64,000 bases of DNA, from the NCBI GenBank assembly GCA_003597955.1, contig QZJU01000020.1, positions 13,459 through 77,458 of the forward strand. Direction: 5' to 3'. Position numbers and translations under genes: made by a program. This document shows, one piece after another, positions 1 to 64,000 of this stretch. The stretch is from Candidatus Parcubacteria bacterium. Lineage in GTDB: Bacteria > Patescibacteriota > Patescibacteriia > PEXW01. Below the pieces are notes generated by a model. That model was given only the letters and a program-made list of their open reading frames with translations. It ran no database searches and was not told the origin of the DNA. The number at the start of each line of letters is the position of its first letter. Position 1 is the stretch's first letter.

Positions 1-954
1 TACAAAAGCATAACTAGCCGCTCTACGCCGATGCCAAAAGCAAAACCCGAATATCGATTCGGAGCGACTTTCATATTTTTTAACACTTTGGGATGAACCA
101 TGCCCGCACCCAGCATTTCCAACCAGCCGGAATACTTGCACACCGGGCAGCCTTTTCCGTGGCAAAGCAGGCAAGCCATATCCAAATCCAATCCGGGTTC
201 GACGAACGGATAATAGTGCGGTCGGAACCGAATTTTTACATTGCCAAAAAAATGTTGAAAGAAAGCGCTCAAAGTCCCAAGCAGGTCAGTCAGCTTTAAA
301 TTCTTATCAATGGCCAAGGCCTCGATTTGTGTGAAGGTAGTTTCGTGCCCGGCGTCCGTGGCTTCGTGCCGGTAGGTTCGGCCCGGCGCAATGATGAAAA
401 CCGGGGGTCGGTGCTTTTCCATATAACGAATCTGCACGGGCGAGGTTTGAGTCCTTAACAGCATTTGCGGACCGGAATTTTTCAGGTAGTAAGTATCCCA
501 CAAGTCCCGGCTCGGATGATTGGGTGGAATATTCAGCAGATCAAAGTTGTAGCGGCTGTATTCCACTTCTGGACCTTCCGCCACTTCATAACCTAAGCCG
601 GAAAAAAATTTAATGGCGCTCTCGATAAAGGCTGAAATTGGGTGGGTATGTCCGACCTCAGGCAGAATCCCCGGCCAAGTTGGATCAAAATCCGCTGAGT
701 CAGCGGCTTGGGGTTTGAATTTTAATTTCGCTTGGTCAAAGGCTTGCTGCAACTTGTTCCTGGTTTGATTCGCCAAAGTTCCCAAACCGGCTCTTTCGCC
801 GGGTGGTAAATTCGGCAAACGCGAAAGCAGTTGGGCGAATTTTCCTTTCCGGCCCAAAACCGAAAAATACAAAGCTTGCAAATCCGACGAAGTTTTGACT
901 GACTGGATTTGCCTTATGGTTTCCTGAAATAATTTTTCGATTTCGGTTCTCATC
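1..954 (-). CDS. pheS: Phenylalanyl-tRNA synthetase alpha subunit (3' end runs off the window edge)
   Basis: Manual translation of the minus strand from ATG 954 gives MRTEIEKLF...NFDLLNIPPNHPSRDLWDTYYL...GRTYRHE...FRPHYYPFVEPG...GWLEMLGAGMVHPKVL...GFAFGIGVERLVML. These are class II PheS motifs. The ORF is absent from the supplied track because it has no in-window stop. Confidence 0.88.
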
Positions 955-1345
955 GGGTTTGCCTTTCCAGAACGTTATCCTGGGCCAGGAAAAAGCCTTC
1001 AAGCAAAGTGAAAAAAAGGCCCAAGGGCACGACATTCCACCATGCCAGCCAGCGCATGGCTTGCAAGGCCAACAAGGCTTCCATAAAAACCGCGACAATA
1101 ACTCCTTGTCGAGTGGCCACCCGCAGGACGCGAAAAAGCACAGGATCCCGGCCAAACCAAGCCCGGACAGCAAAGCCCAGCAAGGATAAAGTCCCGGCAA
1201 CGGCAAAACCTAAAGACACGGCAAAAGCAGTTACCGAAACCAGACGATTGGTTTCGGGATTTAATTGGGTAAAGACAATCGCCCATGCACCCCAGGAAAT
1301 AAGCGTGGCAGAAGTAAAAATTATTAGATATTTTTTCAGACTCAT
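950..1345 (-). CDS. Small integral membrane protein of unknown function (about 4 TM helices)
   Basis: 131-aa hydrophobic ORF. Its TGA stop overlaps the pheS ATG (ATGA overlap), which suggests an operon. Confidence 0.4.
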   Translation of the reverse strand: MSLKKYLIIFTSATLISWGAWAIVFTQLNPETNRLVSVTAFAVSLGFAVAGTLSLLGFAVRAWFGRDPVLFRVLRVATRQGVIVAVFMEALLALQAMRWLAWWNVVPLGLFFTLLEGFFLAQDNVLERQTR

Positions 1346-1507
1346 AAGCCGCTAAAAAACCAATAAGTAATAAGGACCTTCCTTCATAAAATTTCTGGCG
1401 GGGGAAATAAAAAAATGGGCTTTTTCGCCCTGTAAATATAACACATTTTTCGCGTTTTTGCCAGAGGTTTTTTGATGAAAAAACCGAAGTTTTTCCGGCT
1501 TAAAACC

Positions 1508-1825
1508 CTAGGCCAAGAACCGCAAACGCTCGACTAAATTCGCCTGCATTTTTTCATTGACTGCTTGGACGATTCTTGCTTCTTTCAATTTCAATTCTTG
1601 ACCGATAATTGGGGAAACTACTGAAATGGTCAGGGTCCGGTTTTTCAAATACAAGGCCTTGGCTTTGTCCGCAAAATCTTCGCCAAAAAGGTCTTGGATA
1701 ATCAACGCAAAAAGCTCAATGACTCTGGCGCCATCGACCTGGCTTTGCAGGCCCGAGGATTGGATGTTCCGATTTAAAGTGTATTTTATCGGGGTAAAAC
1801 CCATGAGCCCGTTTCCTCCTTTCAA
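1508..1825 (-). CDS. DUF721/DciA-like small protein
   Basis: 105 aa. The C-terminal region (TLTISVVSPIIGQELKLKEARIVQAVNE) resembles the DUF721 family. Confidence 0.4.
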   Translation of the reverse strand: MKGGNGLMGFTPIKYTLNRNIQSSGLQSQVDGARVIELFALIIQDLFGEDFADKAKALYLKNRTLTISVVSPIIGQELKLKEARIVQAVNEKMQANLVERLRFLA

Positions 1826-1992
1826 CCTTAAAATAGCACGGTGTCGGTTGGGTTGTCGATTGCCGCATTGTTTAAGGGCGAAGGCTTAGGCTTGCGCGAA
1901 ACCGTATTACTACACCGATTCTGTTTCCCCCGCACTACCCTGCACCATTTCGGTACAGGATGGCGCTGGGTTTACCACAACTAAAACTAAAC

Positions 1993-2757
1993 CTAAAACA
2001 ATTTCTGCGCATCTAACCAACCGCTTAATTGGCTTTGGGTGCTGACATAACCTCTGTAATTTATTGAAGCGCCCAAGTGAATGCCCAGATGCAAATGCTT
2101 TCTTTCGCCGTCGGTTTCGGAAGAAAAACCTTTGCCCAAAATCCCGATTTTATCTCCAGCCCTGATTTGCTGACCGACTTTCAAATTTATGCTGGCCAAT
2201 TTCAAATGGCCGTATAAAATGGTCACAGCTTGATTGTTGATGGTCGCGCTTTGGATTAAAACCCCGCCATAACCTGAGACAAATTGCTTAACCAAAACTT
2301 TTCCGTTAGCGATGGCAATTATTGGAACCTCAACATCCGCTTCCGCGGCTAAGGTCTCAAAATCTACACCCGTATGGTAGCCGGAAAATTTTTCGGGCTG
2401 GACGGGCGAATTTTTGGGCGTGATGTAAATGCCAAAAGGTTTTTTGGTTATCCGGGATTTCGCATTTGAAATTGGGAGATTTATTTCAACAAACCCGAAA
2501 TTAACATTTTTATTTTGGTTGATTACGCCTTGATTTGAATTGGAATTTTGGTTTTGATTCGCGATAGACTCGTTGACAATGGTCTGGTTTAAATTGTCGG
2601 CTTGATTGATATTGCTTGTGTTCAAATTCTGAACGGCCTTAGAATTTAGATTATTGTTAACTATGTTGACATTACCAGTGCTCGATTGGTGGGTAAAAAC
2701 TAAAACCAATCCTACTGCTAAAATGATTATTATGATGATTGGCCAAAAAAATTTCAT
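1993..2757 (-). CDS. M23 family (LytM-type) metallopeptidase, membrane anchored
   Basis: Motifs HTGVDF, YGHL, GDKIGILG and HLHLG are present. An N-terminal TM follows MKFFWPIIIII. The start was chosen at the internal Met; the ORF-track start at 2844 overlaps an upstream hairpin. Confidence 0.78.
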   Translation of the reverse strand: MKFFWPIIIIIILAVGLVLVFTHQSSTGNVNIVNNNLNSKAVQNLNTSNINQADNLNQTIVNESIANQNQNSNSNQGVINQNKNVNFGFVEINLPISNAKSRITKKPFGIYITPKNSPVQPEKFSGYHTGVDFETLAAEADVEVPIIAIANGKVLVKQFVSGYGGVLIQSATINNQAVTILYGHLKLASINLKVGQQIRAGDKIGILGKGFSSETDGERKHLHLGIHLGASINYRGYVSTQSQLSGWLDAQKLF

Positions 2758-2818
2758 GTTTTTGTACTTTTTATCTGTCATTGCGAGGAATCCCGCAGCG
2801 CGGGATGACGCGGCAATC

Positions 2819-3124
2819 TCATCTCTTCTTGTCCCGATCCTCACTCAAATCTTGCCATTTAGGATTAAGACTTTCAATTAACTCGATTTTCTTTTTTCTG
2901 GAACCAGCCTTGATTTGTTTCTCTCGGGCAATAGCATCCTGAATATACTGAAATTCTTCATAGTAAACTAGCTTATTAATATTGTATTTTTTGGTAAAGC
3001 CTTCGACTTGCTTATGCTTGTGTTGAAATACCCTACTTTCAAGACCCCCGGTAACGCCCGTATACAGAGTGGTATTGTACTTATTAGTCATAATATAAAC
3101 ATAAAACCGTTTTGGTCTTGGCAT
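2819..3124 (-). CDS. GIY-YIG nuclease family protein (UPF0213-type)
   Basis: YVYIMTN...LYTGVT...QHK...LVYYEEF...AIAREKQIK is a classic GIY-YIG domain. Length is 101 aa. Confidence 0.85.
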   Translation of the reverse strand: MPRPKRFYVYIMTNKYNTTLYTGVTGGLESRVFQHKHKQVEGFTKKYNINKLVYYEEFQYIQDAIAREKQIKAGSRKKKIELIESLNPKWQDLSEDRDKKR

Positions 3125-3183
3125 AGTTGGGTAAATAAGGAGATTGCTTCGCTACGCTCGCAATGACAATATGAATGCAAAAC

Positions 3184-6100
3184 CTACCCTCGCCAACGGT
3201 CTTCACAAATCTCCCGAAAATCGCAGGCTGCGCAAGTGAATTTTGAGGGTGTGGCCGCAAAATCACTTTGTAAAATTTCTGAAATTGTCTCGGAAATTTC
3301 CGCTTTGGTTTTCTCAATGGCCTTTTTATCCACCTTATAGGAAAAAGGCTTCTCCGTAGCCAAGTAAATATAGGTGAGTTTTACCGGATTTAATTTCAAA
3401 GCCTCTCTGGCGGCAATGGCATAGATGTGTAATTGCTTCAGTTCCGCGTCTTTTTCTTCTTCCGGCGGCCTTTCCGAAGTTTTATAATCTATAATTTCAA
3501 TGCCGCCAGCCGTGGGATCAATCCGATCGATTTTACCTTTGATTTTTTGATTCCCGATGCTGATGGTGAATCCTTTTTCCAAATCCAGGGGTCTTGGCCA
3601 AGGCTTTGGTAAGTTTTCATAAAACCGTTTTAAATACTCGATCCCCCGCTTTTTGTAGTCGTTTTTCTGGCGGACATCCTCATACCAGGAGTCAATCCAG
3701 GCAGCCTGGTAAAGCTGCTGCAATTCCGCCCAGGTGACCAGAGGTTCGGAATTTTCGGTTTTTTTGCCAATCGGGTTGCCGAAAAGATCCTGCTGATTGG
3801 CATTGCTCCGCTCCCTGACTAATTTAAAGAAATTCAAAAGCGTAGTGTGGATGGTCTGCCCAAAACTAAATGTCGCCCTGCCTTGAACCGGAATTTTCAA
3901 AAGGTGCGCGTACTTGTACTGCTTGGGACATTTTTCAAATGCCTTTAACTGCGTGAAACTGAAATACGGCGGCAAGGCTTTCTTGAGTAAAGCTAGATTG
4001 TTTTCTTTTTGCAATGGCCCGGTTTCCAATTTTTTTAAAAAGCTGGATTTTAATTTATGAACTCTGGATTTTAAGTCGAGTTCGAGTATAAACCTGGACG
4101 GTTTTTTCTTCCGTGTTCCGCCATAATCTTCAGCGGCGGTGAAAAATATGCCCCGCTTCGCCCGGGTAATGCCCACATACAGCAACCGCCTTTCCTCCTG
4201 CAAATGCCAATCCCCTTCCGGCAATCTTTCTTTTACTAACTCGTCCGGCAATTCGATTGGCTCCCGTCTTTCAATGGTCGGGAACCTTTTGTCGACCAAA
4301 TTAACTATGAAGACATAAGCGAATTCCAAGCCTTTGGCTCCGTGGACAGTCATAATTTTCACGGCTTCCGGACCTTGTTCCCATTCGGGCGGGCGCAAAC
4401 TGCCGCTGTCACCGGCTTCCTGGGCAAAAGCCAACTCTCTTAAAAAATTGCCAACCGTCGGTTCAGCGTGGCGGATTTGAAAATTATGAAAAATCTGAAA
4501 AAGCTGGTTGACATAATTAACCTGTTCCAAATGCTCCGCATCGGTTTTTTTTATTACTTCCTTAAGCAAGCCCGAGTCTTCCAAAAACCTTAAAGTGACC
4601 TCCCCAACTGGGTGGATCCTGGCTAATTGCGTATGCCGGTCTAGCCAGCTCAACAACCTCTCAATCGCAATTACGGTTTCGGGCTTTAACCCGCTTAGGA
4701 CGCGGACATTTCGGAGTATTTCATAAAGCGACTTTGTCTCCCGCCGGGCAATAGACATCAAAGTCATGATATCCGGCAAGGAGATTTTTAAAAGCGGCAA
4801 GGTTAAGATCCGATAAAGGCTCGGGGTCTCGTGGTAATTATCCAGAAGTTTTAAATAATTCAAAATATCCAAAATAATCGGCTGGCGATACAAGCCGGCA
4901 GAAGCCAAAAATTGAAATGGGATTTTCAGGTTTTTTAATTTCTGAATGAAAGGCGCGGCATAGTCGTTGGCCCGGACCAAAATCGCAAAATCGTTGTAGG
5001 AAACCTTGCCCTTGCCGGCTTTTCTGACAGCTAGGATTTTCTCAATGACCGCCAAAACTTCCTGTTCCATCGCCGGCATAAGCCAATACTCGATTTCGCC
5101 ACTGGCTTTGGTTTGGGCGACTAATTTCTTGTTGATGACCGGTTTTTTTGAATTTGGCGCTTGGTTTTGGCCGTTAAGCTGAACCTCCAGTCGATTGGGA
5201 TTGTTGTTTTGTATGAATGTGTAGGCCAGATCCAGGATATTCTGGCAGCTTCGGTAATTTTCCGTCAAAACGACTTCCGTGGTTTCCGGAAAATCTTTTT
5301 TAAAGGCTAAAATGTTCGCCACGGACGCGCCTCGAAATTTATATATGCTTTGATCATCGTCGCCCACAACCGTCAAATTGTTGTTCGGCTTAGCCAAAAG
5401 TTTAACCAGTTCGTATTGGGCCCAGTTGGTGTCTTGAAATTCGTCGACTAAAATATATTCGAATTGCTGACGGAATTTATTTAGGATCTTTGGCCGGTTT
5501 TGGAAAAGATACAAAGTCTGGGTGATCAGATCGCCGAAGTCCAACGCGCCTTTTTCAAAAAGCAACTGCTGGTAGGTGTGATAGGCATTAGCGACCTCGT
5601 TAACGCGCTCGGCTTCAACTATCTGATCGGCTTCGGCTTCGGTTTTTCTTTTTCGACCATGAACTTCATCCAAATCCAATTTTAATTTTTCCGCGTACTG
5701 CAAATATTCTTCCGGCCGAATAGCCTCGTCTTTGCAGCGCGAGAAATGCTTGACCAGGCTGGCGACAAAGCGGGTCGGATTGCCTAAAGGCCGATAATAA
5801 TTCAGATCAAAACGCTCCAAATTCTCCCGCATTAAAATTGCTTGGTCGGTTTCATCCAATAGTTTAAAGTCTGGATTTAAGCCGATGTCTAAAGCATGAT
5901 CCCGCAAAATTCTTTCGCAAAAGGCATGAAATGTGGAAACCCACAAATCCACGTAGCCCATGGGTAGAAGCTTGTCCACCCGCTCTTCCATTTCGCCGGC
6001 GGCTTTGTCCGTAAAAGTTAAGGCCAAAATATGATCCGGTTGAACCTTTCGCTCGGCAATCAGCCAAGCGATGCGCTGAGTGATGACCGTGGTTTTGCCT

Positions 6101-6189
6101 GTACCGGCTCCGGCCACAATCAAGAGCGGCCCACTTTTATGGGTAATCGCCTGCTTTTGGGCAGGGTTTAGAGATGGCATAAGAGTCAT
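3184..6189 (-). CDS. UvrD/PcrA-family ATP-dependent helicase fused to a C-terminal RecB/Cas4-like PD-(D/E)XK nuclease with a Cys cluster
   Basis: Walker A (GAGTGKT) and UvrD motifs (DEFQDT, VGDDDQSIY) are present. The C-terminus shows IIDYKT...YIYL...CAACDFREIC, a nuclease with an Fe-S-like cysteine cluster. Confidence 0.88.
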   Translation of the reverse strand: MTLMPSLNPAQKQAITHKSGPLLIVAGAGTGKTTVITQRIAWLIAERKVQPDHILALTFTDKAAGEMEERVDKLLPMGYVDLWVSTFHAFCERILRDHALDIGLNPDFKLLDETDQAILMRENLERFDLNYYRPLGNPTRFVASLVKHFSRCKDEAIRPEEYLQYAEKLKLDLDEVHGRKRKTEAEADQIVEAERVNEVANAYHTYQQLLFEKGALDFGDLITQTLYLFQNRPKILNKFRQQFEYILVDEFQDTNWAQYELVKLLAKPNNNLTVVGDDDQSIYKFRGASVANILAFKKDFPETTEVVLTENYRSCQNILDLAYTFIQNNNPNRLEVQLNGQNQAPNSKKPVINKKLVAQTKASGEIEYWLMPAMEQEVLAVIEKILAVRKAGKGKVSYNDFAILVRANDYAAPFIQKLKNLKIPFQFLASAGLYRQPIILDILNYLKLLDNYHETPSLYRILTLPLLKISLPDIMTLMSIARRETKSLYEILRNVRVLSGLKPETVIAIERLLSWLDRHTQLARIHPVGEVTLRFLEDSGLLKEVIKKTDAEHLEQVNYVNQLFQIFHNFQIRHAEPTVGNFLRELAFAQEAGDSGSLRPPEWEQGPEAVKIMTVHGAKGLEFAYVFIVNLVDKRFPTIERREPIELPDELVKERLPEGDWHLQEERRLLYVGITRAKRGIFFTAAEDYGGTRKKKPSRFILELDLKSRVHKLKSSFLKKLETGPLQKENNLALLKKALPPYFSFTQLKAFEKCPKQYKYAHLLKIPVQGRATFSFGQTIHTTLLNFFKLVRERSNANQQDLFGNPIGKKTENSEPLVTWAELQQLYQAAWIDSWYEDVRQKNDYKKRGIEYLKRFYENLPKPWPRPLDLEKGFTISIGNQKIKGKIDRIDPTAGGIEIIDYKTSERPPEEEKDAELKQLHIYAIAAREALKLNPVKLTYIYLATEKPFSYKVDKKAIEKTKAEISETISEILQSDFAATPSKFTCAACDFREICEDRWRG

Positions 6190-6322
6190 GAAGGTATTTT
6201 ATAACAGATCAGAAATAAATAAAAAATCGCCACGATTATTTCCGGCTGCGTTTTTTTGCGCTTGCTCCCGCACCACCCTGTACCCGAGTGCAACGAGTGG
6301 TACGGTGCTGGTGTGGAGCTGA

Positions 6323-7066
6323 CTATTTTTCGGCTTTAAACTCGGTTATATTGATTTCGCTGGTGTGCGATACCGTGATGTAGGTCGGAGCGTGTTCGCC
6401 GGTCCAGCACCCGGCGTTGAAATAAACCACGCCATCCTGATTGAAGCTTTCGGCGATGTGCGTATGCCCGCAAAAAACCGCGTCCAAGCGGTAATTCCTC
6501 GACCGAGCGTACCTAACAATGCCTTCGGCCACGGATTTGTTTATCCGCAGCCAAGTCTTGCTTTTGTCTTTTAAAAAACGGCTTAAATGGTGGCGTTTGC
6601 CATCGAATTTTTGAATAAAGTTGTAAATGTTTGAAGGAATCTTGCTGAATTTCGGCCAATTTTGAATCCATTTGTCAAACTGATCACCATGCATGGCCAA
6701 ATACCGCTTTTCTCCGACTTGCCACTGGAATTCCTCATGCACGGCCACACCCACCAGTTGCGACATTAAGTTCACGATGGCGCTATCATGGTTGCCCCGA
6801 ATCCAAACGGCTTTGGCATTACTTTTTCGGTCGTTAATATTGCGAATCAAACCGATTATTTTCCATTCAAATTTCCGAAAACGGGAAAAATTAAGATCGT
6901 CAAAAATGTCGCCTAACAGAATTAGCTGGGTAAATTTGTATCTGAAACGATCCTGCTGCAAACTCTGCAAAAATGCAAAAAATTCTTCGGATCGGCTTAA
7001 GCGCGAGCCCAGGTGTAAGTCCGAGACCAGAATAGTGTGAAAACCATTCGGATTTTGAAAATTCAT
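6323..7066 (-). CDS. Calcineurin-like metallophosphoesterase (LpxH-like)
   Basis: The motifs DLHLG, GDIFD, GNHD, HGD and GHTH are all present. Confidence 0.82.
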   Translation of the reverse strand: MNFQNPNGFHTILVSDLHLGSRLSRSEEFFAFLQSLQQDRFRYKFTQLILLGDIFDDLNFSRFRKFEWKIIGLIRNINDRKSNAKAVWIRGNHDSAIVNLMSQLVGVAVHEEFQWQVGEKRYLAMHGDQFDKWIQNWPKFSKIPSNIYNFIQKFDGKRHHLSRFLKDKSKTWLRINKSVAEGIVRYARSRNYRLDAVFCGHTHIAESFNQDGVVYFNAGCWTGEHAPTYITVSHTSEINITEFKAEK

Positions 7067-7164
7067 ACTCGCCGGAAATTTCTAAAATCCACCCGGGTTT
7101 CTTGAGGGGTGAAAAAGCTGCTTCCAAATTTCATGTTTTAATTTTAACCCAAAAACCTCTGACA

Positions 7165-7200
7165 CGCAAAAAAATCCAGGGACTACAGTATCCCTGGATT
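7165..7200 (-). terminator. Rho-independent terminator for the 7334..7798 gene
   Basis: Hairpin atccaggga/tccctggat (9 bp) with a 7-nt loop, followed on the minus strand by a T7 run. Confidence 0.6.
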
Positions 7201-7333
7201 TGGCCATAGGCCGACTTTCCATCGAACCGTTTAGATCGTCACCTCACGCAATAACTTTTTCAAGTGACTAACCCTGCCTTTCTTTAACAGATCATCTTTT
7301 AGTTTTGCCTCATAAGCACTGGGCTTAGAGGGT

Positions 7334-7798
7334 TTAAGCGGCTGAATAAGCACGAATGGGCTTCAGGGGTAAGCGACCTTTTTCTTGATAATAAGCAAGA
7401 TCTTCACCAGTCAGAATAAGAATTGGGATGCCGTGTCGTTCACAAAGCGCGATGGACTTCCGCATAACCTTGTGTTCAATAACTCGGCGTTTAACTTCAA
7501 TACCGATGATTGCAGAGCCATTGCATGGACGCCGGCCGACCCACCACCAGGGCTGGAAAAAGATAAAATCCGGACACCAAATTTTGGGCTGGCTGAATTC
7601 TTCTTCTTGAAAAACGAACTGAAGATGATGCAGAAATGGAATATCCATCTTAACCAAAAGGTTTGCGATTATTAACTCCTCATGAGTTTCAAATTTCATT
7701 GCGCCGAGTGTATACAACGAGCGTTTGGAATTGCATTTAATCGGCTTACACAGCAAACCATTAATGGTTAAAAAGCCATTTCCGGCTTCGACCTCCAA
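7334..7798 (-). CDS. Hypothetical protein, possible PD-(D/E)XK nuclease fold
   Basis: 154 aa. A D...E-x-K-like pattern (CPDFIF ... IGIEVK) is present. Otherwise unrecognised. Confidence 0.3.
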   Translation of the reverse strand: MEVEAGNGFLTINGLLCKPIKCNSKRSLYTLGAMKFETHEELIIANLLVKMDIPFLHHLQFVFQEEEFSQPKIWCPDFIFFQPWWWVGRRPCNGSAIIGIEVKRRVIEHKVMRKSIALCERHGIPILILTGEDLAYYQEKGRLPLKPIRAYSAA

Positions 7799-7892
7799 TT
7801 GCCTTGAACTTTGATGACCTTCTGAAGGCTGGAAAGTACACCTCCTTATGTTAACAACGATTTAAATGAGCTTTTTCCCGGTTTTTCTAATT

Positions 7893-7920
7893 TTAAAAAG
7901 CCCGCGAGGAGACGCGGGCA
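7893..7920 (-). terminator. Rho-independent terminator after the FtsX-like permease gene
   Basis: Hairpin gcccgcg-aggaga-cgcgggc followed by a T-run on the minus strand. Confidence 0.55.
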
Positions 7921-8118
7921 GACTTAGTGAGGTTTTCTGAATTTCGGAGTGATGACAAGCCTTTGCATATTTTTATTTTATTCCTAAAAAAATCGACAGG
8001 CAACCAGTAAAACTGGTTTTATTTTACTTTTTTTAAAGGCTCTTGCTGAAGAAGAAAAAATTGCTTGTGGAAAACTCTCCCCAAACCGAAATCAGTCTAT
8101 GCCCAACCGTTGCGGAGA

Positions 8119-9321
8119 TTACTTACCCCAAATCGCGTCCAGAATTTTTATGCGCGTAATCATAAAAGCGGGTATCAAGCCGGAAAGCACGGCCACGACA
8201 ATGATGGCGAGTATGCGGATATTTATATCCAAAGCTTCAACCATCAGCACGGAATCGCCTATTGGTAGTTCGAACGGGTGAGCTTTGAAATACGGCGCGA
8301 CTCCACCAAAAAAAATCGCCAGGCCTAAGGCCACACCGGAAACGGAATAAATTAAGGTCTGCAAGACATAGGTGGCCCTGATGAGATAAGGTCGAATACC
8401 GATTGCCCGCAAAATGCCGATTTGCTGGCGTTTACTGGAAATATCGATGTAAATTACAATAAAAATCGTGACTGCGGCAATCAGCACGGCTACAAAAGAC
8501 ATAATAAAATTGATGCTTAAAAAGCTGGTGGTTACGCTGGACATCAGCCCGGCCGCGTCTTCCCAGGTTAGATACTGTCCGGCGATATTTTGAACCTTCA
8601 GCGCCTGGACAATTCCGGCTTCTTCGCCGGTTTTCTGCGCCCGGATGACTACGCTAGTGGCCTTTGATTTCAAGCTGGGCGCTAGCGCTTCCAAGGCTTG
8701 GGCGGTAATGAAAGCTCTTTGGTCCGTATCCAAGAATTTGGTGTAAAAAATCCCCTTTATGGTAAATTCTTTTTGAATACCATCAAAGGCCAAAACCACC
8801 TTTTCGCCAACTTGCGCACCTTTGAAAGAAAAAGCGTTCATCTCCACATCCGGCCCGCCCGCAATTTGGCGGCCGACAATAATTTTATCAAGATCGTCCT
8901 GCGCTAAATATTCGCCCGCCAACATTTTTTCCGAGACATTCGTCACTTGCTTCTCCAATTGCGGGTCGATTGCCAAAATCTGCCAATTGCCTTTTATGTT
9001 TTTGTATTTTAAACTCGCGGAAACCAGCATTTGGGCGCTCGCCGCCTTAACGCCTGGGATATTTTCAATTTGCGGAAGCAAAATGTCAGTATGGTCGAGG
9101 AAGTCCTGGCCTTCAGCCGGGGTTATAAAAACATGGCCAGTGTAGGTGTTGATAATCTGCTTGTTGCTGTTGTCGATTATGCCGTTAAAAAGCGAGGCCA
9201 CAAAAATCAAATTCACGAACGCCACAGCCATCAAGAAAATAATCAGGCCCAAAGTCCATTTATTGCCGTGCAATAAATACCGGGCGGTCAGAAAAAAAGG
9301 AATTTTACCTTCGCCTCTCAT
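8119..9321 (-). CDS. ABC transporter permease, FtsX/MacB/LolE-like
   Basis: 400 aa. An N-terminal TM is followed by a large extracytoplasmic domain and C-terminal FtsX-type TM helices. Its start overlaps the stop of the ATPase gene. Confidence 0.78.
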   Translation of the reverse strand: MRGEGKIPFFLTARYLLHGNKWTLGLIIFLMAVAFVNLIFVASLFNGIIDNSNKQIINTYTGHVFITPAEGQDFLDHTDILLPQIENIPGVKAASAQMLVSASLKYKNIKGNWQILAIDPQLEKQVTNVSEKMLAGEYLAQDDLDKIIVGRQIAGGPDVEMNAFSFKGAQVGEKVVLAFDGIQKEFTIKGIFYTKFLDTDQRAFITAQALEALAPSLKSKATSVVIRAQKTGEEAGIVQALKVQNIAGQYLTWEDAAGLMSSVTTSFLSINFIMSFVAVLIAAVTIFIVIYIDISSKRQQIGILRAIGIRPYLIRATYVLQTLIYSVSGVALGLAIFFGGVAPYFKAHPFELPIGDSVLMVEALDINIRILAIIVVAVLSGLIPAFMITRIKILDAIWGK

Positions 9322-9992
9322 ACGATTTTGCCGTCAGCTAATTTAACAAGACGGTTTGCGTATTTGGTTTCCTCGGGTTCATGAGTAATCATGACGACTG
9401 TGTGCTTTTCGCTATTAAGCTTTTTAAAAATATTCAAAATGTCTTTGGCTGCCACACTGTCAAGATTGGCAGTCGGCTCATCAGCGAACAGAATCATCGG
9501 GTCGTTAATTAAAGCGCGAGCAATGGCGACTTTTTGTTGCTCGCCACCGGAAAGCTGCCTGGGCAGATTCCGGGCTTTCTTTTCCAGTCCAACTTTAGCC
9601 AGAGTTTCTAGAGCACGTTTTTGACAAATTTTGGTTTTTTCCAGCATCATGGCGGGCAACATCACATTTTCCAGGGCAGACAACTCCGCAATCAGCGCGT
9701 ATTCCTGAAAAATATAACCCAATTTCAAGAGACGCAGGCGCGAGCGTTCAAGTTCATTCATTTTCGTGGTAGGCTGGTTTGCCAAAAAAATTTCACCTGT
9801 ATCGGGTTTGTCCAGTAAGCCCAGCTGCCTTAACAGCGTGGACTTGCCGGAGCCGTTGCGGCCGGTAATAACCAAGAAATCGCCCGGGTTTATCACCAGC
9901 GAGACCTCGCGCAAGGCTGGCACCTGGATTTCGCCTAAAGCGTAATTCTTGCAAATGTTTTTTACCTCGATCAAGCGGTTGGCAGCAGACAT
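9318..9992 (-). CDS. ABC transporter ATP-binding protein (MacB/LolD-like)
   Basis: Walker A GRNGSGKST, ABC signature LSGGEQQKVAIARAL and Walker B ILFADEPT are present. Confidence 0.9.
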   Translation of the reverse strand: MSAANRLIEVKNICKNYALGEIQVPALREVSLVINPGDFLVITGRNGSGKSTLLRQLGLLDKPDTGEIFLANQPTTKMNELERSRLRLLKLGYIFQEYALIAELSALENVMLPAMMLEKTKICQKRALETLAKVGLEKKARNLPRQLSGGEQQKVAIARALINDPMILFADEPTANLDSVAAKDILNIFKKLNSEKHTVVMITHEPEETKYANRLVKLADGKIV

Positions 9993-10346
9993 ATTTTGGT
10001 ATTAGTTTAAAAAAAATTCAAAAATTTGTCTATTTTTTCTCGATTGACAAAAACTGAAAATCTGCTAGGCTTTAAGCAAAAGCCAAAGGAGGTTTGGGGC
10101 ATGGATTCTTTTAGTCGTTCGGTTTTGGCCAGCTGCCCAAAAGAAGCTTGGTCGGAAAGGCTCATAACACCTTTCGTTCTCCTGTTCTTATTTATCCTAA
10201 TTGCGGTTGGCTTTTGCTTAAGCCCTTTCCTAACCATACTGGAAAAATTTCATGACGCCCTTTTAGGCAAAAGAGCCTAACTAAAGACTCGGCCGCCAAA
10301 AATCAAAAGCCTGGTTTATTAAAAACCCGGCTTTTTTATTTTAAAT

Positions 10347-10775
10347 TTAACTTAACTCTTCAAAGTCAATCAGATTTTCGCCCCCCTTTTCCTGAATTCT
10401 GGCAATTACTTTCTTTACGTCCAAATTTGGAAACTTTGCCTGAATTAATTCTTTGGCATAGGCCAAATCCCCAGCCTGTTTTTCGCCTTCGGCGGCTAAA
10501 CTATCAAAAGCTTTGTGGCCACCGTAAGCCCCACAATCCAGGTGGTGAATTAGCAGAACTTCCTTTATGCCGTGAAGGTTATGGGAAATATCGATCTGTT
10601 TTAAAATTATTTCCGAGCAGGCTTTATCCCCTTCCACCAGGCCTTTGGTAACGCCGGCGAGGCTGACCAAATCGTAATTATCTTTCAAACTATTGGATAC
10701 CAAAAAATCCCTTATGGCCGAATGGAAACGGAAATCAATGCAAGTAAAAACTATGGCTTGGCAGGAATGGGACAT
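10347..10775 (-). CDS. Hypothetical protein with a beta-carbonic-anhydrase-like Cys-x-Asp-x-Arg and His-x-x-Cys-Gly zinc-site pattern
   Basis: CIDFRF near the N-terminus and HHLDCGAYGG about 75 aa later. 142 aa. The assignment is tentative. Confidence 0.35.
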   Translation of the reverse strand: MSHSCQAIVFTCIDFRFHSAIRDFLVSNSLKDNYDLVSLAGVTKGLVEGDKACSEIILKQIDISHNLHGIKEVLLIHHLDCGAYGGHKAFDSLAAEGEKQAGDLAYAKELIQAKFPNLDVKKVIARIQEKGGENLIDFEELS

Positions 10776-10868
10776 ATTTTTTTCGGTTTAAAGTTAAGGA
10801 TTTAAAAATATCAAAAGTTTTATAAAAAGAAAAGCCGCTAGTCCTTTTAACTAACGGCCAAATTTTAT

Positions 10869-10970
10869 CCCGCACCACTTTCCAGCAAAACGTTGTTATA
10901 CACTTTAAGATATTCATCCGGGCAAATATCTTCAAAATTAATTCGAGATTTAAGTGAAAAGTGGTGCGGG
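10869..10970. repeat. MITE-like palindromic element A (102 bp) with 15-18 bp terminal inverted repeats cccgcaccactttccagc / gaaaagtggtgcggg
   Basis: Perfect inverted termini. It shares its terminal sequence with elements B and C but has a different interior. It lies 4 nt downstream of the stop of the 10974..11516 gene. Confidence 0.7.
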
Positions 10971-10973
10971 ATT

Positions 10974-11516
10974 TCATGGTGAAAGATTGTAGACTTCCTC
11001 CGGGGTTTTGGCGCGGATGAAATAGGTCCGCATTTTTATCTGGTAGTCAACGTGCAAAAGCGGCACAATCCGCTTTCGATCCCAGCCGGTTTTTTCGGCG
11101 ATCAACCTAGCTGTCGTAACCGCGTTGGCCACGACTTGAAAAATATCCATGTGAACTTCGCTGGCCATGCCGCACGGCCAATGAGCCAACAGAAAAATCG
11201 TCGGGATCTTTTTTAGGCCGCGAGTTTTTACCAAACCCGAAAGCAATTGTTCATGGGCCCGAAATTCCCGCGGGATCGGGATCTCCGGGTTCAAACGCAA
11301 GGGTCCGCCATTGTAGGCTTTAAGATGTATTCGAGGGTTTGGTAATTGCCGCCTGACAAAATCAAACATATCACTGGAGCGGTCACAATCACCGCACATA
11401 ACTAAAATTGTTCCGTTGTAAGCCGCCGCCTGAAGCTTGTCTGCTTTCACATTGGCAATGACGCCAGCAGTTTGCCACCAACTAATCGTTGACTTCTCAT
11501 TGTCGGAAATAACCAC
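10974..11516 (-). CDS. Hypothetical protein, second beta-carbonic-anhydrase-like paralog
   Basis: CGDCDRSSDMFDFVRR and LAHWPCGMAS motifs. 180 aa. Flanked by repeat elements A and B. Confidence 0.35.
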   Translation of the reverse strand: MVISDNEKSTISWWQTAGVIANVKADKLQAAAYNGTILVMCGDCDRSSDMFDFVRRQLPNPRIHLKAYNGGPLRLNPEIPIPREFRAHEQLLSGLVKTRGLKKIPTIFLLAHWPCGMASEVHMDIFQVVANAVTTARLIAEKTGWDRKRIVPLLHVDYQIKMRTYFIRAKTPEEVYNLSP

Positions 11517-11597
11517 GCTTTCCTCCGTGAAAAAATGATTTTTAAAAAACGATGTTGATTTTGAAAAACCAGTTTATCAGAAATCCAAAAAAAGTCA

Positions 11598-11702
11598 ACC
11601 CCGAACCACTTTCCAAATAAAACCTTAAGTTTAGTGTAAGGTTATTTGCCTAATGAACATCTTGGTACTAAGTGTTGGCGTTTTGCTGGAAAGTGGTGCG
11701 GG
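11598..11702. repeat. MITE-like element B (105 bp), homologous to element C, TIR ccccgaaccactttccaa / ctggaaagtggtgcgggg
   Basis: About 85% identical to the element at 22292..22396 over its full length (read by eye). It has inverted termini. Confidence 0.75.
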
Positions 11703-11740
11703 GTCAAGGCCAACTAAATCTGACTTGAAAATTCTTTGAC

Positions 11741-12925
11741 TTAATCCCTGAATAAAATCCCCTCTTTGGAATAAATCTTGCTGGCGGCGATTACAGCGAT
11801 GACGGCGTAAATAATCAGCGAGCCAAAAGTTATGAATATGTGAGCAGAATCAAAAGTTTTTATCAGGACTTCTTTCATGACAAAAACTGCATTGACGCCC
11901 GGGATGAAAAACATGCCCAGGCTTGGCTTCAAGCCGGGAAGCTGGGCGAAAATCGCCACCGGTAGTATAGCCAGCAAATAAAAAGGCGTGATGTAATTCT
12001 GCGCTTCTTTGTAGCTTTTGGCGAAAATCGCCACGGATAAAAGCAGGCCCGAGAACATAATGGCCATAATTACCCCAACCAAAAGCATTATGCCAATCGC
12101 GCCCAAAGTTAAATTAATTTCCACGACTTCGGTGCCGAATTTGGGCGGGAAAAACTTAAAAGCGAAATACAGGGAAAACATCGAAAGGATAATGCTGGCA
12201 CTGGCTGTCGCGGCCACGGCGGCAAATTTTCCGGCCACCAATTGTAATCTTGACGCCGGGCTTAACAACAGCGCTTCCAAAGTTTTCCTTTCTTTTTCTC
12301 CGGCGGAAACATCAATAGCGATGTACATTCCGCCGGCAATGGCGAATACCACGATGAACATCGGCAAAAGCAAGCCGATGAAAAATCCACCTCGTTCTTG
12401 AGCTGTGGCAATGTCTACGCTAACGGGCTTGAGTGCGCTCAGGGTTTCTGTAGCCAGGCCTTTTTGGCTTAATCTTATTCTGGCTTGTTCTTGATTAAAA
12501 GCTTGCAATAAATTTATGACTTTTGAATAAGCCGTGCTGGAATCCACATTTGAACTTTTTTGCACGACTCTGACTTCTGTCGGCTTTTGTGTTTTTAAAT
12601 TGGCTTCAAAGTCCGTTTCAACATTCAAATACACATTTATCGTTCCGGCTTCAATGCCCTGATCGAAATTCTCAACCTGCTTAAGCTCAACTTGCTTTTG
12701 CTTATTTAGAAAATCCAATAACGTCGGCGCGGACTGCTGATTTTCCACGGCCAAAAGCACGGGTTTTTCCGCAGCCTTGGTAATTTGCGCCTCCTGAAAT
12801 TTCACGCTGCCGATCATAATGGCCGGCATCAATACGATTGGCATGACCACGGCCGTCAGCAAAGTCCGCCGGTCGCGTAGGCTGTCTAAAATTTCTTTTT
12901 TGAAAACCGTAAAAACTTTATTCAT
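11741..12925 (-). CDS. ABC-2 family transporter permease (NatB-like)
   Basis: 394 aa. An N-terminal TM and periplasmic loop are followed by six C-terminal TM helices. It overlaps the ATPase gene. Confidence 0.7.
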   Translation of the reverse strand: MNKVFTVFKKEILDSLRDRRTLLTAVVMPIVLMPAIMIGSVKFQEAQITKAAEKPVLLAVENQQSAPTLLDFLNKQKQVELKQVENFDQGIEAGTINVYLNVETDFEANLKTQKPTEVRVVQKSSNVDSSTAYSKVINLLQAFNQEQARIRLSQKGLATETLSALKPVSVDIATAQERGGFFIGLLLPMFIVVFAIAGGMYIAIDVSAGEKERKTLEALLLSPASRLQLVAGKFAAVAATASASIILSMFSLYFAFKFFPPKFGTEVVEINLTLGAIGIMLLVGVIMAIMFSGLLLSVAIFAKSYKEAQNYITPFYLLAILPVAIFAQLPGLKPSLGMFFIPGVNAVFVMKEVLIKTFDSAHIFITFGSLIIYAVIAVIAASKIYSKEGILFRD

Positions 12926-13719
12926 AAACCAAAGCGTTTATGCTTTTTTGAAAGCCAACGCAATTCAAATGCTTCTTTGGCTTTTAAGGCAGACTTAGCC
13001 GCGTCCGCGCCGAGGATTTTCAAGAATGCGTCTTCTAAATTATCCGCCTGGGTTTGCTGATAAATCTTGGCTTGCGAATCAACCGCGATTATCTTGCCTT
13101 GGTGCATTATGGCCACGCGGTCGCAAAGTTTCTGTGCGTGCGCCATATCGTGCGTGGATAAAACCACTAATTTGCCTTCTTTTCTGGCGGTCTGCATATA
13201 ATCAATGACGGTTTGCGAGGCTAAAACGTCCAAGCCCGCCGTAGGCTCGTCAAAAATAATGACCTTAGGATCATGGATAATTGAACGGGCAATCGCCACT
13301 TTTTGCTTCATCCCCGTAGAGAATTTACCCGCGCGCCGGTCGGCAAACTTTTGCATATCTAAAATTTCAACCAGATAATCTATGCGGTCTTCCAAAGCCT
13401 GGCCGGCCAAACCGTACAAATTTCCGAAGTACCGCAAATTCTCCCGGGCCGTAAAACGGTCATAAAGGCCGATCTCCGAAGTCAACAAGCCCAGATTTTG
13501 CCTGACTTTCTCTGGCGCTTTTAAAATGTCAAAACTCGCGACTTCAGCCGTGCCACTGGTCGGCGTCAGAACCGTGGCAATAACCCGAATGGTGGTGGTT
13601 TTGCCCGCGCCGTTCGGCCCCAAAAGCCCGAAAATTTCACCGCCATTGGCTTGAAAAGAAACCTCCTTAACCGCGGCAAAACCATTAAAAAATTTCGACA
13701 ATTGCTTAACTCTAAGCAT
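12922..13719 (-). CDS. ABC transporter ATP-binding protein (NatA-like)
   Basis: [27 protein letters not shown] and [11 protein letters not shown] are present. Confidence 0.9.
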
Positions 13720-13768
13720 GCCGTAAGTTTATCAATTATTTTAGGCTAATCAAACTGACTAAATTAAC

Positions 13769-15091
13769 TTAATTGGCTAACAAATCCGTTACCGCTGCCG
13801 GAGGCGTGGTGTCGCCGGTCGGGGGCAGGTTTTCGGGCGCGCCAGGCGAAACGCTGATTCTTTGAGACATTATCGTAAACGGACTGGCGCAATTTACGCT
13901 GGCCGTCCAAACCATTGGAATAAAATCCGCCTGGGCATTAACCACGGCCGGGCCTTGGGGGAAGCGGTTACAAATGCCGTCCGAAGTCAGTGCGATGCGG
14001 TCGCTCCAGGCTTGGGTGTCTTTATTCCATTTTCGGTAATAAATGTTGTTGTTATTTCCGGTTGAGCTCTCTTGCCTGACATAAAACAAATACAAATCAT
14101 TGCCGTGCTTGGATAGCGAAGCGTGCCAGTCCAAAGGATCATAAGGTAAAACTTCGATGTCGGCGTGCTGCCATGTGCCTTGGCCATTATTGTAAGTTTT
14201 CCAGGCGTGACGCAGTTTAGTGCGGTTGTTATAAACCAAATGCAATTCGCCGTTGACATAGGTCATGCTGAATTCTCTTTCGGCGCCAGTGGCTTCATTG
14301 CTGACAGCGATTGAATCGTCATTGGGCACAAAAGCCGAACCGTTCCAAATAAAATAGCGGTAATCCAAATTTTGGCCGGGAGTCGCGGAAATGTAATGAA
14401 TAACCACGGCTGGCTGGTTACCGATCATGAATGAACCGACGCGGACATCTTCAATATTCAACTGGGCAACCCAGCCTTCCTGATCAAACGACGCCCCGCC
14501 ATTCGTGGAGCGAAAATAGCGAACATTGCCGACCGGACTGTTGCTGGTGCGGTAAAAAATCCAGATATTGTTGCTATCTTGCGCCAAGATGTTAGAACGC
14601 GTCCAGATATTTGCAGGAATGAACGAGGAAGTCAAAGTAATCGGGCTGTTTAAATCCGTCGCGGTTTCGCCGGGCGCCCGGATTTTCCTAAACCAGACAA
14701 TGCCTGCGCTGGGACCGGGATCAGTCAAATATAAATTATCTTGGCTGTCACCAGAAATGGAAGCGTGAAAATCCATATAACCTTTTACTGTCAGAGCGTC
14801 AGGCTCGGTGGCGTTCCAGGTCAAACCGCCATCATTAGACTTTTTAAAATCATTGTACCGGCTGTTAGGAAAAGCCAGCCAAAGATCATTCGGATCGTTT
14901 TGTGACATAAACAGTCGGTAGCGCGGTATGGTTAAGGTACAGCTGTAATTTGAACAAGTACTGACCTGCACGGGCGCGCTGACCGCGTCCCAAACAAAAA
15001 CCCCATACAAAAAGAATAAGCCCCCAACTAAAGCTGCTAAGCTTGAGATTTTAGAGACTAATAAAAAATAATTTTTTGTTTTAATTTTCAT
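13769..15091 (-). CDS. Secreted/membrane-anchored BNR (Asp-box) repeat beta-propeller protein, sialidase-like fold
   Basis: N-terminal TM and Asp-box motifs SNDGGLTW and STNGGASF. 440 aa. Confidence 0.5.
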   Translation of the reverse strand: MKIKTKNYFLLVSKISSLAALVGGLFFLYGVFVWDAVSAPVQVSTCSNYSCTLTIPRYRLFMSQNDPNDLWLAFPNSRYNDFKKSNDGGLTWNATEPDALTVKGYMDFHASISGDSQDNLYLTDPGPSAGIVWFRKIRAPGETATDLNSPITLTSSFIPANIWTRSNILAQDSNNIWIFYRTSNSPVGNVRYFRSTNGGASFDQEGWVAQLNIEDVRVGSFMIGNQPAVVIHYISATPGQNLDYRYFIWNGSAFVPNDDSIAVSNEATGAEREFSMTYVNGELHLVYNNRTKLRHAWKTYNNGQGTWQHADIEVLPYDPLDWHASLSKHGNDLYLFYVRQESSTGNNNNIYYRKWNKDTQAWSDRIALTSDGICNRFPQGPAVVNAQADFIPMVWTASVNCASPFTIMSQRISVSPGAPENLPPTGDTTPPAAVTDLLAN

Positions 15092-15178
15092 ACTTATTAT
15101 TATTTTAACACAAAATCACAAAAAAATCAAATCTAAAAAGCTTTTTTCAAGAGTTTTTAGATTTGATTTTTAATTTGC

Positions 15179-16282
15179 TTAAACATCTTCTTTTGGTTTT
15201 TCCAGCTCCAATGGCTCAATTTTTCCGCCCACTTCGGCGATTTTCAAAACATCTTTGTCGACTTTTTTAAATTCCTTGTAGGCCGTGTTGTATGTATTCA
15301 CCGTCGTGCCCAAATGGTTGCCCAATTTCTGCATATAAGCATCGTAATTTCCAATATGCTTGCCTAGCAATTCCACATTTTTCCGGATTTCCTTGGCTGA
15401 TTCTTCAATCTGCATGGCGCGCAAGCCTTCCAGCACGGTTTGTAAATAAGCCAGGAATGAAGTTGGCGAAACGATTATCACATGGTACTTAGAAGCGGCG
15501 CGCTGGATCAAATTCTCCGTATCATCGGTAATCGCCCCGATTTTATTGACCAGTAAATCATAATAAATTGCTTCGGAGGGGATGAACATAAACGCGAAAT
15601 CCATGGTGTCTTCGTTCGGCCGGATGTATTTGGCAGTTTCCTGAATCCGCATTTTTAGATCATTAACAAAAGCTTTCTCTAAAACTTTTCGCTCGCTCTC
15701 CACGCGCGTGGCCGCCAAGCGATTATAATTCTCCAAACTGAACTTAGAATCGACCGGCACCAACTTGCCTTTGATTTTCACCACCGCATCGACTATCTCC
15801 CCGTCTTTGAACTTATATTGCATTTGGTAGGAATTTGGGGGCAAGACATTTTTTAGGACCGTATCCAAAAAATATTCGCCTAAAATACCCCTTTGTTTGG
15901 GGTTTGTCAAAATATCCTGCAAGTTTCTTAGCTGATCGGAAAAATTCAAAACCTGCTTGTTTGTTTCATCCAGCCGGGTCAGGCGCTCGGTCACATCTTT
16001 GACAATCTTAGTCGAATGGCCGAATTGCTCTTGCATGGCCCGAGTGGATTCGCCTAATTTGGAATCCATCACCCGGGTCATTTCCGTATTTTTTTCGTTT
16101 AACTGAGCCAGTCTTTCTTCCAAACGAATCAGTTTTTCGTTACTGCCGCTATCGGTACCGCCGCGGCTTTGACGGAAAATAATAATCCCGATTCCGGTCA
16201 AGACTAAAACTATTAAAACAATCAATAGGATTTCCATAAGCTCCATTTTAAGCCAAAAACCAAGTTTCGTCCAAACCCGCAT
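15179..16282 (-). CDS. rmuC: DNA recombination protein RmuC
   Basis: N-terminal TM, a coiled-coil region and a conserved RmuC C-terminal domain (GILGEYFL...VDSKF...FMFIPSEAIYY). The true start may be an internal Met (MELMEILLI). Confidence 0.72.
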   Translation of the reverse strand: MRVWTKLGFWLKMELMEILLIVLIVLVLTGIGIIIFRQSRGGTDSGSNEKLIRLEERLAQLNEKNTEMTRVMDSKLGESTRAMQEQFGHSTKIVKDVTERLTRLDETNKQVLNFSDQLRNLQDILTNPKQRGILGEYFLDTVLKNVLPPNSYQMQYKFKDGEIVDAVVKIKGKLVPVDSKFSLENYNRLAATRVESERKVLEKAFVNDLKMRIQETAKYIRPNEDTMDFAFMFIPSEAIYYDLLVNKIGAITDDTENLIQRAASKYHVIIVSPTSFLAYLQTVLEGLRAMQIEESAKEIRKNVELLGKHIGNYDAYMQKLGNHLGTTVNTYNTAYKEFKKVDKDVLKIAEVGGKIEPLELEKPKEDV

Positions 16283-16442
16283 TATTTTTTAATAATGACC
16301 ACAACGATACTGATTCCCACAACCAAAACTAACCCTCTTTTTGAAAGTGACGGGGACAAGCTTGATTTTTTTTGGTAAGGGTGTTAATTTGGTTTTACCC
16401 TAAAAATCAATATAAAACCCGTCTTAAACCATGGAGGTTTGA

Positions 16443-16640
16443 ATGCCTGGTCAAAGTGCTTCTGGTTCAAAAACCCTCACCGACCAAAAACCACAAGACC
16501 ATCCCGAGAAGGAGCTCAACCTTGGCCCGCCAAAAAAAGGACGCGGGAAAAAAACTTCTGAAAGACGCAAACAAACCCGGGCTTGGACCACGGGCGGCGG
16601 CACTAAAATTACCCGCCACAGCGGCAATGGCCACCGGTAA
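16443..16640 (+). CDS. Small basic hypothetical protein (65 aa)
   Basis: A GGAGG RBS lies 7 nt upstream of the ATG. The protein is Lys/Arg-rich. The overlapping 94-aa ORF lacks an RBS. Confidence 0.25.
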   Translation: MPGQSASGSKTLTDQKPQDHPEKELNLGPPKKGRGKKTSERRKQTRAWTTGGGTKITRHSGNGHR

Positions 16641-16700
16641 AACCAAATTTTTTTGAACCTTTATTCATCCGCCTGCTTCTTTGGAATAAGCGGGCGCTTT

Positions 16701-17516
16701 TTATTTTGGTTCTGGATGTGACTTAAATGCTTTGACAAAATTATTATGGCACTCAACGCTTAGCTTAAAAAATTTCTCAACTTCAGTCTCATTAAAAGCC
16801 AAGCGATGGTAAGAAAAAAACCCATATTTGTTTTGTTTAAAAATCAACGAATTATACTGGAAATCATTAAACAAACAAATTAATTTTGGATCAAAAATTT
16901 CAGTTAGCATTTTACGCTCACTGCCATTTAGCCTGAATCTTTTATTGAAATATCTCGATTCTAGATCATGATCAAATTTTGATTCAAAGGCTCCTTCAGA
17001 TTCAAGCGAAAACCAATGCCGGGTTGGTTCGACTGGAAAGTGACAAAAAATTACCCCCCTTACCTTGCCGGTTTTATGATTCGAAAAATAGATGGGCAAG
17101 AAAAACACCTTGACTGGCCCCATGGCCGTCAAACCGCTTGCGATCCACGCAAACCTTATTGGCGCGCGATAGTCATCAGAATCGCTGTAGTAATAGATAA
17201 AGGTAGAAGAAAAATCTGGTTGTAAAAGTAAAGTTGATAATGATATCCAATAAATTATTCTGGGTCTTGGCTGAAAATCAACTCTTGGCGAAGATAAATT
17301 TTTAGAAAAATCATTCTTTCCTTTGGGAGTAAATAATTCAAATCTTTCAATGTTTAAATCATTTCTTTTCGCAAAATATAAAACCTGCTGATTTAAAGGC
17401 TCAAACCTCTCAATATAAATTTCAATTTGTTTTTTTCGTTCTTTTTCATAAAATTTAACGCCAAACCAAATTGCTACTGAGCCGATTAATAAAATAATCA
17501 AAACAAAAATAATCAT
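16701..17516 (-). CDS. Hypothetical membrane-anchored protein
   Basis: 271 aa with an N-terminal TM. No recognisable domain. Its stop overlaps the start of tatD. Confidence 0.4.
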   Translation of the reverse strand: MIIFVLIILLIGSVAIWFGVKFYEKERKKQIEIYIERFEPLNQQVLYFAKRNDLNIERFELFTPKGKNDFSKNLSSPRVDFQPRPRIIYWISLSTLLLQPDFSSTFIYYYSDSDDYRAPIRFAWIASGLTAMGPVKVFFLPIYFSNHKTGKVRGVIFCHFPVEPTRHWFSLESEGAFESKFDHDLESRYFNKRFRLNGSERKMLTEIFDPKLICLFNDFQYNSLIFKQNKYGFFSYHRLAFNETEVEKFFKLSVECHNNFVKAFKSHPEPK

Positions 17517-18355
17517 ATTGTTAATTTAAAAAGTTTAACGGCGTTCTCCGTCGTCTGTCTTTCCACTTCCTCGTAAGACAAATCCTTAATTATTGCAATC
17601 CGCTCCGCCACATACTTAACATTTATAGGCTCATTTCGCTGGCCCCTGACCGCCTGGGGCGCCAAATACGGGGCATCAGTCTCCACCATTAATTTATCCA
17701 AAGGGACGGATTTCACGACTTCAGCCAAGCTTTTGGTATTGGGAAAAGTTATAATGCCGGTAAAAGAAATGAAAAAACCCGCCTCTAGAAATTTTTTGGC
17801 GACTCCCAAACTGGCACTGAAACAATGGACCACTCCCCGGTTAAAATTTTCGTGTTTTAAAATTTCCAGCATCTCCAAGTAAGCGCGATCGGGTTCGGCT
17901 CTGGTCGAGCGGCAATGTAAAATTATTGGCAAATTTAATTTTTTTGCTAGGGTAATATGCTCCTCAAAAACTTCTTTCTGTTTTTTTATAAAGTCAAGCT
18001 CGGAAACGCTGGCAGGTAAATGAAAATAATCCAGGCCGCACTCCCCGATAGCCACCACGCCTTTTTCTTTGGCTAAGGCTTCGTACTTTGCGGCCGCAAA
18101 ATCCTCAGCCCGGCTTTTAAACGGAATCTCCACTTCGTCCACAAAAGTTTCGTGCAAATGAATGGGGTGTAAGCCTATGGCCGCGAACATTTGCCCAGGA
18201 TATGCCTGGGCGATTTTAACCGCCCTAAGGCTGGTGGAAAATTGCGAGCCGACATTAATTACCTTCATGCTTTCAGCCAAAGTCCGCTTAATAACCGGCT
18301 CAAGGTCGTCTTTATAAGCGTTAAAATTTAGGTGGGCATGGGTGTCTATCAACAT
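17513..18355 (-). CDS. tatD: TatD family metal-dependent DNase/hydrolase
   Basis: IDTHAHL N-terminus, GECGLDY, and the HCRS and HCFS histidine motifs. Confidence 0.9.
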   Translation of the reverse strand: MLIDTHAHLNFNAYKDDLEPVIKRTLAESMKVINVGSQFSTSLRAVKIAQAYPGQMFAAIGLHPIHLHETFVDEVEIPFKSRAEDFAAAKYEALAKEKGVVAIGECGLDYFHLPASVSELDFIKKQKEVFEEHITLAKKLNLPIILHCRSTRAEPDRAYLEMLEILKHENFNRGVVHCFSASLGVAKKFLEAGFFISFTGIITFPNTKSLAEVVKSVPLDKLMVETDAPYLAPQAVRGQRNEPINVKYVAERIAIIKDLSYEEVERQTTENAVKLFKLTI

Positions 18356-18417
18356 AAAATTTTTGGATTTGGCCTTATGCTGTTATAATACACTTAATTA
18401 ACTCGGCTTCCAAAATT

Positions 18418-18900
18418 ATGGCAAACAAGAAATTGCGCATTGGTTGGTTCACCTTCTCCTGCTGCGAAGACAGCACGATTATTTTTACGGAACTGCTGAA
18501 CGACCATTGGCAGGAATGGAAAAAACTCTTGGACATCCGCCACGCACGGGTTTTGCAGGACAAAAATGTTCTGGACGAGCTGGATGTGGCTTTCATTGAG
18601 GGCGCTTTAAATTCCCAAAAACAAGTGGACATGGCCAAGGAAATCCGTTCTAATGCCAAAAAGGTGGTGGCGATCGGCGCTTGTGCCTGCACCGGCCTGC
18701 CTTCGGTCCAAAGGAACACTTTTCCAGAAAAGGAAGCCAAAGAAATCAAACCCTTAGTGAAAAAATTCAATTTCCTGCCCAAAGGCCTGAAATTAGCCGA
18801 GGCGATCAAGGTTGATGTGAATGTCCCGGGCTGTCCCATGGACGAAAAAGTCTTTTTAAACGCCTTGGATAGTCTTCTGAAAGAATTCAAAATAATTTAA
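18418..18900 (+). CDS. [NiFe] hydrogenase small subunit (minimal, NuoB-like, proximal cluster only)
   Basis: FSCCEDS ... GACACTG ... GCP cysteine motifs. It is only 160 aa and sits immediately upstream of the large subunit. Confidence 0.72.
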   Translation: MANKKLRIGWFTFSCCEDSTIIFTELLNDHWQEWKKLLDIRHARVLQDKNVLDELDVAFIEGALNSQKQVDMAKEIRSNAKKVVAIGACACTGLPSVQRNTFPEKEAKEIKPLVKKFNFLPKGLKLAEAIKVDVNVPGCPMDEKVFLNALDSLLKEFKII

Positions 18901-18903
18901 TTT

Positions 18904-20205
18904 ATGCATACCGTTGATTTATCCCTAACCAAAGAAATCACTAAAGTCGAAGGCTCAGCCACCCTGGACGTAAAAATCAAGGGCGGGCAAGTGGAATATT
19001 GCCGATTTGGCATTACCGAATACAAGCGTTTTTACACCCAAGCTATGCGCGGTAAGCCTTATCGCGGTTTGCCTGCCTTGTTGGCGCGAATTTGCGGCAC
19101 CTGCTCAAATGCCCACCTACTCTGCAGTATTGAGGCTTGCGAGCACGCTTTAAGCGTCCAGCCCAGTAAACAGACGCAAATTCTGAAACACTTAACCATG
19201 TATGGCCTGAATCTTCGCGACCATGCTTTGCACCTATACCTTTTCGCTTTGCCAGACATGTACGGAAAAGATTCTTTTCTTTCTTTTGACGAAAATGATT
19301 CGGAGCAACATCAAATTTTACACGACGCTTTTGATATTAAAGCGGCTGGCAATTATCTTTCCATTATCGTTGCCGGACGGAGCGTGCACGCGGTGAATCC
19401 CAGCATCGGCGGTTTTTTAAAAGTTCCCTCCGAGTCCGAAGTTCAAGAAGCTATCCACAAACTCGAGCATGTTAGACCGGCTATCTTGCGCACTGTGGAA
19501 AGGTTTGAAAGGTCCGAGTTTAAGTTTGACCGCAAAACCCACTTTATGGCCTTGATAAACAATCCCTTTTCTTTTCTCGATGGCGAAATTGCCAGTGACT
19601 TGACCCCTGAACGCATCCCGGAAACAGATTTTCGGAACCATTTGGAGCGCGTCGTTATACCCTATTCCCAAGCTTCAGGCTATGAATTTAAAGCGGAAAC
19701 TTACATGGTCGGCGCTTTAGCCAGAATCAATTTAGCCAAAGACTCCTTGCACCCCAAAACCAAAGCTGCTTTGGAATCAACTTTAAGAAAATTCCCATCA
19801 ACCAACATCTTCCATAACAATCTCGCCCAAGCCGTTGAATTGCTCCATTGTGTTGACCAATCTTTGGACTATCTACAAAATACTAAGTTCACCAAAGAGC
19901 CTTTGGCTTTACCCCGGCGCAAGTCGGGCGTGGGCGTCGGTGTGATTGAGGCGCCGCGCGGGACTTTGTACCACAAAGTAGAAATTGGCGAAAACGGGCT
20001 GGTTATCAAGGGTGAAATTGTGGTACCGACCGGCCAAAACCAGATAAATATCGAGCAGGATATGGCCAGGCGCTTGCAAGAAATGCTGCCCGCCGATCCA
20101 GACAAAGAAGCCATCCAGCTGGAATTGGAAAAAATCATCCGGGCTTATGACCCGTGCATGAGTTGCGCTTCGCATTTCCTGAAAATCAAATTGCAGACAG
20201 CTTAA
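18904..20205 (+). CDS. [NiFe] hydrogenase large subunit (group 3-like)
   Basis: N-terminal RICGTCSNAH (L1) and C-terminal DPCMSCASH (L2) Ni-Fe ligand motifs. Confidence 0.9.
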   Translation: MHTVDLSLTKEITKVEGSATLDVKIKGGQVEYCRFGITEYKRFYTQAMRGKPYRGLPALLARICGTCSNAHLLCSIEACEHALSVQPSKQTQILKHLTMYGLNLRDHALHLYLFALPDMYGKDSFLSFDENDSEQHQILHDAFDIKAAGNYLSIIVAGRSVHAVNPSIGGFLKVPSESEVQEAIHKLEHVRPAILRTVERFERSEFKFDRKTHFMALINNPFSFLDGEIASDLTPERIPETDFRNHLERVVIPYSQASGYEFKAETYMVGALARINLAKDSLHPKTKAALESTLRKFPSTNIFHNNLAQAVELLHCVDQSLDYLQNTKFTKEPLALPRRKSGVGVGVIEAPRGTLYHKVEIGENGLVIKGEIVVPTGQNQINIEQDMARRLQEMLPADPDKEAIQLELEKIIRAYDPCMSCASHFLKIKLQTA

Positions 20206-20557
20206 GTTGGAGTTCGGTTAAGGCCTGGTTTAAATCCATCTCCGGCGGAACGCCGAAAATTTTGAATTTTGGCAGTTTTTTTAATTTCTGCAAAAAAGCC
20301 AGATTGGAAAATAAATCATAATCGTGCATGGTCACCCTGGGCGAGTTTTCGAATTGACCCAATGAATCAAAGACCTCGACTTTTCCCAAACCCTTGATCG
20401 TATCAATGATCAATAATTCTTTGGGCATTTCCCATTCGTCCAAAGGGTCCTTGATTAAAAACTGGTGTTGGGGAAATCTTCTTTGCAAAACCGGCAGAAG
20501 TTTTATGGGCAAACTGTCTTCCGGCAAATCCGGGTTGCCGAATATCCAAATTTCCAT
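20186..20557 (-). CDS. Hydrogenase maturation endopeptidase (HycI/HybD-like)
   Basis: 123 aa with IFGNPDLPEDS and HDYD motifs. It lies adjacent to the hydrogenase genes. Confidence 0.5.
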   Translation of the reverse strand: MEIWIFGNPDLPEDSLPIKLLPVLQRRFPQHQFLIKDPLDEWEMPKELLIIDTIKGLGKVEVFDSLGQFENSPRVTMHDYDLFSNLAFLQKLKKLPKFKIFGVPPEMDLNQALTELQLKLSAI

Positions 20558-20561
20558 AGGT

Positions 20562-21401
20562 TTATAAAGTTCGGTTGGCTAATTCAAGATGCTTGTGCGT
20601 GTAAAATTCCAGCCATTTTATGTTTTCCGGCTGCACTATTTCGCAAGCTTGGTACCAATGCAGGGTCACTAGATCCCCGGCTTTCAACTCGTCAAAAGTA
20701 TTGTCGGCCTCCAAACGCCGGTGCAGCGTAAAAGCTTCGGGTTCGGCCAAAACTAACTTTTGGTTTAGTAATTTCAGAGGCTTTCTTTTTAAAATTACTT
20801 TCGGCCCGTCAATCTTTTCCACCCTGCCCCAACTGACGCGGCAGGCGTCCATGCTTTCTAAAGTGTGCAGAACCTCAAGATGGCCCGTGCGCTTGTAGAC
20901 ATTAAAGACATGGAACGAGTGGTGCATACGGGCGCCCTGAGGTAATTTTTGGATTAGCTCATCAAAATTTTTCGGGTTGCTTTTCTTTTTCAATTCCAAA
21001 TTATCACGCAAGTGCTTATAAAAATCTTGGTTTGGCACGCTCTCCAAAAGCGAATTGCCCAACCAATAGGCTTCCACCACCCGATCATCAAAAGGATCGC
21101 GGATGTGGTTGGCCCTGGCAATCGAACGCAAATACGGAAAAAGTGTCTGGAATTTCTGCAAGATATGGGTGAGGCCCGCATCGGTCGTGCCTTCTTTAAG
21201 GTAGGCAAAAACTTCGCGGTTCGCTTCGGGTCCGCACATATGAAGCTTGTTTGGGCCAAATGCGTATTTCGCGCAACGCGCCACACCATCACGCCATGTC
21301 GGCATGACATGGGCCTGCCCAGTTTTCAAGTCAGGCTCACGCCCAGGGCTGGGTTTGGCTGACATTGACTTTGGAGAACTTGGATTTTCGATGGTTGACA
21401 A
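20562..21401 (-). CDS. Hypothetical protein (hydrogenase-neighbouring)
   Basis: 279 aa, unrecognised. The true start may be an internal Met, because the ORF overlaps the 3' end of the EamA gene by 65 nt. Confidence 0.4.
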   Translation of the reverse strand: MSTIENPSSPKSMSAKPSPGREPDLKTGQAHVMPTWRDGVARCAKYAFGPNKLHMCGPEANREVFAYLKEGTTDAGLTHILQKFQTLFPYLRSIARANHIRDPFDDRVVEAYWLGNSLLESVPNQDFYKHLRDNLELKKKSNPKNFDELIQKLPQGARMHHSFHVFNVYKRTGHLEVLHTLESMDACRVSWGRVEKIDGPKVILKRKPLKLLNQKLVLAEPEAFTLHRRLEADNTFDELKAGDLVTLHWYQACEIVQPENIKWLEFYTHKHLELANRTL

Positions 21402-22263
21402 TCAGCAAGATTATCCCGGCCGCAAATAATACTCCGCTCAAATTATTCAGATTGGTTAGGGGTGATTTTAAGAAAATCGTTGATAAGATCGTTGTCACAA
21501 ATGTCGCCGGCACCAACAAACTAGCCACTACCGAAGCGGGCGCATGTTTTAAGGCCGTGTACCATGTTAAAACATATGCCAAAAGCAGCATCGAGGGAAT
21601 CAGAGTCCAAAGCCATTGCTGGCCTGAAAGCCCGGCGACTAAACCGACATTCCCCTGCCAGGCAACGACCGCGAATAAAATTATTGAACCAAAAACCATC
21701 CGCGCCGAAGCCACGGCGACGCTGGAAACCTCCCGTAAAACTTTTTTGGCGATTATATTCTCCGCAGCCCAAAGCAGGGTCGCGGCTAAAATCATAATTT
21801 CGCCTTTGCCAAAATGAAAATTCTGAAAACCGCCCAGCAAGAAAGTGCCACCTAAAAATAAACCTAAAGCGCCGATTTGCAGCTTGGTTATTTTCTCCTT
21901 TAAAAACCAAACCGCCAAGATTGCCACCCAGATAAACAAGGTTTTATGGATAAAGCTGGCGGCCAAGGCTGAAGTCAAAGACAGGCCGGTAAAAAACAAG
22001 ATAAAAGGCGCACTCCCGCCGATTACGCCAACGGTTAAAAGTTTAAGCCAAGTTTTTCTGTTTAGGGATTTAAATTCTTTCATTTTGCCCAAAAAAAGCA
22101 CCAGGCCGATTAAGAAGACGGCGACAAGCGAATTTTTAAGGGTGGTAAAGACAACTGGATTTTTTACGGCCGTCACGCCGATTTTGGTGATGAAGTTTGC
22201 GATACCGGAAATCAAGGCGGTGGTTAAAGCCAGGCTCATGCCTAATTTTAAATTTTTATTCAT
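21337..22263 (-). CDS. EamA/DMT family transporter
   Basis: 10 TM helices in a duplicated EamA-like arrangement. 308 aa. Confidence 0.7.
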   Translation of the reverse strand: MNKNLKLGMSLALTTALISGIANFITKIGVTAVKNPVVFTTLKNSLVAVFLIGLVLFLGKMKEFKSLNRKTWLKLLTVGVIGGSAPFILFFTGLSLTSALAASFIHKTLFIWVAILAVWFLKEKITKLQIGALGLFLGGTFLLGGFQNFHFGKGEIMILAATLLWAAENIIAKKVLREVSSVAVASARMVFGSIILFAVVAWQGNVGLVAGLSGQQWLWTLIPSMLLLAYVLTWYTALKHAPASVVASLLVPATFVTTILSTIFLKSPLTNLNNLSGVLFAAGIILLIVNHRKSKFSKVNVSQTQPWA

Positions 22264-22291
22264 AATGCTGATATTTTAGCATAGACCTTGA

Positions 22292-22396
22292 CCCCGCACC
22301 ACTTTCCAAAATAAACTTTAAGTTTTTTGTAAGGCTATTTACCTAATAAACATATTAGTGATAAGTGTTGGCGTTTTGCTGGAAAGTGGTGCGGGG
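22292..22396. repeat. MITE-like element C (105 bp), homolog of element B
   Basis: TIR ccccgcaccactttccaaa / tttgctggaaagtggtgcgggg. The interior is near-identical to B. It sits in the divergent promoter region between the EamA and NUDIX genes. Confidence 0.75.
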
Positions 22397-22507
22397 TTGA
22401 CAAAAACCAAAAAATCCTTTAATATCATCAGCTAAGTCTGCTCAAAAATTCTTTTAAAATTTGAGCCTAATAAACCGATCATTACATAAACCACTGGAGG
22501 TTTTCGA

Positions 22508-23194
22508 ATGGATGTTGAGACAAAATGGGGTTTCCCAGTAGTCAATGCGGAAAACATTTTCCAATATTTGGAAAGTGTTAACATTAAGCCTTGGCCTCAA
22601 ATCGAGCCAACGGTCTCACTCGATGAATACCTAAAGCGAGACTTGACAGATGATCAAAAAGGCGAGCTCCGCTTCGCGCCCAAAGCAGAAGTAATGTTCT
22701 TAGAACAGCCGAATGGCCAACCTTACACGGCCTTTCGTTCCACCCAAAAACCTTGGGCCACGACCTTCTGCCTATTGCCCGGCGACCTAATCCCGATCGT
22801 GGCTGAATGGAAGCACGGCGCCGAATGCATCTCTTTGGCTCCGCCTTCAGGCTCGCTTGGCAAAGCAGACAATGGCTCCATGAAAAATTGCGCCAAACGG
22901 GAATTTGAAGAAGAAACCGGTATTGAGCTATCGGGGATTATTCCTTTAAGCCAGGCTGGGATCGCTGTCAACTGTCGAAGCTCCGGCCAGAGATTCTTCC
23001 CCCACCTTGGCATCGCAGCCACGCCAATTTCCCCAGGCCCAACTAAACTTGACCAAACCGAAAACATCAGCTTAGTTTTAATACCCCTGAAGGATTGGCT
23101 AATGCTGATTGAAGAGGGCGGAGTGGTTGAAAATTGCTCAATCTCAACGACCCTTATGGCTCTTCAGTACTTACAGCGCCTCGAGCTGAAGTAA
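22508..23194 (+). CDS. NUDIX hydrolase with an N-terminal extension
   Basis: Nudix box G...AKREFEEETGIEL. 228 aa. Confidence 0.6.
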   Translation: MDVETKWGFPVVNAENIFQYLESVNIKPWPQIEPTVSLDEYLKRDLTDDQKGELRFAPKAEVMFLEQPNGQPYTAFRSTQKPWATTFCLLPGDLIPIVAEWKHGAECISLAPPSGSLGKADNGSMKNCAKREFEEETGIELSGIIPLSQAGIAVNCRSSGQRFFPHLGIAATPISPGPTKLDQTENISLVLIPLKDWLMLIEEGGVVENCSISTTLMALQYLQRLELK

Positions 23195-23206
23195 TTGCTA
23201 TTTTTA

Positions 23207-23240
23207 AAAACCCTGTTCATGATACAGGGTTTTTTATTTT
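23207..23240 (+). terminator. Rho-independent terminator after the NUDIX gene
   Basis: Hairpin aaccctgt-tcatga-tacagggtt followed by a T6 run. Confidence 0.6.
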
Positions 23241-23863
23241 AACATCTTATAAACAATGGTGTTTAAATATTGATATGGAGCCCTTGAAAATTTTTCATTT
23301 AAATCAGTTGCCAGTGGGTTATTTTGAACATATTTAATGGCCATTTTCACAGATTCATCAGAATTTAAGATTTTAGCGTGAAATCGCGCTTGCCATGAAA
23401 AATTATCTATTTTATAAATAACCCTTAATTGTCTCACAAAATAGGATTTAATGCCGTGCATCAGGTCAGAAATTGTAAAAACCTTCGAGTTTATTAAATT
23501 GTCTAACCTGCTCTTCTGGAACCCAGCGCGGGCGGCTCTGCCCGCGCCTGGATGCAACAAAATTTTTCCAATCGCAGGCACAGCGGCCTGCGCTCGAGAC
23601 AAATTAATATTTGATAATTTCGTGGCCGCCCGCGCTGGGTTAGTTTTTAATGATCTTAGATCTTGCCAAACAATCAAATGAACATGATCCGGCATTATGC
23701 AATAAGCAATTAACAAGAATCCTTTTTTCATGCTAGTGCCAATAATAATTTTGCTCAATAAATCCGCATATTTATCATGAATAAAAAACGCTTTATCGCC
23801 TTTAATATTTGTGGTGATAAAGTAAGGAAATTCTCCCTGGTGGATTCGCCGTTGAGTCATCAA
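23234..23863 (-). mobile_element. REP-associated tyrosine transposase (RAYT; IS200/IS605 TnpA-like HUH enzyme) gene
   Basis: FPYFITTNIKGDKAFF, the HUH motif CIMPDHVHLIV, and a C-terminal SWQARFHAKILNSDESVKMAIKYVQNNPL that matches the RAYT WQ..YYEHII...NP signature. The ORF contains a 42-aa insertion that is GC-rich and flanked by inverted repeats. Confidence 0.72.
23520..23641. repeat. GC-rich palindromic insertion inside the RAYT ORF (17-bp perfect inverted repeats aacccagcgcgggcggc / gccgcccgcgctgggtt)
   Basis: Seen directly in the sequence. It keeps the reading frame and encodes NPARAATK...GAGRAARAGF. Confidence 0.7.
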
Positions 23864-23866
23864 TAA

Positions 23867-25213
23867 TCACTCCGTAAGTTTTTCGTCCAGATATTCCATT
23901 AAATCCCCTATTTCCACCCGGTCTTGTCCCATAGTGTCCCTATCCCTGACTGTAACTTTCTTGTCTTCCAGACTTTCAAAGTCCACGGTCACGCAATACG
24001 GCGTGCCGATTTCGTCTTGACGGCGGTAACGGCGGCCAATCGAGGAAATTTCATCATAAGCAGTCATAAAGTGCTTCTGCAGATTTTGATAGATCTCCAA
24101 AGCAGGCTTGCTTAACTGTTCTTTTTTGGACAAAGGCAGAACCGCCACTTTATATGGCGCCAAAGACTTGTGCAAGCGCAAAACAACTTCCACTTCTTTA
24201 TTACTTTCCGTCGTGGTTGTCCGGCCGCCTTTAATTTCTTCGTAAGCGTCCAGCAGGATTGCCAACATGGCTCGATCCACGCCGGCCGAAGGTTCGATGA
24301 CATATGGCACGAATTCCTGGTTATTTTCGTCTTTGTAAATAAAGTCGTGGGCTTTTAAATCAAAATCCGTACGGTTGGCAATGCCCATCAATTCCGCCCA
24401 GCCCTTTTCGCCGCCTTTGGCCGAGAAAGGAAAATTATATTCAATGTCCGTGGTGGCCTTGGAATAATGCGCCAATTCTGATTTGGGCTGTTTGTAAAGA
24501 CGCAAGTTCTCTTTTTTAATGCCCAGATCAATAAACCACTGATGACTTTCAACAACCCACTTTTCAAACCACCTTTCGTCATTTTTTGGTTCCACGAAGT
24601 ATTCAATTTCCATCTGCTCAAATTCCCGCGAGCGGAAAATGAAATTGCCGGGCGTGATTTCGTTGCGGAAAGCCTTGCCGATCTGGGCGATGCCAAAAGG
24701 CACTTTTAATCTGGTGGCTTGTCTGATATTTTCAAAATTTACAAAGATGTTTTGAGCGGTTTCGGGACGCAAATACGCCGTGGCCGAAGAATCTTCCACT
24801 GGACCGACAAAAGTCTTAAACATGGTATTAAAATCTTTTGCCTTCGTTATTTTCTCACTATGACAATACGGGCATTTCAAGGGCCCTGGTTCACTGCCGT
24901 CTAAATCGGCATCTTTAAATCTACGATTACAGTCTTTACACTCAATTAATTTATCCGAAAATCCCTGCACATGTCCACTTTTTTCCCACACTGTGGGATT
25001 GGTAATAATACTGGAATCCAAACCGACAATGTCATTCCTTTCCTGCACGAACCTTTGCCACCAGGACTTTTTTAAATTATTTTTGAGCTCCACGCCCAAA
25101 GGCCCAAAATCCCAAAAACCCTGCAAGCCGCCGTATTTTTCGGCGGATTGAAAAATAAAACCGCGCCTTTTGCACAAAGAAACCAACTTTTCCATTTTTG
25201 AATTCTGATTCAT
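23867..25213 (-). CDS. glyQS: Glycyl-tRNA synthetase (dimeric glyQS type)
   Basis: 448 aa with class II motifs and an insertion domain. It ends 3 nt upstream of the RAYT start. Confidence 0.9.
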   Translation of the reverse strand: MNQNSKMEKLVSLCKRRGFIFQSAEKYGGLQGFWDFGPLGVELKNNLKKSWWQRFVQERNDIVGLDSSIITNPTVWEKSGHVQGFSDKLIECKDCNRRFKDADLDGSEPGPLKCPYCHSEKITKAKDFNTMFKTFVGPVEDSSATAYLRPETAQNIFVNFENIRQATRLKVPFGIAQIGKAFRNEITPGNFIFRSREFEQMEIEYFVEPKNDERWFEKWVVESHQWFIDLGIKKENLRLYKQPKSELAHYSKATTDIEYNFPFSAKGGEKGWAELMGIANRTDFDLKAHDFIYKDENNQEFVPYVIEPSAGVDRAMLAILLDAYEEIKGGRTTTTESNKEVEVVLRLHKSLAPYKVAVLPLSKKEQLSKPALEIYQNLQKHFMTAYDEISSIGRRYRRQDEIGTPYCVTVDFESLEDKKVTVRDRDTMGQDRVEIGDLMEYLDEKLTE

Positions 25214-25302
25214 GGTGCTTTTAGCTTACGATTTTTTGCTCAAAAACACAAGAAAAAAGCGGACCTTAATTGATCCGCTTTTAAAAACTAAAGAACGCTT
25301 TA

Positions 25303-25376
25303 TGCGGGCAGGTGGAATTGCACCACCGACGTTCGGGTTAATAATCCCCGACATTCTACTCCTGAGTTATACCCGC
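25303..25376 (-). pseudogene. tRNA-like element (possible degenerate tRNA)
   Basis: It has a 7-bp acceptor stem GCGGGTA/TGCCCGC, a perfect T-arm GGTGG-TGCAATT-CCACC, and U8, A14, G15 and G18. The D-stem cannot pair canonically and the anticodon stem has a mismatch. The putative anticodon would be UAU. Confidence 0.25.
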
Positions 25377-25606
25377 AATTTTTATAGCCCCGGGCTGGAT
25401 TTGTCCCGCCATAGAGGCGGGATGCCGCCGACTTTTGTTGACTTCAATAGATGGCGGCAAACCAGCAACCTTCGGTAAATTCCTGCACATGCCCATTAAT
25501 ACTGAGGCTCCCTGCCTGTCGCCAGGCAGGTACCGACTAAGCTACCGGGGTGACTTTTTTGCGAATTTTCACCTTAGCATACGCGCCGTTTTCAAGTCAA
25601 AAAACT

Positions 25607-26800
25607 CTAAATCAACTTGATGGTATTGCTAAAAGTGCCGTGCGCTTTTTGGATGTCAAAAATCTCCAAACAAATGATCACCTGACGCAGGCCCGCAGTA
25701 ATCACGATTTTGTCGAAGTCCCGCATCTGGGAGGTGTCCCAGCTGTTCAAAATGGCGATATTGATTTCCAGCCTGCTTATGGTTTCTGAAAAATCAAAAT
25801 CGGTTTTGGGAAAGCGCCTTTTTCGGCTGACCGCGAACATCAGCTTTTCTAGTTCAATGCGCAAATCCCGCAATTGAAAACCGGCGTAAGTGGTTTTTAG
25901 AAGCGCATGCGCTTCGGCCACCTTGTTGGTTTTCAAAAACTCTGCCGCGTGTTTGAATTCGTCCGTCGAATACAAAAATGTCGGGCGGAAAGGCTGAATA
26001 TCAATGCCTTCAAAAACTCGCGCGTAAATTTCCAGCTGCTCCGCGACTCGAATACGGCGCAGAATCGAAACTTCATGCCAGTTGTCCAAAACTTGCTTCA
26101 AGTAATCCGCCGCGGCTTTGACTTGGAATTCTAAAATTTCTAAACACATTGAAACCACTCGTCGGCGCAAGGCCCAAACCGCATTTATGTCAACAGCATC
26201 AGCTTCCCGACGCATAGTTCTTTCTCTAATCGCCACCAGCCGTGCCAGCAAAGCCCCGTTGTTCACCCGCCCCAGACTGTCTTCGATATTACCGATGGCG
26301 GTAAACTGATTAAGAATTTCTTTTTTTAAACTATTGGTCGCGTTTGGGTTCACGTCCAATATAGCCTTTTCCACCATGCCCACGATGATCACGATTAATT
26401 CATCGACATTTCCTTTTCGCAAGCCTAAAAGCACGCCGTTTAAACGATGGCAGACTTCCAATACCTGGTTCAATCTGGGAATCTCGCCGCTTTCCTCCTG
26501 AAGGTAAAAGCTGTCGCCATGTTTTAGGGCCCGATTTAAAAAATACAAATCAGCAAAAACAATGTAACGCAAAACTTTTGCCACTCGCTTGCGATTGAAA
26601 AATCTCAAGTCTTTTTCAGTTGGTACATTTGACCAGCGCGGCACGGCTAAGCACCCCAACAGTCGTCTTTCCGGCGCCTGGGTTATGACATAAATTCGAC
26701 TTTTAAATAATGCCCGTGCCCTGACTGAATAGCAGACATCCCCTTCCCAAACGGCTAGATCTTCTTCTTGACTTCCACCAATTTTTTCCAAAACTGGCAT
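25607..26800 (-). CDS. Putative Pol-beta-superfamily nucleotidyltransferase with a long helical C-terminal domain (GlnE/GlnD-like architecture)
   Basis: N-terminal GGSQEEDLAVWEGDV fits the hG[GS]x9[DE]x[DE]h NTase motif. 397 aa. Confidence 0.35.
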   Translation of the reverse strand: MPVLEKIGGSQEEDLAVWEGDVCYSVRARALFKSRIYVITQAPERRLLGCLAVPRWSNVPTEKDLRFFNRKRVAKVLRYIVFADLYFLNRALKHGDSFYLQEESGEIPRLNQVLEVCHRLNGVLLGLRKGNVDELIVIIVGMVEKAILDVNPNATNSLKKEILNQFTAIGNIEDSLGRVNNGALLARLVAIRERTMRREADAVDINAVWALRRRVVSMCLEILEFQVKAAADYLKQVLDNWHEVSILRRIRVAEQLEIYARVFEGIDIQPFRPTFLYSTDEFKHAAEFLKTNKVAEAHALLKTTYAGFQLRDLRIELEKLMFAVSRKRRFPKTDFDFSETISRLEINIAILNSWDTSQMRDFDKIVITAGLRQVIICLEIFDIQKAHGTFSNTIKLI

Positions 26801-26956
26801 TTTACCTCCTGTTTCATTTCATTTTCAAATGGCAATTTTACTTTTCCCCTAACCCTAAATGCTTTTTTAGAAAAAGTCAACTCCGCCCTGCCGCTCGTGA
26901 CGGGTCAAGCCCCAAAAAGCCAGGGCTTACCTGGCTTTTATTTACTGTTTTGATTT

Positions 26957-27355
26957 TTACTCCGTTGTCACGCCGTCAAATTCTTCAGCATCGGCTTCGG
27001 CTTGGGCTTTGGTGGCGTGCCGAACCTTATCGCGATGGTGTGCCGGCGAATAAATCGTGTACATTTTCAAGGATTCGTTATTTGAACTGTTAATGACATT
27101 ATGCCGAGTTCCGGCCGGAATTATGACAGCCATTCCGTCACCGACTTCATGCTCAATTCCGGCAATCACGACTTTGCCCTGGCCAGCCTCAAAGCGGAAA
27201 AACTGATCGTTTTCTTCATGGACCTCTTCGCCGATCTCCTCCCTCGGCCTTAGGGCCATAAGCACTAATTGGCTGTGCGGGGCCGTGTAAAGCACCTGAC
27301 GAAAGTCTTCGTTGGCTAAGGTTAACTTTTCGATATTTTGTACAAAACCTTTCAT
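26957..27355 (-). CDS. Cupin domain protein
   Basis: 132 aa with a conserved cupin beta-barrel core (GIEHEVGDGMAVIIPAGTRH). Confidence 0.65.
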   Translation of the reverse strand: MKGFVQNIEKLTLANEDFRQVLYTAPHSQLVLMALRPREEIGEEVHEENDQFFRFEAGQGKVVIAGIEHEVGDGMAVIIPAGTRHNVINSSNNESLKMYTIYSPAHHRDKVRHATKAQAEADAEEFDGVTTE

Positions 27356-27516
27356 AAATTTAATAGTTTAAGAATGAAGCTTGCTTAGTATAGCAAACCC
27401 GTACTAAGTTTTGCGAGTTTTCGTAAAATCAGAACTGAAGCTTAGGTAAATGCGGCCGAATTGACAAATTCTGGTCGAGTGCTAGTCTGATCAGAAAATC
27501 AAAACCTAGGAGGCAA

Positions 27517-28092
27517 ATGGATAGACCTTTAATAATTCAACCCCGCGCCTTTAGTTTGGGGGGGCGAATGTATGAGTTGGGCGCAACTCCTCGTTATGAC
27601 TTTGATAGCGCTGTGCCAACGGCTCTGGTCTGCCGAAATCTGGCCGCGTGTATTTTTACTATCACTGAAGTTATTGCCAAAAATTCTGTGACACCCTATG
27701 TAAATATTGATTTTGAGGAAACCAATCCCCACATTACCCTGCTTTTGGATATTTCCCGATCTGAAGGCTGGTCATTTAATCTAGAAACCTTGGATCAGCA
27801 TTTCACAGTCGGGTGGCGGCCGAAAGATTTTCAAGAAATACAAAAACTAGATTGGCTGATCTTTGGAGGCACCCTGCCGGTGAGCCCAGAAAAATGCGAC
27901 CGATTTTTAAAACATTTCGCGTTTGCAAAGAAATTTTGTCTGACCATCGGCTATCCAGCACCAAATAACGCTGGCACCATGCTGCCCGCCCCAGATTTGG
28001 TCAAACCGATTTTGGCCGAAACCTACACCACATTAAAAACCGAGGCAATGCTCCCCTATGTAATTGCCATTCACCAAGCCGGTCAAAATTAA
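27517..28092 (+). CDS. Hypothetical protein
   Basis: 191 aa. An AGGAGG RBS precedes the ATG. No recognised domain. Confidence 0.4.
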   Translation: MDRPLIIQPRAFSLGGRMYELGATPRYDFDSAVPTALVCRNLAACIFTITEVIAKNSVTPYVNIDFEETNPHITLLLDISRSEGWSFNLETLDQHFTVGWRPKDFQEIQKLDWLIFGGTLPVSPEKCDRFLKHFAFAKKFCLTIGYPAPNNAGTMLPAPDLVKPILAETYTTLKTEAMLPYVIAIHQAGQN

Positions 28093-28105
28093 CCGGCTTT
28101 TTTAT

Positions 28106-30838
28106 TTAAATTTTCCTGGCTTTTTCCACCCGGACTATACCTCCCGGCTCAAGGATTGCCACATCCCTTCTGGCCAATTTGCCGGTCAACAAAGCGTTTG
28201 CCAGCGCATTATCAACATGCTCCTGCAAAGCTCGGCGCAAGGGCCGGGCACCAAACTGCGGATCAAAACCTTTTTCCGCCAATTCCACGATTGCTGGCTC
28301 CGTCACTCGCAAAAACACACCTTTTTCCTTTAAAATCTCACTTAGCTGTTTTAGCATCAGCTTGGCAATCGCGATAACCTGTTCAAATGTCAGAGGCTTA
28401 AAAACGATTATGGCGTCGAACCGATTTAAAAATTCTGGGCGATAGTATTGAGCCAGCTCTTTTTCAATCAATCTCTGCTTGATGTTTTCCAATGACTCTT
28501 TCGCCTGAATCCCGGCCTGAATAATTGCCGTACCGGCATTGGAGGTGGCAATCATAATGATGTTCGTAAAATCGATTGTCCGGCCAGTGCTGTCTGTCAG
28601 GCGGCCGTCATCCATAACTTGCAAGAACACGTTTAAAATATCTGGGTGGGCTTTTTCCAATTCGTCCAAAAGCAAAAGCGTAAAAGGGTTCTTCCGAATA
28701 GCTTCGGTTAAAAATCCGCTCTCCCCGGATTCGGGATTGCCGATTAGCCTGGCTAAGCTCGATTGAACTTGGTATTCGGACATATCCAAACGAATCATGC
28801 TTTTTTCGTCTCCAAAATAGACTTCGGCAACGGCTTTAGCCAATTCGGTTTTGCCCACGCCCGTGGGGCCCAAGAACAGGAAGTTGGCTATCGGCCGACG
28901 GGCGTCTCGCAATTCTGCGCGCGCCCGGCGCAAGGCCGCGGCTACGGCTTTGACGGCTTCTTCCTGGCCAATAACGCGTTCATGAATTTTTTCTTCCAGA
29001 TGCAGTAATTTTTCCGTTTCGGCTTCGGTCACTTGGGTGACGGGTATGCTGGTGCGTTCGGCTACGATCGCTGCCACATCCTCGGCCGTCACAATGCTGC
29101 CTTTGCCGTGGGTTTTGTGAACATAAACGGCGGCTTCTTCAGCCAGGCTCACGGCCTTTTCCGGCAAATAGCGATCATGGATGTAGCGCTGAGCCAAAAC
29201 CACGGCTTTTTCTAAGGCGCCATAGCTGAATAAAACCTGCTGTTTATGCTCGATGGCATTGGCTTTGCCTTCCAAAATCTGGATGCCGCCATTGGTATCG
29301 ACTTCATTCACCGGCACGCGCTGAAAAACCGAAACCAGTCCGGATTTTTCCAAATACCGATGTTCGTCAACCGGGTTGGTCGTGGCAATGGCCAAGAACG
29401 CGTGACGACCTAGGGCTTGGGCCAACATTTCCGCCAAATCCATTTTTACCGAACCTTCGGTGGAGAGACCCATCAAATTTTGAATGTTATCAATGAATAG
29501 GGCAATGTTGCCTGACCGCGCGATTTCGTTAAGGATGATATTAAAACGCTCCTCCAATTCGCCTTGGCGGCCCGAAGCACCGACCAAAGAAGCCACTGAC
29601 AGACTAACCAGTCTTTTGTCTTGCAGGACCGGCGGCACTTCGTCCGCGACCATCCGATGCGCCAAACCTTCAACAATTGCGGTCTTGCCCACGCCGGGCA
29701 AACCCACCAAAACCGGATGCTGCCGACCGCTTTCAAAAACCCGGAAAACTTCTTCAAACTCTTTTTCCCGGTCTAGACATAAATTCAAAAGCCCAGCCCG
29801 GGCTAACTGGGTCAGATCATGACTAAATTGATCGAGCATAGGCGTGGCTATGGCGGTAAAAGCCCGGTTCATGACGCCTTTAGAACGATATTTGGCTTTA
29901 CTTCGCCAATTCTGGTAGCTGCGGGAAAGTCTTTTAGTAATATGAATCCAAGCCACGACATTCCGCAATTTAATCTCATCAATCGCCAAATCCGCCAGAA
30001 TTTCATTCACCGTTTCGTCGTGTCCGACCGCGACAATAAGCTCGGTCACATCCACCACGGGCCGACTGGCAAATACCGCTTCCAAATAGGCGCGCAAAAG
30101 TGTCTCCACCGAGGCATGACTTAAAGCCGGCGGCTGCGCTTCAGTCGGTAATTTTGACAAAGCCCGGTTTACCCTTTGGCTTAAAGCCTGGCTGCTTATA
30201 CCCAGCCGGCCGAAAACCACCTGCGTATCGTTAAACGCAAAAAGCGCGGCGAATAAGTGCAGCGGTTCGACCTTGGGATTTTTTAAACGCTCGGCTAACG
30301 CCCAAGCGCCCTCCACGGCTTTTTGCGCTGATTCTAAAAACGCCGGGGCGATGTTTTCAAATCGCCCGGCCTCCCGAATGACATCTGGCCAGGCTAATTC
30401 AGGCGCGGGCACGGCTAGCAATTCGCTATCCCGATGTGCTACCAAAAGCCTTTCCTGCCGGGCTTTTAAGATTCTAGATATTACTATCAGATCGCCGACA
30501 AAAGAAATTGAGACCAATGCGTTCCAAAAATTTCTAGCGCCCAAAAATTCCAAAATGGAATTTAAGTCCAACAAGACTTTAGTCGTCAGCGCCTGCCAAA
30601 CTAAAATTGCAAGGCCGGCTAGGCCAAAAATAATCAAAAGCGCGTTAAAGCCTTTGTGTAGACCGCGCTGCAATTTTTCTTCAGCGATTTGCCAACGATC
30701 AACTTTTTTGTCCCAGACAAAATAACGGCCCATTAGCCACATGGCCGCGCGCCGATCCTGGCAAGCCGGACAAACACCTTCGGTCTGGAAGCACGCCGGG
30801 CAAACAATTATGGAAAATGGCGGTTGGGCTTTGAGCAT
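28106..30838 (-). CDS. ClpA/ClpC-family AAA+ chaperone ATPase with an N-terminal Cys4 zinc ribbon and a transmembrane anchor
   Basis: Two AAA modules (GLPGVGKTAIVEGLA and GPTGVGKTELAKAVA), with sensor and arginine-finger regions and a short middle region. The N-terminus is CPAC...CPAC followed by a TM helix. Confidence 0.85.
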   Translation of the reverse strand: MLKAQPPFSIIVCPACFQTEGVCPACQDRRAAMWLMGRYFVWDKKVDRWQIAEEKLQRGLHKGFNALLIIFGLAGLAILVWQALTTKVLLDLNSILEFLGARNFWNALVSISFVGDLIVISRILKARQERLLVAHRDSELLAVPAPELAWPDVIREAGRFENIAPAFLESAQKAVEGAWALAERLKNPKVEPLHLFAALFAFNDTQVVFGRLGISSQALSQRVNRALSKLPTEAQPPALSHASVETLLRAYLEAVFASRPVVDVTELIVAVGHDETVNEILADLAIDEIKLRNVVAWIHITKRLSRSYQNWRSKAKYRSKGVMNRAFTAIATPMLDQFSHDLTQLARAGLLNLCLDREKEFEEVFRVFESGRQHPVLVGLPGVGKTAIVEGLAHRMVADEVPPVLQDKRLVSLSVASLVGASGRQGELEERFNIILNEIARSGNIALFIDNIQNLMGLSTEGSVKMDLAEMLAQALGRHAFLAIATTNPVDEHRYLEKSGLVSVFQRVPVNEVDTNGGIQILEGKANAIEHKQQVLFSYGALEKAVVLAQRYIHDRYLPEKAVSLAEEAAVYVHKTHGKGSIVTAEDVAAIVAERTSIPVTQVTEAETEKLLHLEEKIHERVIGQEEAVKAVAAALRRARAELRDARRPIANFLFLGPTGVGKTELAKAVAEVYFGDEKSMIRLDMSEYQVQSSLARLIGNPESGESGFLTEAIRKNPFTLLLLDELEKAHPDILNVFLQVMDDGRLTDSTGRTIDFTNIIMIATSNAGTAIIQAGIQAKESLENIKQRLIEKELAQYYRPEFLNRFDAIIVFKPLTFEQVIAIAKLMLKQLSEILKEKGVFLRVTEPAIVELAEKGFDPQFGARPLRRALQEHVDNALANALLTGKLARRDVAILEPGGIVRVEKARKI

Positions 30839-30841
30839 GAA

Positions 30842-31234
30842 TTAAAAATTAGGCCACGGCAGATTAAATACTTGGTGGAGAAAATAGTACACCACGGCGA
30901 TAGGCAAAGCTAAATACCCTCCAAAGAAAATTAGAAAGCCAAACAGATACAGAATAAAGACGACTGACAAGACTAAAGCAACCACCAATCTGACAAAGAA
31001 GCTGATGGCACGGCCGCTCCGGCTGTAATCGCCGTACATGGGCACGAACAAATTTTGAAACCAGACTTTGGGGCTTAACCGACTCCGGTTGGTAAACTCA
31101 CCCACTTTGTTCAAACAAAAAGTGCTGAATCTGGCCAGGCCTTTCAGGTACCACCAAAACGGAAACAGTAAAATGTCGCCAAGGAATTCGCGTAAGATGA
31201 ATTTAGTCGCATTTTTGGTCAGACTTTCAGCCAT
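30842..31234 (-). CDS. Hypothetical membrane protein, possibly co-transcribed with the Clp ATPase
   Basis: 130 aa with two or three TM helices. Confidence 0.35.
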   Translation of the reverse strand: MAESLTKNATKFILREFLGDILLFPFWWYLKGLARFSTFCLNKVGEFTNRSRLSPKVWFQNLFVPMYGDYSRSGRAISFFVRLVVALVLSVVFILYLFGFLIFFGGYLALPIAVVYYFLHQVFNLPWPNF

Positions 31235-31290
31235 GCTTAAAGTATATCATCTGATTATTAAAAAATCCCGCCTTTTTTGAAAAGCCGGGA

Positions 31291-31530
31291 TTAGTCGTTT
31301 AAAAAATTCTCCTGGTGATTAAGTTTTAAAATTTCAATCACCTGCTCGGGCGTTAGGTGGTTACCATTGCGGTTGTCGTAAGGAAAACGCAACTCCCGCG
31401 TGGAAGCATGCACCAAGCGGTTGACCAGGCCGCCAAAAGGGTGGGCACTGATATCATAAGCCGCGCGGTAAATGCCGATCATCCCCTCCTCTTCGTAAAT
31501 ACAGCAGCCAATAACCCTGTGCATTTTCAA
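31291..31530 (-). CDS. Small hypothetical protein
   Basis: 79 aa, no recognised domain. Confidence 0.3.
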   Translation of the reverse strand: MKMHRVIGCCIYEEEGMIGIYRAAYDISAHPFGGLVNRLVHASTRELRFPYDNRNGNHLTPEQVIEILKLNHQENFLND

Positions 31531-31780
31531 AACCTCCTGTTTTAAAAAGTGCGGAATTTTTTGCTTTACTGACTTAATTTTAAAACAAGTCGGGTATAAA
31601 AAAACCGTTTGTCAACCCCGCATGCCTTTTTAGAGCGGGGTGGTTTTAGGTGTAGCGCTCAGTATTGTTGTGGTTATTGGTGGTGGTTTAAAGCTTAATT
31701 TAAAAACCACATCCCCAAAAACGATACCGATATCTATACCCAAAGCCTCTAACTACAACCATTTATCCGCTGGCAAGCCT

Positions 31781-33859
31781 TCATTGCGCTGGCGCCACCA
31801 GACCTTTGCCTTGGCCGGCAACATCATTGGTTAAATCGGTGGTTAAAATTGGTTTTTCGATGCGCAAATCCTGACTGGTGAATTCATCGCGGGCCGTTAC
31901 TGAAGTCTGATTCAATAGAACCAGCAATTTTCCCAGATCCGCCGCCGTGGGGGTTATGGAAACTTCAAACTTGGCTTCCAGACTGGCAAACAGACTGCCA
32001 GTGCCCGGCGGCACGCGGTTAATGCGCCAAACCACTTCCCGAGTTTCAGCGTTAAATACAACGGTCTGACCCGCAGTTACGCTCTGCTTGCCGGTCCAAG
32101 TGACGCCGTCAGGTAAAGTGGCGCTGACCACTATCTGTGAGGCTTCGTTGGTTGGATTGGTCAAATTCCAGCTTAGTTGGTAAAAAGTGGTCTGACCGAC
32201 CTGCGGCGGCAATGGCCCTGAACCAACTGGCAGCTGCTCTTCGCTGTAATAACGGGCTTCGGGTTCGACATTCAATTTCGTTGTGATGTTGGTCTGCAGA
32301 TTCTGCGCCTGGGTTTCAAAATTCTTGCCCTCCACATCTGCGATGCTGGCCACCGATGCCCGGGCCGAAGTGATAATGACGAAATTCCGGTCCTCTTGAG
32401 TCTTTATTTCGGGTCCGGATTTCAAAGCCACTCGCAACAAAATATCGCCGCTTTCGCCAGGTTTGACTTTGGCTAATTTCGGCACTTCCTGTTTAGTCCA
32501 AGTTATGGTCCGGCCATCCAACTTACCGGGCGTGGCGCCCGAACGGTTATCCAGATCCAAAATGCTGACATCCTGATTGCCAGCGTTCTTTTGGATAAAT
32601 TCCACGGTCAGGCTAATATCTTGCATTTCACCATCACTCTCATTTTTATAAGTCAGCATATAGTTCAAGGTTTCGCCCCAAGCCGCAACCGTGCCTTTGC
32701 CGGGATTGGTGATGGCGGCCCCCAAAGTTAAACCGGCTTTAACAATCGTGCCAATACCGCTGGCTTCGGCCTGGACCTCAAATTCTTTAAGGCCTTCGCG
32801 GCCGGCGCGGAATTTAAATTCCGGCGTTTCGCCCGGCGAACCGCCAAGGCTCCCGCTAATGACCACTTTTATTTTGCCGCCGGCCGCAAGCTCGGGAAAA
32901 AGCCAAATGTTCTCTTTTTCAGCGGGCTTGGGATCAGCCGAGGTGTATTTAAAGACTTCGGGATAATCAACAATCAACTTCACCTCGGTCAATTTATCCG
33001 CACCGGTATTCTCCAAAGTCACGGTGAATTCCGTGGGCGTGCCGGCAATGATGCGCAAAGGCACCTCAGGAGTGACTTTGAGCACCGAGCTGGAAATCTT
33101 TATTTTCAGCTCCGTGGTTTTCTGAAAATCATAGTTAAAATTCGCGGGGCGGTAACCCAAGGTGAAATTGAAAATCTTTTCTTCGTCCTGGTTGCCAACC
33201 AGCCGGCCCACAATAGTCACGGTCGCACCGGAATTTTTGTTAAGCGTGCCCAAATCCCAGGCGTTGTTAAATTCATTACTGGGCGCCGGTGTGGAAGATT
33301 TGAAAGTAAAGCCTTCGGGCGGCGTAAAAGTCAGTTCAGAATTCCGGATGGCAATTTTTTCGTTGTTTTTGATGGTAATGGCAATGTTGACTTCGTCCCC
33401 GGCCGCCGTTGCCGCGGGCGCCACTAAATTTAGATCAATCCGTTCGTTGAATTGATTGTTTTTTCGGCTAAAAACCAAAAAACCGGCAGCGCTAGCTACG
33501 GCCAGTAACAATAAGACGCCCAAAGCCCAAAAAAGTTTTTTGGTTTTGCGGTTCTTTTTAACGATCTTCTTCACGTCCTGAATCTTTGACTCTGGGCTTT
33601 CCGGATTGTAAATGGCGTCTAAAACTTCTTCCCTTAATAATTTTACCTTTTTAGACTTGAACGCCGGCTGGTTTTCGGATTTTTGGGTTGCGTTGAATTT
33701 GTCCCCCGCCTCCGCCGGGGTTTCCGCTAAATCTCCGTCCTGCTTAACCTCGGCATCAGCTTCTGGTTGCTGAACTTCTTCGGTCTCTGGCTCCGGTTCA
33801 GTTTTCCTTATGTAAATTTTTTTTGATTTTTCGTGACCGGAAGGTCTTGCTTTGGGCAT
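31781..33859 (-). CDS. Large membrane-anchored surface protein with a Lys-rich disordered N-terminus and repeated beta-sandwich (DUF11-like) domains
   Basis: 692 aa. A TM helix lies around residue 120. The extracellular portion is repetitive and T/G/S-rich. Confidence 0.5.
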   Translation of the reverse strand: MPKARPSGHEKSKKIYIRKTEPEPETEEVQQPEADAEVKQDGDLAETPAEAGDKFNATQKSENQPAFKSKKVKLLREEVLDAIYNPESPESKIQDVKKIVKKNRKTKKLFWALGVLLLLAVASAAGFLVFSRKNNQFNERIDLNLVAPAATAAGDEVNIAITIKNNEKIAIRNSELTFTPPEGFTFKSSTPAPSNEFNNAWDLGTLNKNSGATVTIVGRLVGNQDEEKIFNFTLGYRPANFNYDFQKTTELKIKISSSVLKVTPEVPLRIIAGTPTEFTVTLENTGADKLTEVKLIVDYPEVFKYTSADPKPAEKENIWLFPELAAGGKIKVVISGSLGGSPGETPEFKFRAGREGLKEFEVQAEASGIGTIVKAGLTLGAAITNPGKGTVAAWGETLNYMLTYKNESDGEMQDISLTVEFIQKNAGNQDVSILDLDNRSGATPGKLDGRTITWTKQEVPKLAKVKPGESGDILLRVALKSGPEIKTQEDRNFVIITSARASVASIADVEGKNFETQAQNLQTNITTKLNVEPEARYYSEEQLPVGSGPLPPQVGQTTFYQLSWNLTNPTNEASQIVVSATLPDGVTWTGKQSVTAGQTVVFNAETREVVWRINRVPPGTGSLFASLEAKFEVSITPTAADLGKLLVLLNQTSVTARDEFTSQDLRIEKPILTTDLTNDVAGQGKGLVAPAQ

Positions 33860-33915
33860 AAGTTATTTTAGTATACGAACTTTTCCTGATTTGGGAAAGC
33901 CTGAAATCTGTAAAC

Positions 33916-34677
33916 TTAAGCCGTTCGAATGAAATTTACGAATTTTTCCGCGGGCAACGGTCTTTCCAAAATTTGATGAAGTTGGGCCTGGGTAATACGG
34001 GCGACAACGGTTTCCGTCGCCACATCAATCTCAAAACTTTCTAGTTCCTCCCAAGTTAAGCGGTTAAGAGCGTGGATAAAACTTCGGGCTTGGGTATTAA
34101 CAATCGGCGCTTGGGCGTCAAAAGCCTGGCATTCCAAGCCCAACCATCCGCCTAAAATCGCGGAAAACCTCACGCCGCTTTCGGTTAAGGCTTTCCGACA
34201 ATGCACGCAGGTGTCCAATTCCGGACCCAGACCCAGCAGCCGAAAAATTCGCCAAGCGAACCATAGTCGAAAACGCGCCAGATTGGTTTTTCTTGCTTGC
34301 AAAATTTCCAAGCGATCAATAACTTCCTGCAAAAAAGAAGCCAGCATAGGGTCGGGCGCTTCAGTCTTGGTGGCCGAATCGATTAAGTTTAAAACAAAAC
34401 CCAGGCTGGCTAATTTCTCCAAACTTTGCATGATGTCGTTTGGGTAATGCCGGCGCTCCACAGCCGTAAGGGTTTCGCCCATTTTGCCCCGCACCAAAGT
34501 CAGTTTAACGGTTGCGCCCGGTTCCATATGACCGCCCAATTTTGCTTTTGGCTTCTTAATGCCGCGGGCAAAAACTTCCAATTTCCCGCGTTCGTGCGTA
34601 AAGACGCTGTAGATCCGGCTGTCTTCCCGCACATCACGGCGATTTAATATCACGCCAGTGACTTCATGCAAACTCAT
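33916..34677 (-). CDS. recO: DNA repair protein RecO
   Basis: N-terminal OB fold and a C-terminal zinc finger (CVHCRK). Its start overlaps the stop of ileS. Confidence 0.78.
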   Translation of the reverse strand: MSLHEVTGVILNRRDVREDSRIYSVFTHERGKLEVFARGIKKPKAKLGGHMEPGATVKLTLVRGKMGETLTAVERRHYPNDIMQSLEKLASLGFVLNLIDSATKTEAPDPMLASFLQEVIDRLEILQARKTNLARFRLWFAWRIFRLLGLGPELDTCVHCRKALTESGVRFSAILGGWLGLECQAFDAQAPIVNTQARSFIHALNRLTWEELESFEIDVATETVVARITQAQLHQILERPLPAEKFVNFIRTA

Positions 34678-37600
34678 CTTTTCACGCCAATTAACACCCG
34701 CGCCTTACCAATGATTAGATCCTTTTTGAAATCCACTTCTTCCACTCTCCCCTTTTTTATACTGCGGCACCGAGTTAAATCACGCAGAACAGGCGCGTGC
34801 TCGGTGAAAACATGATTCAGGGTTTCGTCCGCCGTCTGCCATTCGATCTCAACCAAATCTTTTATGGTCAAGCCCGCGGCTTTTCGCAGGTCGTTCACCT
34901 GTCTGGCCATTTCCCGCACCAAACCTTTATGTCTCAATTCCTCGGTAATTTCCTTGGTTAAACCAACCTTCAAACCCGTATTGTCGGTTTCCTCGCTCCA
35001 TTGAACATCCGCACCCGCCTTGGCAATTTCCTGTTCACCCGATCTGACCGTTTCGACATTCAACTCTTCGGCAATAATTTTTTCGTATTCCAAGGATAGT
35101 TTGGTTGAGACCAATGCCATTAAGAGCGGTTGTCTAACTTTTATATCCAGTAATCGCCTGAGGGCATGGCCTTTTTCAACCGCTCTTCTGACCACGGCCA
35201 TCTCGCTTAAGGATTTTTCGTTGAAACTAAAATCAGTCGGCCAGGCAGCCAAATGCACGCTCATTTCAGCGCTGGTTTCTTTGATCTCTTGATAAATTTT
35301 CTCGGCCAAAAACGGCGCGAACGGCGCCAGCAAGACGCAGGTTTTTTGCAAAACTGACTTGAGCACCGAGGCGGTGATTGGATCAAAATTTTCGCCCGGC
35401 CGTAATTTTTCACGGCTGCGGCGCAAATACCAGGTGGAAAGCTCGGTTATAAAATTTTGAAGTTCGCGAACAGCGGAAGTCGGATCAAAGGCTTCCATTT
35501 TTGCCGTGACTGATTGGGTAGCTTGCGCCAGCCTGGCCAGAATCCACTTATCCATCAAGTTCTCCGGCTGCAAATCTCTGGCGGCCGGTTTAGCCTCGGC
35601 CACATAGGTCTGATAAAAAATGAAAATGTTCCAAAAAATCAATATGGTTTTTTTAACGGTTTCCTCCACGCCCTTCAGATCAAAAAGCTTAGGTTCGCCC
35701 GGCTGGCTCATGGCGAACAAATGCAAACGTAAGGCATCCGCGCCAAATTCGTCAATCACGGCTTTGGGTTCCACGACATTGCCCTTGGACTTGGACATTT
35801 TTTGGCCAGATTTATCTAAAATCAAACCCAGAGAAATGACATTCTTGAATGGCGCGCCCTTGCCTAAAAGCGTGGAAATTGCCAACAGGGTGTAAAACCA
35901 GCCTCGAGTTTGATCAATGCCTTCGGAAATGTAATCCGCTGGAAAATTTTTGTGCTTATCAATTCGGTCGGCATTTTCAAAAGGATAATGCCACTGGGCA
36001 AACGGCATAGCGCCGGAATCAAACCAAACATCCAGAACTTCAGGCACGCGACGCATCTCGCCTGAACATTTTTCGCAAGTCAATTTAATTTCGTCCACGA
36101 AAGGACGGTGCGGATCAAACTGAATCGGCACGGTTAACTCTTCAAATTCGCCTTTTTTTGGATATGGGGTTTCAAAATAGTTTTCTTCGGGCAAACCGGA
36201 ATACGACCATTTTAAAATCCAGAGAGGATCTCCGTGGGAAACGATCAAAATGCGTTTATTTGTAAAATTCCGGATTGCGTTTTGCACTGCCCTTTGCATT
36301 CGGGTTTTAACTTGATAATAATTCTCTCCGCCGCCCAAATTTAAATCCAGGGGTGGGTATTTGGTTTTAAGCTGCGATTCCAATTCCGCCTGCACCTCTT
36401 TCACCGGCCGGCCTTCGTAATCTGGTTCGTAAATTTCCCTTAAATCCCGATCATAAACGATCTTGGCGCCCGTAATTTGACTCACAATTTCCGCCGTTTC
36501 CCGGGTCCGCTGAAAGTCAGAGCTGATAATAATATCAATTTCCCCTTTTAATTTTTCGGCTGTTTCTTTGACATTTTTTTTCCCCTCCTTGGTTAAAATA
36601 TGTTTGTGATTATCCTCAATCCGGCTTTGGACGATGGAAGGAAAATTCTTGGTTGAAACGCCGTGCCGCATTATTAAAATCTGCGCTGACCGCTTTTCCG
36701 CTTTTGAACCCCTGGCTTCTTGCAGGTCCTTAAAACTTCCAACGACTTTGACGGCTTTGCATTTTTCACAAACCCAAATGGGCAAAGGCGTCCCCCAATA
36801 TCTTTCTCTGGAAATAGCCCAATCCTTTACCTCCTTCAGCCACTCGCCAAATCGACCGGTTTTTAAATATGCCGGCACCCAATTGATATTTTGATTATTC
36901 GCTAATAATTCCGAACGCAAACTTGACATCCGAATAAACCAGCTGTCTTTGGCATAATATAGCAAGGGCGTTTCGCAACGCCAGCAAAACGGGTATTCGT
37001 GGGTGTAATTTTCCAGTTTCAGCAAAAGCCCGCGATCCTGCAAATCTTGGATTATCCCCGCTTCCACATCCTTGGCTTTCACGAATTGGCCTGCCCATTT
37101 TTTCACGCTTGGTAAAAATCTTCCAGTTTGATCAACTGTATGTTGAGTTGGCAGGCCTGCGGTTTTGCCAAGCTGATAATCTTCTTCGCCGTACATAACC
37201 GCGGTGTGAACCACGCCCGTGCCGTCAGCCGTGGTGACAAAACCCGCAGGCAAAACCGTCCAAGCGGTTTGGGAATTTCCCCGGTTAACCGCCCCGGCAA
37301 ACAACGGCTCATAGCTTAAGCCGATTAAAGCTTTGCCCGAAATCTCGCCTAAAACCTTATAATCTTCCAAGATGCTCAAACGATCTTTGGCCAAAATATA
37401 ATATTCATCTGCTTTTTTAACGACGGCGTAGTTTATGTCTTCGCCTATTGCCAGCGCCACATTGCCCGGCAAGGTCCAGGGCGTGGTCGTCCAGGACAAA
37501 ACATATACCGGCTCATCGGTTTTAATAAACTTTTTCAAAGCTGAAGAACCCTCCAGTGAGGCTTTTTCTATTTTAAATTTCAAGTAGACCGAGGTTTCGG

Positions 37601-38267
37601 TCACGGTCTTGTAGCCCTGCGCAACCTCGTGGGAAGACAGCGCGGTCTCGCAACGCGGGCAGTGCTGAACGACTTTATGGCCTTGAAACAACAAAGGCTG
37701 GCCCTGACTGTCGACATTTTGCGAAATTTGTTTTATTATCCACCAAACGCTTTCAATATATTCGGGTGTGTAAGTAATGTAAGGGTTTTCCAAATCCAGC
37801 CAAAACCCGATCCGGCTGGTTATCTGCTCCCAATCCTGGCGGTAACGCATTACGCTGGTTTTGCATTCCGAATTGAATTTGATTATGCTGGCCTTTTTGT
37901 CGCCGGAAATCAAACTCTCAATCTCTTGTTTGCCGGAAATTTTTAAAGCTTTTTCAACCTGCAATTCTACGGGCAGGCCATGCGTGTCCCAGCCGGCCTT
38001 TCTTTCCACAAAAAAACCCTGCATGGTCTTAAAACGCACGATTGCGTCTTTATAAATTCGGGCGAGGACATGGTGGATGCCGGGCTGGCCATTGGCAGTG
38101 GGCGGGCCTTCAAAAAACACAAAAGGCTTTCCGGCTTTGGTCTGCTCAAGCGTTTTTTTAAAAACTCCGGCTTTATTCCAAAAATCCAAAATTTCCTCTT
38201 CCATTCTTGGAAAGGGATTTGGTAATGTTTCTTCTGATTTTAACTTCCTGGGTTTTTTGGCACGCAT
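34674..38267 (-). CDS. ileS: Isoleucyl-tRNA synthetase with an inserted histidine-phosphatase (PGM-like) domain
   Basis: HIGH region PPTANGQPGIHHVL, WDTHGLPVE, KMSKSKGN and an IleRS C-terminal domain. An extra insert of about 190 aa carries RHG...SSDFQRTRETA...IVSHGDP. It lies between PLPIWVCEKCKAVKVVGS and DPHRPFVDEIKLTCEKCSGEMRR. Confidence 0.9.
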   Translation of the reverse strand: MRAKKPRKLKSEETLPNPFPRMEEEILDFWNKAGVFKKTLEQTKAGKPFVFFEGPPTANGQPGIHHVLARIYKDAIVRFKTMQGFFVERKAGWDTHGLPVELQVEKALKISGKQEIESLISGDKKASIIKFNSECKTSVMRYRQDWEQITSRIGFWLDLENPYITYTPEYIESVWWIIKQISQNVDSQGQPLLFQGHKVVQHCPRCETALSSHEVAQGYKTVTETSVYLKFKIEKASLEGSSALKKFIKTDEPVYVLSWTTTPWTLPGNVALAIGEDINYAVVKKADEYYILAKDRLSILEDYKVLGEISGKALIGLSYEPLFAGAVNRGNSQTAWTVLPAGFVTTADGTGVVHTAVMYGEEDYQLGKTAGLPTQHTVDQTGRFLPSVKKWAGQFVKAKDVEAGIIQDLQDRGLLLKLENYTHEYPFCWRCETPLLYYAKDSWFIRMSSLRSELLANNQNINWVPAYLKTGRFGEWLKEVKDWAISRERYWGTPLPIWVCEKCKAVKVVGSFKDLQEARGSKAEKRSAQILIMRHGVSTKNFPSIVQSRIEDNHKHILTKEGKKNVKETAEKLKGEIDIIISSDFQRTRETAEIVSQITGAKIVYDRDLREIYEPDYEGRPVKEVQAELESQLKTKYPPLDLNLGGGENYYQVKTRMQRAVQNAIRNFTNKRILIVSHGDPLWILKWSYSGLPEENYFETPYPKKGEFEELTVPIQFDPHRPFVDEIKLTCEKCSGEMRRVPEVLDVWFDSGAMPFAQWHYPFENADRIDKHKNFPADYISEGIDQTRGWFYTLLAISTLLGKGAPFKNVISLGLILDKSGQKMSKSKGNVVEPKAVIDEFGADALRLHLFAMSQPGEPKLFDLKGVEETVKKTILIFWNIFIFYQTYVAEAKPAARDLQPENLMDKWILARLAQATQSVTAKMEAFDPTSAVRELQNFITELSTWYLRRSREKLRPGENFDPITASVLKSVLQKTCVLLAPFAPFLAEKIYQEIKETSAEMSVHLAAWPTDFSFNEKSLSEMAVVRRAVEKGHALRRLLDIKVRQPLLMALVSTKLSLEYEKIIAEELNVETVRSGEQEIAKAGADVQWSEETDNTGLKVGLTKEITEELRHKGLVREMARQVNDLRKAAGLTIKDLVEIEWQTADETLNHVFTEHAPVLRDLTRCRSIKKGRVEEVDFKKDLIIGKARVLIGVKR

Positions 38268-38367
38268 AAAAAGCCTGGCATGAATGCAACCCCTACTTTA
38301 ATGTAAAATCCGATTTTTGGCAAGACTTAAGGCTTACAAAAAAATCCAAAAATTAAAATGTTATCCT

Positions 38368-39510
38368 TTATTTATTGGCGACTGTCTTTCGATAAACCTT
38401 CATGGTCTCCCGGGCGCAGACCTCCCAAGAAAAATTCTTGGCTTGCGCCTGGCCGGCGGTGGAAAGTTTTTTGGCTAAACCGGGTTTTTCCAAAATATCC
38501 CGCATGGCTTTAGCCAGGGCCTCCAGATTCAGAGGGTCCACAAAAATGGCGGCCCGACCGGCGATCTCCGGCATGGAAGAAACCGGGCTGGTAATCGTGG
38601 GCGCACCCAGGGCTAAGGCTTCTAAAACCGGCAAACCAAAACCTTCGTATAAAGAAGGAAAAACAAAAGCGGAACAATTTTTGAGCAATTCGACCTTTTC
38701 ATTATGGGAGACATAGCCTAAATACCGAATGTTACGTTTTAAGCCCAAGTCCAGAATTTTCTGCATCACCTCTTCCGAATGATAACCGACCTGGCCGGCA
38801 ATCACTAAAATTGCATCGCGGCATTCTGGATTCTTGTCTAACAACATTTTAAATGCCCGCATCAGGCTGATCACATTTTTCCGCGGTTCTAGCGTGCCAA
38901 CAAAAAGCACGTACCGTTTGGGCAATTTAAATTTGGCCAAGGTTTCCTGGTTGCTACGCTTCAATGGAATCTTCTCCACATCATAGCCGTTGTACACCAC
39001 ATCCACTTTTTGGCTTTTAATATTAAAAAGTTTTTTTAAGTCTTTGGCCGTGCTGCGGGAAACCGCAATGATCCGATCGGCTTTGCGCAAGCTTTGCGGT
39101 ACCAAAATTGAACGCGAAATGAATGACGAAGGGAACCATTCAGGATTCCGATAAATGGCCAGGTCATGAACCGTATAAACGACTTTCTTAGGGTAAGTCA
39201 GCGGTATCACGCCAGCCGGAACGTGCAAAATATCCAAGCCCTCTTTTAAAAGGTACGCGGAAATAAGCATATGCGAATAGCCAAAAGACAAAAACCGGCC
39301 GTATTGGGAGAAGGGAAAATGTTTCAGTCTGACATTTGGCTTTTTATACACATTGACATCTCGGTTTCGGTAATCGAAATACAAAACAAACTCTTCTTTA
39401 GGGTATTGCTCAAGCAAGGCCATGACCAGGCCTTCCACATAATGACCGACCCCGGCGCGTTCGCCTGATTCCGGGTTTAGAATGGTTCGGCAGTCTATGC
39501 CAATCTTCAT
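38368..39510 (-). CDS. Glycosyltransferase family 4 (GT-B fold)
   Basis: EPRKN...FVFPSLYEGFGLPVLEALALGAP signature. Confidence 0.85.
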   Translation of the reverse strand: MKIGIDCRTILNPESGERAGVGHYVEGLVMALLEQYPKEEFVLYFDYRNRDVNVYKKPNVRLKHFPFSQYGRFLSFGYSHMLISAYLLKEGLDILHVPAGVIPLTYPKKVVYTVHDLAIYRNPEWFPSSFISRSILVPQSLRKADRIIAVSRSTAKDLKKLFNIKSQKVDVVYNGYDVEKIPLKRSNQETLAKFKLPKRYVLFVGTLEPRKNVISLMRAFKMLLDKNPECRDAILVIAGQVGYHSEEVMQKILDLGLKRNIRYLGYVSHNEKVELLKNCSAFVFPSLYEGFGLPVLEALALGAPTITSPVSSMPEIAGRAAIFVDPLNLEALAKAMRDILEKPGLAKKLSTAGQAQAKNFSWEVCARETMKVYRKTVANK

Positions 39511-39644
39511 AAAGCTTTTTAGTTTATCTAACCGTCTGGTTTATTATACCTTCATTTCATTGTGCCGAGGACATTTATTGTTGCTGCGGGATGAAACTCT
39601 GCAACCAGCCAAGTCTTTATTTTAACGATAATACCAGCAGAGTT

Positions 39645-41270
39645 TCACATTTTTTCGGGTGCGGAAATTCCAAGGACATTCAGTATATCAGCTAAAACTT
39701 GTTTTGTCGCTTTAATCAATTTCAAGGGCAGTTCTTGCGTCTGATCCTCAGAAATTACCCGGACCAGAGTGTAAAATTCATGAAATGTCCGGGCCAGGCT
39801 CAAAGCATATTGCGGAATGCGATGCGCGCCGCAGTCCTGACTGACATCGGCCAAAACCTCCGGCCACTGGATCAATTTCAAAAGAAGTTTTCTTTCCGGG
39901 TCAACCAATTTCGACGATTGAATTTTCTGAATTTTCAAACCCTGCGCCTTTTTTAAAATGCTGCATATCCGAGCGTGGGCGTATTGCACATAGTAAACAG
40001 GGTTTTTCTCGTTCTGGGCTTTAGCCAGATCCAAATCAAAATCCAAGTGCGTGTCTGCGGCTCGCAAAAGAAAGAAAAACCTGGCCGCATCCAAGCCAAC
40101 TTCTTTGATGACTTCTTCGGCTTCCACATAAGTTCCGCGGCGTTTTGACATCTTTATTTCCTCGCCGGCTTTTAGCAGGCGGACAAATTGAATTAAAATC
40201 ACTTCTAAGCTGCCTTTGACCGCCAAGGACTTTAAAGCGGCCTGCAACCTGGCGACATAACCATGGTGATCGGCGCCTAATATGTTAATTGCCAAATTGG
40301 CTTTGTGTTTGGAAAATTTCAGCCAATGGTAAGCGATGTCCGGCAAGAAATATGTCATCTCCCCGTCGGCTTTAATCAGCACGCGGTCTTTGTCGTCCCC
40401 ATACCGTGTGGTGGCCAGCCAGGTTGCGCCGTCCTTTTCGTAAATCGCCTGCTGGGCTTTTAATTGAGCCAGGACTTGCGTGACAATTTTGGAATCTTCC
40501 ACCAAGGCTTTTTCCGAAAACCAATTGTCAAAATGAATTTGCATCACATTCTCAACTACTCTCTGGATTTCCTTCAACATTTTCGCCACAATTTTATCTT
40601 TTAGTTTGTCCCTAATTTCGGCAATTTTGTTGAGGTCAGAAAGCTTATAATTCGGCAAATGCAGCTTGCCGGCCAGCTCGTCAATATAAGCGCCCTGGTA
40701 GCATGTTTCGGGAAAATCAATGGTAATGCCTTGGCGTTGCCAATAGCGCCTTAAAACCGATTCGGCCAGAATCGCCACTTGGTTGCCGCGATCATTTACG
40801 TAATACTCGGAAAAAACCTTATAACCAGCGCTTTTAAAAACTCTGGCCAAAACATCACCCAAAAATCCGCCGCGGGCATTGGCCAAGGTCAAAGGCCCGG
40901 TCGGGTTGGCAGAAATGAATTCCAAATGGATTTTCTGCCCCTTACCGAAATCCGATTTTGCAAAATTTCTGGCCGAATGGCTTAATTGCTCAAGTTGTGC
41001 CAGCAGCCATTCGTCATTCAAAGTGAAATTCAAAAAACCCGGGCCAGCTAATCGGGCGCTGGCGATTATTTTGGATTGCGTTTGGGACAGGTGCGCAATC
41101 AGGCCCTCGGCGAGCTTTTTTGGATTTTGGTTGGTGGCTTTGGCTAACTTTAAAACTAAATTAGTGGAATAATCGCCAAAATTAAGATTTTCCGGTATTT
41201 CAACCTGGAAATCGATTTTGGCATCTTGGAATTTCTGCAGTAAAGCCCGAATTTCGTTTTTGACATTCAT
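39645..41270 (-). CDS. argS: Arginyl-tRNA synthetase
   Basis: EFISANPTGPLTLANARGG and a C-terminal YVQYAHARICSIL (DALR domain). Confidence 0.9.
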   Translation of the reverse strand: MNVKNEIRALLQKFQDAKIDFQVEIPENLNFGDYSTNLVLKLAKATNQNPKKLAEGLIAHLSQTQSKIIASARLAGPGFLNFTLNDEWLLAQLEQLSHSARNFAKSDFGKGQKIHLEFISANPTGPLTLANARGGFLGDVLARVFKSAGYKVFSEYYVNDRGNQVAILAESVLRRYWQRQGITIDFPETCYQGAYIDELAGKLHLPNYKLSDLNKIAEIRDKLKDKIVAKMLKEIQRVVENVMQIHFDNWFSEKALVEDSKIVTQVLAQLKAQQAIYEKDGATWLATTRYGDDKDRVLIKADGEMTYFLPDIAYHWLKFSKHKANLAINILGADHHGYVARLQAALKSLAVKGSLEVILIQFVRLLKAGEEIKMSKRRGTYVEAEEVIKEVGLDAARFFFLLRAADTHLDFDLDLAKAQNEKNPVYYVQYAHARICSILKKAQGLKIQKIQSSKLVDPERKLLLKLIQWPEVLADVSQDCGAHRIPQYALSLARTFHEFYTLVRVISEDQTQELPLKLIKATKQVLADILNVLGISAPEKM

Positions 41271-41518
41271 GGCATTAGTATATCACTTCGGCCTTTTGGA
41301 AATTTCTTGAAATCTTCAGTACTTAAAAACATTTTTATGCCTCGATGCTGGAGATGCGATGGAAAGGTCATGGCCCCACCCACGCGCCCATTGACATTTC
41401 CTCCCAAATACATTATTCTGACTTATTCTTTGACAATATCCCGAGTAATAACCTCGGGCCGAAATCTCGCCGGGACGCGAGAAAACAAACAGTAATCCTG
41501 AAAAGGAGGATGAAGACG

Positions 41519-42421
41519 ATGTCACAGAAGACATTGATCCCGTCCAGAGTCACCCGTGATTCCAAGAAGGGCCAGAGAATTCTGGACCTCGTGGGTGCCG
41601 TCATCAACAAGCTTGGCCTTGATGAAGACCAGGCCCAGCGGGTAATCGAGAATCCCGAATTCCCGCCAGCTGTCGAAGCCGTATTGCGAACCTACGCGAT
41701 TCCGAATGAGTACGCCGATGAAGAGGTCTCCTCGAATTATGGCTACTTGTCCGGCTATCGCGAGGCAGCACCGATCGCTGACCAGATGCGCATCTTGCGC
41801 GAATACTTCCCGAACCTTGGTGATCCGGATGAAAGCTTCGCCAAGCAGGAACGTCCGGCAAACAGCGAAGGGTACTTCTGTATCCCGCGCTGGAAGCTGA
41901 TCGCCCCGACCTACAACGAGGCTGTCGAGAGGGTGCTCGAAGCGCTCAACAAACAACGCAAGGGCAAGTTCGTCAACTACCACAAAGGTGAACTCGGCCC
42001 GGATCGTTTGAGGCAGGGCGAACGGAAGCGTCTCGCTTTCGAGCGGCTCACCGTAGAGCAGGGACGTGACGTCCTTGTGGTGGCTGCCCAGTTCGGCTTC
42101 CAGCATCACGGACGTTCGGTTCGCAGAGCTCGTGCAGTCATGCCTGGCATCGAGTTCGGCCTTGGTGCCTTCGAGATCGGCATCATGCTGCTGACGCATG
42201 CGATCCGTCTCCAGCATCTCGACGACCTCTGGATCGACTGCCCTGGTGATGAGTACTCACCTGACGCTGGTGGCCGCTTCGGCGACGCCCCGTACTTCTA
42301 CTTCGGCAATGGCAAGCTCGAGTTCGGCACGGACCTCGTCGGCAATGCCAGCGGCCGCTGTGGGTCGGCGTCCGGGTTTTTACCCGCCGAAGCAACTGCG
42401 AAGGCGGGCTCTCCGCAGTAG
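41519..42421 (+). CDS. Hypothetical protein encoded by a GC-rich (about 60%) foreign-looking segment
   Basis: The ORF is open from 41345. The start was chosen at the ATG 9 nt after an AGGAGG RBS. Codon third positions are G/C-rich, unlike the rest of the window. No recognised domain. Confidence 0.5.
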   Translation: MSQKTLIPSRVTRDSKKGQRILDLVGAVINKLGLDEDQAQRVIENPEFPPAVEAVLRTYAIPNEYADEEVSSNYGYLSGYREAAPIADQMRILREYFPNLGDPDESFAKQERPANSEGYFCIPRWKLIAPTYNEAVERVLEALNKQRKGKFVNYHKGELGPDRLRQGERKRLAFERLTVEQGRDVLVVAAQFGFQHHGRSVRRARAVMPGIEFGLGAFEIGIMLLTHAIRLQHLDDLWIDCPGDEYSPDAGGRFGDAPYFYFGNGKLEFGTDLVGNASGRCGSASGFLPAEATAKAGSPQ

Positions 42422-42444
42422 AGTTGAGAATTGAACATTGGTTC

Positions 42445-42473
42445 CCCGCACCAGAACGAAGTTCGGTGCGGGG
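42445..42473. repeat. REP-like hairpin ccccgcaccagaacgaagttcggtgcgggg
   Basis: Perfect 10-bp stem. It belongs to the 'ccccgcacca' palindrome family and lies right after the GC-rich gene. Confidence 0.65.
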
Positions 42474-42518
42474 CAAGCTTGAATCTCTTGATCTATTGAT
42501 TCTTGAGTTAGTTTTTTG

Positions 42519-42552
42519 GGGTTATCCTTACATGGATAACCCTCTTTTTTAT
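42519..42552 (+). terminator. Rho-independent terminator
   Basis: Hairpin ggttatcc-ttacat-ggataacc followed by a T6 run. Confidence 0.6.
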
Positions 42553-42627
42553 TAACGGCCTTGACAATGACCTAAATTTACGGTAAGCTACCGGGTAAAA
42601 ATCAAACACCAAAAAAGGAGTCTTTTT

Positions 42628-43032
42628 ATGCAGATCAACTACTTCTTTCAGGCTGTCTGGAATAATATCCGGCTCTTGACTAATGTCGTTCCGAGCACAG
42701 ATTCGGTTCCGGAAAGAATTTACAAATTGACTGACGAGGTCGATCCGATCCGGGTGGAAGAAGCCCTACTTTGGATAGCAGACGCGACCATCGGCCGGGA
42801 GGGCTTGTACATACATGACGGCGGCGATCCTGCTCAGGTCGTCGGCCAGCTAAATTTGATCGCCCAGCAATTTCGAGTTCTTTATCCCAGCAAACTTGAA
42901 TGCACTGACCTAAGGCTCTGGAGCGATCTTCTCGCCGGTCTGGCGCTGGCCTACCTGGCACCGAAAAGTTCGGTTTTTCTTGACACCGTTGCCAAAAAAC
43001 CGAATTCCATCTATGAGCTTGTGGCTGCCTAA
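42628..43032 (+). CDS. Hypothetical protein (moderately GC-elevated)
   Basis: 134 aa. An AAGGAG RBS is upstream and a terminator hairpin follows at 43038..43080. Confidence 0.4.
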   Translation: MQINYFFQAVWNNIRLLTNVVPSTDSVPERIYKLTDEVDPIRVEEALLWIADATIGREGLYIHDGGDPAQVVGQLNLIAQQFRVLYPSKLECTDLRLWSDLLAGLALAYLAPKSSVFLDTVAKKPNSIYELVAA

Positions 43033-43095
43033 GACTTTGCCCGCGTCGAATTGAATTAACGACGCGGGTTTACTTTTTCTATATACTGACTGTAT

Positions 43096-43548
43096 ATGCC
43101 GCAATTGACCAAAAACCGCAAAGCCAATTTTAATTACGATGTCCTGGAAAAGTACGAAGCCGGCATTGTTTTAACCGGACCTGAAGTCAAATCGGTAAAA
43201 GCCGGAAATTTAAGCCTCCAAGGCGCTTATGTTAGTTTGCGGGAAAATTCCTTGTGGCTGGTGCACGCCTTTATCGCGCCTTACAAGCCTGCTAGGACTT
43301 TTCAAACCAATTACAATCCCGAAAGGGAAAGAAGGCTTCTGCTAACGAAAAATGAAATTTCCGGACTGGTCGGCAAAATGCACAGCGCCGGGTTGACTTT
43401 AATCCCTCTAAGCTTCTATACTCAGCGGGGTTTGGTGAAAGTTGCTTTAGGCTTAGCCCGGGGCAAAAAAGCCCACGATAAAAGAGCCAGCATTAAAAAA
43501 CGCGAAATTGCCCGGGATATTGGGAGAGCCTTAAGAAATAAGATTTAG
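43096..43548 (+). CDS. smpB: SsrA-binding protein SmpB
   Basis: GIVLTGPEVKS and a C-terminal basic tail. 150 aa. Confidence 0.9.
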   Translation: MPQLTKNRKANFNYDVLEKYEAGIVLTGPEVKSVKAGNLSLQGAYVSLRENSLWLVHAFIAPYKPARTFQTNYNPERERRLLLTKNEISGLVGKMHSAGLTLIPLSFYTQRGLVKVALGLARGKKAHDKRASIKKREIARDIGRALRNKI

Positions 43549-43662
43549 CTGTAGTTGATTGCAATAGCGTGATTATTAGTTTTGTTTCCAAGCCCAAAGC
43601 CACAAAAACTTTTTAAATCCTAAAGAACGTCAACATAAGAAAATTTCAAACACTTTTCTCAT

Positions 43663-44069
43663 GGGGATGTTCATAAGTTGATAGTTTGCTTTGACAATTA
43701 GCCTGCGGACCGCCTTTTTCGGGAATGGCGTAAAACTTTCTGAAAATTAGACAAATGCCAATTCATTTGTCAGCAAAGTGAAGACTGCATTGGCCAAAAC
43801 CTTTGCCGTCCCAGCTTTCGCTCCGGTTGTTGCTTAAAAACCAATAACCCATTCGCCCCGCAGCCTGATGCGGGATTCGCGAGTGTTAAATTTCAGGCTG
43901 GATATTTTTCACCGCGCGCTGAAAAATATTGAGAAACTTGCGCGCTTTGGCGTTTTGCGATCTTGGTTGTTCCCTGCGCAAAATGTCGAAAACCCTTGAA
44001 CAACCTATGTCCGAAGAAAGTTAATTGCCGGTAAACTAGACAGGGGTGCAAGACCCCTCATCTCCACCA
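43663..44069 (+). ncRNA. ssrA: tmRNA (ssrA)
   Basis: The 5' GGGGATG pairs with the 3' CATCTCC-A-CCA, giving a 7-bp acceptor stem with a G3·U70 wobble (the alanine identity element). A T-arm AGGGG-TGCAAGA-CCCCT directly precedes it. A D-analog UUCAUAAGUUGAUA follows the 5' strand. It sits immediately downstream of smpB. A candidate tag ORF ends ...FAPVVA-TAA. Confidence 0.72.
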
Positions 44070-44156
44070 TGAACCATTCGCTTCGCTCATGTTCATGGCA
44101 AGCCATAAATATGTCAGATTGAAAAAGTATTTGTCGTAGAGTCAAGTCTTGCGAAT

Positions 44157-44200
44157 GGTTCATGCCCTGTACCCGAGCTTCGCGGGTGGTACAGGGAAAG
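44157..44200. repeat. Palindromic hairpin ccctgtacccgagcttcgcgggtggtacaggg (family 2, related to 6270..6312)
   Basis: Seen directly. It has nested inverted repeats. It lies between the tmRNA 3' end and the GIY-YIG gene. Confidence 0.6.
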
Positions 44201-44218
44201 AGTAAAAAGGGACAAACT

Positions 44219-44485
44219 ATGAACTTCAAATTTGTTTACATTTTGCAAAGCTTAAAAGACCACCGGCTCTATATTGGATTTACCGAAAAGCTCAAAACTC
44301 GGATGAAGGCACATGCAGCCGGTCAAAATCAATCTACCAAAAACCGAAGACCATTGAAATTAATTTATTTCGAAGGCTTTTTATCCGAAATTGATGCTCG
44401 AAGACGAGAAAAGTACTTCAAGTCCACCAAGGGGAAAACCACTCTCAAAATAATGCTTAAAGATCATTTTAGAACCCAAGAGTAA
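44219..44485 (+). CDS. GIY-YIG nuclease family protein (second copy)
   Basis: FKFVYILQS...RLYIGFTEKLKTRMKAHAAG...LIYFEGF...ARRREKYFKS. An AAGGGA RBS precedes the ATG at 44219. Confidence 0.8.
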   Translation: MNFKFVYILQSLKDHRLYIGFTEKLKTRMKAHAAGQNQSTKNRRPLKLIYFEGFLSEIDARRREKYFKSTKGKTTLKIMLKDHFRTQE

Positions 44486-44577
44486 AACATCTGATTTAAA
44501 AAACATTAATGCTTTTGCATTCAACTTTACTTGGCTACTCAATATTTAAGAATAAACGAATTTTTCCGGGTAGGTTT

Positions 44578-44600
44578 TTGATGTGATATAATATCCCTAT
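44578..44600 (+). promoter_or_regulatory. Candidate sigma70 promoter with extended -10 (TGaTATAAT) for infC-rpmI-rplT
   Basis: tttttgatgtgatataat, with TGnTATAAT about 25 nt upstream of the infC start. Confidence 0.4.
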
Positions 44601-44623
44601 CTCGCCCTTAAAAACTCAAGATC

Positions 44624-45136
44624 ATTAGCACAAAAAGATTCCGCATAAATGAGCAAATCCGGCTGCCGGAAGTTCAAGTTATTGGCCCGGACGGCAAGTT
44701 CCTGGGGCAGATGCCCACTTCGCACGCCCTGGACCTGGCCCGAGACCAGGAATTAGACCTGGTGGAAGTGAATCCTGTCGCCCGCCCCCCGATCTGTAAA
44801 ATCATCAATTGGGGTTCCTACCTGTACCAGCAGGAAAAGGCCGAGCGCAAACAAAAAGCCAAACAAAAGAGCGCTGAAGTAAAGGGTTTAAGACTTTCGC
44901 TTAAAATCGGGACGCACGATTTGGAATTGCGTAAAAATCAGGCTTTAAAATTTTTCGAACAGGGTGACCGGGTCAAAGTGGAAATGATTTTGCGAGGTCG
45001 GGAAAGAGCGAGAATGGATCTAGCGAAAAAAATCATCAGCGATTTTATCGCGAGTTTAGGCGACGGCGTTATGGTCGACTCCCCGATCAGCGCCATGGGC
45101 GGCCGCTTGACCGTTCTGCTAAGGCAGAAAAAGTGA
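44624..45136 (+). CDS. infC: Translation initiation factor IF-3, non-ATG (ATT or ATC) start
   Basis: In-frame N-terminus ...IISTKRFRINEQIRLPEVQVIGPDGKFLG precedes the first ATG. The C-terminal domain is ELRKNQALKFFEQGDRVKVEMILRGRE. No ATG lies upstream in frame, as in the canonical AUU-start infC. Confidence 0.82.
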   Translation: MSTKRFRINEQIRLPEVQVIGPDGKFLGQMPTSHALDLARDQELDLVEVNPVARPPICKIINWGSYLYQQEKAERKQKAKQKSAEVKGLRLSLKIGTHDLELRKNQALKFFEQGDRVKVEMILRGRERARMDLAKKIISDFIASLGDGVMVDSPISAMGGRLTVLLRQKK

Positions 45137-45196
45137 AGCGCTCCCCGGGCTAACTATCTGGAGTTTCAACTCTTGTCGGCTTTCGGGGCGCGGAAC

Positions 45197-45234
45197 CCCG
45201 CACCATCACACAAAATTCGGGACTGGTGCGTGGG
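45197..45234. repeat. REP-like hairpin ccccgcaccatcacacaaaattcgggactggtgcgtggg
   Basis: 'ccccgcacca' family. It lies between infC and rpmI. Confidence 0.55.
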
Positions 45235-45308
45235 TAAGCCCAACCTTATCCAGACACTTGACGCATCGGCAAAAAGCCGATAGAGTTTAACTCACCTTTA
45301 ACGATTTT

Positions 45309-45506
45309 ATGCCAAAACTCAAGACCCACAAAGCCACTCTTAAGCGCTTTCGCCGTTCAGGCAAAGGCAAAATTTTGCGGCGGAGGGCCGGGCAGGATCA
45401 CTTTAACGCGCGGGAATCAGGCAAAATCACCCGCAATAAAAGACGGGATGTTTTAGCGCACGAAACCAATTTAAAAGCCATCCGAAAACTTACTCCTTAT
45501 TCCTAA
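45309..45506 (+). CDS. rpmI: 50S ribosomal protein L35
   Basis: MPKLKTHKATLKRF..., 65 aa. Confidence 0.9.
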   Translation: MPKLKTHKATLKRFRRSGKGKILRRRAGQDHFNARESGKITRNKRRDVLAHETNLKAIRKLTPYS

Positions 45507-45519
45507 TTCCTAAAAAACC

Positions 45520-45861
45520 ATGCGGGTCAAGCGCGGCACCAGCCACATCAAGCATCGGAAGAATTTGCTTCAAAGAGCCAAGGGTTTTCGTTGGAAAAGA
45601 AAGTCCAGCGTTAAACTGGCCAAAGTCGCTGTGCGGAAGGCCGGCCGCTATGCCTACATCCACCGGCGTTTGAAAAAGCGAGAGAATCGCCGGCTTTGGC
45701 AAATCAAAATCAACGCGGCCGCTCGGGCAAATGACCTGAACTACAGCAAATTAATAAGCAACCTCAAAAAAGCCAAGATTGATCTTGACCGAAAAATCCT
45801 AGCCCAATTGGCTGAATTTCATCCGGAAGCTTTCCAAAAAATCCTGAACCAGGCTAAATAA
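45520..45861 (+). CDS. rplT: 50S ribosomal protein L20
   Basis: MRVKRGTSHIKHRKNLLQRAKGF..., 113 aa. Confidence 0.9.
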   Translation: MRVKRGTSHIKHRKNLLQRAKGFRWKRKSSVKLAKVAVRKAGRYAYIHRRLKKRENRRLWQIKINAAARANDLNYSKLISNLKKAKIDLDRKILAQLAEFHPEAFQKILNQAK

Positions 45862-45942
45862 ACAACCGAATTCCGAATGCAAACACCCGGGCGGAAAAAC
45901 CGCCCCGCTTTTTTAATGCCGAAATTCTGTTAAAATTATTTT

Positions 45943-47538
45943 ATGCCCGAATCAAAAAAACTGCTTTTTAGCTTCTTGGCCGTTGGGCTTTTGGCCGGCG
46001 GTTTCTTCTTTTGGCAGCTAGGCAAAAACCCTCTGGAAAAATGGGATGAGGCCATACACGCCCAAGTCACACACGAAATGCTGACTTCGGGTAACTGGCT
46101 GGAGCTGACCTGGAATCACGAGCCGTATTACCGAAAACCGCCTTTAAGATTCTGGCTGCAAGGCGCGGTTTCCGGACTTGTTGGTGAAAATGAATTTACC
46201 ATCCGCTTTTGGTCGGCAACGGCTGGAGTCTTAACAACTTTGCTGATTGCCCTCTGGGCCTGGCAGGCACTTAGAAAATTGCCCGCAGTCTGGTTTTCGG
46301 TTTTGGGATTTTTATCGGGCAAATACCTTTTCTACCACGCTTTCCGTACGGGTGAGACTGACGGCCTCTTGGCTTTTTTTACGCTTTTGGCTTTGTGGCT
46401 GTATTGGCAAAGCTGGAAAAAGCCTAAATATATTTACTGGCTAGCGCTGATTTTGGGTCTGACTTTTTTAACCAAATTTTCCGCGGCGGCTTTTGCCGGC
46501 CTGGCCATTCTGCTCCATCTGATTTTTACAAAAAAATTCAAAAGTTATTCTGGAAGAAATTGGCTCATCGCTGCCGGCGTTGGCCTATTATCAATTGCGC
46601 CGTGGGTAATCATCCAGCTGATTTTCCGAGGCCAGGCTTTTATCCAGGAATACTTCCAGGCCGACATTATTGAAAGAGCCACGACGAATTTGTACGGTTT
46701 TGTGGCTGGACCGGATTTTTACTGGGAAGTGTTTATTAAAAGATTCTTTCCGCTCGCCTGCTTTGCTGTGCCGGCGATACTATGGTCGGCTTGGCGTGGT
46801 TGGAAAGAAAAAAATCAACTACTGTTTTTATGGCTGATTTTTTTGGTCACCACCGCCGCGATTCTAACGCTCAATGCCAGCAAGACAAATTGGTATCTTT
46901 TGCCGCTTTATCCGATCATTGCCCTCGTGCTTGGAAACTGGCTGTCCAGTTGGCCCAGCTTGACCAAGCGGGCTTGGGAACTGCTGTTAATCGCACTGGG
47001 CTTAAGTTTTTTTGCCTATCGCCTACCCAGCATGATTGATGCCACCAGCTCGCTAAGATATTTTGTTCCGCAAAATTATCTGCCACAATTTCTTCCCAAG
47101 CCGGGCCGGTGGCTCTGGGCGATTTTCTTGGCTGGGTTATTTTTGGCGATTTACTGGCTGGCCAAAAAACACCATTTTAAAAAACTCTGGCAAGCCGCAA
47201 TCGCTCTTGTTCTGCTTTGGCTTTTTGGCTTGGGTTTAGGCGGCCAAATCGCCGAACTTAGGCTGAAACGCAGTGAAACGCTTTTGCCGGAAATCCGCGC
47301 TTACCTTCGACACAACAATGTTTCCGAGCTTTATTTTTACAATATTTACTTACCGCACGAGCCCAGTGTTGTTTACTACTTGGGCAATGAAAAAAATTCG
47401 CGACTTATTCCCCTCGATGCCCCGGCTTCAGCCAAGCCTGACAGCCTGGTTTTGGAAAAAATCCTGAATAAAGAAAAAATTATTGCGGGAAAAGCCGTTA
47501 TGGAGTCGCCGGATTTCCAGTTGGTGGAAATAAAGTGA
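45943..47538 (+). CDS. GT-C family glycosyltransferase (ArnT/PMT-like, GT39/GT83)
   Basis: An N-terminal DE-containing loop (WDEAIHAQVTHEM), about 12 TM helices and a C-terminal periplasmic domain. Confidence 0.72.
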   Translation: MPESKKLLFSFLAVGLLAGGFFFWQLGKNPLEKWDEAIHAQVTHEMLTSGNWLELTWNHEPYYRKPPLRFWLQGAVSGLVGENEFTIRFWSATAGVLTTLLIALWAWQALRKLPAVWFSVLGFLSGKYLFYHAFRTGETDGLLAFFTLLALWLYWQSWKKPKYIYWLALILGLTFLTKFSAAAFAGLAILLHLIFTKKFKSYSGRNWLIAAGVGLLSIAPWVIIQLIFRGQAFIQEYFQADIIERATTNLYGFVAGPDFYWEVFIKRFFPLACFAVPAILWSAWRGWKEKNQLLFLWLIFLVTTAAILTLNASKTNWYLLPLYPIIALVLGNWLSSWPSLTKRAWELLLIALGLSFFAYRLPSMIDATSSLRYFVPQNYLPQFLPKPGRWLWAIFLAGLFLAIYWLAKKHHFKKLWQAAIALVLLWLFGLGLGGQIAELRLKRSETLLPEIRAYLRHNNVSELYFYNIYLPHEPSVVYYLGNEKNSRLIPLDAPASAKPDSLVLEKILNKEKIIAGKAVMESPDFQLVEIK

Positions 47539-47651
47539 GCTTGGCATAAAATAAAACCCGTGATACAATCGCCTGTGCATTTAACAAATGGACCCGTAGT
47601 GCCTGCCCGCCACTACTAATTATTAGGCGATGGCAGGCGGGTAGCGGTTAA

Positions 47652-47690
47652 CCCCGCACCATTCCTCGCTAACGCTCGGATGGTACGGGG
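47652..47690. repeat. REP-like imperfect hairpin ccccgcaccattcc...ggatggtacgggg
   Basis: 'ccccgcacca' family. It lies just upstream of tRNA-Asp. Confidence 0.5.
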
Positions 47691-47708
47691 CAAGCACGCC
47701 AAGTTTTT

Positions 47709-47787
47709 GGGCTCGTGGTGTAGCCCGGTCTAACACGTCTCCCTGTCACGGAGAAGATCGCCGGTTCAAATCCGGTCGAGCCCGCCA
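47709..47787 (+). tRNA. tRNA-Asp (anticodon GUC), CCA encoded
   Basis: Acceptor GGGCTCG/CGAGCCC, D-stem GTGT/ACAC, anticodon stem TCTCC/GGAGA with loop CTGTCAC, T-arm GCCGG-TTCAAAT-CCGGT, discriminator G, then CCA. Confidence 0.9.
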
Positions 47788-47841
47788 GAAGTAAGCCTTC
47801 CTGCCTGCCCCGCAAACACGAACGAAGTGAGTGTTGTGTGG

Positions 47842-47888
47842 GGTCACGGAGAAGATCGTCCCGCCGAATGGCGGGGTCAGGTCCGCCA
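47842..47888 (+). repeat. Degenerate direct repeat of the tRNA-Asp 3' half (att-like scar)
   Basis: ggtcacggagaagatcg matches 16 of 17 nt of the tRNA anticodon-arm 3' side. It ends ...ccgcca like the tRNA 3' end. It lies 55 nt downstream of the tRNA. Confidence 0.55.
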
Positions 47889-48025
47889 AGAAAATTAAGT
47901 ATCAAATAGACTCGATAGCCTTAACATAACTCAAGTGTAGAATATGGTTAGATAATAGCCAATATTCGTATAAAAACGAGTTGTGCGAAATTTGGCCTCA
48001 AACTTAACGATTAAACCTTTAAAAT

Positions 48026-48202
48026 ATGAGCAATGATAACAACAATTCTTTGGAAGTGTTTTGTACTAACTGTGATTTCAAAGGGGCTATTACCCTTCTG
48101 GAACTTATGCTACTAGAGGACTTCGAGTGCCCAAAATGTAGACACAAAGAACTTAGAAAAAGGTCGAGGGCGGGAAGAATACTTCCTGGTTCCGGAGAAT
48201 AA
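48026..48202 (+). CDS. Zinc-ribbon miniprotein (58 aa, CxxC-x17-CxxC)
   Basis: MSNDNNNSLEVFCTNCDFKGAITLLELMLLEDFECPKCRHKELRKRSRAGRILPGSGE. Absent from the ORF track, presumably because it falls below the length cut-off. It lies in the AT-rich islet. Confidence 0.4.
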   Translation: MSNDNNNSLEVFCTNCDFKGAITLLELMLLEDFECPKCRHKELRKRSRAGRILPGSGE

Positions 48203-48276
48203 TCACATTTGAGATGTTCGGCCAAAAATCGCACAACACGGGCTAGCCGGTTCGTAAAGTTACTAATAATATTTTT

Positions 48277-48471
48277 ATGAAAAAATATCTTCACATTATT
48301 GTGATTTTTATACTCCTGATCGTAACAATAGTATTCTGGGAAGAATACTCTTTTCGTAAAAAAATTCAGGCAATAAACTACGAAAAGTGTCTTGCTAGTG
48401 TCCCAGATGACGCTAACTGGTCGATGTTACAAGAGGTTACCTTTCCACACTGTCTTCAAATTACAAAGTAA
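48277..48471 (+). CDS. Small membrane protein (64 aa, one TM)
   Basis: MKKYLHIIVIFILLIVTIVFW.... No clear RBS. Confidence 0.3.
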   Translation: MKKYLHIIVIFILLIVTIVFWEEYSFRKKIQAINYEKCLASVPDDANWSMLQEVTFPHCLQITK

Positions 48472-48652
48472 CTCACCCAAATTGCTCGCTCTCTTACGCG
48501 GTCGGCTCCGCCGCAATGATACCGCGACGTTCGCTCGCAACTTCGGCTAGCCCGAAACGTTAACGAACCGCAGTTCCTCAACTTTGTTCAATTCTCATTT
48601 CCCAACCCCTACCCACCTGCCTCAAGTCCCACAAAAAATTTTTATACACTAA

Positions 48653-48683
48653 AACTCCCATCTGCGAAGATGGGAGTTTTTTA
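48653..48683 (+). terminator. Rho-independent terminator
   Basis: Hairpin ctcccatc-tgcgaa-gatgggag followed by a T6 run. Confidence 0.65.
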
Positions 48684-48880
48684 AATAAACTTTAGAAATA
48701 CTTTCTGGGTTTACCCGCAACTAATTGCTTATCCGGAAATAGGTTTTGGGGATATTGCCTTTGCTGTCAGTGATGGCAAAATTCCAATATCATTTATAGA
48801 AATTTGCTTGACTTATACAAGAATTTAACCTAAGGTCAAGAAAATCAAAAAATAAAGTACTTTAAAAAGAAGGAGATAAA

Positions 48881-49813
48881 ATGCTAAATAGTCAAATCGC
48901 TTTAGGTAGCGTAATTCATACAAGCGATGATGCGTTTTGGTATTGTGCTGGGCACTGGAAAATTAACAATATCCAAGATGCATGCCCTTGTATTTTGGCA
49001 TACATTCCATTAGAAGAGGCAAGAAGCAATTCTCTTAAGGTAGAGAAAACTCTCGAATTTAATGGCCGTATATATGTTAAAGTTTTTGGCCGCTATGGGC
49101 AAACTCTTGAAATATATAGAAAGGTATTAATTGCCACACGGCATAAGCTTATTTGGCCTTTACACCTAGGAAGATCGGCATTTGTAAAATATTCAGCAAT
49201 AGTGGAAGTCCGCGATCCAAGGAGTTTTCTCCACGTCTTTACGGCAAATTTGGATGATGCAGAAGAAATATTTTCAGAGTTATCAAAAATATTACAAGTC
49301 CCTTTAAATCAAATGGGACTCAGTGGAAGCAACTTAGTCATTAATGTGCCTATGTGGAGACATGAGAATGATTTTGTTATTTACGGTACCTCTACGAGTC
49401 GAAACGCTTTTAATCTAATTGAAGCCAACCGTGATGAAAAAACATTTTCTCGAAGTGCATTACCGCCATTCCACACCCAATTTAAATTTAAAAACATGTG
49501 GTTTGACCCAATATTTAGCCCAGAAGTAGAAACTAGGCATTTCTTTGATGGATGTTTATTGGAAGTTGGGGAATCAATCGGAGAAGTGACCTCCATTATA
49601 AGTGAGGATAAAGATGGAATTTTCTTTCCGGCGGTATATACATTACAAAACGGGATTAGGCTATTTTCTTTTCGAATTAGCCATAGAGGATTATTTACAA
49701 AAAATAGGCCGGTCTCCTTTTCTTCTTTATCACGAATAATACTGACATACCCCGACGGTCACAAAGAAGACGCTTATGGTATACTTGACGATGAATGGGC
49801 CACACCCGGATAA
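48881..49813 (+). CDS. Hypothetical protein (310 aa) of the AT-rich islet, co-transcribed with a NUDIX hydrolase
   Basis: A strong AAGGAGA RBS is upstream. Codon usage is AT-rich. No recognisable domain. Its 3' end overlaps the NUDIX start by 19 nt. Confidence 0.5.
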   Translation: MLNSQIALGSVIHTSDDAFWYCAGHWKINNIQDACPCILAYIPLEEARSNSLKVEKTLEFNGRIYVKVFGRYGQTLEIYRKVLIATRHKLIWPLHLGRSAFVKYSAIVEVRDPRSFLHVFTANLDDAEEIFSELSKILQVPLNQMGLSGSNLVINVPMWRHENDFVIYGTSTSRNAFNLIEANRDEKTFSRSALPPFHTQFKFKNMWFDPIFSPEVETRHFFDGCLLEVGESIGEVTSIISEDKDGIFFPAVYTLQNGIRLFSFRISHRGLFTKNRPVSFSSLSRIILTYPDGHKEDAYGILDDEWATPG

Positions 49814-50301
49814 GTCCACAAGTTGTCGTACTTCGTCATAACCAACAAGGCTATGAAGAGGTATTGTTAATCCAACGAGCTGATACGGGAATTTGGACAA
49901 TACCCGGCGGCACTGTTGAAACTGGAGAATCTTTGGAACAAGCTGCGATTCGGGAGACCAAAGAAGAAACTGGGTATGATGTAAGTTTAATTCACCAAGT
50001 CGGAAAATATAGCCTCCCCCATATGCAATTCTTGGGAGAGGCTATTGTTTTTGTTGGAAAAATTAACGGCGGCGAATCTAAAATTGGCCTTGAATCCACT
50101 CAGGTTGTTTGGTTCAATGTTAACCGCTTGCCATATAAATTACTGCCTTTCCAAAAACCAAAAATTAAAGACGCCCTGGCGGGTAAAACCAAAATAAACA
50201 AAGAATTACCAACCACGACTTGGCAGGTTTTAAGGCATTACCTTATTTTCCCGCGAATTTTCTTCAGGCTCTTAAAGTTTTACCGGAAATACAAAAAGTA
50301 A
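49795..50301 (+). CDS. NUDIX hydrolase
   Basis: Nudix box GGTVETGESLEQAAIRETKEETG. 168 aa. Confidence 0.75.
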   Translation: MGHTRISPQVVVLRHNQQGYEEVLLIQRADTGIWTIPGGTVETGESLEQAAIRETKEETGYDVSLIHQVGKYSLPHMQFLGEAIVFVGKINGGESKIGLESTQVVWFNVNRLPYKLLPFQKPKIKDALAGKTKINKELPTTTWQVLRHYLIFPRIFFRLLKFYRKYKK

Positions 50302-50318
50302 AACTTGTGAATGCTGAA

Positions 50319-52679
50319 TTACTCACTAATCCGGAAAAATTTTCGGGGTATGTTTCCCTTGCTATCGGTAATGGCAAACGCGCCTTTTTTGATTACTTGC
50401 TGGGTGTCGCGATTGACGATTTTCACATCATAAAGACCCGGCTGCATTTTGCCGTATGGGATCAACATATTTATGTTCGTGCTGCTTTTAACAAAAGTTT
50501 TCAAACGGTAAGGTCCAATTGTTACTTGGGTGCCGTTTCGGAAATTTTTGCCAAAAATATCCAGATACGCTTTTTGCGTGGCAGAACTTACCTGCTTTAG
50601 CCGCGCCACCAAGAAGCGGGAATAAACCGGGCCAGGCTGGCCGAATTTCGGGCCGCCCACCAAATCCACAGTTCGAATCAAGTCGTTGGTACTATCCGCA
50701 ACATATAAAGTGTTGCCGTCGCGGCTGACGGCCAGGCTGGCCAGACCGTTAAACTTGGCTTGGAAGCGCGTGCCATTCCGATAGCCGGTTTCGCCGGCGC
50801 CGGAAACCAAGGTCATTATGCCGGTTTGGGTATTAACCACGGTAATCCGGCTCGAACCAGCATTACTAATATACAAAAGGTTATTCTGGCCCATGGCCAA
50901 GCCGACTGGCACAGAAAGGGCCGCGTTTACGCCTTTGCCTTCGGCGTAGCCGACGCGGTTACCCACCAAGGTGGTTACGGTTTGAGTTGCCAGGTCGATC
51001 ACCCGGATCCGATGGCTGCCTTGCTCGGCAACATACAAAGTCAGGCCGTCTTCGGAAATCGCCAAACGCCTGGGTTGATTAAAGCTGGCCAAATCCCCAA
51101 CGCCGTTTGTCGAGCCAGCTGCACCCGAGCCCGCGATTAAAGTAGTCAGGCCGTCGGAAATCCTGACGCTACGAATCCGGTTATTGCCCGTGTCGGCTAT
51201 GTATAAAATTTGGCCGTCAGGCGAAATTTCAATGCCTTGGGGTCCGCGGAAATAAGCACAACCCGCAACGCTAAGATCTTGGGTTTCGCATTTCGTACCT
51301 TCTTGGTAGCCGTTATTCATCGCGCCCGTGGAATTTATCAGACCCGCTCCGGTAATCAGCGAGGATGTTGGCGTGCCGGCCAAGGTGACTTTGCGAACTC
51401 TATTGTTCCAACGATCGACTAAATACAAAGTGGCGTCATCAGAACTTAGTACAATCGAGGAGATGGTGCTAAATCTCACCCGAGTAGTTTCTTGATTTGC
51501 CGGCCCTTCCCCGTAATCGTCGACCATGTCGCCAATAACCGTGGTGGTTTCGCCGGTGGCTAAAATAATTTTCTTAATCTGGTTATTAACCGCGGCGTAC
51601 ATAATTGAACCGTCTGTAGTCATGGCAAAGGCCGCGGGTCGGCCGAGTAAAACCCCGCCTTTGATGTCGTCTACATTCCCAAACCGAGTTGAGCCAATGA
51701 AACCTTCTTCATCCGTAGGTAAAGATTTGCTGTAACGGTGAATTGTGCCTATGCCGGAATTCGCCACATAGACATTGTTGCCATAAACCCTTAAGCCGCA
51801 AGGAAAATTCAAATCTTGCATGCGAAAATCTGTGGCAAATAACGAAGTTTGTTTGGTGGTTAAATCAATGGCCCGCACATAATCAGTCAGGCCATTGCCG
51901 TCGCTGACATACAAAGTGTTGCCGTCGCGGGTAATGCCCCAGACATTCTGGAATATTGCCTCTTCACCCACTCCTTCCCAATACCCTGAAATGCCTGAGC
52001 CAGCAATAACACTTGCTTGGCCAGTGGCAATGTTAACGCTTAAAACTCGGTGTGAGCCGCTGTCGGCCACATATAATTCAAGCCCATCAGCTGACAAGGC
52101 CAGTTTTTTCGGCGCCTTAACCTGCGTGGAAACCGTTAGTAGCCGACCGCCGGTTATGCTGATTTTCCGAATGGCATTATTGTCTGTATCCGCTATGAAT
52201 AGGGTTGACCCATTAACTAAAACGCCCTGGGGGTTCTTTAGGCCAGTTCTAACCAAGGTTGAAACTGTACCATTGGTTTTAACGACCCGAATGCGATTAT
52301 TGGCTGAATCCGCTACATATAAATTGCCATTTGTGTCTCTGGCCAAACCCCGCGGCAAGGCAAAATTTGCACCACGCGCCACGCCGTCACGGTTTCCGTA
52401 CCCACCGTTTCCGGCATAAGTTGAAACTGTGCCATCCGGTGAAACTTTTCTAATGACATTGTTGTATGTGTCGGCGATAAAAAAAGTGCCGTCAGCCGTT
52501 ATTTCCAAATCTTCGGGAAAATCTAAAAGCGCTTGGGTTCGACCCAAACCGTCACCCGCGTAGATCTTCCCCAAAAATGTCGTGGTGTCGCCATAGGCCG
52601 CTAATGACATTTTTGGCAAAACCAAAGCTCCCGCGCTTAAAACCAGAGCGGAAATCAGAAGTTTTAAATAAAGCTTCAT
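50319..52679 (-). CDS. Secreted NHL-repeat beta-propeller protein with a C-terminal IPT/TIG-like domain
   Basis: Signal peptide, many NHL-like repeats (YVAD/YIAD...NNRI motifs) and a C-terminal Ig-like domain. 786 aa. Confidence 0.68.
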   Translation of the reverse strand: MKLYLKLLISALVLSAGALVLPKMSLAAYGDTTTFLGKIYAGDGLGRTQALLDFPEDLEITADGTFFIADTYNNVIRKVSPDGTVSTYAGNGGYGNRDGVARGANFALPRGLARDTNGNLYVADSANNRIRVVKTNGTVSTLVRTGLKNPQGVLVNGSTLFIADTDNNAIRKISITGGRLLTVSTQVKAPKKLALSADGLELYVADSGSHRVLSVNIATGQASVIAGSGISGYWEGVGEEAIFQNVWGITRDGNTLYVSDGNGLTDYVRAIDLTTKQTSLFATDFRMQDLNFPCGLRVYGNNVYVANSGIGTIHRYSKSLPTDEEGFIGSTRFGNVDDIKGGVLLGRPAAFAMTTDGSIMYAAVNNQIKKIILATGETTTVIGDMVDDYGEGPANQETTRVRFSTISSIVLSSDDATLYLVDRWNNRVRKVTLAGTPTSSLITGAGLINSTGAMNNGYQEGTKCETQDLSVAGCAYFRGPQGIEISPDGQILYIADTGNNRIRSVRISDGLTTLIAGSGAAGSTNGVGDLASFNQPRRLAISEDGLTLYVAEQGSHRIRVIDLATQTVTTLVGNRVGYAEGKGVNAALSVPVGLAMGQNNLLYISNAGSSRITVVNTQTGIMTLVSGAGETGYRNGTRFQAKFNGLASLAVSRDGNTLYVADSTNDLIRTVDLVGGPKFGQPGPVYSRFLVARLKQVSSATQKAYLDIFGKNFRNGTQVTIGPYRLKTFVKSSTNINMLIPYGKMQPGLYDVKIVNRDTQQVIKKGAFAITDSKGNIPRKFFRISE

Positions 52680-52788
52680 AAATTTTTAATAGTTTAAATT
52701 TTTATTTTTTTGCTAATATTATTATAGCATATTTTAAATAAAAAATAAAGGGGCGAACTTTTAAGTTCGTCCCTTTGAAAAAACAATG

Positions 52789-53808
52789 TTATTTTAACGC
52801 TAAATCCGGAATAAACCGGATCTCGCGCTTAATGCGAACCACGCCCTGATTCCCGTCAAAGCCGTTCTGAACATCATTGATGGTCAGTTCGACTTCTTTG
52901 GGATTAGGACTGTCGTTCACCACGGCAACATTGGCGCCCATTCTTAAAGGCTGCCAATCGCCGTCGAATTCCCGATAAATCAAAGCGTACCGATTCAGGT
53001 TAGCCGCGATATAATCCCCAACCCTATTCGATTCAGTGAATTTGGCACTGGCTTCCAGGCCGTTGCCGTCGCACCAGAATTCCTGACTCGTGCCATACGT
53101 AAAGCTCAAAAAGACATCGGGCATATACCAGGCTGAATCGATTTCTAAGGTTAGTATTGAACTTGGCGGAACCGTTATTGTCTCCGGGTTGTTATTCGTG
53201 ACATCAAGCTCAATAACCACGGTATCCTGGGTTTGCGCTTGAGCTTGCCTGGTTTTGCCTGGCAGTGTAATGCCAGCGCTATCCATAACAGCCTCAATAC
53301 TTCTTTTGGCTTTCTGAATATCGGTGCCGACTTTAAGAAAGTCAGCTTCAACCACCGAATCCATGACAATGGAATCAGCCGATTGCTTGACCAATGCCGC
53401 TCGCACGCGTTTCTCGGTGGCTTGGGCGGATTTTTGGACAAAAACCTGTAATCCGCCGATAACCACGCTCTGTTGAGCCGCGACCGGATTAAATAATTTG
53501 GCGGCTTCGGTGTTTTGATCAGACAATACATCAAGCATTTTGGAATACTCAATGGTCGGCTGCAAAGATCGGTACCATTTAACGCCTTGATAGACAATCA
53601 CTATGGCGCAGAAAGCCGCCACGACCACGCCCGCCCAGCGATGAATGGTAAAGCCAATGGCCAGTAAGGAAACAATCACGATTGCTTCCAATGCCTTACT
53701 GTTATACTCACCAATAAAAAATTTAGTGAGTATGGCCAAGATAAGCATAACTGCTAAAAAGGCCGAGAGCTTGGGATACCGTTTAATATATTCCCTCAAG
53801 GTTTTCAT
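52789..53808 (-). CDS. Hypothetical membrane protein (3 TM helices plus an extracytoplasmic beta-rich domain)
   Basis: 339 aa. It is the last gene of a three-gene minus-strand operon. Confidence 0.45.
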   Translation of the reverse strand: MKTLREYIKRYPKLSAFLAVMLILAILTKFFIGEYNSKALEAIVIVSLLAIGFTIHRWAGVVVAAFCAIVIVYQGVKWYRSLQPTIEYSKMLDVLSDQNTEAAKLFNPVAAQQSVVIGGLQVFVQKSAQATEKRVRAALVKQSADSIVMDSVVEADFLKVGTDIQKAKRSIEAVMDSAGITLPGKTRQAQAQTQDTVVIELDVTNNNPETITVPPSSILTLEIDSAWYMPDVFLSFTYGTSQEFWCDGNGLEASAKFTESNRVGDYIAANLNRYALIYREFDGDWQPLRMGANVAVVNDSPNPKEVELTINDVQNGFDGNQGVVRIKREIRFIPDLALK

Positions 53809-53817
53809 GTTTTTCTC

Positions 53818-54663
53818 CTATGCTTGCCCTTTCTTGCTTTTTCGAAGCTCAAATATCTCATCAATTACAAACAGTGAGGCAATGATTTCCCCCGCGTTCT
53901 TCTTAATGAATTTTAAAAACTTAATCCAGGGAATTGGTTTTTCGGCCTCTGTGGCTGCGGCAGTTTGTCCACCTGAGCCGGCCACAACGAAAGTAGGTGC
54001 TGGCCAATTAATCACGCTAGTTGTGCCAGAGCTCTCCTTGCCCTCGGTTTTACCCCGTTCCGCAAAATTGCTAATGCCTTCGCGGATTGAAGCAAACATA
54101 TTCTGGATAAATTCCCAGCTTTCCTCCCTTAAAGAAATCAAGCCGTAGGCCAAGGTAATTAGCCAACCTAAAGGCAGAGCAACAAACCACCAAACTAACC
54201 AGAAAATTATCCAACCCCAGGAAGTTTGCCGATTAGCCACATCTTGGGTGTCGGCAGAATCCTGTTTAGCCTGTGCATAGCCGAAAAATTTCTCCGCATC
54301 GGGTAAATACCCAGTGTGGATTACTGATCGGTCCATGGAAGGAATTGGGTCATTGGCCTGGATCGGCGGAGAATCATGGGTTATAACCAGCGCGGCAACC
54401 GTAATGACTGAAGCCAAAGTCAGGACAAACATGAAAATCAATAAAACACGAGCGCGGGCATTGTTAGTGCTCATTTGCCTGGCAAACCATCGACCTAACC
54501 AGGTCGAAAAACTTTCTTTGGGCGTTTCGATTGGCGTCCCCATATCGCCTTCTCTAACTCGACTTGCAACTCGCATGGCAGACTTAAATATTAGTTTTAA
54601 TATTGCTATTAAAACGATTATTGCTGCCAAGATTAAACCTAAAAACAATAATACATATCCCAT
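53818..54663 (-). CDS. Hypothetical polytopic membrane protein
   Basis: 281 aa with four TM helices, including a Trp-rich segment WGWIIFWLVWWFVALPLGWLI. Confidence 0.45.
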   Translation of the reverse strand: MGYVLLFLGLILAAIIVLIAILKLIFKSAMRVASRVREGDMGTPIETPKESFSTWLGRWFARQMSTNNARARVLLIFMFVLTLASVITVAALVITHDSPPIQANDPIPSMDRSVIHTGYLPDAEKFFGYAQAKQDSADTQDVANRQTSWGWIIFWLVWWFVALPLGWLITLAYGLISLREESWEFIQNMFASIREGISNFAERGKTEGKESSGTTSVINWPAPTFVVAGSGGQTAAATEAEKPIPWIKFLKFIKKNAGEIIASLFVIDEIFELRKSKKGQA

Positions 54664-54664
54664 A

Positions 54665-55639
54665 TCAACCTCTTATTCTATTCCGTTCATCCTGAAAGCC
54701 AGCCCAAAAACCTTGAACCGGTTTTTTTGCCGAGCTTTCAGTTACGGCTTTGGCCGCAGCGGGTTTTTTGATGTTTCCGACTTTCGGCGCAAAACCTTCC
54801 ACATACATTGTGTATTTGGTCAACCTGCCCTTTGGCTCAAAGTTGAAGGGTCCCAGAGAAACTTGGCCAGTTGCATCAGTTTTGTCCTCTTTTGGTTTTT
54901 GTGAACCGCAGCGGACAACCACTTTACAATTTGGCACTGGCTCACCGGTTTTAGTTTGCCAGACCGTGCAGGTAACTCGGAAGGTGCCCTCGTCAATAAC
55001 CGAATCCAGAATTTTAAATTCCCTCGCCGGCCAAGACTTAGACACTCGAATCACCTGACGTCGTTCGCCAGTCTGCAAAGTGGACGCGACAATTTCGTAA
55101 TCTCTATCCTCTTCAATCGGGCCAAAATACGCTTCACACCGACCATTGGCATCCGTCAGCAAATTTTGTTCAGCAAAACCTTTTACCCGCAGTTTTACTG
55201 AACAACCCACAACCGGCCGGCTTGCGCTGGTAACCTGCGTCCCTACCGCTAATTTCTTGACTTTCATGTCATCGATCTTAGCGTCAAAAACATTTGTTAC
55301 TAAAGTAAGCGCAACCGCATTTGTCGGCGCGGTAAACGGGACATCTCGGGTAAGTTCCCAAGTCTCCCCGCCAATCTCCAAAGTTGCCTGAACGCGGGGC
55401 TGTTGGCTTAAATCCGAAATCGGAACCGAAACAACGGTCTGGCCTTCTTTGGCCAAATCCGCCTCAAAAGTCTGGCCATAAGCCGTGCCTTTGATGGTCC
55501 CGCTTTCGCCCTTCAGGTGATTGGGAATTTTCGGGCTGAACTTAAGAACTAAAGCAAGGTTGCCCCCGCGCATTTCCCAAGTCTGCCCAACCAAAGCCAA
55601 TGACAACTTATTCGCGTTGTCTTTGTCTGGTTTTGCCAT
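54665..55639 (-). CDS. Hypothetical protein with carboxypeptidase-regulatory-like (Cna-B type) beta-sandwich domains
   Basis: VVGCSVKLRVKG...TDANGRCEAYFGP and a second TDATGQVSLGPF repeat. 324 aa. No signal peptide is evident. Confidence 0.45.
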   Translation of the reverse strand: MAKPDKDNANKLSLALVGQTWEMRGGNLALVLKFSPKIPNHLKGESGTIKGTAYGQTFEADLAKEGQTVVSVPISDLSQQPRVQATLEIGGETWELTRDVPFTAPTNAVALTLVTNVFDAKIDDMKVKKLAVGTQVTSASRPVVGCSVKLRVKGFAEQNLLTDANGRCEAYFGPIEEDRDYEIVASTLQTGERRQVIRVSKSWPAREFKILDSVIDEGTFRVTCTVWQTKTGEPVPNCKVVVRCGSQKPKEDKTDATGQVSLGPFNFEPKGRLTKYTMYVEGFAPKVGNIKKPAAAKAVTESSAKKPVQGFWAGFQDERNRIRG

Positions 55640-55848
55640 GACTAACTCCTTTCGTTTATAGTATTGTTTATGTTCTTAATTGTTGATTAAATTTTCAACG
55701 AACTTCCAACCTCATCGGCTGGAGCTATAACCTGGAAAGCCATGGCTATAACAATCCAAGCTAACATTTATTTGCGAATTTGTCAAGGTTTTTTGGAGGG
55801 GTAAATATTTTACACATTCACTTGATTAAAAACACAGTCTACACTCTT

Positions 55849-55967
55849 CTTATTTGTATTTCGTATATTCCCGCCCGTTTCGCCTTGTGAAGCGACCCGC
55901 CCGACTGAACGACTTCAGTCGTTCGGGCGGGTGGCGAGCAGACGTACTTTTATTTGTAATTCGTAGA
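55849..55967. repeat. Small GC-rich palindromic insertion (about 80 bp core) flanked by about 18-bp imperfect direct repeats ttatttgta(t/a)ttcgta
   Basis: The core contains cccgcccg three times and a long hairpin cccgcccgactgaacgac/gtcgttcgggcggg. The flanks are ttatttgtatttcgtata and tttatttgtaattcgtaga. It lies in the AT-rich divergent promoter region. Confidence 0.6.
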
Positions 55968-56042
55968 CAATTCCATAACCGGTAACTTGACATTTATACA
56001 ATTTCCTGCTAGTCTCACGAGAATAAATCAAAAACAAAACGC

Positions 56043-56990
56043 ATGAATTCAAAGGAGGAAATCATGCCGCTAATACTGTTCTTACTATTTGGATTGCTCG
56101 TGGCTTGGGGCATAAGGTTCGTGCCCAGTCAAAAACAGTGGCTGCCTATCTTTTTGGGCAAAAGATTGCATATTCGTCTGCTTGAAGGACCGGTTTGGCT
56201 GCCAAGATGGCTTTATACATACACGGAAGTTCCCATAACCGAAAACGAACTCGTAGTTTTGCGTGACGATCAAGAACCCGGGCGACAGTCGGAAACTATT
56301 ATGACTACGAATGGCGTAATGGTGGAAATCAGGAATGTTTCGGTTTTTTGGAGCATCAAGCGCCAAGACGATCAGCCTTTTAAAGGCTGGCGAAAAATTT
56401 TGAGCTTGCTCGGTTGGCATCCAGGTAACCAACTCTTTGATTTTACCCAGATTGGGGACAAAATCTTCACTGAACGGATAAAAACGATAACCCTGCAAGA
56501 GCAGCGAAAGCATGTCCAAGTTTATTCTTTCCAAGAACTGCTGGGTATAACTTTGGAAGGTTTGGATATGCCGGCGGCTGACCGTGATAAAGTCATTGCC
56601 ACTCGCAGCGAGTTGCATTTAAAAATCGCGGTGGCTGTTAACCAGGAAACGAACCGCTGGGGCGCCGAGATCTATCGGGTTAGTATCGGCGATATTGATC
56701 CGGATCCGGTGATTAAAAAAGCCTTGGAAGAAAAAACGCAGGCGCTGGGGCATAAAATGCAGGTTATGGTCCGCTTGAGCGCTGACCTGGAACGGGTAAA
56801 ACAGTTACTCGAACTTGCCAATCAGCCAGCCACGTCTGAAAACATCATGAAAGCCTATGAGCTTATCCGGTCTTTGGATAACAACCGCATAGGCAACGAA
56901 CAGCTCGGACTGCTCGCGGATGTCTTCAAGCGCTTGGCAGGCCGACCTGTAGCCGAGATTATTCCCAAAATTGCCGAGGCTATGAGCTGA
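56043..56990 (+). CDS. SPFH/Band-7 (stomatin/prohibitin-like) domain protein
   Basis: N-terminal TM followed by an SPFH-like core (VVLRDDQ...TTNGVMVEIRNVSVFWSI) and a C-terminal coiled-coil. Confidence 0.55.
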   Translation: MNSKEEIMPLILFLLFGLLVAWGIRFVPSQKQWLPIFLGKRLHIRLLEGPVWLPRWLYTYTEVPITENELVVLRDDQEPGRQSETIMTTNGVMVEIRNVSVFWSIKRQDDQPFKGWRKILSLLGWHPGNQLFDFTQIGDKIFTERIKTITLQEQRKHVQVYSFQELLGITLEGLDMPAADRDKVIATRSELHLKIAVAVNQETNRWGAEIYRVSIGDIDPDPVIKKALEEKTQALGHKMQVMVRLSADLERVKQLLELANQPATSENIMKAYELIRSLDNNRIGNEQLGLLADVFKRLAGRPVAEIIPKIAEAMS

Positions 56991-57025
56991 TCCACAAGCC
57001 TTTGTCTTTATAGACAAAGGCTTTT

Positions 57026-57892
57026 TTATTTATGAGAAATAATTATTAAACGCTCCTTCGTGCTTTGCGCCAGTATCTCGCCCTCCAAATCCGTCCGGTG
57101 GATTTCTGCATTGCTTTTCTGTAAACGCTCTAAAACGCTTGGCGCCGGATGGCCATATCGGTTTTTGGCGCCAACTGAAAGAATCGTATATTGCGGCTTG
57201 GTTGCATTTAGGAATTCTTCACTGGTTGAGGATTTACTGCCGTGATGTCCGACTTTTAACACTTCAACTGGGCGAAGCTGATTGGCGTCAACCAGCCGAC
57301 TTTCGACTTTGTCTGGCGCGTCTCCGGTAAATAAAAAATCTACTTCGCCATACGAAAGCTCCAAAACAATCGAGCCGAGATTCAAATTCTTAGGGTCAAA
57401 AGAAAAATCTTTCGGCGGCCAGAGAATCTTCGCCCGGACCTGGCCGAAAAAAATTTCCAGGCCTTGCGCGCCGTTAATTACCGGCAGGTTTTTCGCGGCG
57501 ATTTCAGCCAAAAAATTTTTTGACAATGCAGAATCGCTAAACGCTTCAGTCATCAACACGCGTTTAACCCGGCCAGTTTTTAAAAGCGCCAGCAAGCCCG
57601 TAATATGATCAGCGTCCAAGTGCGTGGCAACCAGCAAATCAACATTCCGGTCAGTCAAGGGCAATTTCGCGTCGACTTGCTCCACGAATTTCTGGCTTGG
57701 GCCACCGTCAATAATAATGGTTTCCTGGCTGGGCGTGCGGATAATTATGCCGTCACCTTGGCCGACATCGGCAAACCAAACTCTTAAAGTCTGGTCTGCA
57801 CGGCTTTGCCAAAACCAAATTCCAAGGCTCAAAACCAAGAAACCAATCAGGCTTAAGGCGAATTTTTTACTAATCAAAAAGCGGTTTGACAT
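57026..57892 (-). CDS. comEC: ComEC C-terminal metallo-beta-lactamase domain (separate ORF)
   Basis: DVGQGD, ATHLDADH and VGHHGS motifs. It overlaps the upstream membrane ORF by 23 nt in a different frame. Confidence 0.8.
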   Translation of the reverse strand: MSNRFLISKKFALSLIGFLVLSLGIWFWQSRADQTLRVWFADVGQGDGIIIRTPSQETIIIDGGPSQKFVEQVDAKLPLTDRNVDLLVATHLDADHITGLLALLKTGRVKRVLMTEAFSDSALSKNFLAEIAAKNLPVINGAQGLEIFFGQVRAKILWPPKDFSFDPKNLNLGSIVLELSYGEVDFLFTGDAPDKVESRLVDANQLRPVEVLKVGHHGSKSSTSEEFLNATKPQYTILSVGAKNRYGHPAPSVLERLQKSNAEIHRTDLEGEILAQSTKERLIIISHK

Positions 57893-59318
57893 ATTTACCG
57901 AATAAAATTCGCAAAACCAAGACGATTGCGAAAACCAAAGTGACTGCCAGCCAGAGCGGCATTATCAAGCTAGCACCGGGCAAACGCGATCCGAAGACCG
58001 AAACCAGCTCGACAAATTTTAAAAAACCCCAAGTCGCTAGACCGACCAATTGGGCTGTGGGCGGCCAAACCAAATTTGCCAGGCCGACAAAGCTTACCAA
58101 GCCCATAATCCATGGCACCAGCGGTACGACAATTAGGTTGGTAATGGGACTGATGATGGAAATTTGCTGAAAATTTATCAAAACCACTGGCAGGGTTCCG
58201 CAAGTCGCGGCCAAAGTCGCGCTTAAAACTTCACGCACAAATTTCGGCAACCTGGCCAACCAAATTTGAAACGGCTGGCTAAAAGCAATTAGCCCGAAAG
58301 TCGCGCCAAAGGAAAGCTGGAAGCCGAGATTATCCCAAAGCAAAGTTGGGTTTATTATCAACAAAACCGCGGCCGCGGCGAATAAAACATTCAGGCCGGA
58401 AACCGGCCGGCCGATATTCTGTATCGCTAAAGCCAAAATCGCCATTACCGCCGCGCGTAAAATTGAAGCTTCACCCCCGGTCAGGATTACAAAACTAAAA
58501 GCCAGAACCGAGATTAGGCCGATTCTGATAATTTTTGGAAAGTATTTGTTGAAAACAAAAATAAACAAAATCAATATCAGGGAAAGGTTTTGGCCAGAAA
58601 CCGCAATTAAATGACTAAGCCCGGTCCGTCTGAATTCGTCAAGGCTGGTCTGGGAAAAAAATGACGTTTCACCGATGGTCATGCCCGCAGCCAGACTGGC
58701 CTCTTGGAACGGTAAAACCTTTTGCAGGCTTTTAATAAATTTCATCCGACCTTGCCAGATAAGATCCCGGTAATTAAAACTGGCCGCCGCAATTACTTTT
58801 ACGCGCGGGTTTGCGCAAAATCCGGAAATTCGCTCACGCCGGATCTGCGCAGGGGTTAATTTTGGTTCGGAAATCTCCCGGCAAAAAACTTCAAGCGTAT
58901 CATTAATTTTTATCTCCCGATCTTGAATTGTCGCCAAAACCCGGAATCCTTTTTCCAGTTCAATGATGAGTTGCTGCCGGTTTGTGCTTTTTAAAGTGAT
59001 GTTTTTAACCGACCCCCGGCCGGTAAAATCGCTTTTTACCAGCTTAGGAAAATTTAAAGCCTGCTGGGTTCGCAAAAAAATTAAACCTATCAAAAGTAGG
59101 CTGCAAAATATGCCGCGCAAACCCGCGCGCCAGATAATAACCCAAACTAGTAAAAAAATCAGCCAAGCCGCTTTTAACCAAATCGAAACCCCCGGATACC
59201 CAAGAGTGATTCCGGCGCAGACGGCGAAGGTTGAAATAAAAAGCCAGCGAGAGGGCGTCATATTGCCTGCTCGTCCGCTTGTCTTTTTTAATTTAATAGA
59301 AACATTTAAAGATGTCAA
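57870..59318 (-). CDS. comEC: ComEC/Rec2 membrane channel portion (DUF4131 plus Competence domain)
   Basis: 482 aa, polytopic, with the conserved GLSHLIAVSGQNLS region. It was either split from the MBL domain by a frameshift or is genuinely bipartite. Confidence 0.8.
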   Translation of the reverse strand: MTSLNVSIKLKKTSGRAGNMTPSRWLFISTFAVCAGITLGYPGVSIWLKAAWLIFLLVWVIIWRAGLRGIFCSLLLIGLIFLRTQQALNFPKLVKSDFTGRGSVKNITLKSTNRQQLIIELEKGFRVLATIQDREIKINDTLEVFCREISEPKLTPAQIRRERISGFCANPRVKVIAAASFNYRDLIWQGRMKFIKSLQKVLPFQEASLAAGMTIGETSFFSQTSLDEFRRTGLSHLIAVSGQNLSLILILFIFVFNKYFPKIIRIGLISVLAFSFVILTGGEASILRAAVMAILALAIQNIGRPVSGLNVLFAAAAVLLIINPTLLWDNLGFQLSFGATFGLIAFSQPFQIWLARLPKFVREVLSATLAATCGTLPVVLINFQQISIISPITNLIVVPLVPWIMGLVSFVGLANLVWPPTAQLVGLATWGFLKFVELVSVFGSRLPGASLIMPLWLAVTLVFAIVLVLRILFGKYVKPLFD

Positions 59319-59361
59319 AACACCCTAACTTCTTTAAGTTAGGGTGTAATAAATGTTCAAA

Positions 59362-61215
59362 TCACTTAACCGTCACGCTCTTAGCCAGGTTGCGCGGTTT
59401 ATCCGGGTTCAGGCCGCGGAGCCGGGCAATGTGGTAGGCAAAGAGCTGCAGAGGCACGACCGCAAGGATCGGCGTTAGGTAATAATCAATCTGCGGAATC
59501 CAGATAACATCATCCACGCAATTTTTAATTTCATCGTCGCCATCGGTGGCCACGGCGATGATCCTGCCTCGGCGGGAACGAATCTGCTGGATGTTTGTGG
59601 TTATCTGGGAATAATAATCGTCTTGTTTTGGTGCGATGACCAAAGTCGGAAAACCGCCGTCGATCAAAGCGATCGGCCCGTGTTTCATTTCGCCGGCGGA
59701 ATAACCAATGGCATTCACATAGGCAATCTCTTTGAGTTTTAAAGCGCCTTCCAAGGCCACGGGATAATTCACGCCCCGGCCTAAATACAGAAAATTGGGA
59801 TAACCGGCATACCGCTTGGCCGCGTCTATTATTTCGTTTTCACGATTTAAGACTTCGGTCACCAGCAAAGGCAGTTTGCGCAAATCGGCGAGAAGCCGAT
59901 CATGCCAATTGATTTTTGGCAAACCGCGAATTTGGCGCAAATACATCGCAATAAGGAAGAGTGTCACGAGCTGATTGGTAAACGCCTTAGTGGAGGCCAC
60001 GGCGATTTCCATGCCAGCGTGAATGTAAACGCCTTTACCGGTAAGCCTGGCGATTTCACTGCCGACCTTGTTGACAATGCCAAAGCAAGGCAGATCCTGC
60101 TGCTTGAGGGTTTTTAGCGCGTCCAGCAGGTCTTTAGTTTCACCAGACTGGCTAATCGCCCAAAACGCGGTTTGGACAGGGAATATCGGTCGCTTTTGGT
60201 TGGCCAATTCCGAAGCGCTTTCCCAATCGGCCGACAACTCGGCAAGCTCTTGGAAAAAAATCTTCGATATCATACCGGCGTTTAAGGAAGTTCCGGCGCC
60301 CACAAAGACATGGTTTTGCATCATACGTAAAAGTTCTTGGTGCGAGTCTAGTCCGCCGAGTTTAACTGTACCGTCATCCAACAGTCGACCGCGCAGAGCT
60401 TGCGTAAGCACTTGAGGCTGCTCCTTAATCTCCTTGCTCATAAAATGGTCATGTTCGCCTTTTTCCGCGGTTTCTAATGACCAAGGAATTGTTTCGACCT
60501 CGTTTTCCACTTTATCGGCGTTCATATTCACCACTTGATAGTCTGAACCTGAAATCCAGCCTAAGTTCCCATCTTCCAGATTGACCATGCGGTCAGTGTA
60601 GAACCGAAACGCCAACGGATCCGAGGCGATAAAATTACCCTTGAGGCTCAAGCCTAATGCCAGGGGCGCGCCATTTCGCGCAAAAAAAATCCTATCGGAA
60701 AAACCCGCCATCAGCACGGCCAGGCCAAAAGTGCCTTGCACTTGCTGCAGCGCGGTCCGCAGAGCCAGCACAGGATCATCTTTGTAAACTTCAGCGATCA
60801 GGTGAACCAGCAATTCCGTGTCCGTTTCGGAACGCAGAACGTGTCCGCGCTTGAGAACGAGGCTTTTTAAAGTCTCAAAATTATCCAGAGTACCGTTGTG
60901 AACCAGCGCTATCTGGATTTTACACGCTTGGCCGTTTCCACACCCCCGGTGCGGGTGCGCGTTTGTTTCATTCGGCTCGCCGTGCGTCGCCCAACGGGTG
61001 TGGGCAATGCCGGCGGTAATGTTTGGACGGCATAATTTTTGCGTGGTGGTTTCTAAACCGTTAACCGATCCAGCCTGCTTGATTACGCAAAGCTCTTTGT
61101 CGTCAAAGACGGCAAGGCCGGCTGAATCATAACCTCGATATTCCAGCTTTTTCAGCCCAGAAATCAATCTGGGGAGGGCTGGCTCTTTGCCGACATAACC
61201 AACAATTCCACACAT
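59362..61215 (-). CDS. glmS: Glutamine--fructose-6-phosphate aminotransferase
   Basis: N-terminal MCGIVGY (Ntn amidotransferase) and two SIS domains. 617 aa. Confidence 0.95.
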   Translation of the reverse strand: MCGIVGYVGKEPALPRLISGLKKLEYRGYDSAGLAVFDDKELCVIKQAGSVNGLETTTQKLCRPNITAGIAHTRWATHGEPNETNAHPHRGCGNGQACKIQIALVHNGTLDNFETLKSLVLKRGHVLRSETDTELLVHLIAEVYKDDPVLALRTALQQVQGTFGLAVLMAGFSDRIFFARNGAPLALGLSLKGNFIASDPLAFRFYTDRMVNLEDGNLGWISGSDYQVVNMNADKVENEVETIPWSLETAEKGEHDHFMSKEIKEQPQVLTQALRGRLLDDGTVKLGGLDSHQELLRMMQNHVFVGAGTSLNAGMISKIFFQELAELSADWESASELANQKRPIFPVQTAFWAISQSGETKDLLDALKTLKQQDLPCFGIVNKVGSEIARLTGKGVYIHAGMEIAVASTKAFTNQLVTLFLIAMYLRQIRGLPKINWHDRLLADLRKLPLLVTEVLNRENEIIDAAKRYAGYPNFLYLGRGVNYPVALEGALKLKEIAYVNAIGYSAGEMKHGPIALIDGGFPTLVIAPKQDDYYSQITTNIQQIRSRRGRIIAVATDGDDEIKNCVDDVIWIPQIDYYLTPILAVVPLQLFAYHIARLRGLNPDKPRNLAKSVTVK

Positions 61216-61273
61216 AAGCGTTTCCGCCTTTCTTATTTAGTTGTCAAAGCAATTCTCTATTTTTTGGTTTAAG

Positions 61274-61307
61274 TCAAAAACACCTTAGCGCATTCCCCTG
61301 CTAAGGT
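61274..61307 (-). terminator. Rho-independent terminator after prfB
   Basis: Hairpin ccttagc-aggggaatgcg-ctaagg followed by a T-run on the minus strand. Confidence 0.55.
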
Positions 61308-61319
61308 CAAAAATATGGT

Positions 61320-62415
61320 TTATTTTTTGCCGGCTGACCAACGCAGATACCCTTCAATAAACTTGTCCAAATCCCCGTTTAAAACCTCGTCGGGCTGGTG
61401 GCTTTCAACCTCGGTTCGATGATCTTTGACTAATTTGTACGGCTGTAAAACATAGCTTCGGATTTGGTTGCCCCAGGCGGCTTCACTGTATGCTCCGCGC
61501 AATTCTTGTTTTTCAGCTTGCTGTTTGTTAAAGGAAATTCGGTGAAGCTTGGCCCTCAAGATTTTCATAGCCGTTTCCTTGTTTTGTTTTTGCGACCTTT
61601 CGTTCTGGCAGGTTACGACGATATTCGTTGGAATATGCACAATTCTCACGGCCGAGTAAGTCGTCTGTACGCTTTGACCGCCGTGGCCTGATGACAAAAA
61701 AGTGTCTATCCGCAAATCTTTTTCCTCAATAGGAATCTCTTCCACTTCATTAAATTCCGGCAAAACCTCCACTAAAGCAAATGAAGTATGCCGCATTTTT
61801 TCCGCATCATAAGGAGAAATCCTGACCAAGCGGTGAACGCCGGCTTCTGATTTTAAATAGCCATAAGCATATCGACCTTCCACGATCACGGTAGCGCTTT
61901 TTATGCCGGCTTCCTGGCCGCGGGATTCATCGACAATCTTTGCAGCCCAGCCCTTCTTTTCGCAAAACCTGATCAGCATGCGCAAAAGCATTTCGGCCCA
62001 ATCCTGGGCGTCAACGCCGCCAGTGCCCGCATGTATCGCAAAAATCGCATTTTTTTCATCATGCTGGCCAGCCAGTAAAACTTGGAATTCCAATTTTTCA
62101 TATTGGTTCTTCAGCTCAAAATATTTTTTTTCAATCTCCGCTTGTAAATCCGCCTCCGCTTTCGCTTCTTCCGAAAATTTTAGCAATTCATCCAGATTTT
62201 TACGCAGATCCGTCCAGGCTTTTATTTCCTGACGCATTTCTTCCGCATGGCGGCTGACGGCTTTAGCATTAACCGTGTCCGCCCAAAAATCCGGCTGACT
62301 CATTTGGTCATCCAGTTCTTGAATTTTTTGTTTTCTTTGGTCTAAGTCAAAGCAACCTCCAAGTCGAAGTCAGCTTCGCCTGGAGGTCTTGAATCTGATT
62401 AAGAATTGCGGGCAT
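61320..62415 (-). CDS. prfB: Peptide chain release factor 2 with a programmed +1 ribosomal frameshift
   Basis: The downstream frame carries SPY (the RF2 SPF-variant) and GGQ (SGHGGQSVQTT). A short upstream ORF, MPAILNQIQDLQAKLTSTWRLL, ends at CTT TGA C. That site is preceded by GGAGG at the canonical spacing. A +1 shift continues ...DLDQRKQKIQELDDQMSQPDFW into the main ORF. Confidence 0.88.
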
Positions 62416-62438
62416 ACTTAAATCTTAACAATTCTGCG

Positions 62439-63707
62439 CTACTGCTTCAATTCCGCCAAAGTGACTTCGATTGTTTTTTCTTTACCGCCGCTTAAAATTT
62501 TCAGGGTGACCGAATCGCCTGGGGCGTGTTTTTGGATTTCCGAAGCCAAAGAATGGTCGTCGTCAATCTTCACACCATCAAGTTCCAAAATAATGTCGTC
62601 GGCCTGCAGACCGGCTTTTTCTGCTGGGCTGCCTGGCACGATTGCGGGCTCATTGACCCCGGAACCTTTCTGAATCAAGGCCCCGTAGTCCACGCTTAAT
62701 TTTTCTTGTGCTTGAATTTCTTGGGTGACTTGGACGTACCTAACTCCCAAATACGGCCTAACTACCTTGCCGGTTTTTCTTACGCTTTCAAACACCTTGC
62801 TGGCTTCGTTGGAAGGTATGGCAAACCCAATCAGCTGGCCTTCCTGGCTGACTGCCGTATTCACTCCGATCACGGCACCGCTTAAATCCACCAAAGGTCC
62901 GCCTGAATTTCCCGGGTTTATAGCGGCATCAGTTTGGATGACATCCGAAAGGTTTTCCGAGCTATTGCCGTCACCGGCCGTCACTTCCCGCGCTAAACCC
63001 GAAACAATGCCTTTAGTGACTGTATTTTCATACTGACCTAAAGCGTTCCCAATAGCAATGACCGTCTGGCCGATCTGCAAGGCATCGGAATTTCCCAATT
63101 GCAAAGACTTGAGGTTGTTTGCCTCGATCTTAACCACGGCCAGATCATTAAATGGATCTGTGGCTACGACTTTGGCCGCGTAAGTTTTACCGTCATTGGT
63201 GACTACGGAATATTCAGCTTGATCATCGTTAACCACATGCTTGTTGGTCATGATGTAACCATCGGCCGTCAAAATAAAACCTGACCCACCGCCAACTTGT
63301 TGCAAGCCTTGCCTTGGTTGGGGACCAAAAAAGAAACTGTAGGGGCCGGACTGGCTGTAAATTTTACTTAAATCTTTGCTGATGATGATGCTGACGACAG
63401 ATGGCTGGACTTTTTTTACTACTTCCACGGTTTCCGACTCTTCTTTCACGCTTAGGGTCTGCGTCGTGTCAGACGGGGCACTGGTCTTATTGGAAAAAGT
63501 TTTATTAAACCATTTGTCGAATTGCCCCGTGGCAAAAAGCCCGGCTACGGCCCCGCCGAGCGTGCCTAAAACCAAACTCAAAATCACGGCCACGACCAAG
63601 GTTTGATATGTGATCGCAGGCTGGCGCGGGGACTTTTGCGTTTTAGCCAAGTCAGCTGGCCGATTTTCCGGATTCCCCGGTTCGGGATTTGGGTTTTGGA
63701 TAAACAT
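62439..63707 (-). CDS. htrA: HtrA/DegP family serine protease with a PDZ domain
   Basis: The catalytic triad context is HVV...D...GNSGGPL. A C-terminal PDZ domain and an N-terminal TM anchor are present. Confidence 0.9.
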   Translation of the reverse strand: MFIQNPNPEPGNPENRPADLAKTQKSPRQPAITYQTLVVAVILSLVLGTLGGAVAGLFATGQFDKWFNKTFSNKTSAPSDTTQTLSVKEESETVEVVKKVQPSVVSIIISKDLSKIYSQSGPYSFFFGPQPRQGLQQVGGGSGFILTADGYIMTNKHVVNDDQAEYSVVTNDGKTYAAKVVATDPFNDLAVVKIEANNLKSLQLGNSDALQIGQTVIAIGNALGQYENTVTKGIVSGLAREVTAGDGNSSENLSDVIQTDAAINPGNSGGPLVDLSGAVIGVNTAVSQEGQLIGFAIPSNEASKVFESVRKTGKVVRPYLGVRYVQVTQEIQAQEKLSVDYGALIQKGSGVNEPAIVPGSPAEKAGLQADDIILELDGVKIDDDHSLASEIQKHAPGDSVTLKILSGGKEKTIEVTLAELKQ

Positions 63708-63735
63708 AATTTAAGGGTAATTTATTAAGCTTAGA

Positions 63736-63765
63736 AAAACCTGAAAAAACGGGGATAAAGAAAAG
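63736..63765 (-). promoter_or_regulatory. Candidate promoter with an extended -10 (TGtGGTATAAT) for htrA
   Basis: The minus strand reads ctgtggtataatatcc about 40-60 nt upstream of the htrA ATG. Confidence 0.4.
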
Positions 63766-63808
63766 CCTGGATATTATACCACAGCCCGTAGTAAGGGCTT
63801 AAAAAAAT

Positions 63809-64000
63809 TTAGGCTGGCAAAATCTTTTCGGGGGCAACTTGAGTCGGACTTTGGTTTAGATTTTGATTTGTTTCCTGGGAATTCACATTAGCCGGAGTAT
63901 TTACATTACTGCTGGTATTGTTTATTTTTGCCAGGTTGAATAATTCAGTCAAGCTGACAAAACGATAGCCCATAGCTTGCAAATCGCTGACGATTTTAGG
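63809..64000 (-). CDS. Polysaccharide deacetylase family protein, C-terminal fragment (5' part lies beyond the window)
   Basis: Translation ...PKIVSDLQAMGYRFVSLTELFNLAKINNTSSN...* has a typical NodB-domain C-terminus. Confidence 0.5.
   Translation of the reverse strand, partial: PKIVSDLQAMGYRFVSLTELFNLAKINNTSSNVNTPANVNSQETNQNLNQSPTQVAPEKILPA

Follow-up and report, generated by a model that had tools for sequence, protein, structure and literature searches.

Nucleotidyltransferases (NTases) of the Pol-beta superfamily (PF01909 NTP_transf_2, PF18765 Polbeta), among them the minimal NTases (MNT), the non-canonical poly(A)/U polymerases and the CCA-adding enzymes, share a core fold. It is marked by hG[GS], a short helix and then [DE]x[DE] on the next strand. 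Capping enzymes and ligases have an ATP-grasp-like covalent lysyl-NMP fold with a KxDG motif. Pol-beta-type cores are also found in MenAT and AbiE, which are small, bicistronic, mobile and sporadic modules. The MenT toxins of this group are tRNA 3'-end NTases (PMC10435456, PMC11541572). For phages, it has been suggested that generating domains combined with Nudix proteins work as signal toggles (PMC7824862). In NadM-Nudix, an NMN adenylyltransferase is fused to an ADP-ribose pyrophosphatase, so that an NTase and a Nudix enzyme are coupled on the same nucleotide family (PMC9503650).

The locus described here lies in a window of 64,000 nt from Candidatus Parcubacteria bacterium (assembly GCA_003597955.1, contig QZJU01000020.1, positions 13,459 to 77,458, forward strand). 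Its central feature, a cassette that measures about 1.6 kb (48781-50378) and was acquired horizontally, encodes an NTase and a Nudix hydrolase. The cassette sits within the last 60 nt of an NHL-repeat gene, not at the tRNA-Asp gene where a first-pass annotation had placed the integration event. All sequence features named in that annotation were found in the window (Table 1).

Table 1. Features of the tRNA-Asp to NHL region, in window coordinates
Feature	Position	Strand	Basis
Promoter-like site TTGGCA-17-TACAAT, TG extension, upstream of the tRNA-Asp unit	47541..47569	+	Consensus scan, 10/12
Leader resembling positions 1-28 of L019-type tRNA-Asp, interrupted by two hairpin inserts	47590..47700	+	By-eye comparison
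tRNA-Asp(GTC), intact	47709..47787	+	ARAGORN; Rfam RF00005, 64 bits
Pseudo 3' half of tRNA-Asp	47842..47888	+	16-nt exact repeat and alignment
58-aa CxxC...CxxC zinc-ribbon gene	48026..48202	+	ORF; weak zinc-ribbon family matches only
64-aa ORF, putative gene, one N-terminal hydrophobic helix	48277..48471	+	ORF list
Bidirectional terminator hairpin	48651..48680	.	13-bp perfect stem, A-tract 5', T-tract 3'
Left direct repeat, displaced copy of the last 19 NHL/TIG codons and stop (FAITDSKGNIPKTYFRISN*)	48719..48780	-	Direct repeat D1
Cassette leader with AAGGAGA ribosome-binding site (48870-48876)	48781..48880	+	Sequence
310-aa three-domain NTase gene	48881..49813	+	ORF; family alignment and structure prediction
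168-aa Nudix hydrolase, very basic C-terminal tail	49795..50301	+	PF00293, 1.2e-18
Right direct repeat, NHL/TIG 3' end in use (FAITDSKGNIPRKFFRISE*)	50317..50378	-	Direct repeat D1
786-aa NHL-repeat/TIG protein gene, host of the insertion site	50319..52679	-	Pfam NHL, TIG

The NTase-Nudix gene pair

The 310-aa protein had been described as having no recognisable domains. This holds for Pfam, NCBIfam, PHROG and PADLOC, in which it has no match, but not for family alignment and structure prediction. The AF2 model (pLDDT 95) contains an N-terminal basic beta domain (about residues 1-110), a Pol-beta-type NTase core (about 113-215) and a C-terminal OB fold (about 216-310). The core carries GS...ExD motifs, with G149-S150, E162-x-D164 and D209. 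In an alignment of 44 family members, G149/S150 is nearly invariant and D164, preceded by E162, is invariant. D209, the presumed third carboxylate, is kept in the CPR and high-GC clades and not in the archaeal members. The archaeal members exceed the PF01909 gathering score, while the 310-aa protein itself matches no family model. The modelled fold identifies the protein as a rare, unnamed member of the Pol-beta superfamily, whose family has 55 representatives among 1.84 billion, in CPR bacteria and archaea. It differs from the PAP, TUTase, CCA and kanamycin-NTase enzymes in lacking their helical substrate-binding domains, and no PDB entry matches its layout of basic beta domain, NTase core and acidic OB fold over the full length. 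The OB domain has a pI of 5.0, while the whole protein is near neutral. Because this domain is acidic, unlike the classical single-strand-binding OB folds, it may bind a protein, such as the Nudix partner with its basic tail, or else a small ligand.

The annotation of a NUDIX hydrolase (PF00293 at 1e-18) in a two-gene operon with a strong ribosome-binding site was borne out, with AAGGAGA before the 310-aa ORF and a 19-nt overlap between the NTase stop and the NUDIX start. A weak promoter-like site (48764-48793) lies near the cassette leader. The Nudix box is intact, its residues are invariant in alignment A9, and the C-terminal tail has a pI of 10.75 and is not hydrophobic. In the PDB, the protein's nearest relatives belong to generic MutT, Ap4A, NADH and Dcp2 types. 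Neither these nor the NCBIfam matches point to a substrate class, and the NCBIfam NadM-Nudix models match weakly and in the Nudix part only.

The NTase gene lies next to a Nudix gene in seven CPR lineages (the window, P0002, P0003, P0004, P0010, L010 and P0005). The two ORFs overlap in five of the seven; in L010 they are 31 nt apart on the same strand and in P0005 they are convergent. Measured against the window copy, the identities of the Nudix proteins (46, 52, 27, 29 and 33%) track those of the NTases (44, 50, 33, 35 and 36%). More distant members of the NTase family have no Nudix neighbour. As judged from these sequence comparisons, the two genes form a conserved, co-diverging pair that recurs in different neighbourhoods.

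The insertion site and the tRNA-Asp locus

The stretch that had been called compositionally distinct (47.9-50.3 kb) is richer in AT than any other 2.4 kb of the window. The GC content of 47889-50316 is 38.4%, against 45.7% window-wide, and is below that of all other segments of the same size. GC3 is 0.31 in the 310-aa gene and 0.40 in the NUDIX gene, against 0.52-0.53 in the flanking genes. By composition, this stretch is foreign. The two-gene cassette within it is flanked by direct repeats, each of 62 nt, that correspond to the NHL gene's 3' end (tblastx E 5e-6; flank alignment z 9.7). Between the left and right repeats, 12 of the 17 differences fall at third codon positions (P=0.002), and both copies thus evolved as coding sequence. 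This duplication (48719-48780 and 50317-50378) is the true scar of the cassette. Insertion would most likely have occurred by recombination with donor DNA in which the cassette lay beside a divergent version of this host gene, perhaps through homology-facilitated illegitimate recombination or through a circle that integrated by a single crossover. Either way, the gene end would afterwards be present twice, once imported and once resident.

Synteny at the tRNA-Asp locus was compared in a relative, L019, which has the same NHL gene without the pair. Its NHL ortholog (78% amino acid identity, with synteny on the 5' side) runs directly into the tRNA-Asp promoter. As a single relative, L019 alone cannot tell gain from loss of the cassette. 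Flanking duplications of different host sequences were also found around the pair in other genomes (L030, z 27.7; L010, z 22.5; L001, z 4.9), while no flanking repeats were found in L005, L011/L012 or L018. L010 and L030, which are close relatives, are 76% identical, yet they lie in different contexts, and the L010 copy is decayed. Searches for homologues in phages, plasmids and IMG/VR found none. The first-pass view of the pair as accessory, rather than core at a fixed position, agrees with its absence from L019, its foreign composition and its recurrence in at least seven CPR lineages. Together the comparisons support an accessory module that was probably acquired horizontally.

The left part of the islet carries other features. 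The 58-aa CxxC...CxxC ORF is present as described and is bracketed by a 21-nt inverted repeat (47977-47997 and 48220-48240). A homologue, P0077, shares 55% identity across 97% of the length and occurs on four other contigs in unrelated context. The 64-aa ORF had been called a membrane protein. The ORF and its strongly hydrophobic N-terminal segment exist (Kyte-Doolittle 19-residue maximum of 2.47, at residue 4); there is only one such segment, and the gene is putative. It has no match in Pfam, NCBIfam, PHROG or PADLOC, and in L032 the gene that follows the zinc-ribbon homologue is unrelated to it. The reported strong terminator was confirmed as a perfect stem with folding energies of -20.2 (plus strand) and -18.9 kcal/mol (minus strand; z -7.5 and -5.9). 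It lies 40 nt beyond the remnant NHL stop codon, in the minus sense, and probably served as the NHL gene's terminator before the insertion.

The tRNA-Asp gene offers another origin for the islet. The first-pass annotation had read a degenerate copy of the tRNA's 3' half as an integration scar, so that the whole 2.4-kb stretch would be the remnant of an element integrated site-specifically into tRNA-Asp. The repeat itself is statistically real and adjoins the AT-rich stretch. The window contains just two copies of its 16-mer GTCACGGAGAAGATCG (47745 and 47843), against 0.01 expected when up to two mismatches are allowed, and the acceptor 3' strand with GCCA is similar in the tRNA and the copy. 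The pseudo-half retains the segment from anticodon loop to variable region, after which a hairpin, UCCCGCC-GAAU-GGCGGGG, replaces the T arm and is followed by the acceptor 3' strand and GCCA. A tRNA 3'-half copy beside DNA of foreign composition is also typical of tRNA-targeting integrative islands, with their att duplication and tyrosine integrase, and in L001 the pair lies between tRNA genes with a 17-nt copy of a tRNA-Pro 3' end nearby. Unlike in such islands, the repeats here do not enclose the foreign DNA: they enclose 55 nt only, and because the pseudo-half sits 55 nt past the tRNA, the islet lies outside them. L019 carries an orthologous pseudo-half (3647-3686) with a homologous spacer, though it lacks the islet. 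The search for a second att repeat and integrase remnants yielded neither. The repeat has no third copy, at the far end or elsewhere in the 64-kb window; the annotation shows no integrase or recombinase domain for about 10 kb to the left or right, and the ORFs in the left part of the islet contain none. The cassette has a different scar of its own, at the NHL gene. Site-specific integration into tRNA-Asp is thus largely refuted as the origin of the islet and very improbable.

The sequence upstream of the tRNA is also related to that of L019. The block ..cccgtg.TACAATcg.. is found 5' of the L019 tRNA-Asp as well, and segments of the leader (GGACCCGTAGTG / TAGCGGTTAAC / ACGCC) resemble the L019 tRNA by eye. 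In the MFE fold, GGACC (47591-47595) pairs with GGUCC of the pseudo-half (47879-47883). This leader is context and lies outside the cassette.

Possible functions of the pair

The pair had been proposed as a candidate small accessory system, for example in defence, anti-defence or nucleotide-signal processing. On defence and anti-defence the results point neither way. Among known models for defence, toxin-antitoxin and CBASS systems, none matches the pair: the 310-aa protein has no PADLOC match, and the NUDIX protein has only a generic Nudix match. A toxin-antitoxin or abortive-infection module is nevertheless conceivable, though unlikely. As modelled on MenT and AbiEii, the NTase would be a toxin that arrests growth by nucleotidylating tRNA acceptor ends or another essential target, and the co-translated Nudix enzyme would act as antidote by removing the substrate or the modification. 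The pair is likewise small and translationally coupled, sporadic and rare, and mobile, with separate insertion sites in L010 and L030; the decay of the L010 copy also fits, and MenT1 and MNT are among the structural neighbours of the NTase core. However, the partner is a Nudix hydrolase and not a MenA or AbiEi antitoxin, and it would cleave pyrophosphate, whereas a MenT-like toxin would form phosphodiester bonds. The 310-aa protein has extra OB and N-terminal domains and matches neither DUF1814/AbiEii nor any PADLOC toxin-antitoxin or abortive-infection model. In the P0005 lineage the genes are not co-transcribed, because they are convergent, and the archaeal relatives are tandem paralogs beside housekeeping RNA-modification genes.

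A nucleotide-signal toggle is improbable. Here the NTase would make a linear or cyclic oligonucleotide or another second messenger, as do the CD-NTases and OAS, and the Nudix enzyme would degrade it. The NTase core and the pairing of a synthase with a nucleotide-degrading enzyme are shared with CBASS and the proposed phage toggles (PMC7824862), and one distant family member weakly matches a PADLOC oligonucleotide-cyclase model (E 0.0076). Against this, the loci examined contain no effector or sensor gene alongside the pair, the window NTase matches no CD-NTase or SMODS family, and an OB fold takes the place of the helical C-terminal lobe of CD-NTases. A role in DNA repair is about equally doubtful. 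The NTase would then be a minimal family-X-like gap-filling or terminal transferase on single-stranded DNA, with a MutT-type Nudix enzyme cleaning the dNTP pool. SSB, RPA and POT1 are among the neighbours of the OB fold, and by sequence the PDB entries nearest to the Nudix protein are MutT/8-oxo-dGTPase-like proteins. Only the palm of about 90-100 residues aligns with family X, though, and the 8-kDa, fingers and thumb domains are missing. The acidic OB domain also speaks against this reading, which would leave it unexplained why the pair is rare and mobile.

The reading tentatively preferred here is a module made of a "nucleotide writer" and a "Nudix eraser" that spread horizontally and inserted at the end of the NHL gene. 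Beyond the folds, the catalytic motifs, the recurrent pairing, the scar and the foreign composition, which the analysis shows, we infer that the two enzymes act as a write/erase pair on one nucleotide-containing substrate. The NTase would move an NMP from an NTP onto an acceptor, and the Nudix enzyme would cut a nucleoside-diphosphate-X bond in the product, its precursor or the same target. The preferred target would be the end of an RNA or another nucleic acid, with the NTase adding a 3' tail or a 5' cap-like tag and the Nudix enzyme removing a 5' pyrophosphate or cap. NadM-Nudix also couples an NTase to a Nudix hydrolase; there, however, NadM has a HIGH-motif Rossmann fold and the enzymes are fused, whereas here the fold is of Pol-beta type and two genes are used. 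mRNA capping enzymes or ligases with Nudix decapping share the domain order of NTase then OB fold, and a SAM methyltransferase in the L010 operon and a Dcp2-type Nudix among the partner's sequence neighbours add to the likeness. With a Pol-beta core in the window NTase, this likeness is analogy only. The methyltransferase in the L010 cassette, an overlapping P-loop kinase-like gene that precedes the NTase relative P0024, and the Nop5 and fibrillarin genes that adjoin an Odinarchaeial relative hint faintly at an RNA-end theme. The two enzymes of the cassette would be inherited and expressed together.

The 310-aa protein and its Nudix partner

The 310-aa protein (NCBI locus C4546_04340) comes from a metagenome-assembled Candidatus Parcubacteria (CPR) genome, and JGI contigs from two samples encode the same protein. 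It had been described from the sequence as having no recognisable domains. That description holds for Pfam, NCBIfam, PHROG and PADLOC, where it has zero matches, but not for the family alignment and the AlphaFold2 model, by which a nucleotidyltransferase (NTase) core and an OB fold can be recognised. No meaningful PDB relative emerged at the sequence level, whether the query was the protein itself, the family profile or an archaeal member, and Foldseek found no match to the full model in the PDB at E<=0.001. A word-indexed search starting from the single sequence returned 2 homologous proteins, and one starting from a profile returned 8. The family was recovered by an exhaustive HMM profile search, in which 55 relatives were found among 1.84 billion representative proteins (16 below 1e-30). 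A related-locus search with a narrow alignment gave one genome locus. No homologues were found in viral contigs of IMG/VR with the narrow alignment, nor by tblastn in phage and plasmid collections. The named members belong to CPR bacteria (Parcubacteria, Woesebacteria) and the distant ones to archaea (Odinarchaeia, Bathyarchaeota, Korarchaeota, Methanofastidiosia). All named members are annotated as "hypothetical".

The dominant signature of the family in a 44-sequence alignment, G-[IL]-x-G-S...R-x-[DE]-x-D-[FIL]-V-[IV]-Y-G, is that of the polymerase-beta superfamily, hG[GS]...[DE]h[DE]h. The first motif is G146-L-S-G149-S150, placed by the model between strand 145-147 and helix 149-154; G149 and S150 are kept in at least 90% of the 44 members. 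The second, E162-N-D164-F, lies on modelled strand 162-168, with D164 invariant and position 162 either D or E in the displayed rows of the alignment. A candidate third carboxylate, D209 (WFDP, strand 206-213), is kept in the CPR and high-GC clades and replaced in several archaeal or distant members. The alpha-beta-alpha-beta-alpha-beta core fold is also found. The window protein has no match of its own to PF01909 or PF18765 at the gathering score. PF01909 is reached transitively, through four relatives (P0053, P0055, P0056, P0044) and an Odinarchaeial paralog, all with scores of 21.5-26.4 bits where the cut-off is 21, and the match in archaeal members covers exactly the signature region. The AlphaFold2 model built from the family alignment is confident (pLDDT 95.1, pTM 0.92). 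The alignment, the PF01909 matches in archaeal members and this model together lead to the assignment of a three-domain Pol-beta NTase, with a predicted layout of basic N-terminal beta domain, NTase core and OB fold. By motif and fold the protein belongs to the Pol-beta NTase superfamily; no named family fits it, and its three-domain layout is without a solved counterpart. Nucleic-acid binding by the OB fold is less automatic because this domain is acidic (pI 5.0).

The 168-aa partner carries the Nudix box GTVETGESLEQAAIRETKEETGY (GX5EX7REUXEEXGU) and matches PF00293 (67.8 bits; cut-off 21.1). Residues G38/G39, E45, R53, E54, E57 and E58 are invariant among six partners. No specific subfamily (RppH, NudC, MutT, ADPRase and others) is indicated, as all 27 NCBIfam matches fall far under their cut-offs (the best, NudC, at 41.6 bits against 158), and the PDB neighbours are of mixed types. 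Residues 135-168 of the window Nudix protein form a very basic, non-hydrophobic tail (9 K/R in 34 residues, pI 10.75). A similar tail is common to the partners at loci L001 and L005, and the 149-aa partners are without it. An interaction of this tail with the acidic OB domain of the NTase is conceivable.

In the window and in five other lineages, those of relatives P0002, P0003, P0004, P0010 and Woesebacteria L010, the NTase gene has a Nudix gene beside it. Of these six same-strand lineages, five have overlapping ORFs (by 19 nt in the window, where AAGGAGA precedes the 310-aa ORF), and in L010 the ORFs are spaced by 31 nt. The Nudix gene of the P0005 lineage is adjacent to the NTase gene and convergent. 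Nudix divergence parallels NTase divergence across lineages, and the whole Nudix box is retained. Co-inheritance of the two genes is tight and translational coupling is usual. One CPR member has a DUF5919 gene as neighbour in place of the Nudix gene. Neighbours of more distant members include a P-loop kinase-like gene, a prenyltransferase and a tandem paralog near Nop5 and fibrillarin. In Odinarchaeia (L016/L017, 5001-7044), the gene for the distant member P0052 overlaps the next gene, which encodes a 358-aa paralog with an NTP_transf_2 match as well; the pair stands immediately upstream of Nop5 and fibrillarin. In Woesebacteria RIFCSPHIGHO2_01_FULL_44_10 (L010, 2791-4965), the operon order is SAM methyltransferase, NTase, Nudix. 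The NTase there has 76% identity to P0010 and an internal deletion that removes ~50 OB-domain codons and changes the frame, and is probably a pseudogene. Neighbours of 227-234 aa in L001, L005 and L006 were considered as a third component and rejected, being mutually non-homologous.

The islet and its insertion scar

The islet was described from its sequence as compositionally distinct, and this was borne out: its GC content is the lowest among all same-size windows (Table). GC3 is 0.31 in the 310-aa gene and 0.40 in the Nudix gene, against 0.52-0.53 in flanking genes. The 58-aa zinc-ribbon ORF, the 64-aa ORF, the strong hairpin and the overlapping 310-aa/Nudix operon led by an RBS are likewise all present. 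The zinc-ribbon gene is judged genuine since other CPR contigs carry a 55%-identical homologue in unrelated surroundings. The 64-aa ORF is hydrophobic, and its status as a gene is unsupported; its equation with the gene after the zinc-ribbon homologue on contig L032 was rejected, as the two have no similarity. The left 830 nt of the islet are best regarded as a variable stretch in its own right. An inverted repeat surrounds the zinc-ribbon gene (Table), and partly conserved versions of its arms flank the L032 homologue. The repeat could form a stem that regulates or stabilises the transcript, or it could mark where a miniature element begins and ends.

Features of the window and of comparable loci (window positions unless a contig is named)
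Feature	Position	Strand or sense	Observation
Leader of tRNA-Asp	47590-47700		Matches positions 1-28 of the L019-type tRNA (GGACCCGTAGTG/TAGCGGTTAAC/ACGCC); two hairpin inserts split the match
tRNA-Asp(GTC)	47709-47787
tRNA-Asp 3'-half copy	47842-47888		Matches L019-type tRNA positions 34-76; acceptor strand CAGGTCC and GCCA
AT-rich islet	47889-50316		GC 38.4% vs 45.7% for the window
Inverted repeat, 21 nt	47977-47997/48220-48240		86% complementary, 0.02 expected
Hairpin	48651-48680		Very stable, bidirectional
Left repeat, 62 nt	48719-48780	minus sense	Encodes FAITDSKGNIPKTYFRISN, then stop
NTase gene	48881-49813		310 aa
Nudix gene	49795-50301		168 aa
Right repeat, 62 nt	50317-50378	minus sense	In-use end of NHL/TIG gene, FAITDSKGNIPRKFFRISE, then stop
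NHL/TIG gene	50319-52679	minus	786 aa
L030 repeat	80-188 vs 1720-1866 (L030)		Promoter and first 21 codons of XRE-like gene; z 27.7
L010 repeat	2615-2702 vs 4968-5055 (L010)		Intergenic promoter/operator segment; z 22.5
L001 repeat	1213-1233 vs 2793-2813 (L001)		21 nt, marginal; z 4.9
tRNA-Pro(GGG) 3'-end copy	993-1009 vs 1124-1140 (L001)		Exact, 17 nt, 114 nt downstream; GC hairpin in spacer
Second AT-rich stretch	15800-17500		37-39% GC; RmuC-like 367-aa gene and 271-aa ORF without Pfam match
tRNA-Ile, anticodon TAT	25302-25377	minus	Low Rfam score, 38.9 bits
GC spike	41500-42420		GC 0.56-0.63; 303-aa ORF, no Pfam match
tmRNA	43663-44069		Just downstream of SmpB gene; Rfam 81.8 bits; unreported by ARAGORN

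The operon is flanked by a 62-nt direct repeat of the end of the NHL/TIG gene, the host gene at the insertion point. Similarity between the flanks is far over shuffled controls (z 9.7), and third codon positions hold 12 of the 17 differences (P=0.002). Because the differences are mostly at third positions, both copies are taken to have diverged inside working genes, one of them having been imported with the cassette. The stable hairpin stands 40 nt past the displaced stop codon, the place expected for the NHL terminator. On the related contig L019, the NHL ortholog (78% amino-acid identity, with a syntenic upstream gene) is separated by 97 nt from tRNA-Asp, and no cassette lies between. The displaced and in-use ends have 50/62 and 46/62 identities to L019, too close to tell which is the resident copy. 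The cassette may have entered with a piece of a donor's neighbouring gene, by homology-facilitated illegitimate recombination or by single-crossover integration of a circle; both would fit the pattern. Both routes are known from natural transformation. L020, the contig of a further NHL relative, ends at the equivalent of window position 50391, 13 nt short of the repeat boundary, and four independent assemblies of the P0004 locus (L006-L009) end ~50 nt past the NTase stop, just within the overlapping Nudix gene. Such assembly breaks at cassette edges hint at population heterogeneity.

In other genomes, too, cassettes lie between imperfect direct repeats, which consist of local host DNA and differ in sequence from genome to genome (Table). 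The coding differences in L030 are all synonymous, except for a stop codon that ends the upstream copy. Flank comparison found no such repeats in L005, L011/L012 or L018. Duplication of a host end has been seen in three to four independent loci.

The repeat beside tRNA-Asp

The first-pass annotation had read the degenerate repeat of the tRNA-Asp 3' half as a scar of the islet's integration into the tRNA gene. The repeat itself is genuine: it shares an exact 16-mer with the tRNA (chance expectation 0.01), and its acceptor strand and GCCA resemble those of the tRNA. Its role as the islet's scar was not upheld. Only two copies of the tRNA 3' end were found, 98 nt apart from start to start; no more than 55 nt separate the two, and the islet is downstream of both. 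A tRNA-integrated island would have bracketing repeats, an integrase and a repeat absent from islet-free relatives. No integrase or recombinase is present among the annotated genes within ~10 kb either side of the islet, and the ORFs in its left part, where a remnant was sought, are without a Pfam match. The L019 contig keeps tRNA-Asp, a homologous spacer and a pseudo 3' half with a related hairpin in place of the T-arm, yet has no islet. Because the repeats exclude the islet, L019 shares them and no integrase was found within ~10 kb, the tRNA repeat is regarded as old and unrelated to the cassette, and integration into tRNA-Asp is most improbable.

A lenient Rfam scan of 47.4-48.9 kb gave nothing beyond the tRNA. 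The intact tRNA-Asp is seemingly nested in remnants of a second, L019-type tRNA-Asp (window 47590-47888; L019 3446-3690). In window and L019 alike, the predicted fold pairs GGACC(C) upstream with GG(G)TCC downstream, and each pseudo-half copies the anticodon-arm/variable segment of its own genome's tRNA (GTCACGGAGAAGATCG in the window, GGAGGAGACCG in L019). The nested pattern suggests concerted evolution or a leader-trailer helix. A tRNA-Pro 3' end is copied in L001, and short tRNA 3'-end copies close after tRNA genes may be recurrent in these Parcubacteria.

Function of the NTase-Nudix pair and its meaning

As judged from their residues, the window NTase has an intact acidic pair and its partner an intact Nudix box. 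We infer that the two enzymes act on one nucleotide-containing substrate. The favoured reading, held tentatively and at somewhat less than even confidence, is that they would work as a write/erase pair on RNA or other nucleic-acid ends. It is preferred because of the proteins nearest in structure, the OB fold and the loci where a methyltransferase, a kinase-like gene or Nop5/fibrillarin lies nearby; the acidic character of the OB domain counts against it. A toxin-antidote module is possible if unlikely. In HEPN-MNT and MenAT/AbiE the partner is HEPN, MenA or AbiEi, whereas here it is Nudix, and neither Pfam nor PADLOC gave a DUF1814 or MNT family match for the window pair.

It is very unlikely that the pair toggles a nucleotide signal. 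The window protein differs from CBASS CD-NTases in having no PADLOC or Pfam CD-NTase match, and no effector-like neighbour was found at any locus examined. A PolX-like repair enzyme paired with a MutT-type sanitiser is similarly improbable: the alignment with family X DNA polymerases covers only ~90-100 palm residues of the NTase, the remainder of which is a beta domain and OB fold, unlike the 8-kDa/lyase, fingers and thumb of family X. The literature searched held no description of the NTase family or of its pairing with Nudix, and as far as that literature shows, an NTase with a constant Nudix partner is not a described system. A bolder proposal, itself distinctly unlikely, is that the NTase-OB/Nudix pair is a new self-spreading module of CPR bacteria and archaea for conflict or RNA-end marking (a cap-like tag added and removed, or an NTase toxin with a Nudix antidote), spread by recombination that duplicates neighbouring host-gene ends.

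The analysis leaves a well-defined orphan enzyme pair and an informative insertion scar. The scar is of use beyond this locus, since diverged copies of host gene ends with mostly synonymous differences mark the integrase-free entry of foreign genes. The analysis further shows that a tRNA-fragment repeat beside foreign DNA, which is naturally read as that DNA's integration site, can be wrongly read so. A protein family listed as hypothetical in every database now has an assigned fold and active site, together with a constant partner. Nucleotide tagging and untagging on RNA, DNA or a metabolite is a directly testable candidate activity for this combination of Pol-beta NTase, OB fold and Nudix hydrolase. 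In small CPR genomes, where most accessory biology is obscure, the two genes behave as a mobile accessory unit.

Follow-up and report, generated by a model that had tools for sequence, protein, structure and literature searches.

Organization of the locus

The locus considered here (positions 52,789 to 56,990 of the window, that is, of the whole 64-kb stretch of Candidatus Parcubacteria DNA that was analysed) carries three open reading frames on the minus strand, P1 (55639..54665, 324 aa), P2 (54663..53818, 281 aa) and P3 (53808..52789, 339 aa), and a gene on the plus strand (56064..56990), whose product has an N-terminal membrane anchor followed by an SPFH/Band-7 domain (PF01145, 46.5 bits against a cut-off of 23.6 bits). 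This is the arrangement described in the original prediction, an uncharacterised three-gene operon divergent from an SPFH gene; as to the word "uncharacterised", no known family matches the operon and its relatives form only a small family. In a crude hydropathy scan the SPFH protein displayed one N-terminal hydrophobic segment, and its match to the PH stomatin 3bk6 was weak (E = 0.009). Its start codon is probably ATG 56064, preceded by a conserved AAGGAGG, and not the alternative ATG 56043 further upstream. A sequence scan found a terminator-like hairpin with a T-run 3' of the gene, on the same strand (56996..57023).

The comparison set was composed of only 7-8 distinct loci, all of them metagenomic. 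In all loci the site of the module on the chromosome is fixed, between ComEC-MBL and the gene of an NHL-repeat protein, which is secreted. SPFH orthologues scoring above the Pfam cut-off were found in five other loci (six including the window), and the gene adjoins P1-P3 in all loci with an identifiable upstream gene, except one. It is divergent from P1-P3 in the window, L003, L008 and L014 and co-directional with them in L011 and L012/13, so that the link persists across six distinct loci whichever way the SPFH gene points. At the level of sequence, the SPFH gene and P1-P2-P3 demonstrably constitute a membrane module of four genes that is specific to a clade comprising a few Parcubacteria (Patescibacteria).

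Predicted features of P1, P2 and P3

Searches of Pfam, NCBIfam, PADLOC and PHROG gave no significant match for P1-P3, in agreement with the earlier remark that none of them belongs to a recognised family, and none of the module components resembled a known defence, secretion or adhesion family in searches including PADLOC and PHROG. P1, a soluble protein, consists of three tandem Ig-like beta-sandwich domains (residues about 13-99, 109-199 and 206-291) and a C-terminal helix (residues 311-323), its best fold matches being Ig-like arrays of bacterial adhesins, e.g., invasin, intimin and RTX adhesins. Neither a signal peptide, nor a transmembrane or other hydrophobic segment, nor a sorting motif was detected in P1 from its sequence and a crude hydropathy scan, and since the first two are lacking, the "envelope" label once given to the operon is not valid for this protein. 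In one relative, L014, P1 is fused to P2; the P1 part of the fusion precedes a four-helix membrane domain and has no signal peptide, which places P1 in the cytoplasm.

P2 is a Trp-rich polytopic membrane protein with a K/R-rich first loop; its C-terminal tail is long and, according to the family alignment, terminates with an acidic helix that is conserved. It had been described as Trp-rich with four transmembrane segments; the former holds, but three hydrophobic segments, and not clearly four, were seen in the hydropathy scan. One homologue, P0004, shares 46% identity with P2, and no consistent Pfam family was found. P3 begins with about three hydrophobic helices, which a helical linker connects to a beta-rich C-terminal domain; this domain is conserved and bears the motifs W.DA.G, YPAP.LN.YSL.Y, NDS and ND...N.G.V.I (family alignment). 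The number of helices agrees with the three-TM protein predicted previously, but the placement of its large domain outside the cytoplasm is not established. The topologies given here were derived by applying the positive-inside rule to the result of a crude hydropathy scan. P3 gave no Pfam or PDB sequence match, and an AF2 model built from the single sequence was of low quality (pLDDT 42.6).

Promoters and the structured leader of the P1 operon

Two separate promoters, instead of the shared promoter region proposed originally, serve the divergent units. The SPFH promoter (55987..56015, plus strand) has the -35 box TTGACA (55987-55992), a 17-nt spacer and the -10 box TAGTCT (56010-56015), and is kept as TTGAC[AG]-N17-TAGnnT in L003, L008 and L014. 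The promoter of the P1 operon (55758..55786, minus strand), with TTGACA at 55786-55781, a 17-nt spacer and TAGCTT at 55763-55758, was missed by a generic promoter scanner because its -10 box is non-canonical; each of the 8 distinct loci has TTGACA-N17-TAnnnT at a constant distance of 28 nt ahead of GTTAT.

The transcript of the P1 operon would begin with a structured 5' leader (55640..55757, minus strand), recognised from its fold, covariation and conservation. Three hairpins are predicted, at 55752-55724, at 55723-55705 (with a GNRA-type loop in relatives) and at 55703-55672 (bearing the invariant GUUCRUUGAAAA), and the Shine-Dalgarno (SD) sequence GGAG of P1 is at 55649-55646. The leader is about 90-125 nt long across relatives, its three-hairpin architecture is common to 7 distinct sequences, and its folding z-scores are -4.5 and -4.4. 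In two alignments, hand-fitted or CM-fitted and so favouring the structure, 98.9% and 96.4% of the cells were paired, with 9 and 13 pairs showing double changes; none of 500 shuffles was as good, and slid controls were 28-50% paired. The covariance model of the leader (R1) matched only sites upstream of P1 in 277 kb, and no Rfam family matched it. By these comparative measures the structured leader, overlooked in the original prediction, is the control element that is truly conserved.

Hairpin 1 has an alternative at each locus, since its 5' arm and loop can pair with the SD sequence and AUG, and the minimum free energy structure pairs the 5' part of the leader with both in 7/7 sequences. Cognate duplexes beat non-cognate ones, 8 of 720 permutations being as good (about 0.011, a modest value), and subgroups differ in the register of the SD-sequestering helix. 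The prediction is that the leader sequesters both the ribosome-binding site and the start codon.

Hypervariability of the P1-P3 cassette

Hypervariability of P1-P3 did not figure in the original prediction. Among genomes that share 85-97% identity in the flanks, the coding DNA of the three genes is essentially unalignable. Between L003 and L005 the NHL proteins are 92% identical, and P1, P2 and P3 are 28%, 29% and 42% identical, respectively; between L011 and L012 the figures are 91% for the SPFH protein and 24% for P1. Sliding nucleotide identity is 92-97% over the promoter and leader, about 40% from the ATG on, and recovers within the last ~450 nt of P3. The 5' breakpoint coincides exactly with the start codon of P1, and the 3' breakpoint falls inside P3 or P2. 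Neither paralogues, nor silent copies, nor TR/VR-type repeats were found nearby. Such sharp breakpoints, with unalignable P1-P3 between conserved flanks, show, as far as aligned genomes can, that the cassette is replaced as divergent alleles through recombination in the flanking DNA.

The GC-rich element between the promoters

The 403-bp intergenic region (GC 0.39) contains an 84-bp palindromic core (55866..55949) with GC of 0.62 against 0.33 in the remainder. As predicted for this GC-rich core of an AT-rich spacer, the octamer CCCGCCCG occurs in it three times, at 55870, 55896 and, inverted, 55924; genome-wide the octamer is not enriched. The predicted fold (-41.9 kcal/mol, z = -3.2) comprises a small hairpin (55876-55894) and a main hairpin (55894-55934). 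Flanking direct repeats, TTATTTGTATTTCGTA on the left (55850..55865) and TTATTTGTAATTCGTA on the right (55950..55965), were confirmed by repeat alignment, although they are 16 nt long (15/16 identical) and not 18 nt; 0/200 shuffles of the region equalled this.

The core is absent from the relatives L003, L008, L014, L011, L012, L004 and L005. The gaps between the two -35 boxes are 200 (window), 132, 19 and 41 bp. Missing from all relatives, in which the divergent promoters sit 19-41 bp apart, the core is an insertion, as had been predicted; judged from this comparison, it is specific to the strain lineage and lies outside the conserved control region. Being situated between the -35 boxes, which it moves 200 bp apart, it is upstream of both; the two promoters and 5' UTRs are outside the insert, intact and conserved with relatives, so nothing is disrupted and the suggested rewiring of regulation finds no support. 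A search for further copies of the palindrome revealed none in the 64-kb window, and one metagenome scan (without the source contig) revealed only one other context for its hairpin. This is a related hairpin in L017/L019 (38/41 matching), located in frame inside trmD; in L017 it shows one compensatory pair (CUGA/UCAG changed to CCGA/UCGG) and constitutes a ~12-aa in-frame extra segment. L003, the closest relative, has a different, MITE-like element with terminal inverted repeats (TIR) at the same spot of the spacer. Its ~105-bp family, with three copies in the window (10868, 11599 and 22292), fits the definition of a MITE better than the core does.

The nature of the core can be considered in several ways. 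That it is a MITE whose insertion duplicated the target site in a shared promoter region, rewiring one or both units, seems to us somewhat unlikely: its absence from all relatives, the non-random 16-nt direct repeat, the closely related hairpin in a different context of another genome and the genuine multi-copy TIR element that L003 has at this spot all speak for this reading, and insertion and repeat stand, but the core termini are not inverted repeats, the duplication is far longer than is typical of MITEs, the core is single-copy in the window with one other context in the metagenome scan, and any regulatory effect would be indirect, via spacing or supercoiling. L017 also has an apparent intron-split tRNA gene with a 15-nt exact match, TCAGTCGTTCGGGCG, and an adjoining small hairpin that resembles the core (local alignment score 41 versus 22.7 +/- 3.8 for shuffles, maximum 37), so that the core might be a relic or offshoot of a group-I-intron-like RNA sequence, an ectopic copy in the spacer that is not self-mobile. 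However, the similarity extends over only about 55 nt, the L017 intron match (Rfam Intron_gpI, 12.9 bits only) is below threshold, its tRNA was not called by ARAGORN, and the window spacer has neither group I features nor an Rfam match at E <= 10, which makes such an origin very unlikely. A functional site serving both divergent genes, either an operator/cruciform or a small RNA gene, would accord with the stable fold, the compensatory change keeping the hairpin between two genomes and the central position between two promoters; yet the core is conserved in no relative, the closest included, lacks an Rfam match and any promoter-like site facing it, and the hairpin homologous to it in the other context is part of a coding gene, so that we consider this extremely improbable.

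Possible function of the module

Since no component resembles known defence, secretion or adhesion families, function is inferred here solely from the pattern of variation and the architecture. We suppose, with a probability of about 0.5 for the proposal as a whole, that the locus is a fixed-site SPFH module with a leader switch, allele replacement, a role in conflict and an inserted core. Hairpin 1 of the leader and the competing pairing of its 5' arm with the SD-AUG region would act as a translational on/off switch. Cytoplasmic P1, with its three Ig-like domains, would dock on P2; P2 and P3 would reside in the membrane, and the SPFH protein would scaffold the complex on the cytoplasmic face. 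The turnover of P1-P3 alleles would reflect diversifying or frequency-dependent selection, and the most likely role of the module would be not housekeeping but phage exclusion, sensing of the abortive-infection type or some other interaction interface. The core would be a small insertional palindromic element of the RPE/REP type, and its effect, if any, would be the uncoupling of two back-to-back promoters.

Defence systems are usually patchily present, and the fixed core-genome site would be just as well explained by a housekeeping complex that happens to be unusually variable. In such a complex P3 would be a very divergent NfeD-type partner and P1/P2 clade-specific accessories, with fast evolution and recombination of the kind typical of CPR membrane proteins, not conflict, behind the variability. 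Besides the constant position in all loci, this is favoured by the fact that in several SPFH subfamilies the gene regularly shares an operon with that of a partner, by a weak NfeD_membrane match of one P3 relative (E = 0.014) and by the SamG/SamH-SamI precedent in B. subtilis (bioRxiv 10.64898/2026.02.06.704340). On the other hand, neither single sequences nor a profile gave a PF01957 or PDB NfeD match, P3 is twice as long as NfeD, and identity cliffs at the start codon beside 92-97% identical DNA are unlike uniform fast evolution; we find the housekeeping interpretation rather doubtful. It is quite unlikely that the operon builds an extracellular or surface structure (an adhesin, episymbiont host attachment), with P2/P3 exporting a P1 that varies to evade phage or match hosts: the adhesin-like folds of P1, hypervariability, which is typical of surface proteins, and the secreted NHL neighbour point in this direction, but signal peptide, hydrophobic segment and sorting motif are all missing from P1, and the L014 fusion places it in the cytoplasm.

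Comparison with known systems

Like Rickettsia palindromic elements (RPE), REP/BIME and MITEs, the core is a short, GC-rich insert that forms a hairpin and that relatives lack at the orthologous site; unlike them, it is known from only two contexts, has no terminal inverted repeats and is flanked by a 16-nt repeat. RPE occur in frame inside protein-coding genes, and the core-related copy in another genome likewise lies in frame inside trmD. The term Rickettsia palindromic elements is in use (PMC1458961, PMC1166351).

The P1 leader resembles SD-sequestering leaders (riboswitch expression platforms, RNA thermometers and ribosomal-protein leaders), in which a 5' segment can either pair with the SD and start codon or fold into a local hairpin, and its stems covary. 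In contrast to the known examples, it belongs to no Rfam family and is confined to the upstream regions of P1 homologues within a small clade.

In variable-cassette loci (capsule/O-antigen, bacteriocin-immunity, defence hot spots, "metagenomic islands") conserved anchors flank variable genes. P1-P3 share with them identity cliffs, conserved flanks and homologous divergent alleles at one fixed site. The differences are that the P1-P3 cassette always contains the same three gene families and not different contents, that no mobile-element genes adjoin it, and that an RNA leader, which ends at the start codon, serves as its 5' anchor.

The coupling of an SPFH gene to small polytopic membrane proteins is shared with the NfeD-SPFH pairs (YbbJ-QmcA, YuaF-FloT, PH1510/PH1511) and with pspA-ydjGHI (samGHI) of B. 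subtilis, where the membrane proteins SamG/SamH recruit the SPFH protein SamI (bioRxiv 10.64898/2026.02.06.704340). P3 also has the outline of NfeD, in which three hydrophobic stretches are combined with an all-beta domain (PMC2636767): three N-terminal hydrophobic helices and an all-beta C-terminal domain. The differences from those systems are that none of P1-P3 matches NfeD, YdjG or YdjH in sequence, that the module adds a cytoplasmic three-Ig-domain protein, P1, that its partner genes P1-P3 are preceded by a promoter and leader of their own, that close strains carry hypervariable versions of the cassette, and that the orientation of the SPFH gene flips between lineages.

Gene content and neighborhood of the module

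The listing of open reading frames confirmed the gene positions of the original prediction: P1 (55639..54665, 324 aa), P2 (54663..53818, 281 aa) and P3 (53808..52789, 339 aa) follow one another on the minus strand, divergent from the plus-strand SPFH gene. The product of the latter scores 46.5 bits with PF01145, against a Pfam gathering score of 23.6 bits, and is therefore assigned to the SPFH domain; five orthologues, with 34.7-49.4 bits, also exceed the gathering score. A crude hydropathy scan of three orthologues revealed one hydrophobic segment (residues 1-22 to 1-26), the N-terminal membrane anchor. Within 56043-56066 the SPFH frame contains two in-frame ATGs, the second of which (56064) is conserved in the related contig L003. 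Since this second ATG is also preceded at the right distance by a conserved AAGGAGG, it is probably the true start, and the annotated one probably lies 21 nt too early. As to P2, the NCBI record (P0003) lists a protein of 252 aa, which is 29 residues short of the full frame 53818-54663; the first hydrophobic helix, conserved among the relatives, is present only in the longer form.

In agreement with the original prediction, P1-P3 could not be attributed to any recognized family: searches of Pfam, NCBIfam, PADLOC and PHROGs gave no significant match, and P1 had only sub-threshold matches to beta-sandwich domains. These proteins are not orphans, however. While a word-indexed protein search with P1-P3 returned only the queries themselves and a single homologue of P2 (P0004, 46% identity), missing the orthologues that exist in L003, an exhaustive HMMER search with P1 retrieved a small family whose members are roughly 320 aa long and show 20-41% identity, together with one 578-aa protein. 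A GTDB scan with a three-sequence alignment of P1 gave no match. The contigs of the P1 relatives represent eight distinct loci, and P2- and P3-like genes come after P1 in every locus whose contig extends that far. Directly upstream of P1, an SPFH gene scoring above the Pfam cut-off is found in the window, L003, L008/L010, L011, L012/L013 and L014; in L004 this place is occupied by a different gene, and L005, whose contig stops before the position in question, is left out of the count. SPFH is divergent from P1-P3 in the window, L003, L008 and L014 and co-directional with them in L011 and L012/L013, where a terminator hairpin lies between SPFH and the P1 promoter, which means that the SPFH gene was inverted at least once.

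Synteny is kept across the relatives, so that conservation of the neighborhood, named in the original prediction as a check, is borne out. The four genes form a module at a fixed site within conserved core genome devoid of mobile-element genes, with genes for RF1, GlmS, ComEC and an MBL-fold protein on one flank and for a secreted NHL-repeat protein, a PMT_2 glycosyltransferase and L20/L35/IF3 on the other. The NHL-repeat/TIG protein (window 50319-52679) shows 69-92% identity across loci where the other flanking genes show 40-56%.

Several observations were made in passing. Downstream of the NHL gene, L003 carries genes for a Rep protein (REP_ORF2-G2P/RepSA) and a serine recombinase (16722-19045), an integrated element absent at that position in the window. 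The SPFH-leader-P1 module of Parcubacteria type on the 3-kb contig CAZBMC010000099.1 (L013/L015) belongs to a metagenome-assembled genome labeled "uncultured Gammaproteobacteria", and this contig is probably mis-binned. The window also contains a tmRNA gene (43663-44069, 81.8 bits) and two tRNA genes (25303-25376 and 47709-47784), one of which is tRNA-Ile with anticodon TAT.

Predicted properties of P1, P2 and P3

According to its sequence and the hydropathy scan, P1 has no signal peptide, hydrophobic segment or sorting motif; its N-terminus (MAKPDKDNANK) is charged, and LPXTG is absent. The lack of a signal peptide and of a cell-wall sorting signal speaks against a sortase-dependent pilin or a secreted adhesin. 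Nor did the Cna-B/CarboxypepD_reg-like repeats that had been proposed for P1 hold up: no Pfam domain exceeds its gathering score, PF13620 reaches 21 bits (gathering score 32.3) and is matched by only 2 of 8 relatives, and P1 has an Ig-like beta-sandwich fold of a generic kind. The L014 protein joins P1 and a P2-like membrane domain of four helices in one chain, which indicates a functional link between the two proteins. Considering that P1 itself contains neither a signal peptide nor a hydrophobic stretch, and that the fused P1 precedes the four helices without a signal peptide, we infer that P1 most likely resides in the cytoplasm, tethered to P2.

P2, described in the original prediction as a protein with four transmembrane segments, is indeed polytopic, but only three clear hydrophobic segments are seen in the hydropathy scan. 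The first loop is rich in K and R, and in L011 (8990-10522) and L012 (2256-3560) it holds a K/R/E-rich, coiled-coil-like insert of ~200 aa, not found in P2 of the window; both features suggest that the first loop and the long C-terminal tail are inside the cell.

In P3, about three N-terminal helices (residues 12-79 or so form a hydrophobic block) are followed by a helical linker and, at the C-terminus, by a conserved domain rich in beta-structure, as judged from the hydropathy scan, the alignment and a poor single-sequence AF2 model, the latter being unusable for fold assignment (pLDDT 42.6). Neither Pfam nor a profile search of the PDB provided any relatives of P3.

Promoter and leader of the P1 operon

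The P1 operon has a dedicated promoter of the same design in all loci, namely TTGACA, a 17-nt spacer and TAnnnT, with GTTAT exactly 28 nt past the -35 hexamer, followed by a structured leader of 92-127 nt (as measured in the spacer alignment). Three hairpins make up the leader. The first combines a basal stem GUUAUrGCC/GGUAUAGC with a variable upper stem and a CUCC-rich loop. The second is closed by a GNRA tetraloop in all relatives and, in the window, by GAUGA; the stem is wholly re-coded from locus to locus (UCCAGCC/GGUUGGA, UCCAAGCC/GGUUUGGA, CCCAC/GUGGG, CCUACC/GGUAGG, UCCACA/UGUGGA, CUCGC/GCGGG). The third carries the invariant GUUCRUUGAAAA.

A plain MAFFT/RNAalifold alignment of the leaders proved too poor and was replaced by a hand-made structural alignment (A6) and then by an Infernal realignment (A10), in which 98.9 and 96.4% of the cells, respectively, are paired, and 9 and 13 pairs show double changes. 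In both alignments the observed pairing was reached by none of 500 shuffles, and slid controls were only 28-50% paired, although the pairing values are somewhat inflated, as both alignments were fitted to the structure. The full leaders fold with z = -4.5 and -4.4 relative to shuffles. Taken together, this comparison of sequences shows a conserved secondary structure. A covariance model built from the leaders (R1), run over 277 kb including the rest of the window, matched only the P1-upstream site of each locus, and GTTCRTTGAAAA occurs once in the window. In Rfam the window matched only tmRNA and two tRNAs, none of them corresponding to the leader or the GC-rich core; with a permissive threshold, the best scores in 55600-56100 were 13-19 bits (cut-offs, 45-120). 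A GTDB scan with the leader pattern found two contigs only, both among the loci already known.

In the minimum free energy folds computed for the leaders, the 5' arm and loop of hairpin 1 pair with the Shine-Dalgarno sequence (SD) and the AUG in seven of seven cases. The partner strands covary: UGGCUCC pairs with GGAGCCA in L008, UCUCCUAUG with CAUAGGAGA in L004, and the 5' arm GCCAUGGCUUUCC with GGAG..AGUCAUGGC in the window. Cognate duplexes of 5' arm and SD are more stable than non-cognate ones, a result equalled by 8 of 720 permutations. These predicted folds suggest that the leader acts as a translational switch, in which the local hairpin 1 would be the "on" state and the long-range helix over the SD and AUG the "off" state. 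Since the conservation of the leader is not shared by P1-P3 or even by SPFH, none of these proteins is likely to be the trigger of the switch. The fixed promoter distance, the covariation in three hairpins, the invariant 12-mer and the predicted alternative occluding the SD and AUG make the leader a candidate new RNA motif. To our knowledge, gene regulation in this phylum is almost wholly uncharted.

Replacement of P1-P3 alleles

The divergence of the module is out of step with that of its flanks. L003 and L005 share 92% identity in the NHL protein, but only 28% in P1, 29% in P2 and about 42% in P3; L011 and L012 share 91% in SPFH versus 24% in P1 and 47% in P2; and the window and L003 share 78% in the NHL protein versus 43-50% in SPFH and P1-P3. 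Sliding nucleotide identity between L003 and L005 is 92-97% over the promoter and leader, drops to about 40% in the sliding segment that holds the start codon of P1, stays there across P1, P2 and two thirds of P3, and is regained over the final ~450 nt of P3, the NHL gene being 85-96% identical. The same cliff at the P1 ATG is seen between L011 and L012, with a partial rise in the first ~470 nt of P2. Chimeric assembly is an unlikely cause, because three independent assemblies contain the L005 allele and two contain that of L012.

A drop in identity from 97% to about 40% precisely where a start codon lies, in streamlined core genomes, is a clear case of allelic replacement with a breakpoint at the ATG, and it marks P1-P3 as being under unusual selection. 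On the other side the secreted NHL-repeat/TIG gene is the 3' anchor of the variable cassette. The simplest reading of these identity profiles is that whole divergent P1-P3 alleles have been replaced via homologous recombination in the conserved flanks. An origin of the variability from a diversity-generating retroelement (DGR) or from silent cassettes was rejected, given that template and variable repeats, silent copies and paralogues are all missing nearby: the only repeats of at least 24 nt in 49000-60000 are the NHL repeats, and tblastn with all P1-P3 alleles revealed no further copies, either in the window or in the long loci.

The GC-rich core and terminal-inverted-repeat elements

The 403-bp spacer between SPFH and P1 has a GC content of 0.39, which rises to 0.62 in the 84-bp core (55866-55949) and is 0.33 in the rest. 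The core contains CCCGCCCG three times and folds into two hairpins (-41.9 kcal/mol, z = -3.2). The direct repeats on its sides, TTATTTGTATTTCGTA and TTATTTGTAATTCGTA, which are 100 bp apart, are real and non-random (none of 200 shuffles was as good), but they comprise 16 nt (15/16 matches) and not the 18 originally given. The SPFH promoter (TTGAC[AG]-N17-TAGnnT) and UTR are conserved as well, and the core, placed between the -35 hexamers of the two promoters, interrupts no promoter element. These hexamers are separated by 19 bp in L008 and 41 bp in L014, as against 200 bp in the window and 132 bp in L003, from which tight back-to-back promoters seem to be the ancestral state, the window and L003 having each gained DNA. 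The core is missing at the orthologous sites of L003, L008, L014, L011, L012, L004 and L005, i.e., it is polymorphic in presence and absence. We conclude from these alignments that the core is probably an inserted small palindromic element, as had been predicted; the same absence from every relative speaks against a conserved regulatory site. It is a minor, strain-specific and lineage-specific insertion between intact promoters.

Its assignment to the MITEs fared worse. The two ends of the core (TATTCCCGCCCG... and ...GCAGACGTACTT) do not form an inverted repeat; the palindrome lies inside the element. The flanking direct repeat of 16 nt (15/16) may be a target-site duplication, but it is much longer than those of MITEs usually are. 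No second copy occurs within the 64-kb window. Hence, membership of the core in a MITE family is contradicted by its termini and, in respect of copy number, unproven, the scanned collections being without the source genome. When a metagenome collection without the source contig was scanned with the core hairpin, five of the seven matches were due to chance, lying in contigs of 64-75% GC, and one real relative was found on L017/L019 (GC about 0.5). This sequence (L017 3609-3649, L019 87-127; GACCCGCCCGAACGACCGAAGTCATTCGGTCGGGCGGGTGG) matches the core hairpin on the opposite strand at 38 of 41 positions, and two of the three differences constitute a compensatory U-A to C-G change. In L017 the hairpin lies in frame within trmD and accounts for a segment of ~12 residues missing from the solved TrmD structures. 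Insertion in frame inside ORFs is known behavior of the Rickettsia palindromic elements (RPE), and by its compensatory change and in-frame copy the core resembles RPE/REP-like elements.

Where the core came from may be hinted at, more weakly, by another part of L017. On the minus strand, at about 510-770, what looks like a tRNA gene is interrupted by a group-I-like intron; this stretch shares a 15-nt exact match with the core and has an adjacent hairpin resembling the core. The intron scores only 12.9 bits with Rfam Intron_gpI, and ARAGORN did not call the split tRNA gene. Other identities of the core were rejected: it is not a trmD fragment (there is no trmD in the window, and the similarity is confined to the hairpin), not a terminator (there is no T-run, and the flanking genes are divergent), and not a tRNA or an SRP-like small RNA. 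ARAGORN called no tRNA in the core or the leader.

In L003, an element of ~107 bp with perfect 18-nt terminal inverted repeats (GCCCCGCACCACTTTTAA) occupies the place of the core, exactly between the SPFH and P1 promoters (about 8733-8839). Three more intergenic copies of its family, of ~105 bp, are present in the window (10868-10971, 11599-11703 and 22292-22396), with terminal inverted repeats CCCCGCACCACTTTCC/GGAAAGTGGTGCGGGG and about 80% internal identity between two copies; two members adjoin a TTGACA -35 box. It is this family that looks like a true MITE. As the core and the L003 element show, small palindromic elements are tolerated when they land in the gap between the back-to-back promoters.

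Possible role of the module

The organisms that carry the module spend their lives attached to other cells, and few defense systems have been recognized in them. We suppose that SPFH scaffolds a complex of P1-P3 on the cytoplasmic face of the membrane, that the leader gates translation of the P1 operon, and that diversifying selection on the cassette reflects a role in conflict or recognition, for example, in phage exclusion. The boldest reading, to which we give a probability of roughly one in five, is that of a conflict or recognition locus of an unrecognized kind in ultra-small episymbionts: an SPFH-scaffolded complex, the three specificity genes of which would be swapped as whole alleles, recombination being anchored in a translational riboregulator that is new and confined to the clade and that would answer a conserved signal. 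That the genes encode instead a housekeeping SPFH complex we regard as rather unlikely; the fixed position in the core genome fits it almost as well as it fits a role in conflict.

The database searches bear on the conflict reading as follows. None of the four proteins matched PADLOC-DB at E <= 1, and no relative of P1 was found on the viral contigs of IMG/VR. A relaxed leader pattern had 26 matches on viral contigs, without the promoter or the hairpins and with no R1 score. These are chance matches, those to PHROGs are insignificant, and the searches revealed no link to phages. The literature search yielded nothing relevant on SPFH proteins in Patescibacteria or in anti-phage defense, and no description of an SPFH-P1-P2-P3 module.

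The original finding is real, yet it is notable for the leader and the cassette rather than for a "MITE": what is new is the conserved leader RNA together with the hypervariable cassette linked to SPFH, and the core is of minor interest. SPFH proteins are poorly understood scaffolds; through the fixed link seen here, a protein of three Ig domains and two membrane proteins become available for study as a new client complex.

Comparison with known systems

NfeD, the classical operon partner of SPFH proteins, has three hydrophobic stretches and an all-beta domain in 140-150 aa (PMC2636767). The outline predicted for P3, about three N-terminal hydrophobic stretches and a beta-rich domain, is reminiscent of it, but P3 differs in its length of 339 aa, twice that of NfeD, and in the lack of a sequence match to NfeD/YuaF domains. 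PF01957 (the C-terminal OB-fold of NfeD) matched none of six P3 relatives, NfeD was not among the matches of the P3 profile in the PDB at E <= 10, and the hint of NfeD is a single weak match to PF24961 (E = 0.014). In view of the double length and this lone match we did not file P3 as NfeD.

As for the core, the closest known systems are the RPE, REP and MITE elements. For regulation of the P1 operon they are leaders that sequester the SD, and for the population behavior of P1-P3, variable-cassette loci. In architecture, the module comes closest to the B. subtilis SamG/SamH-SamI and the NfeD-SPFH operons.
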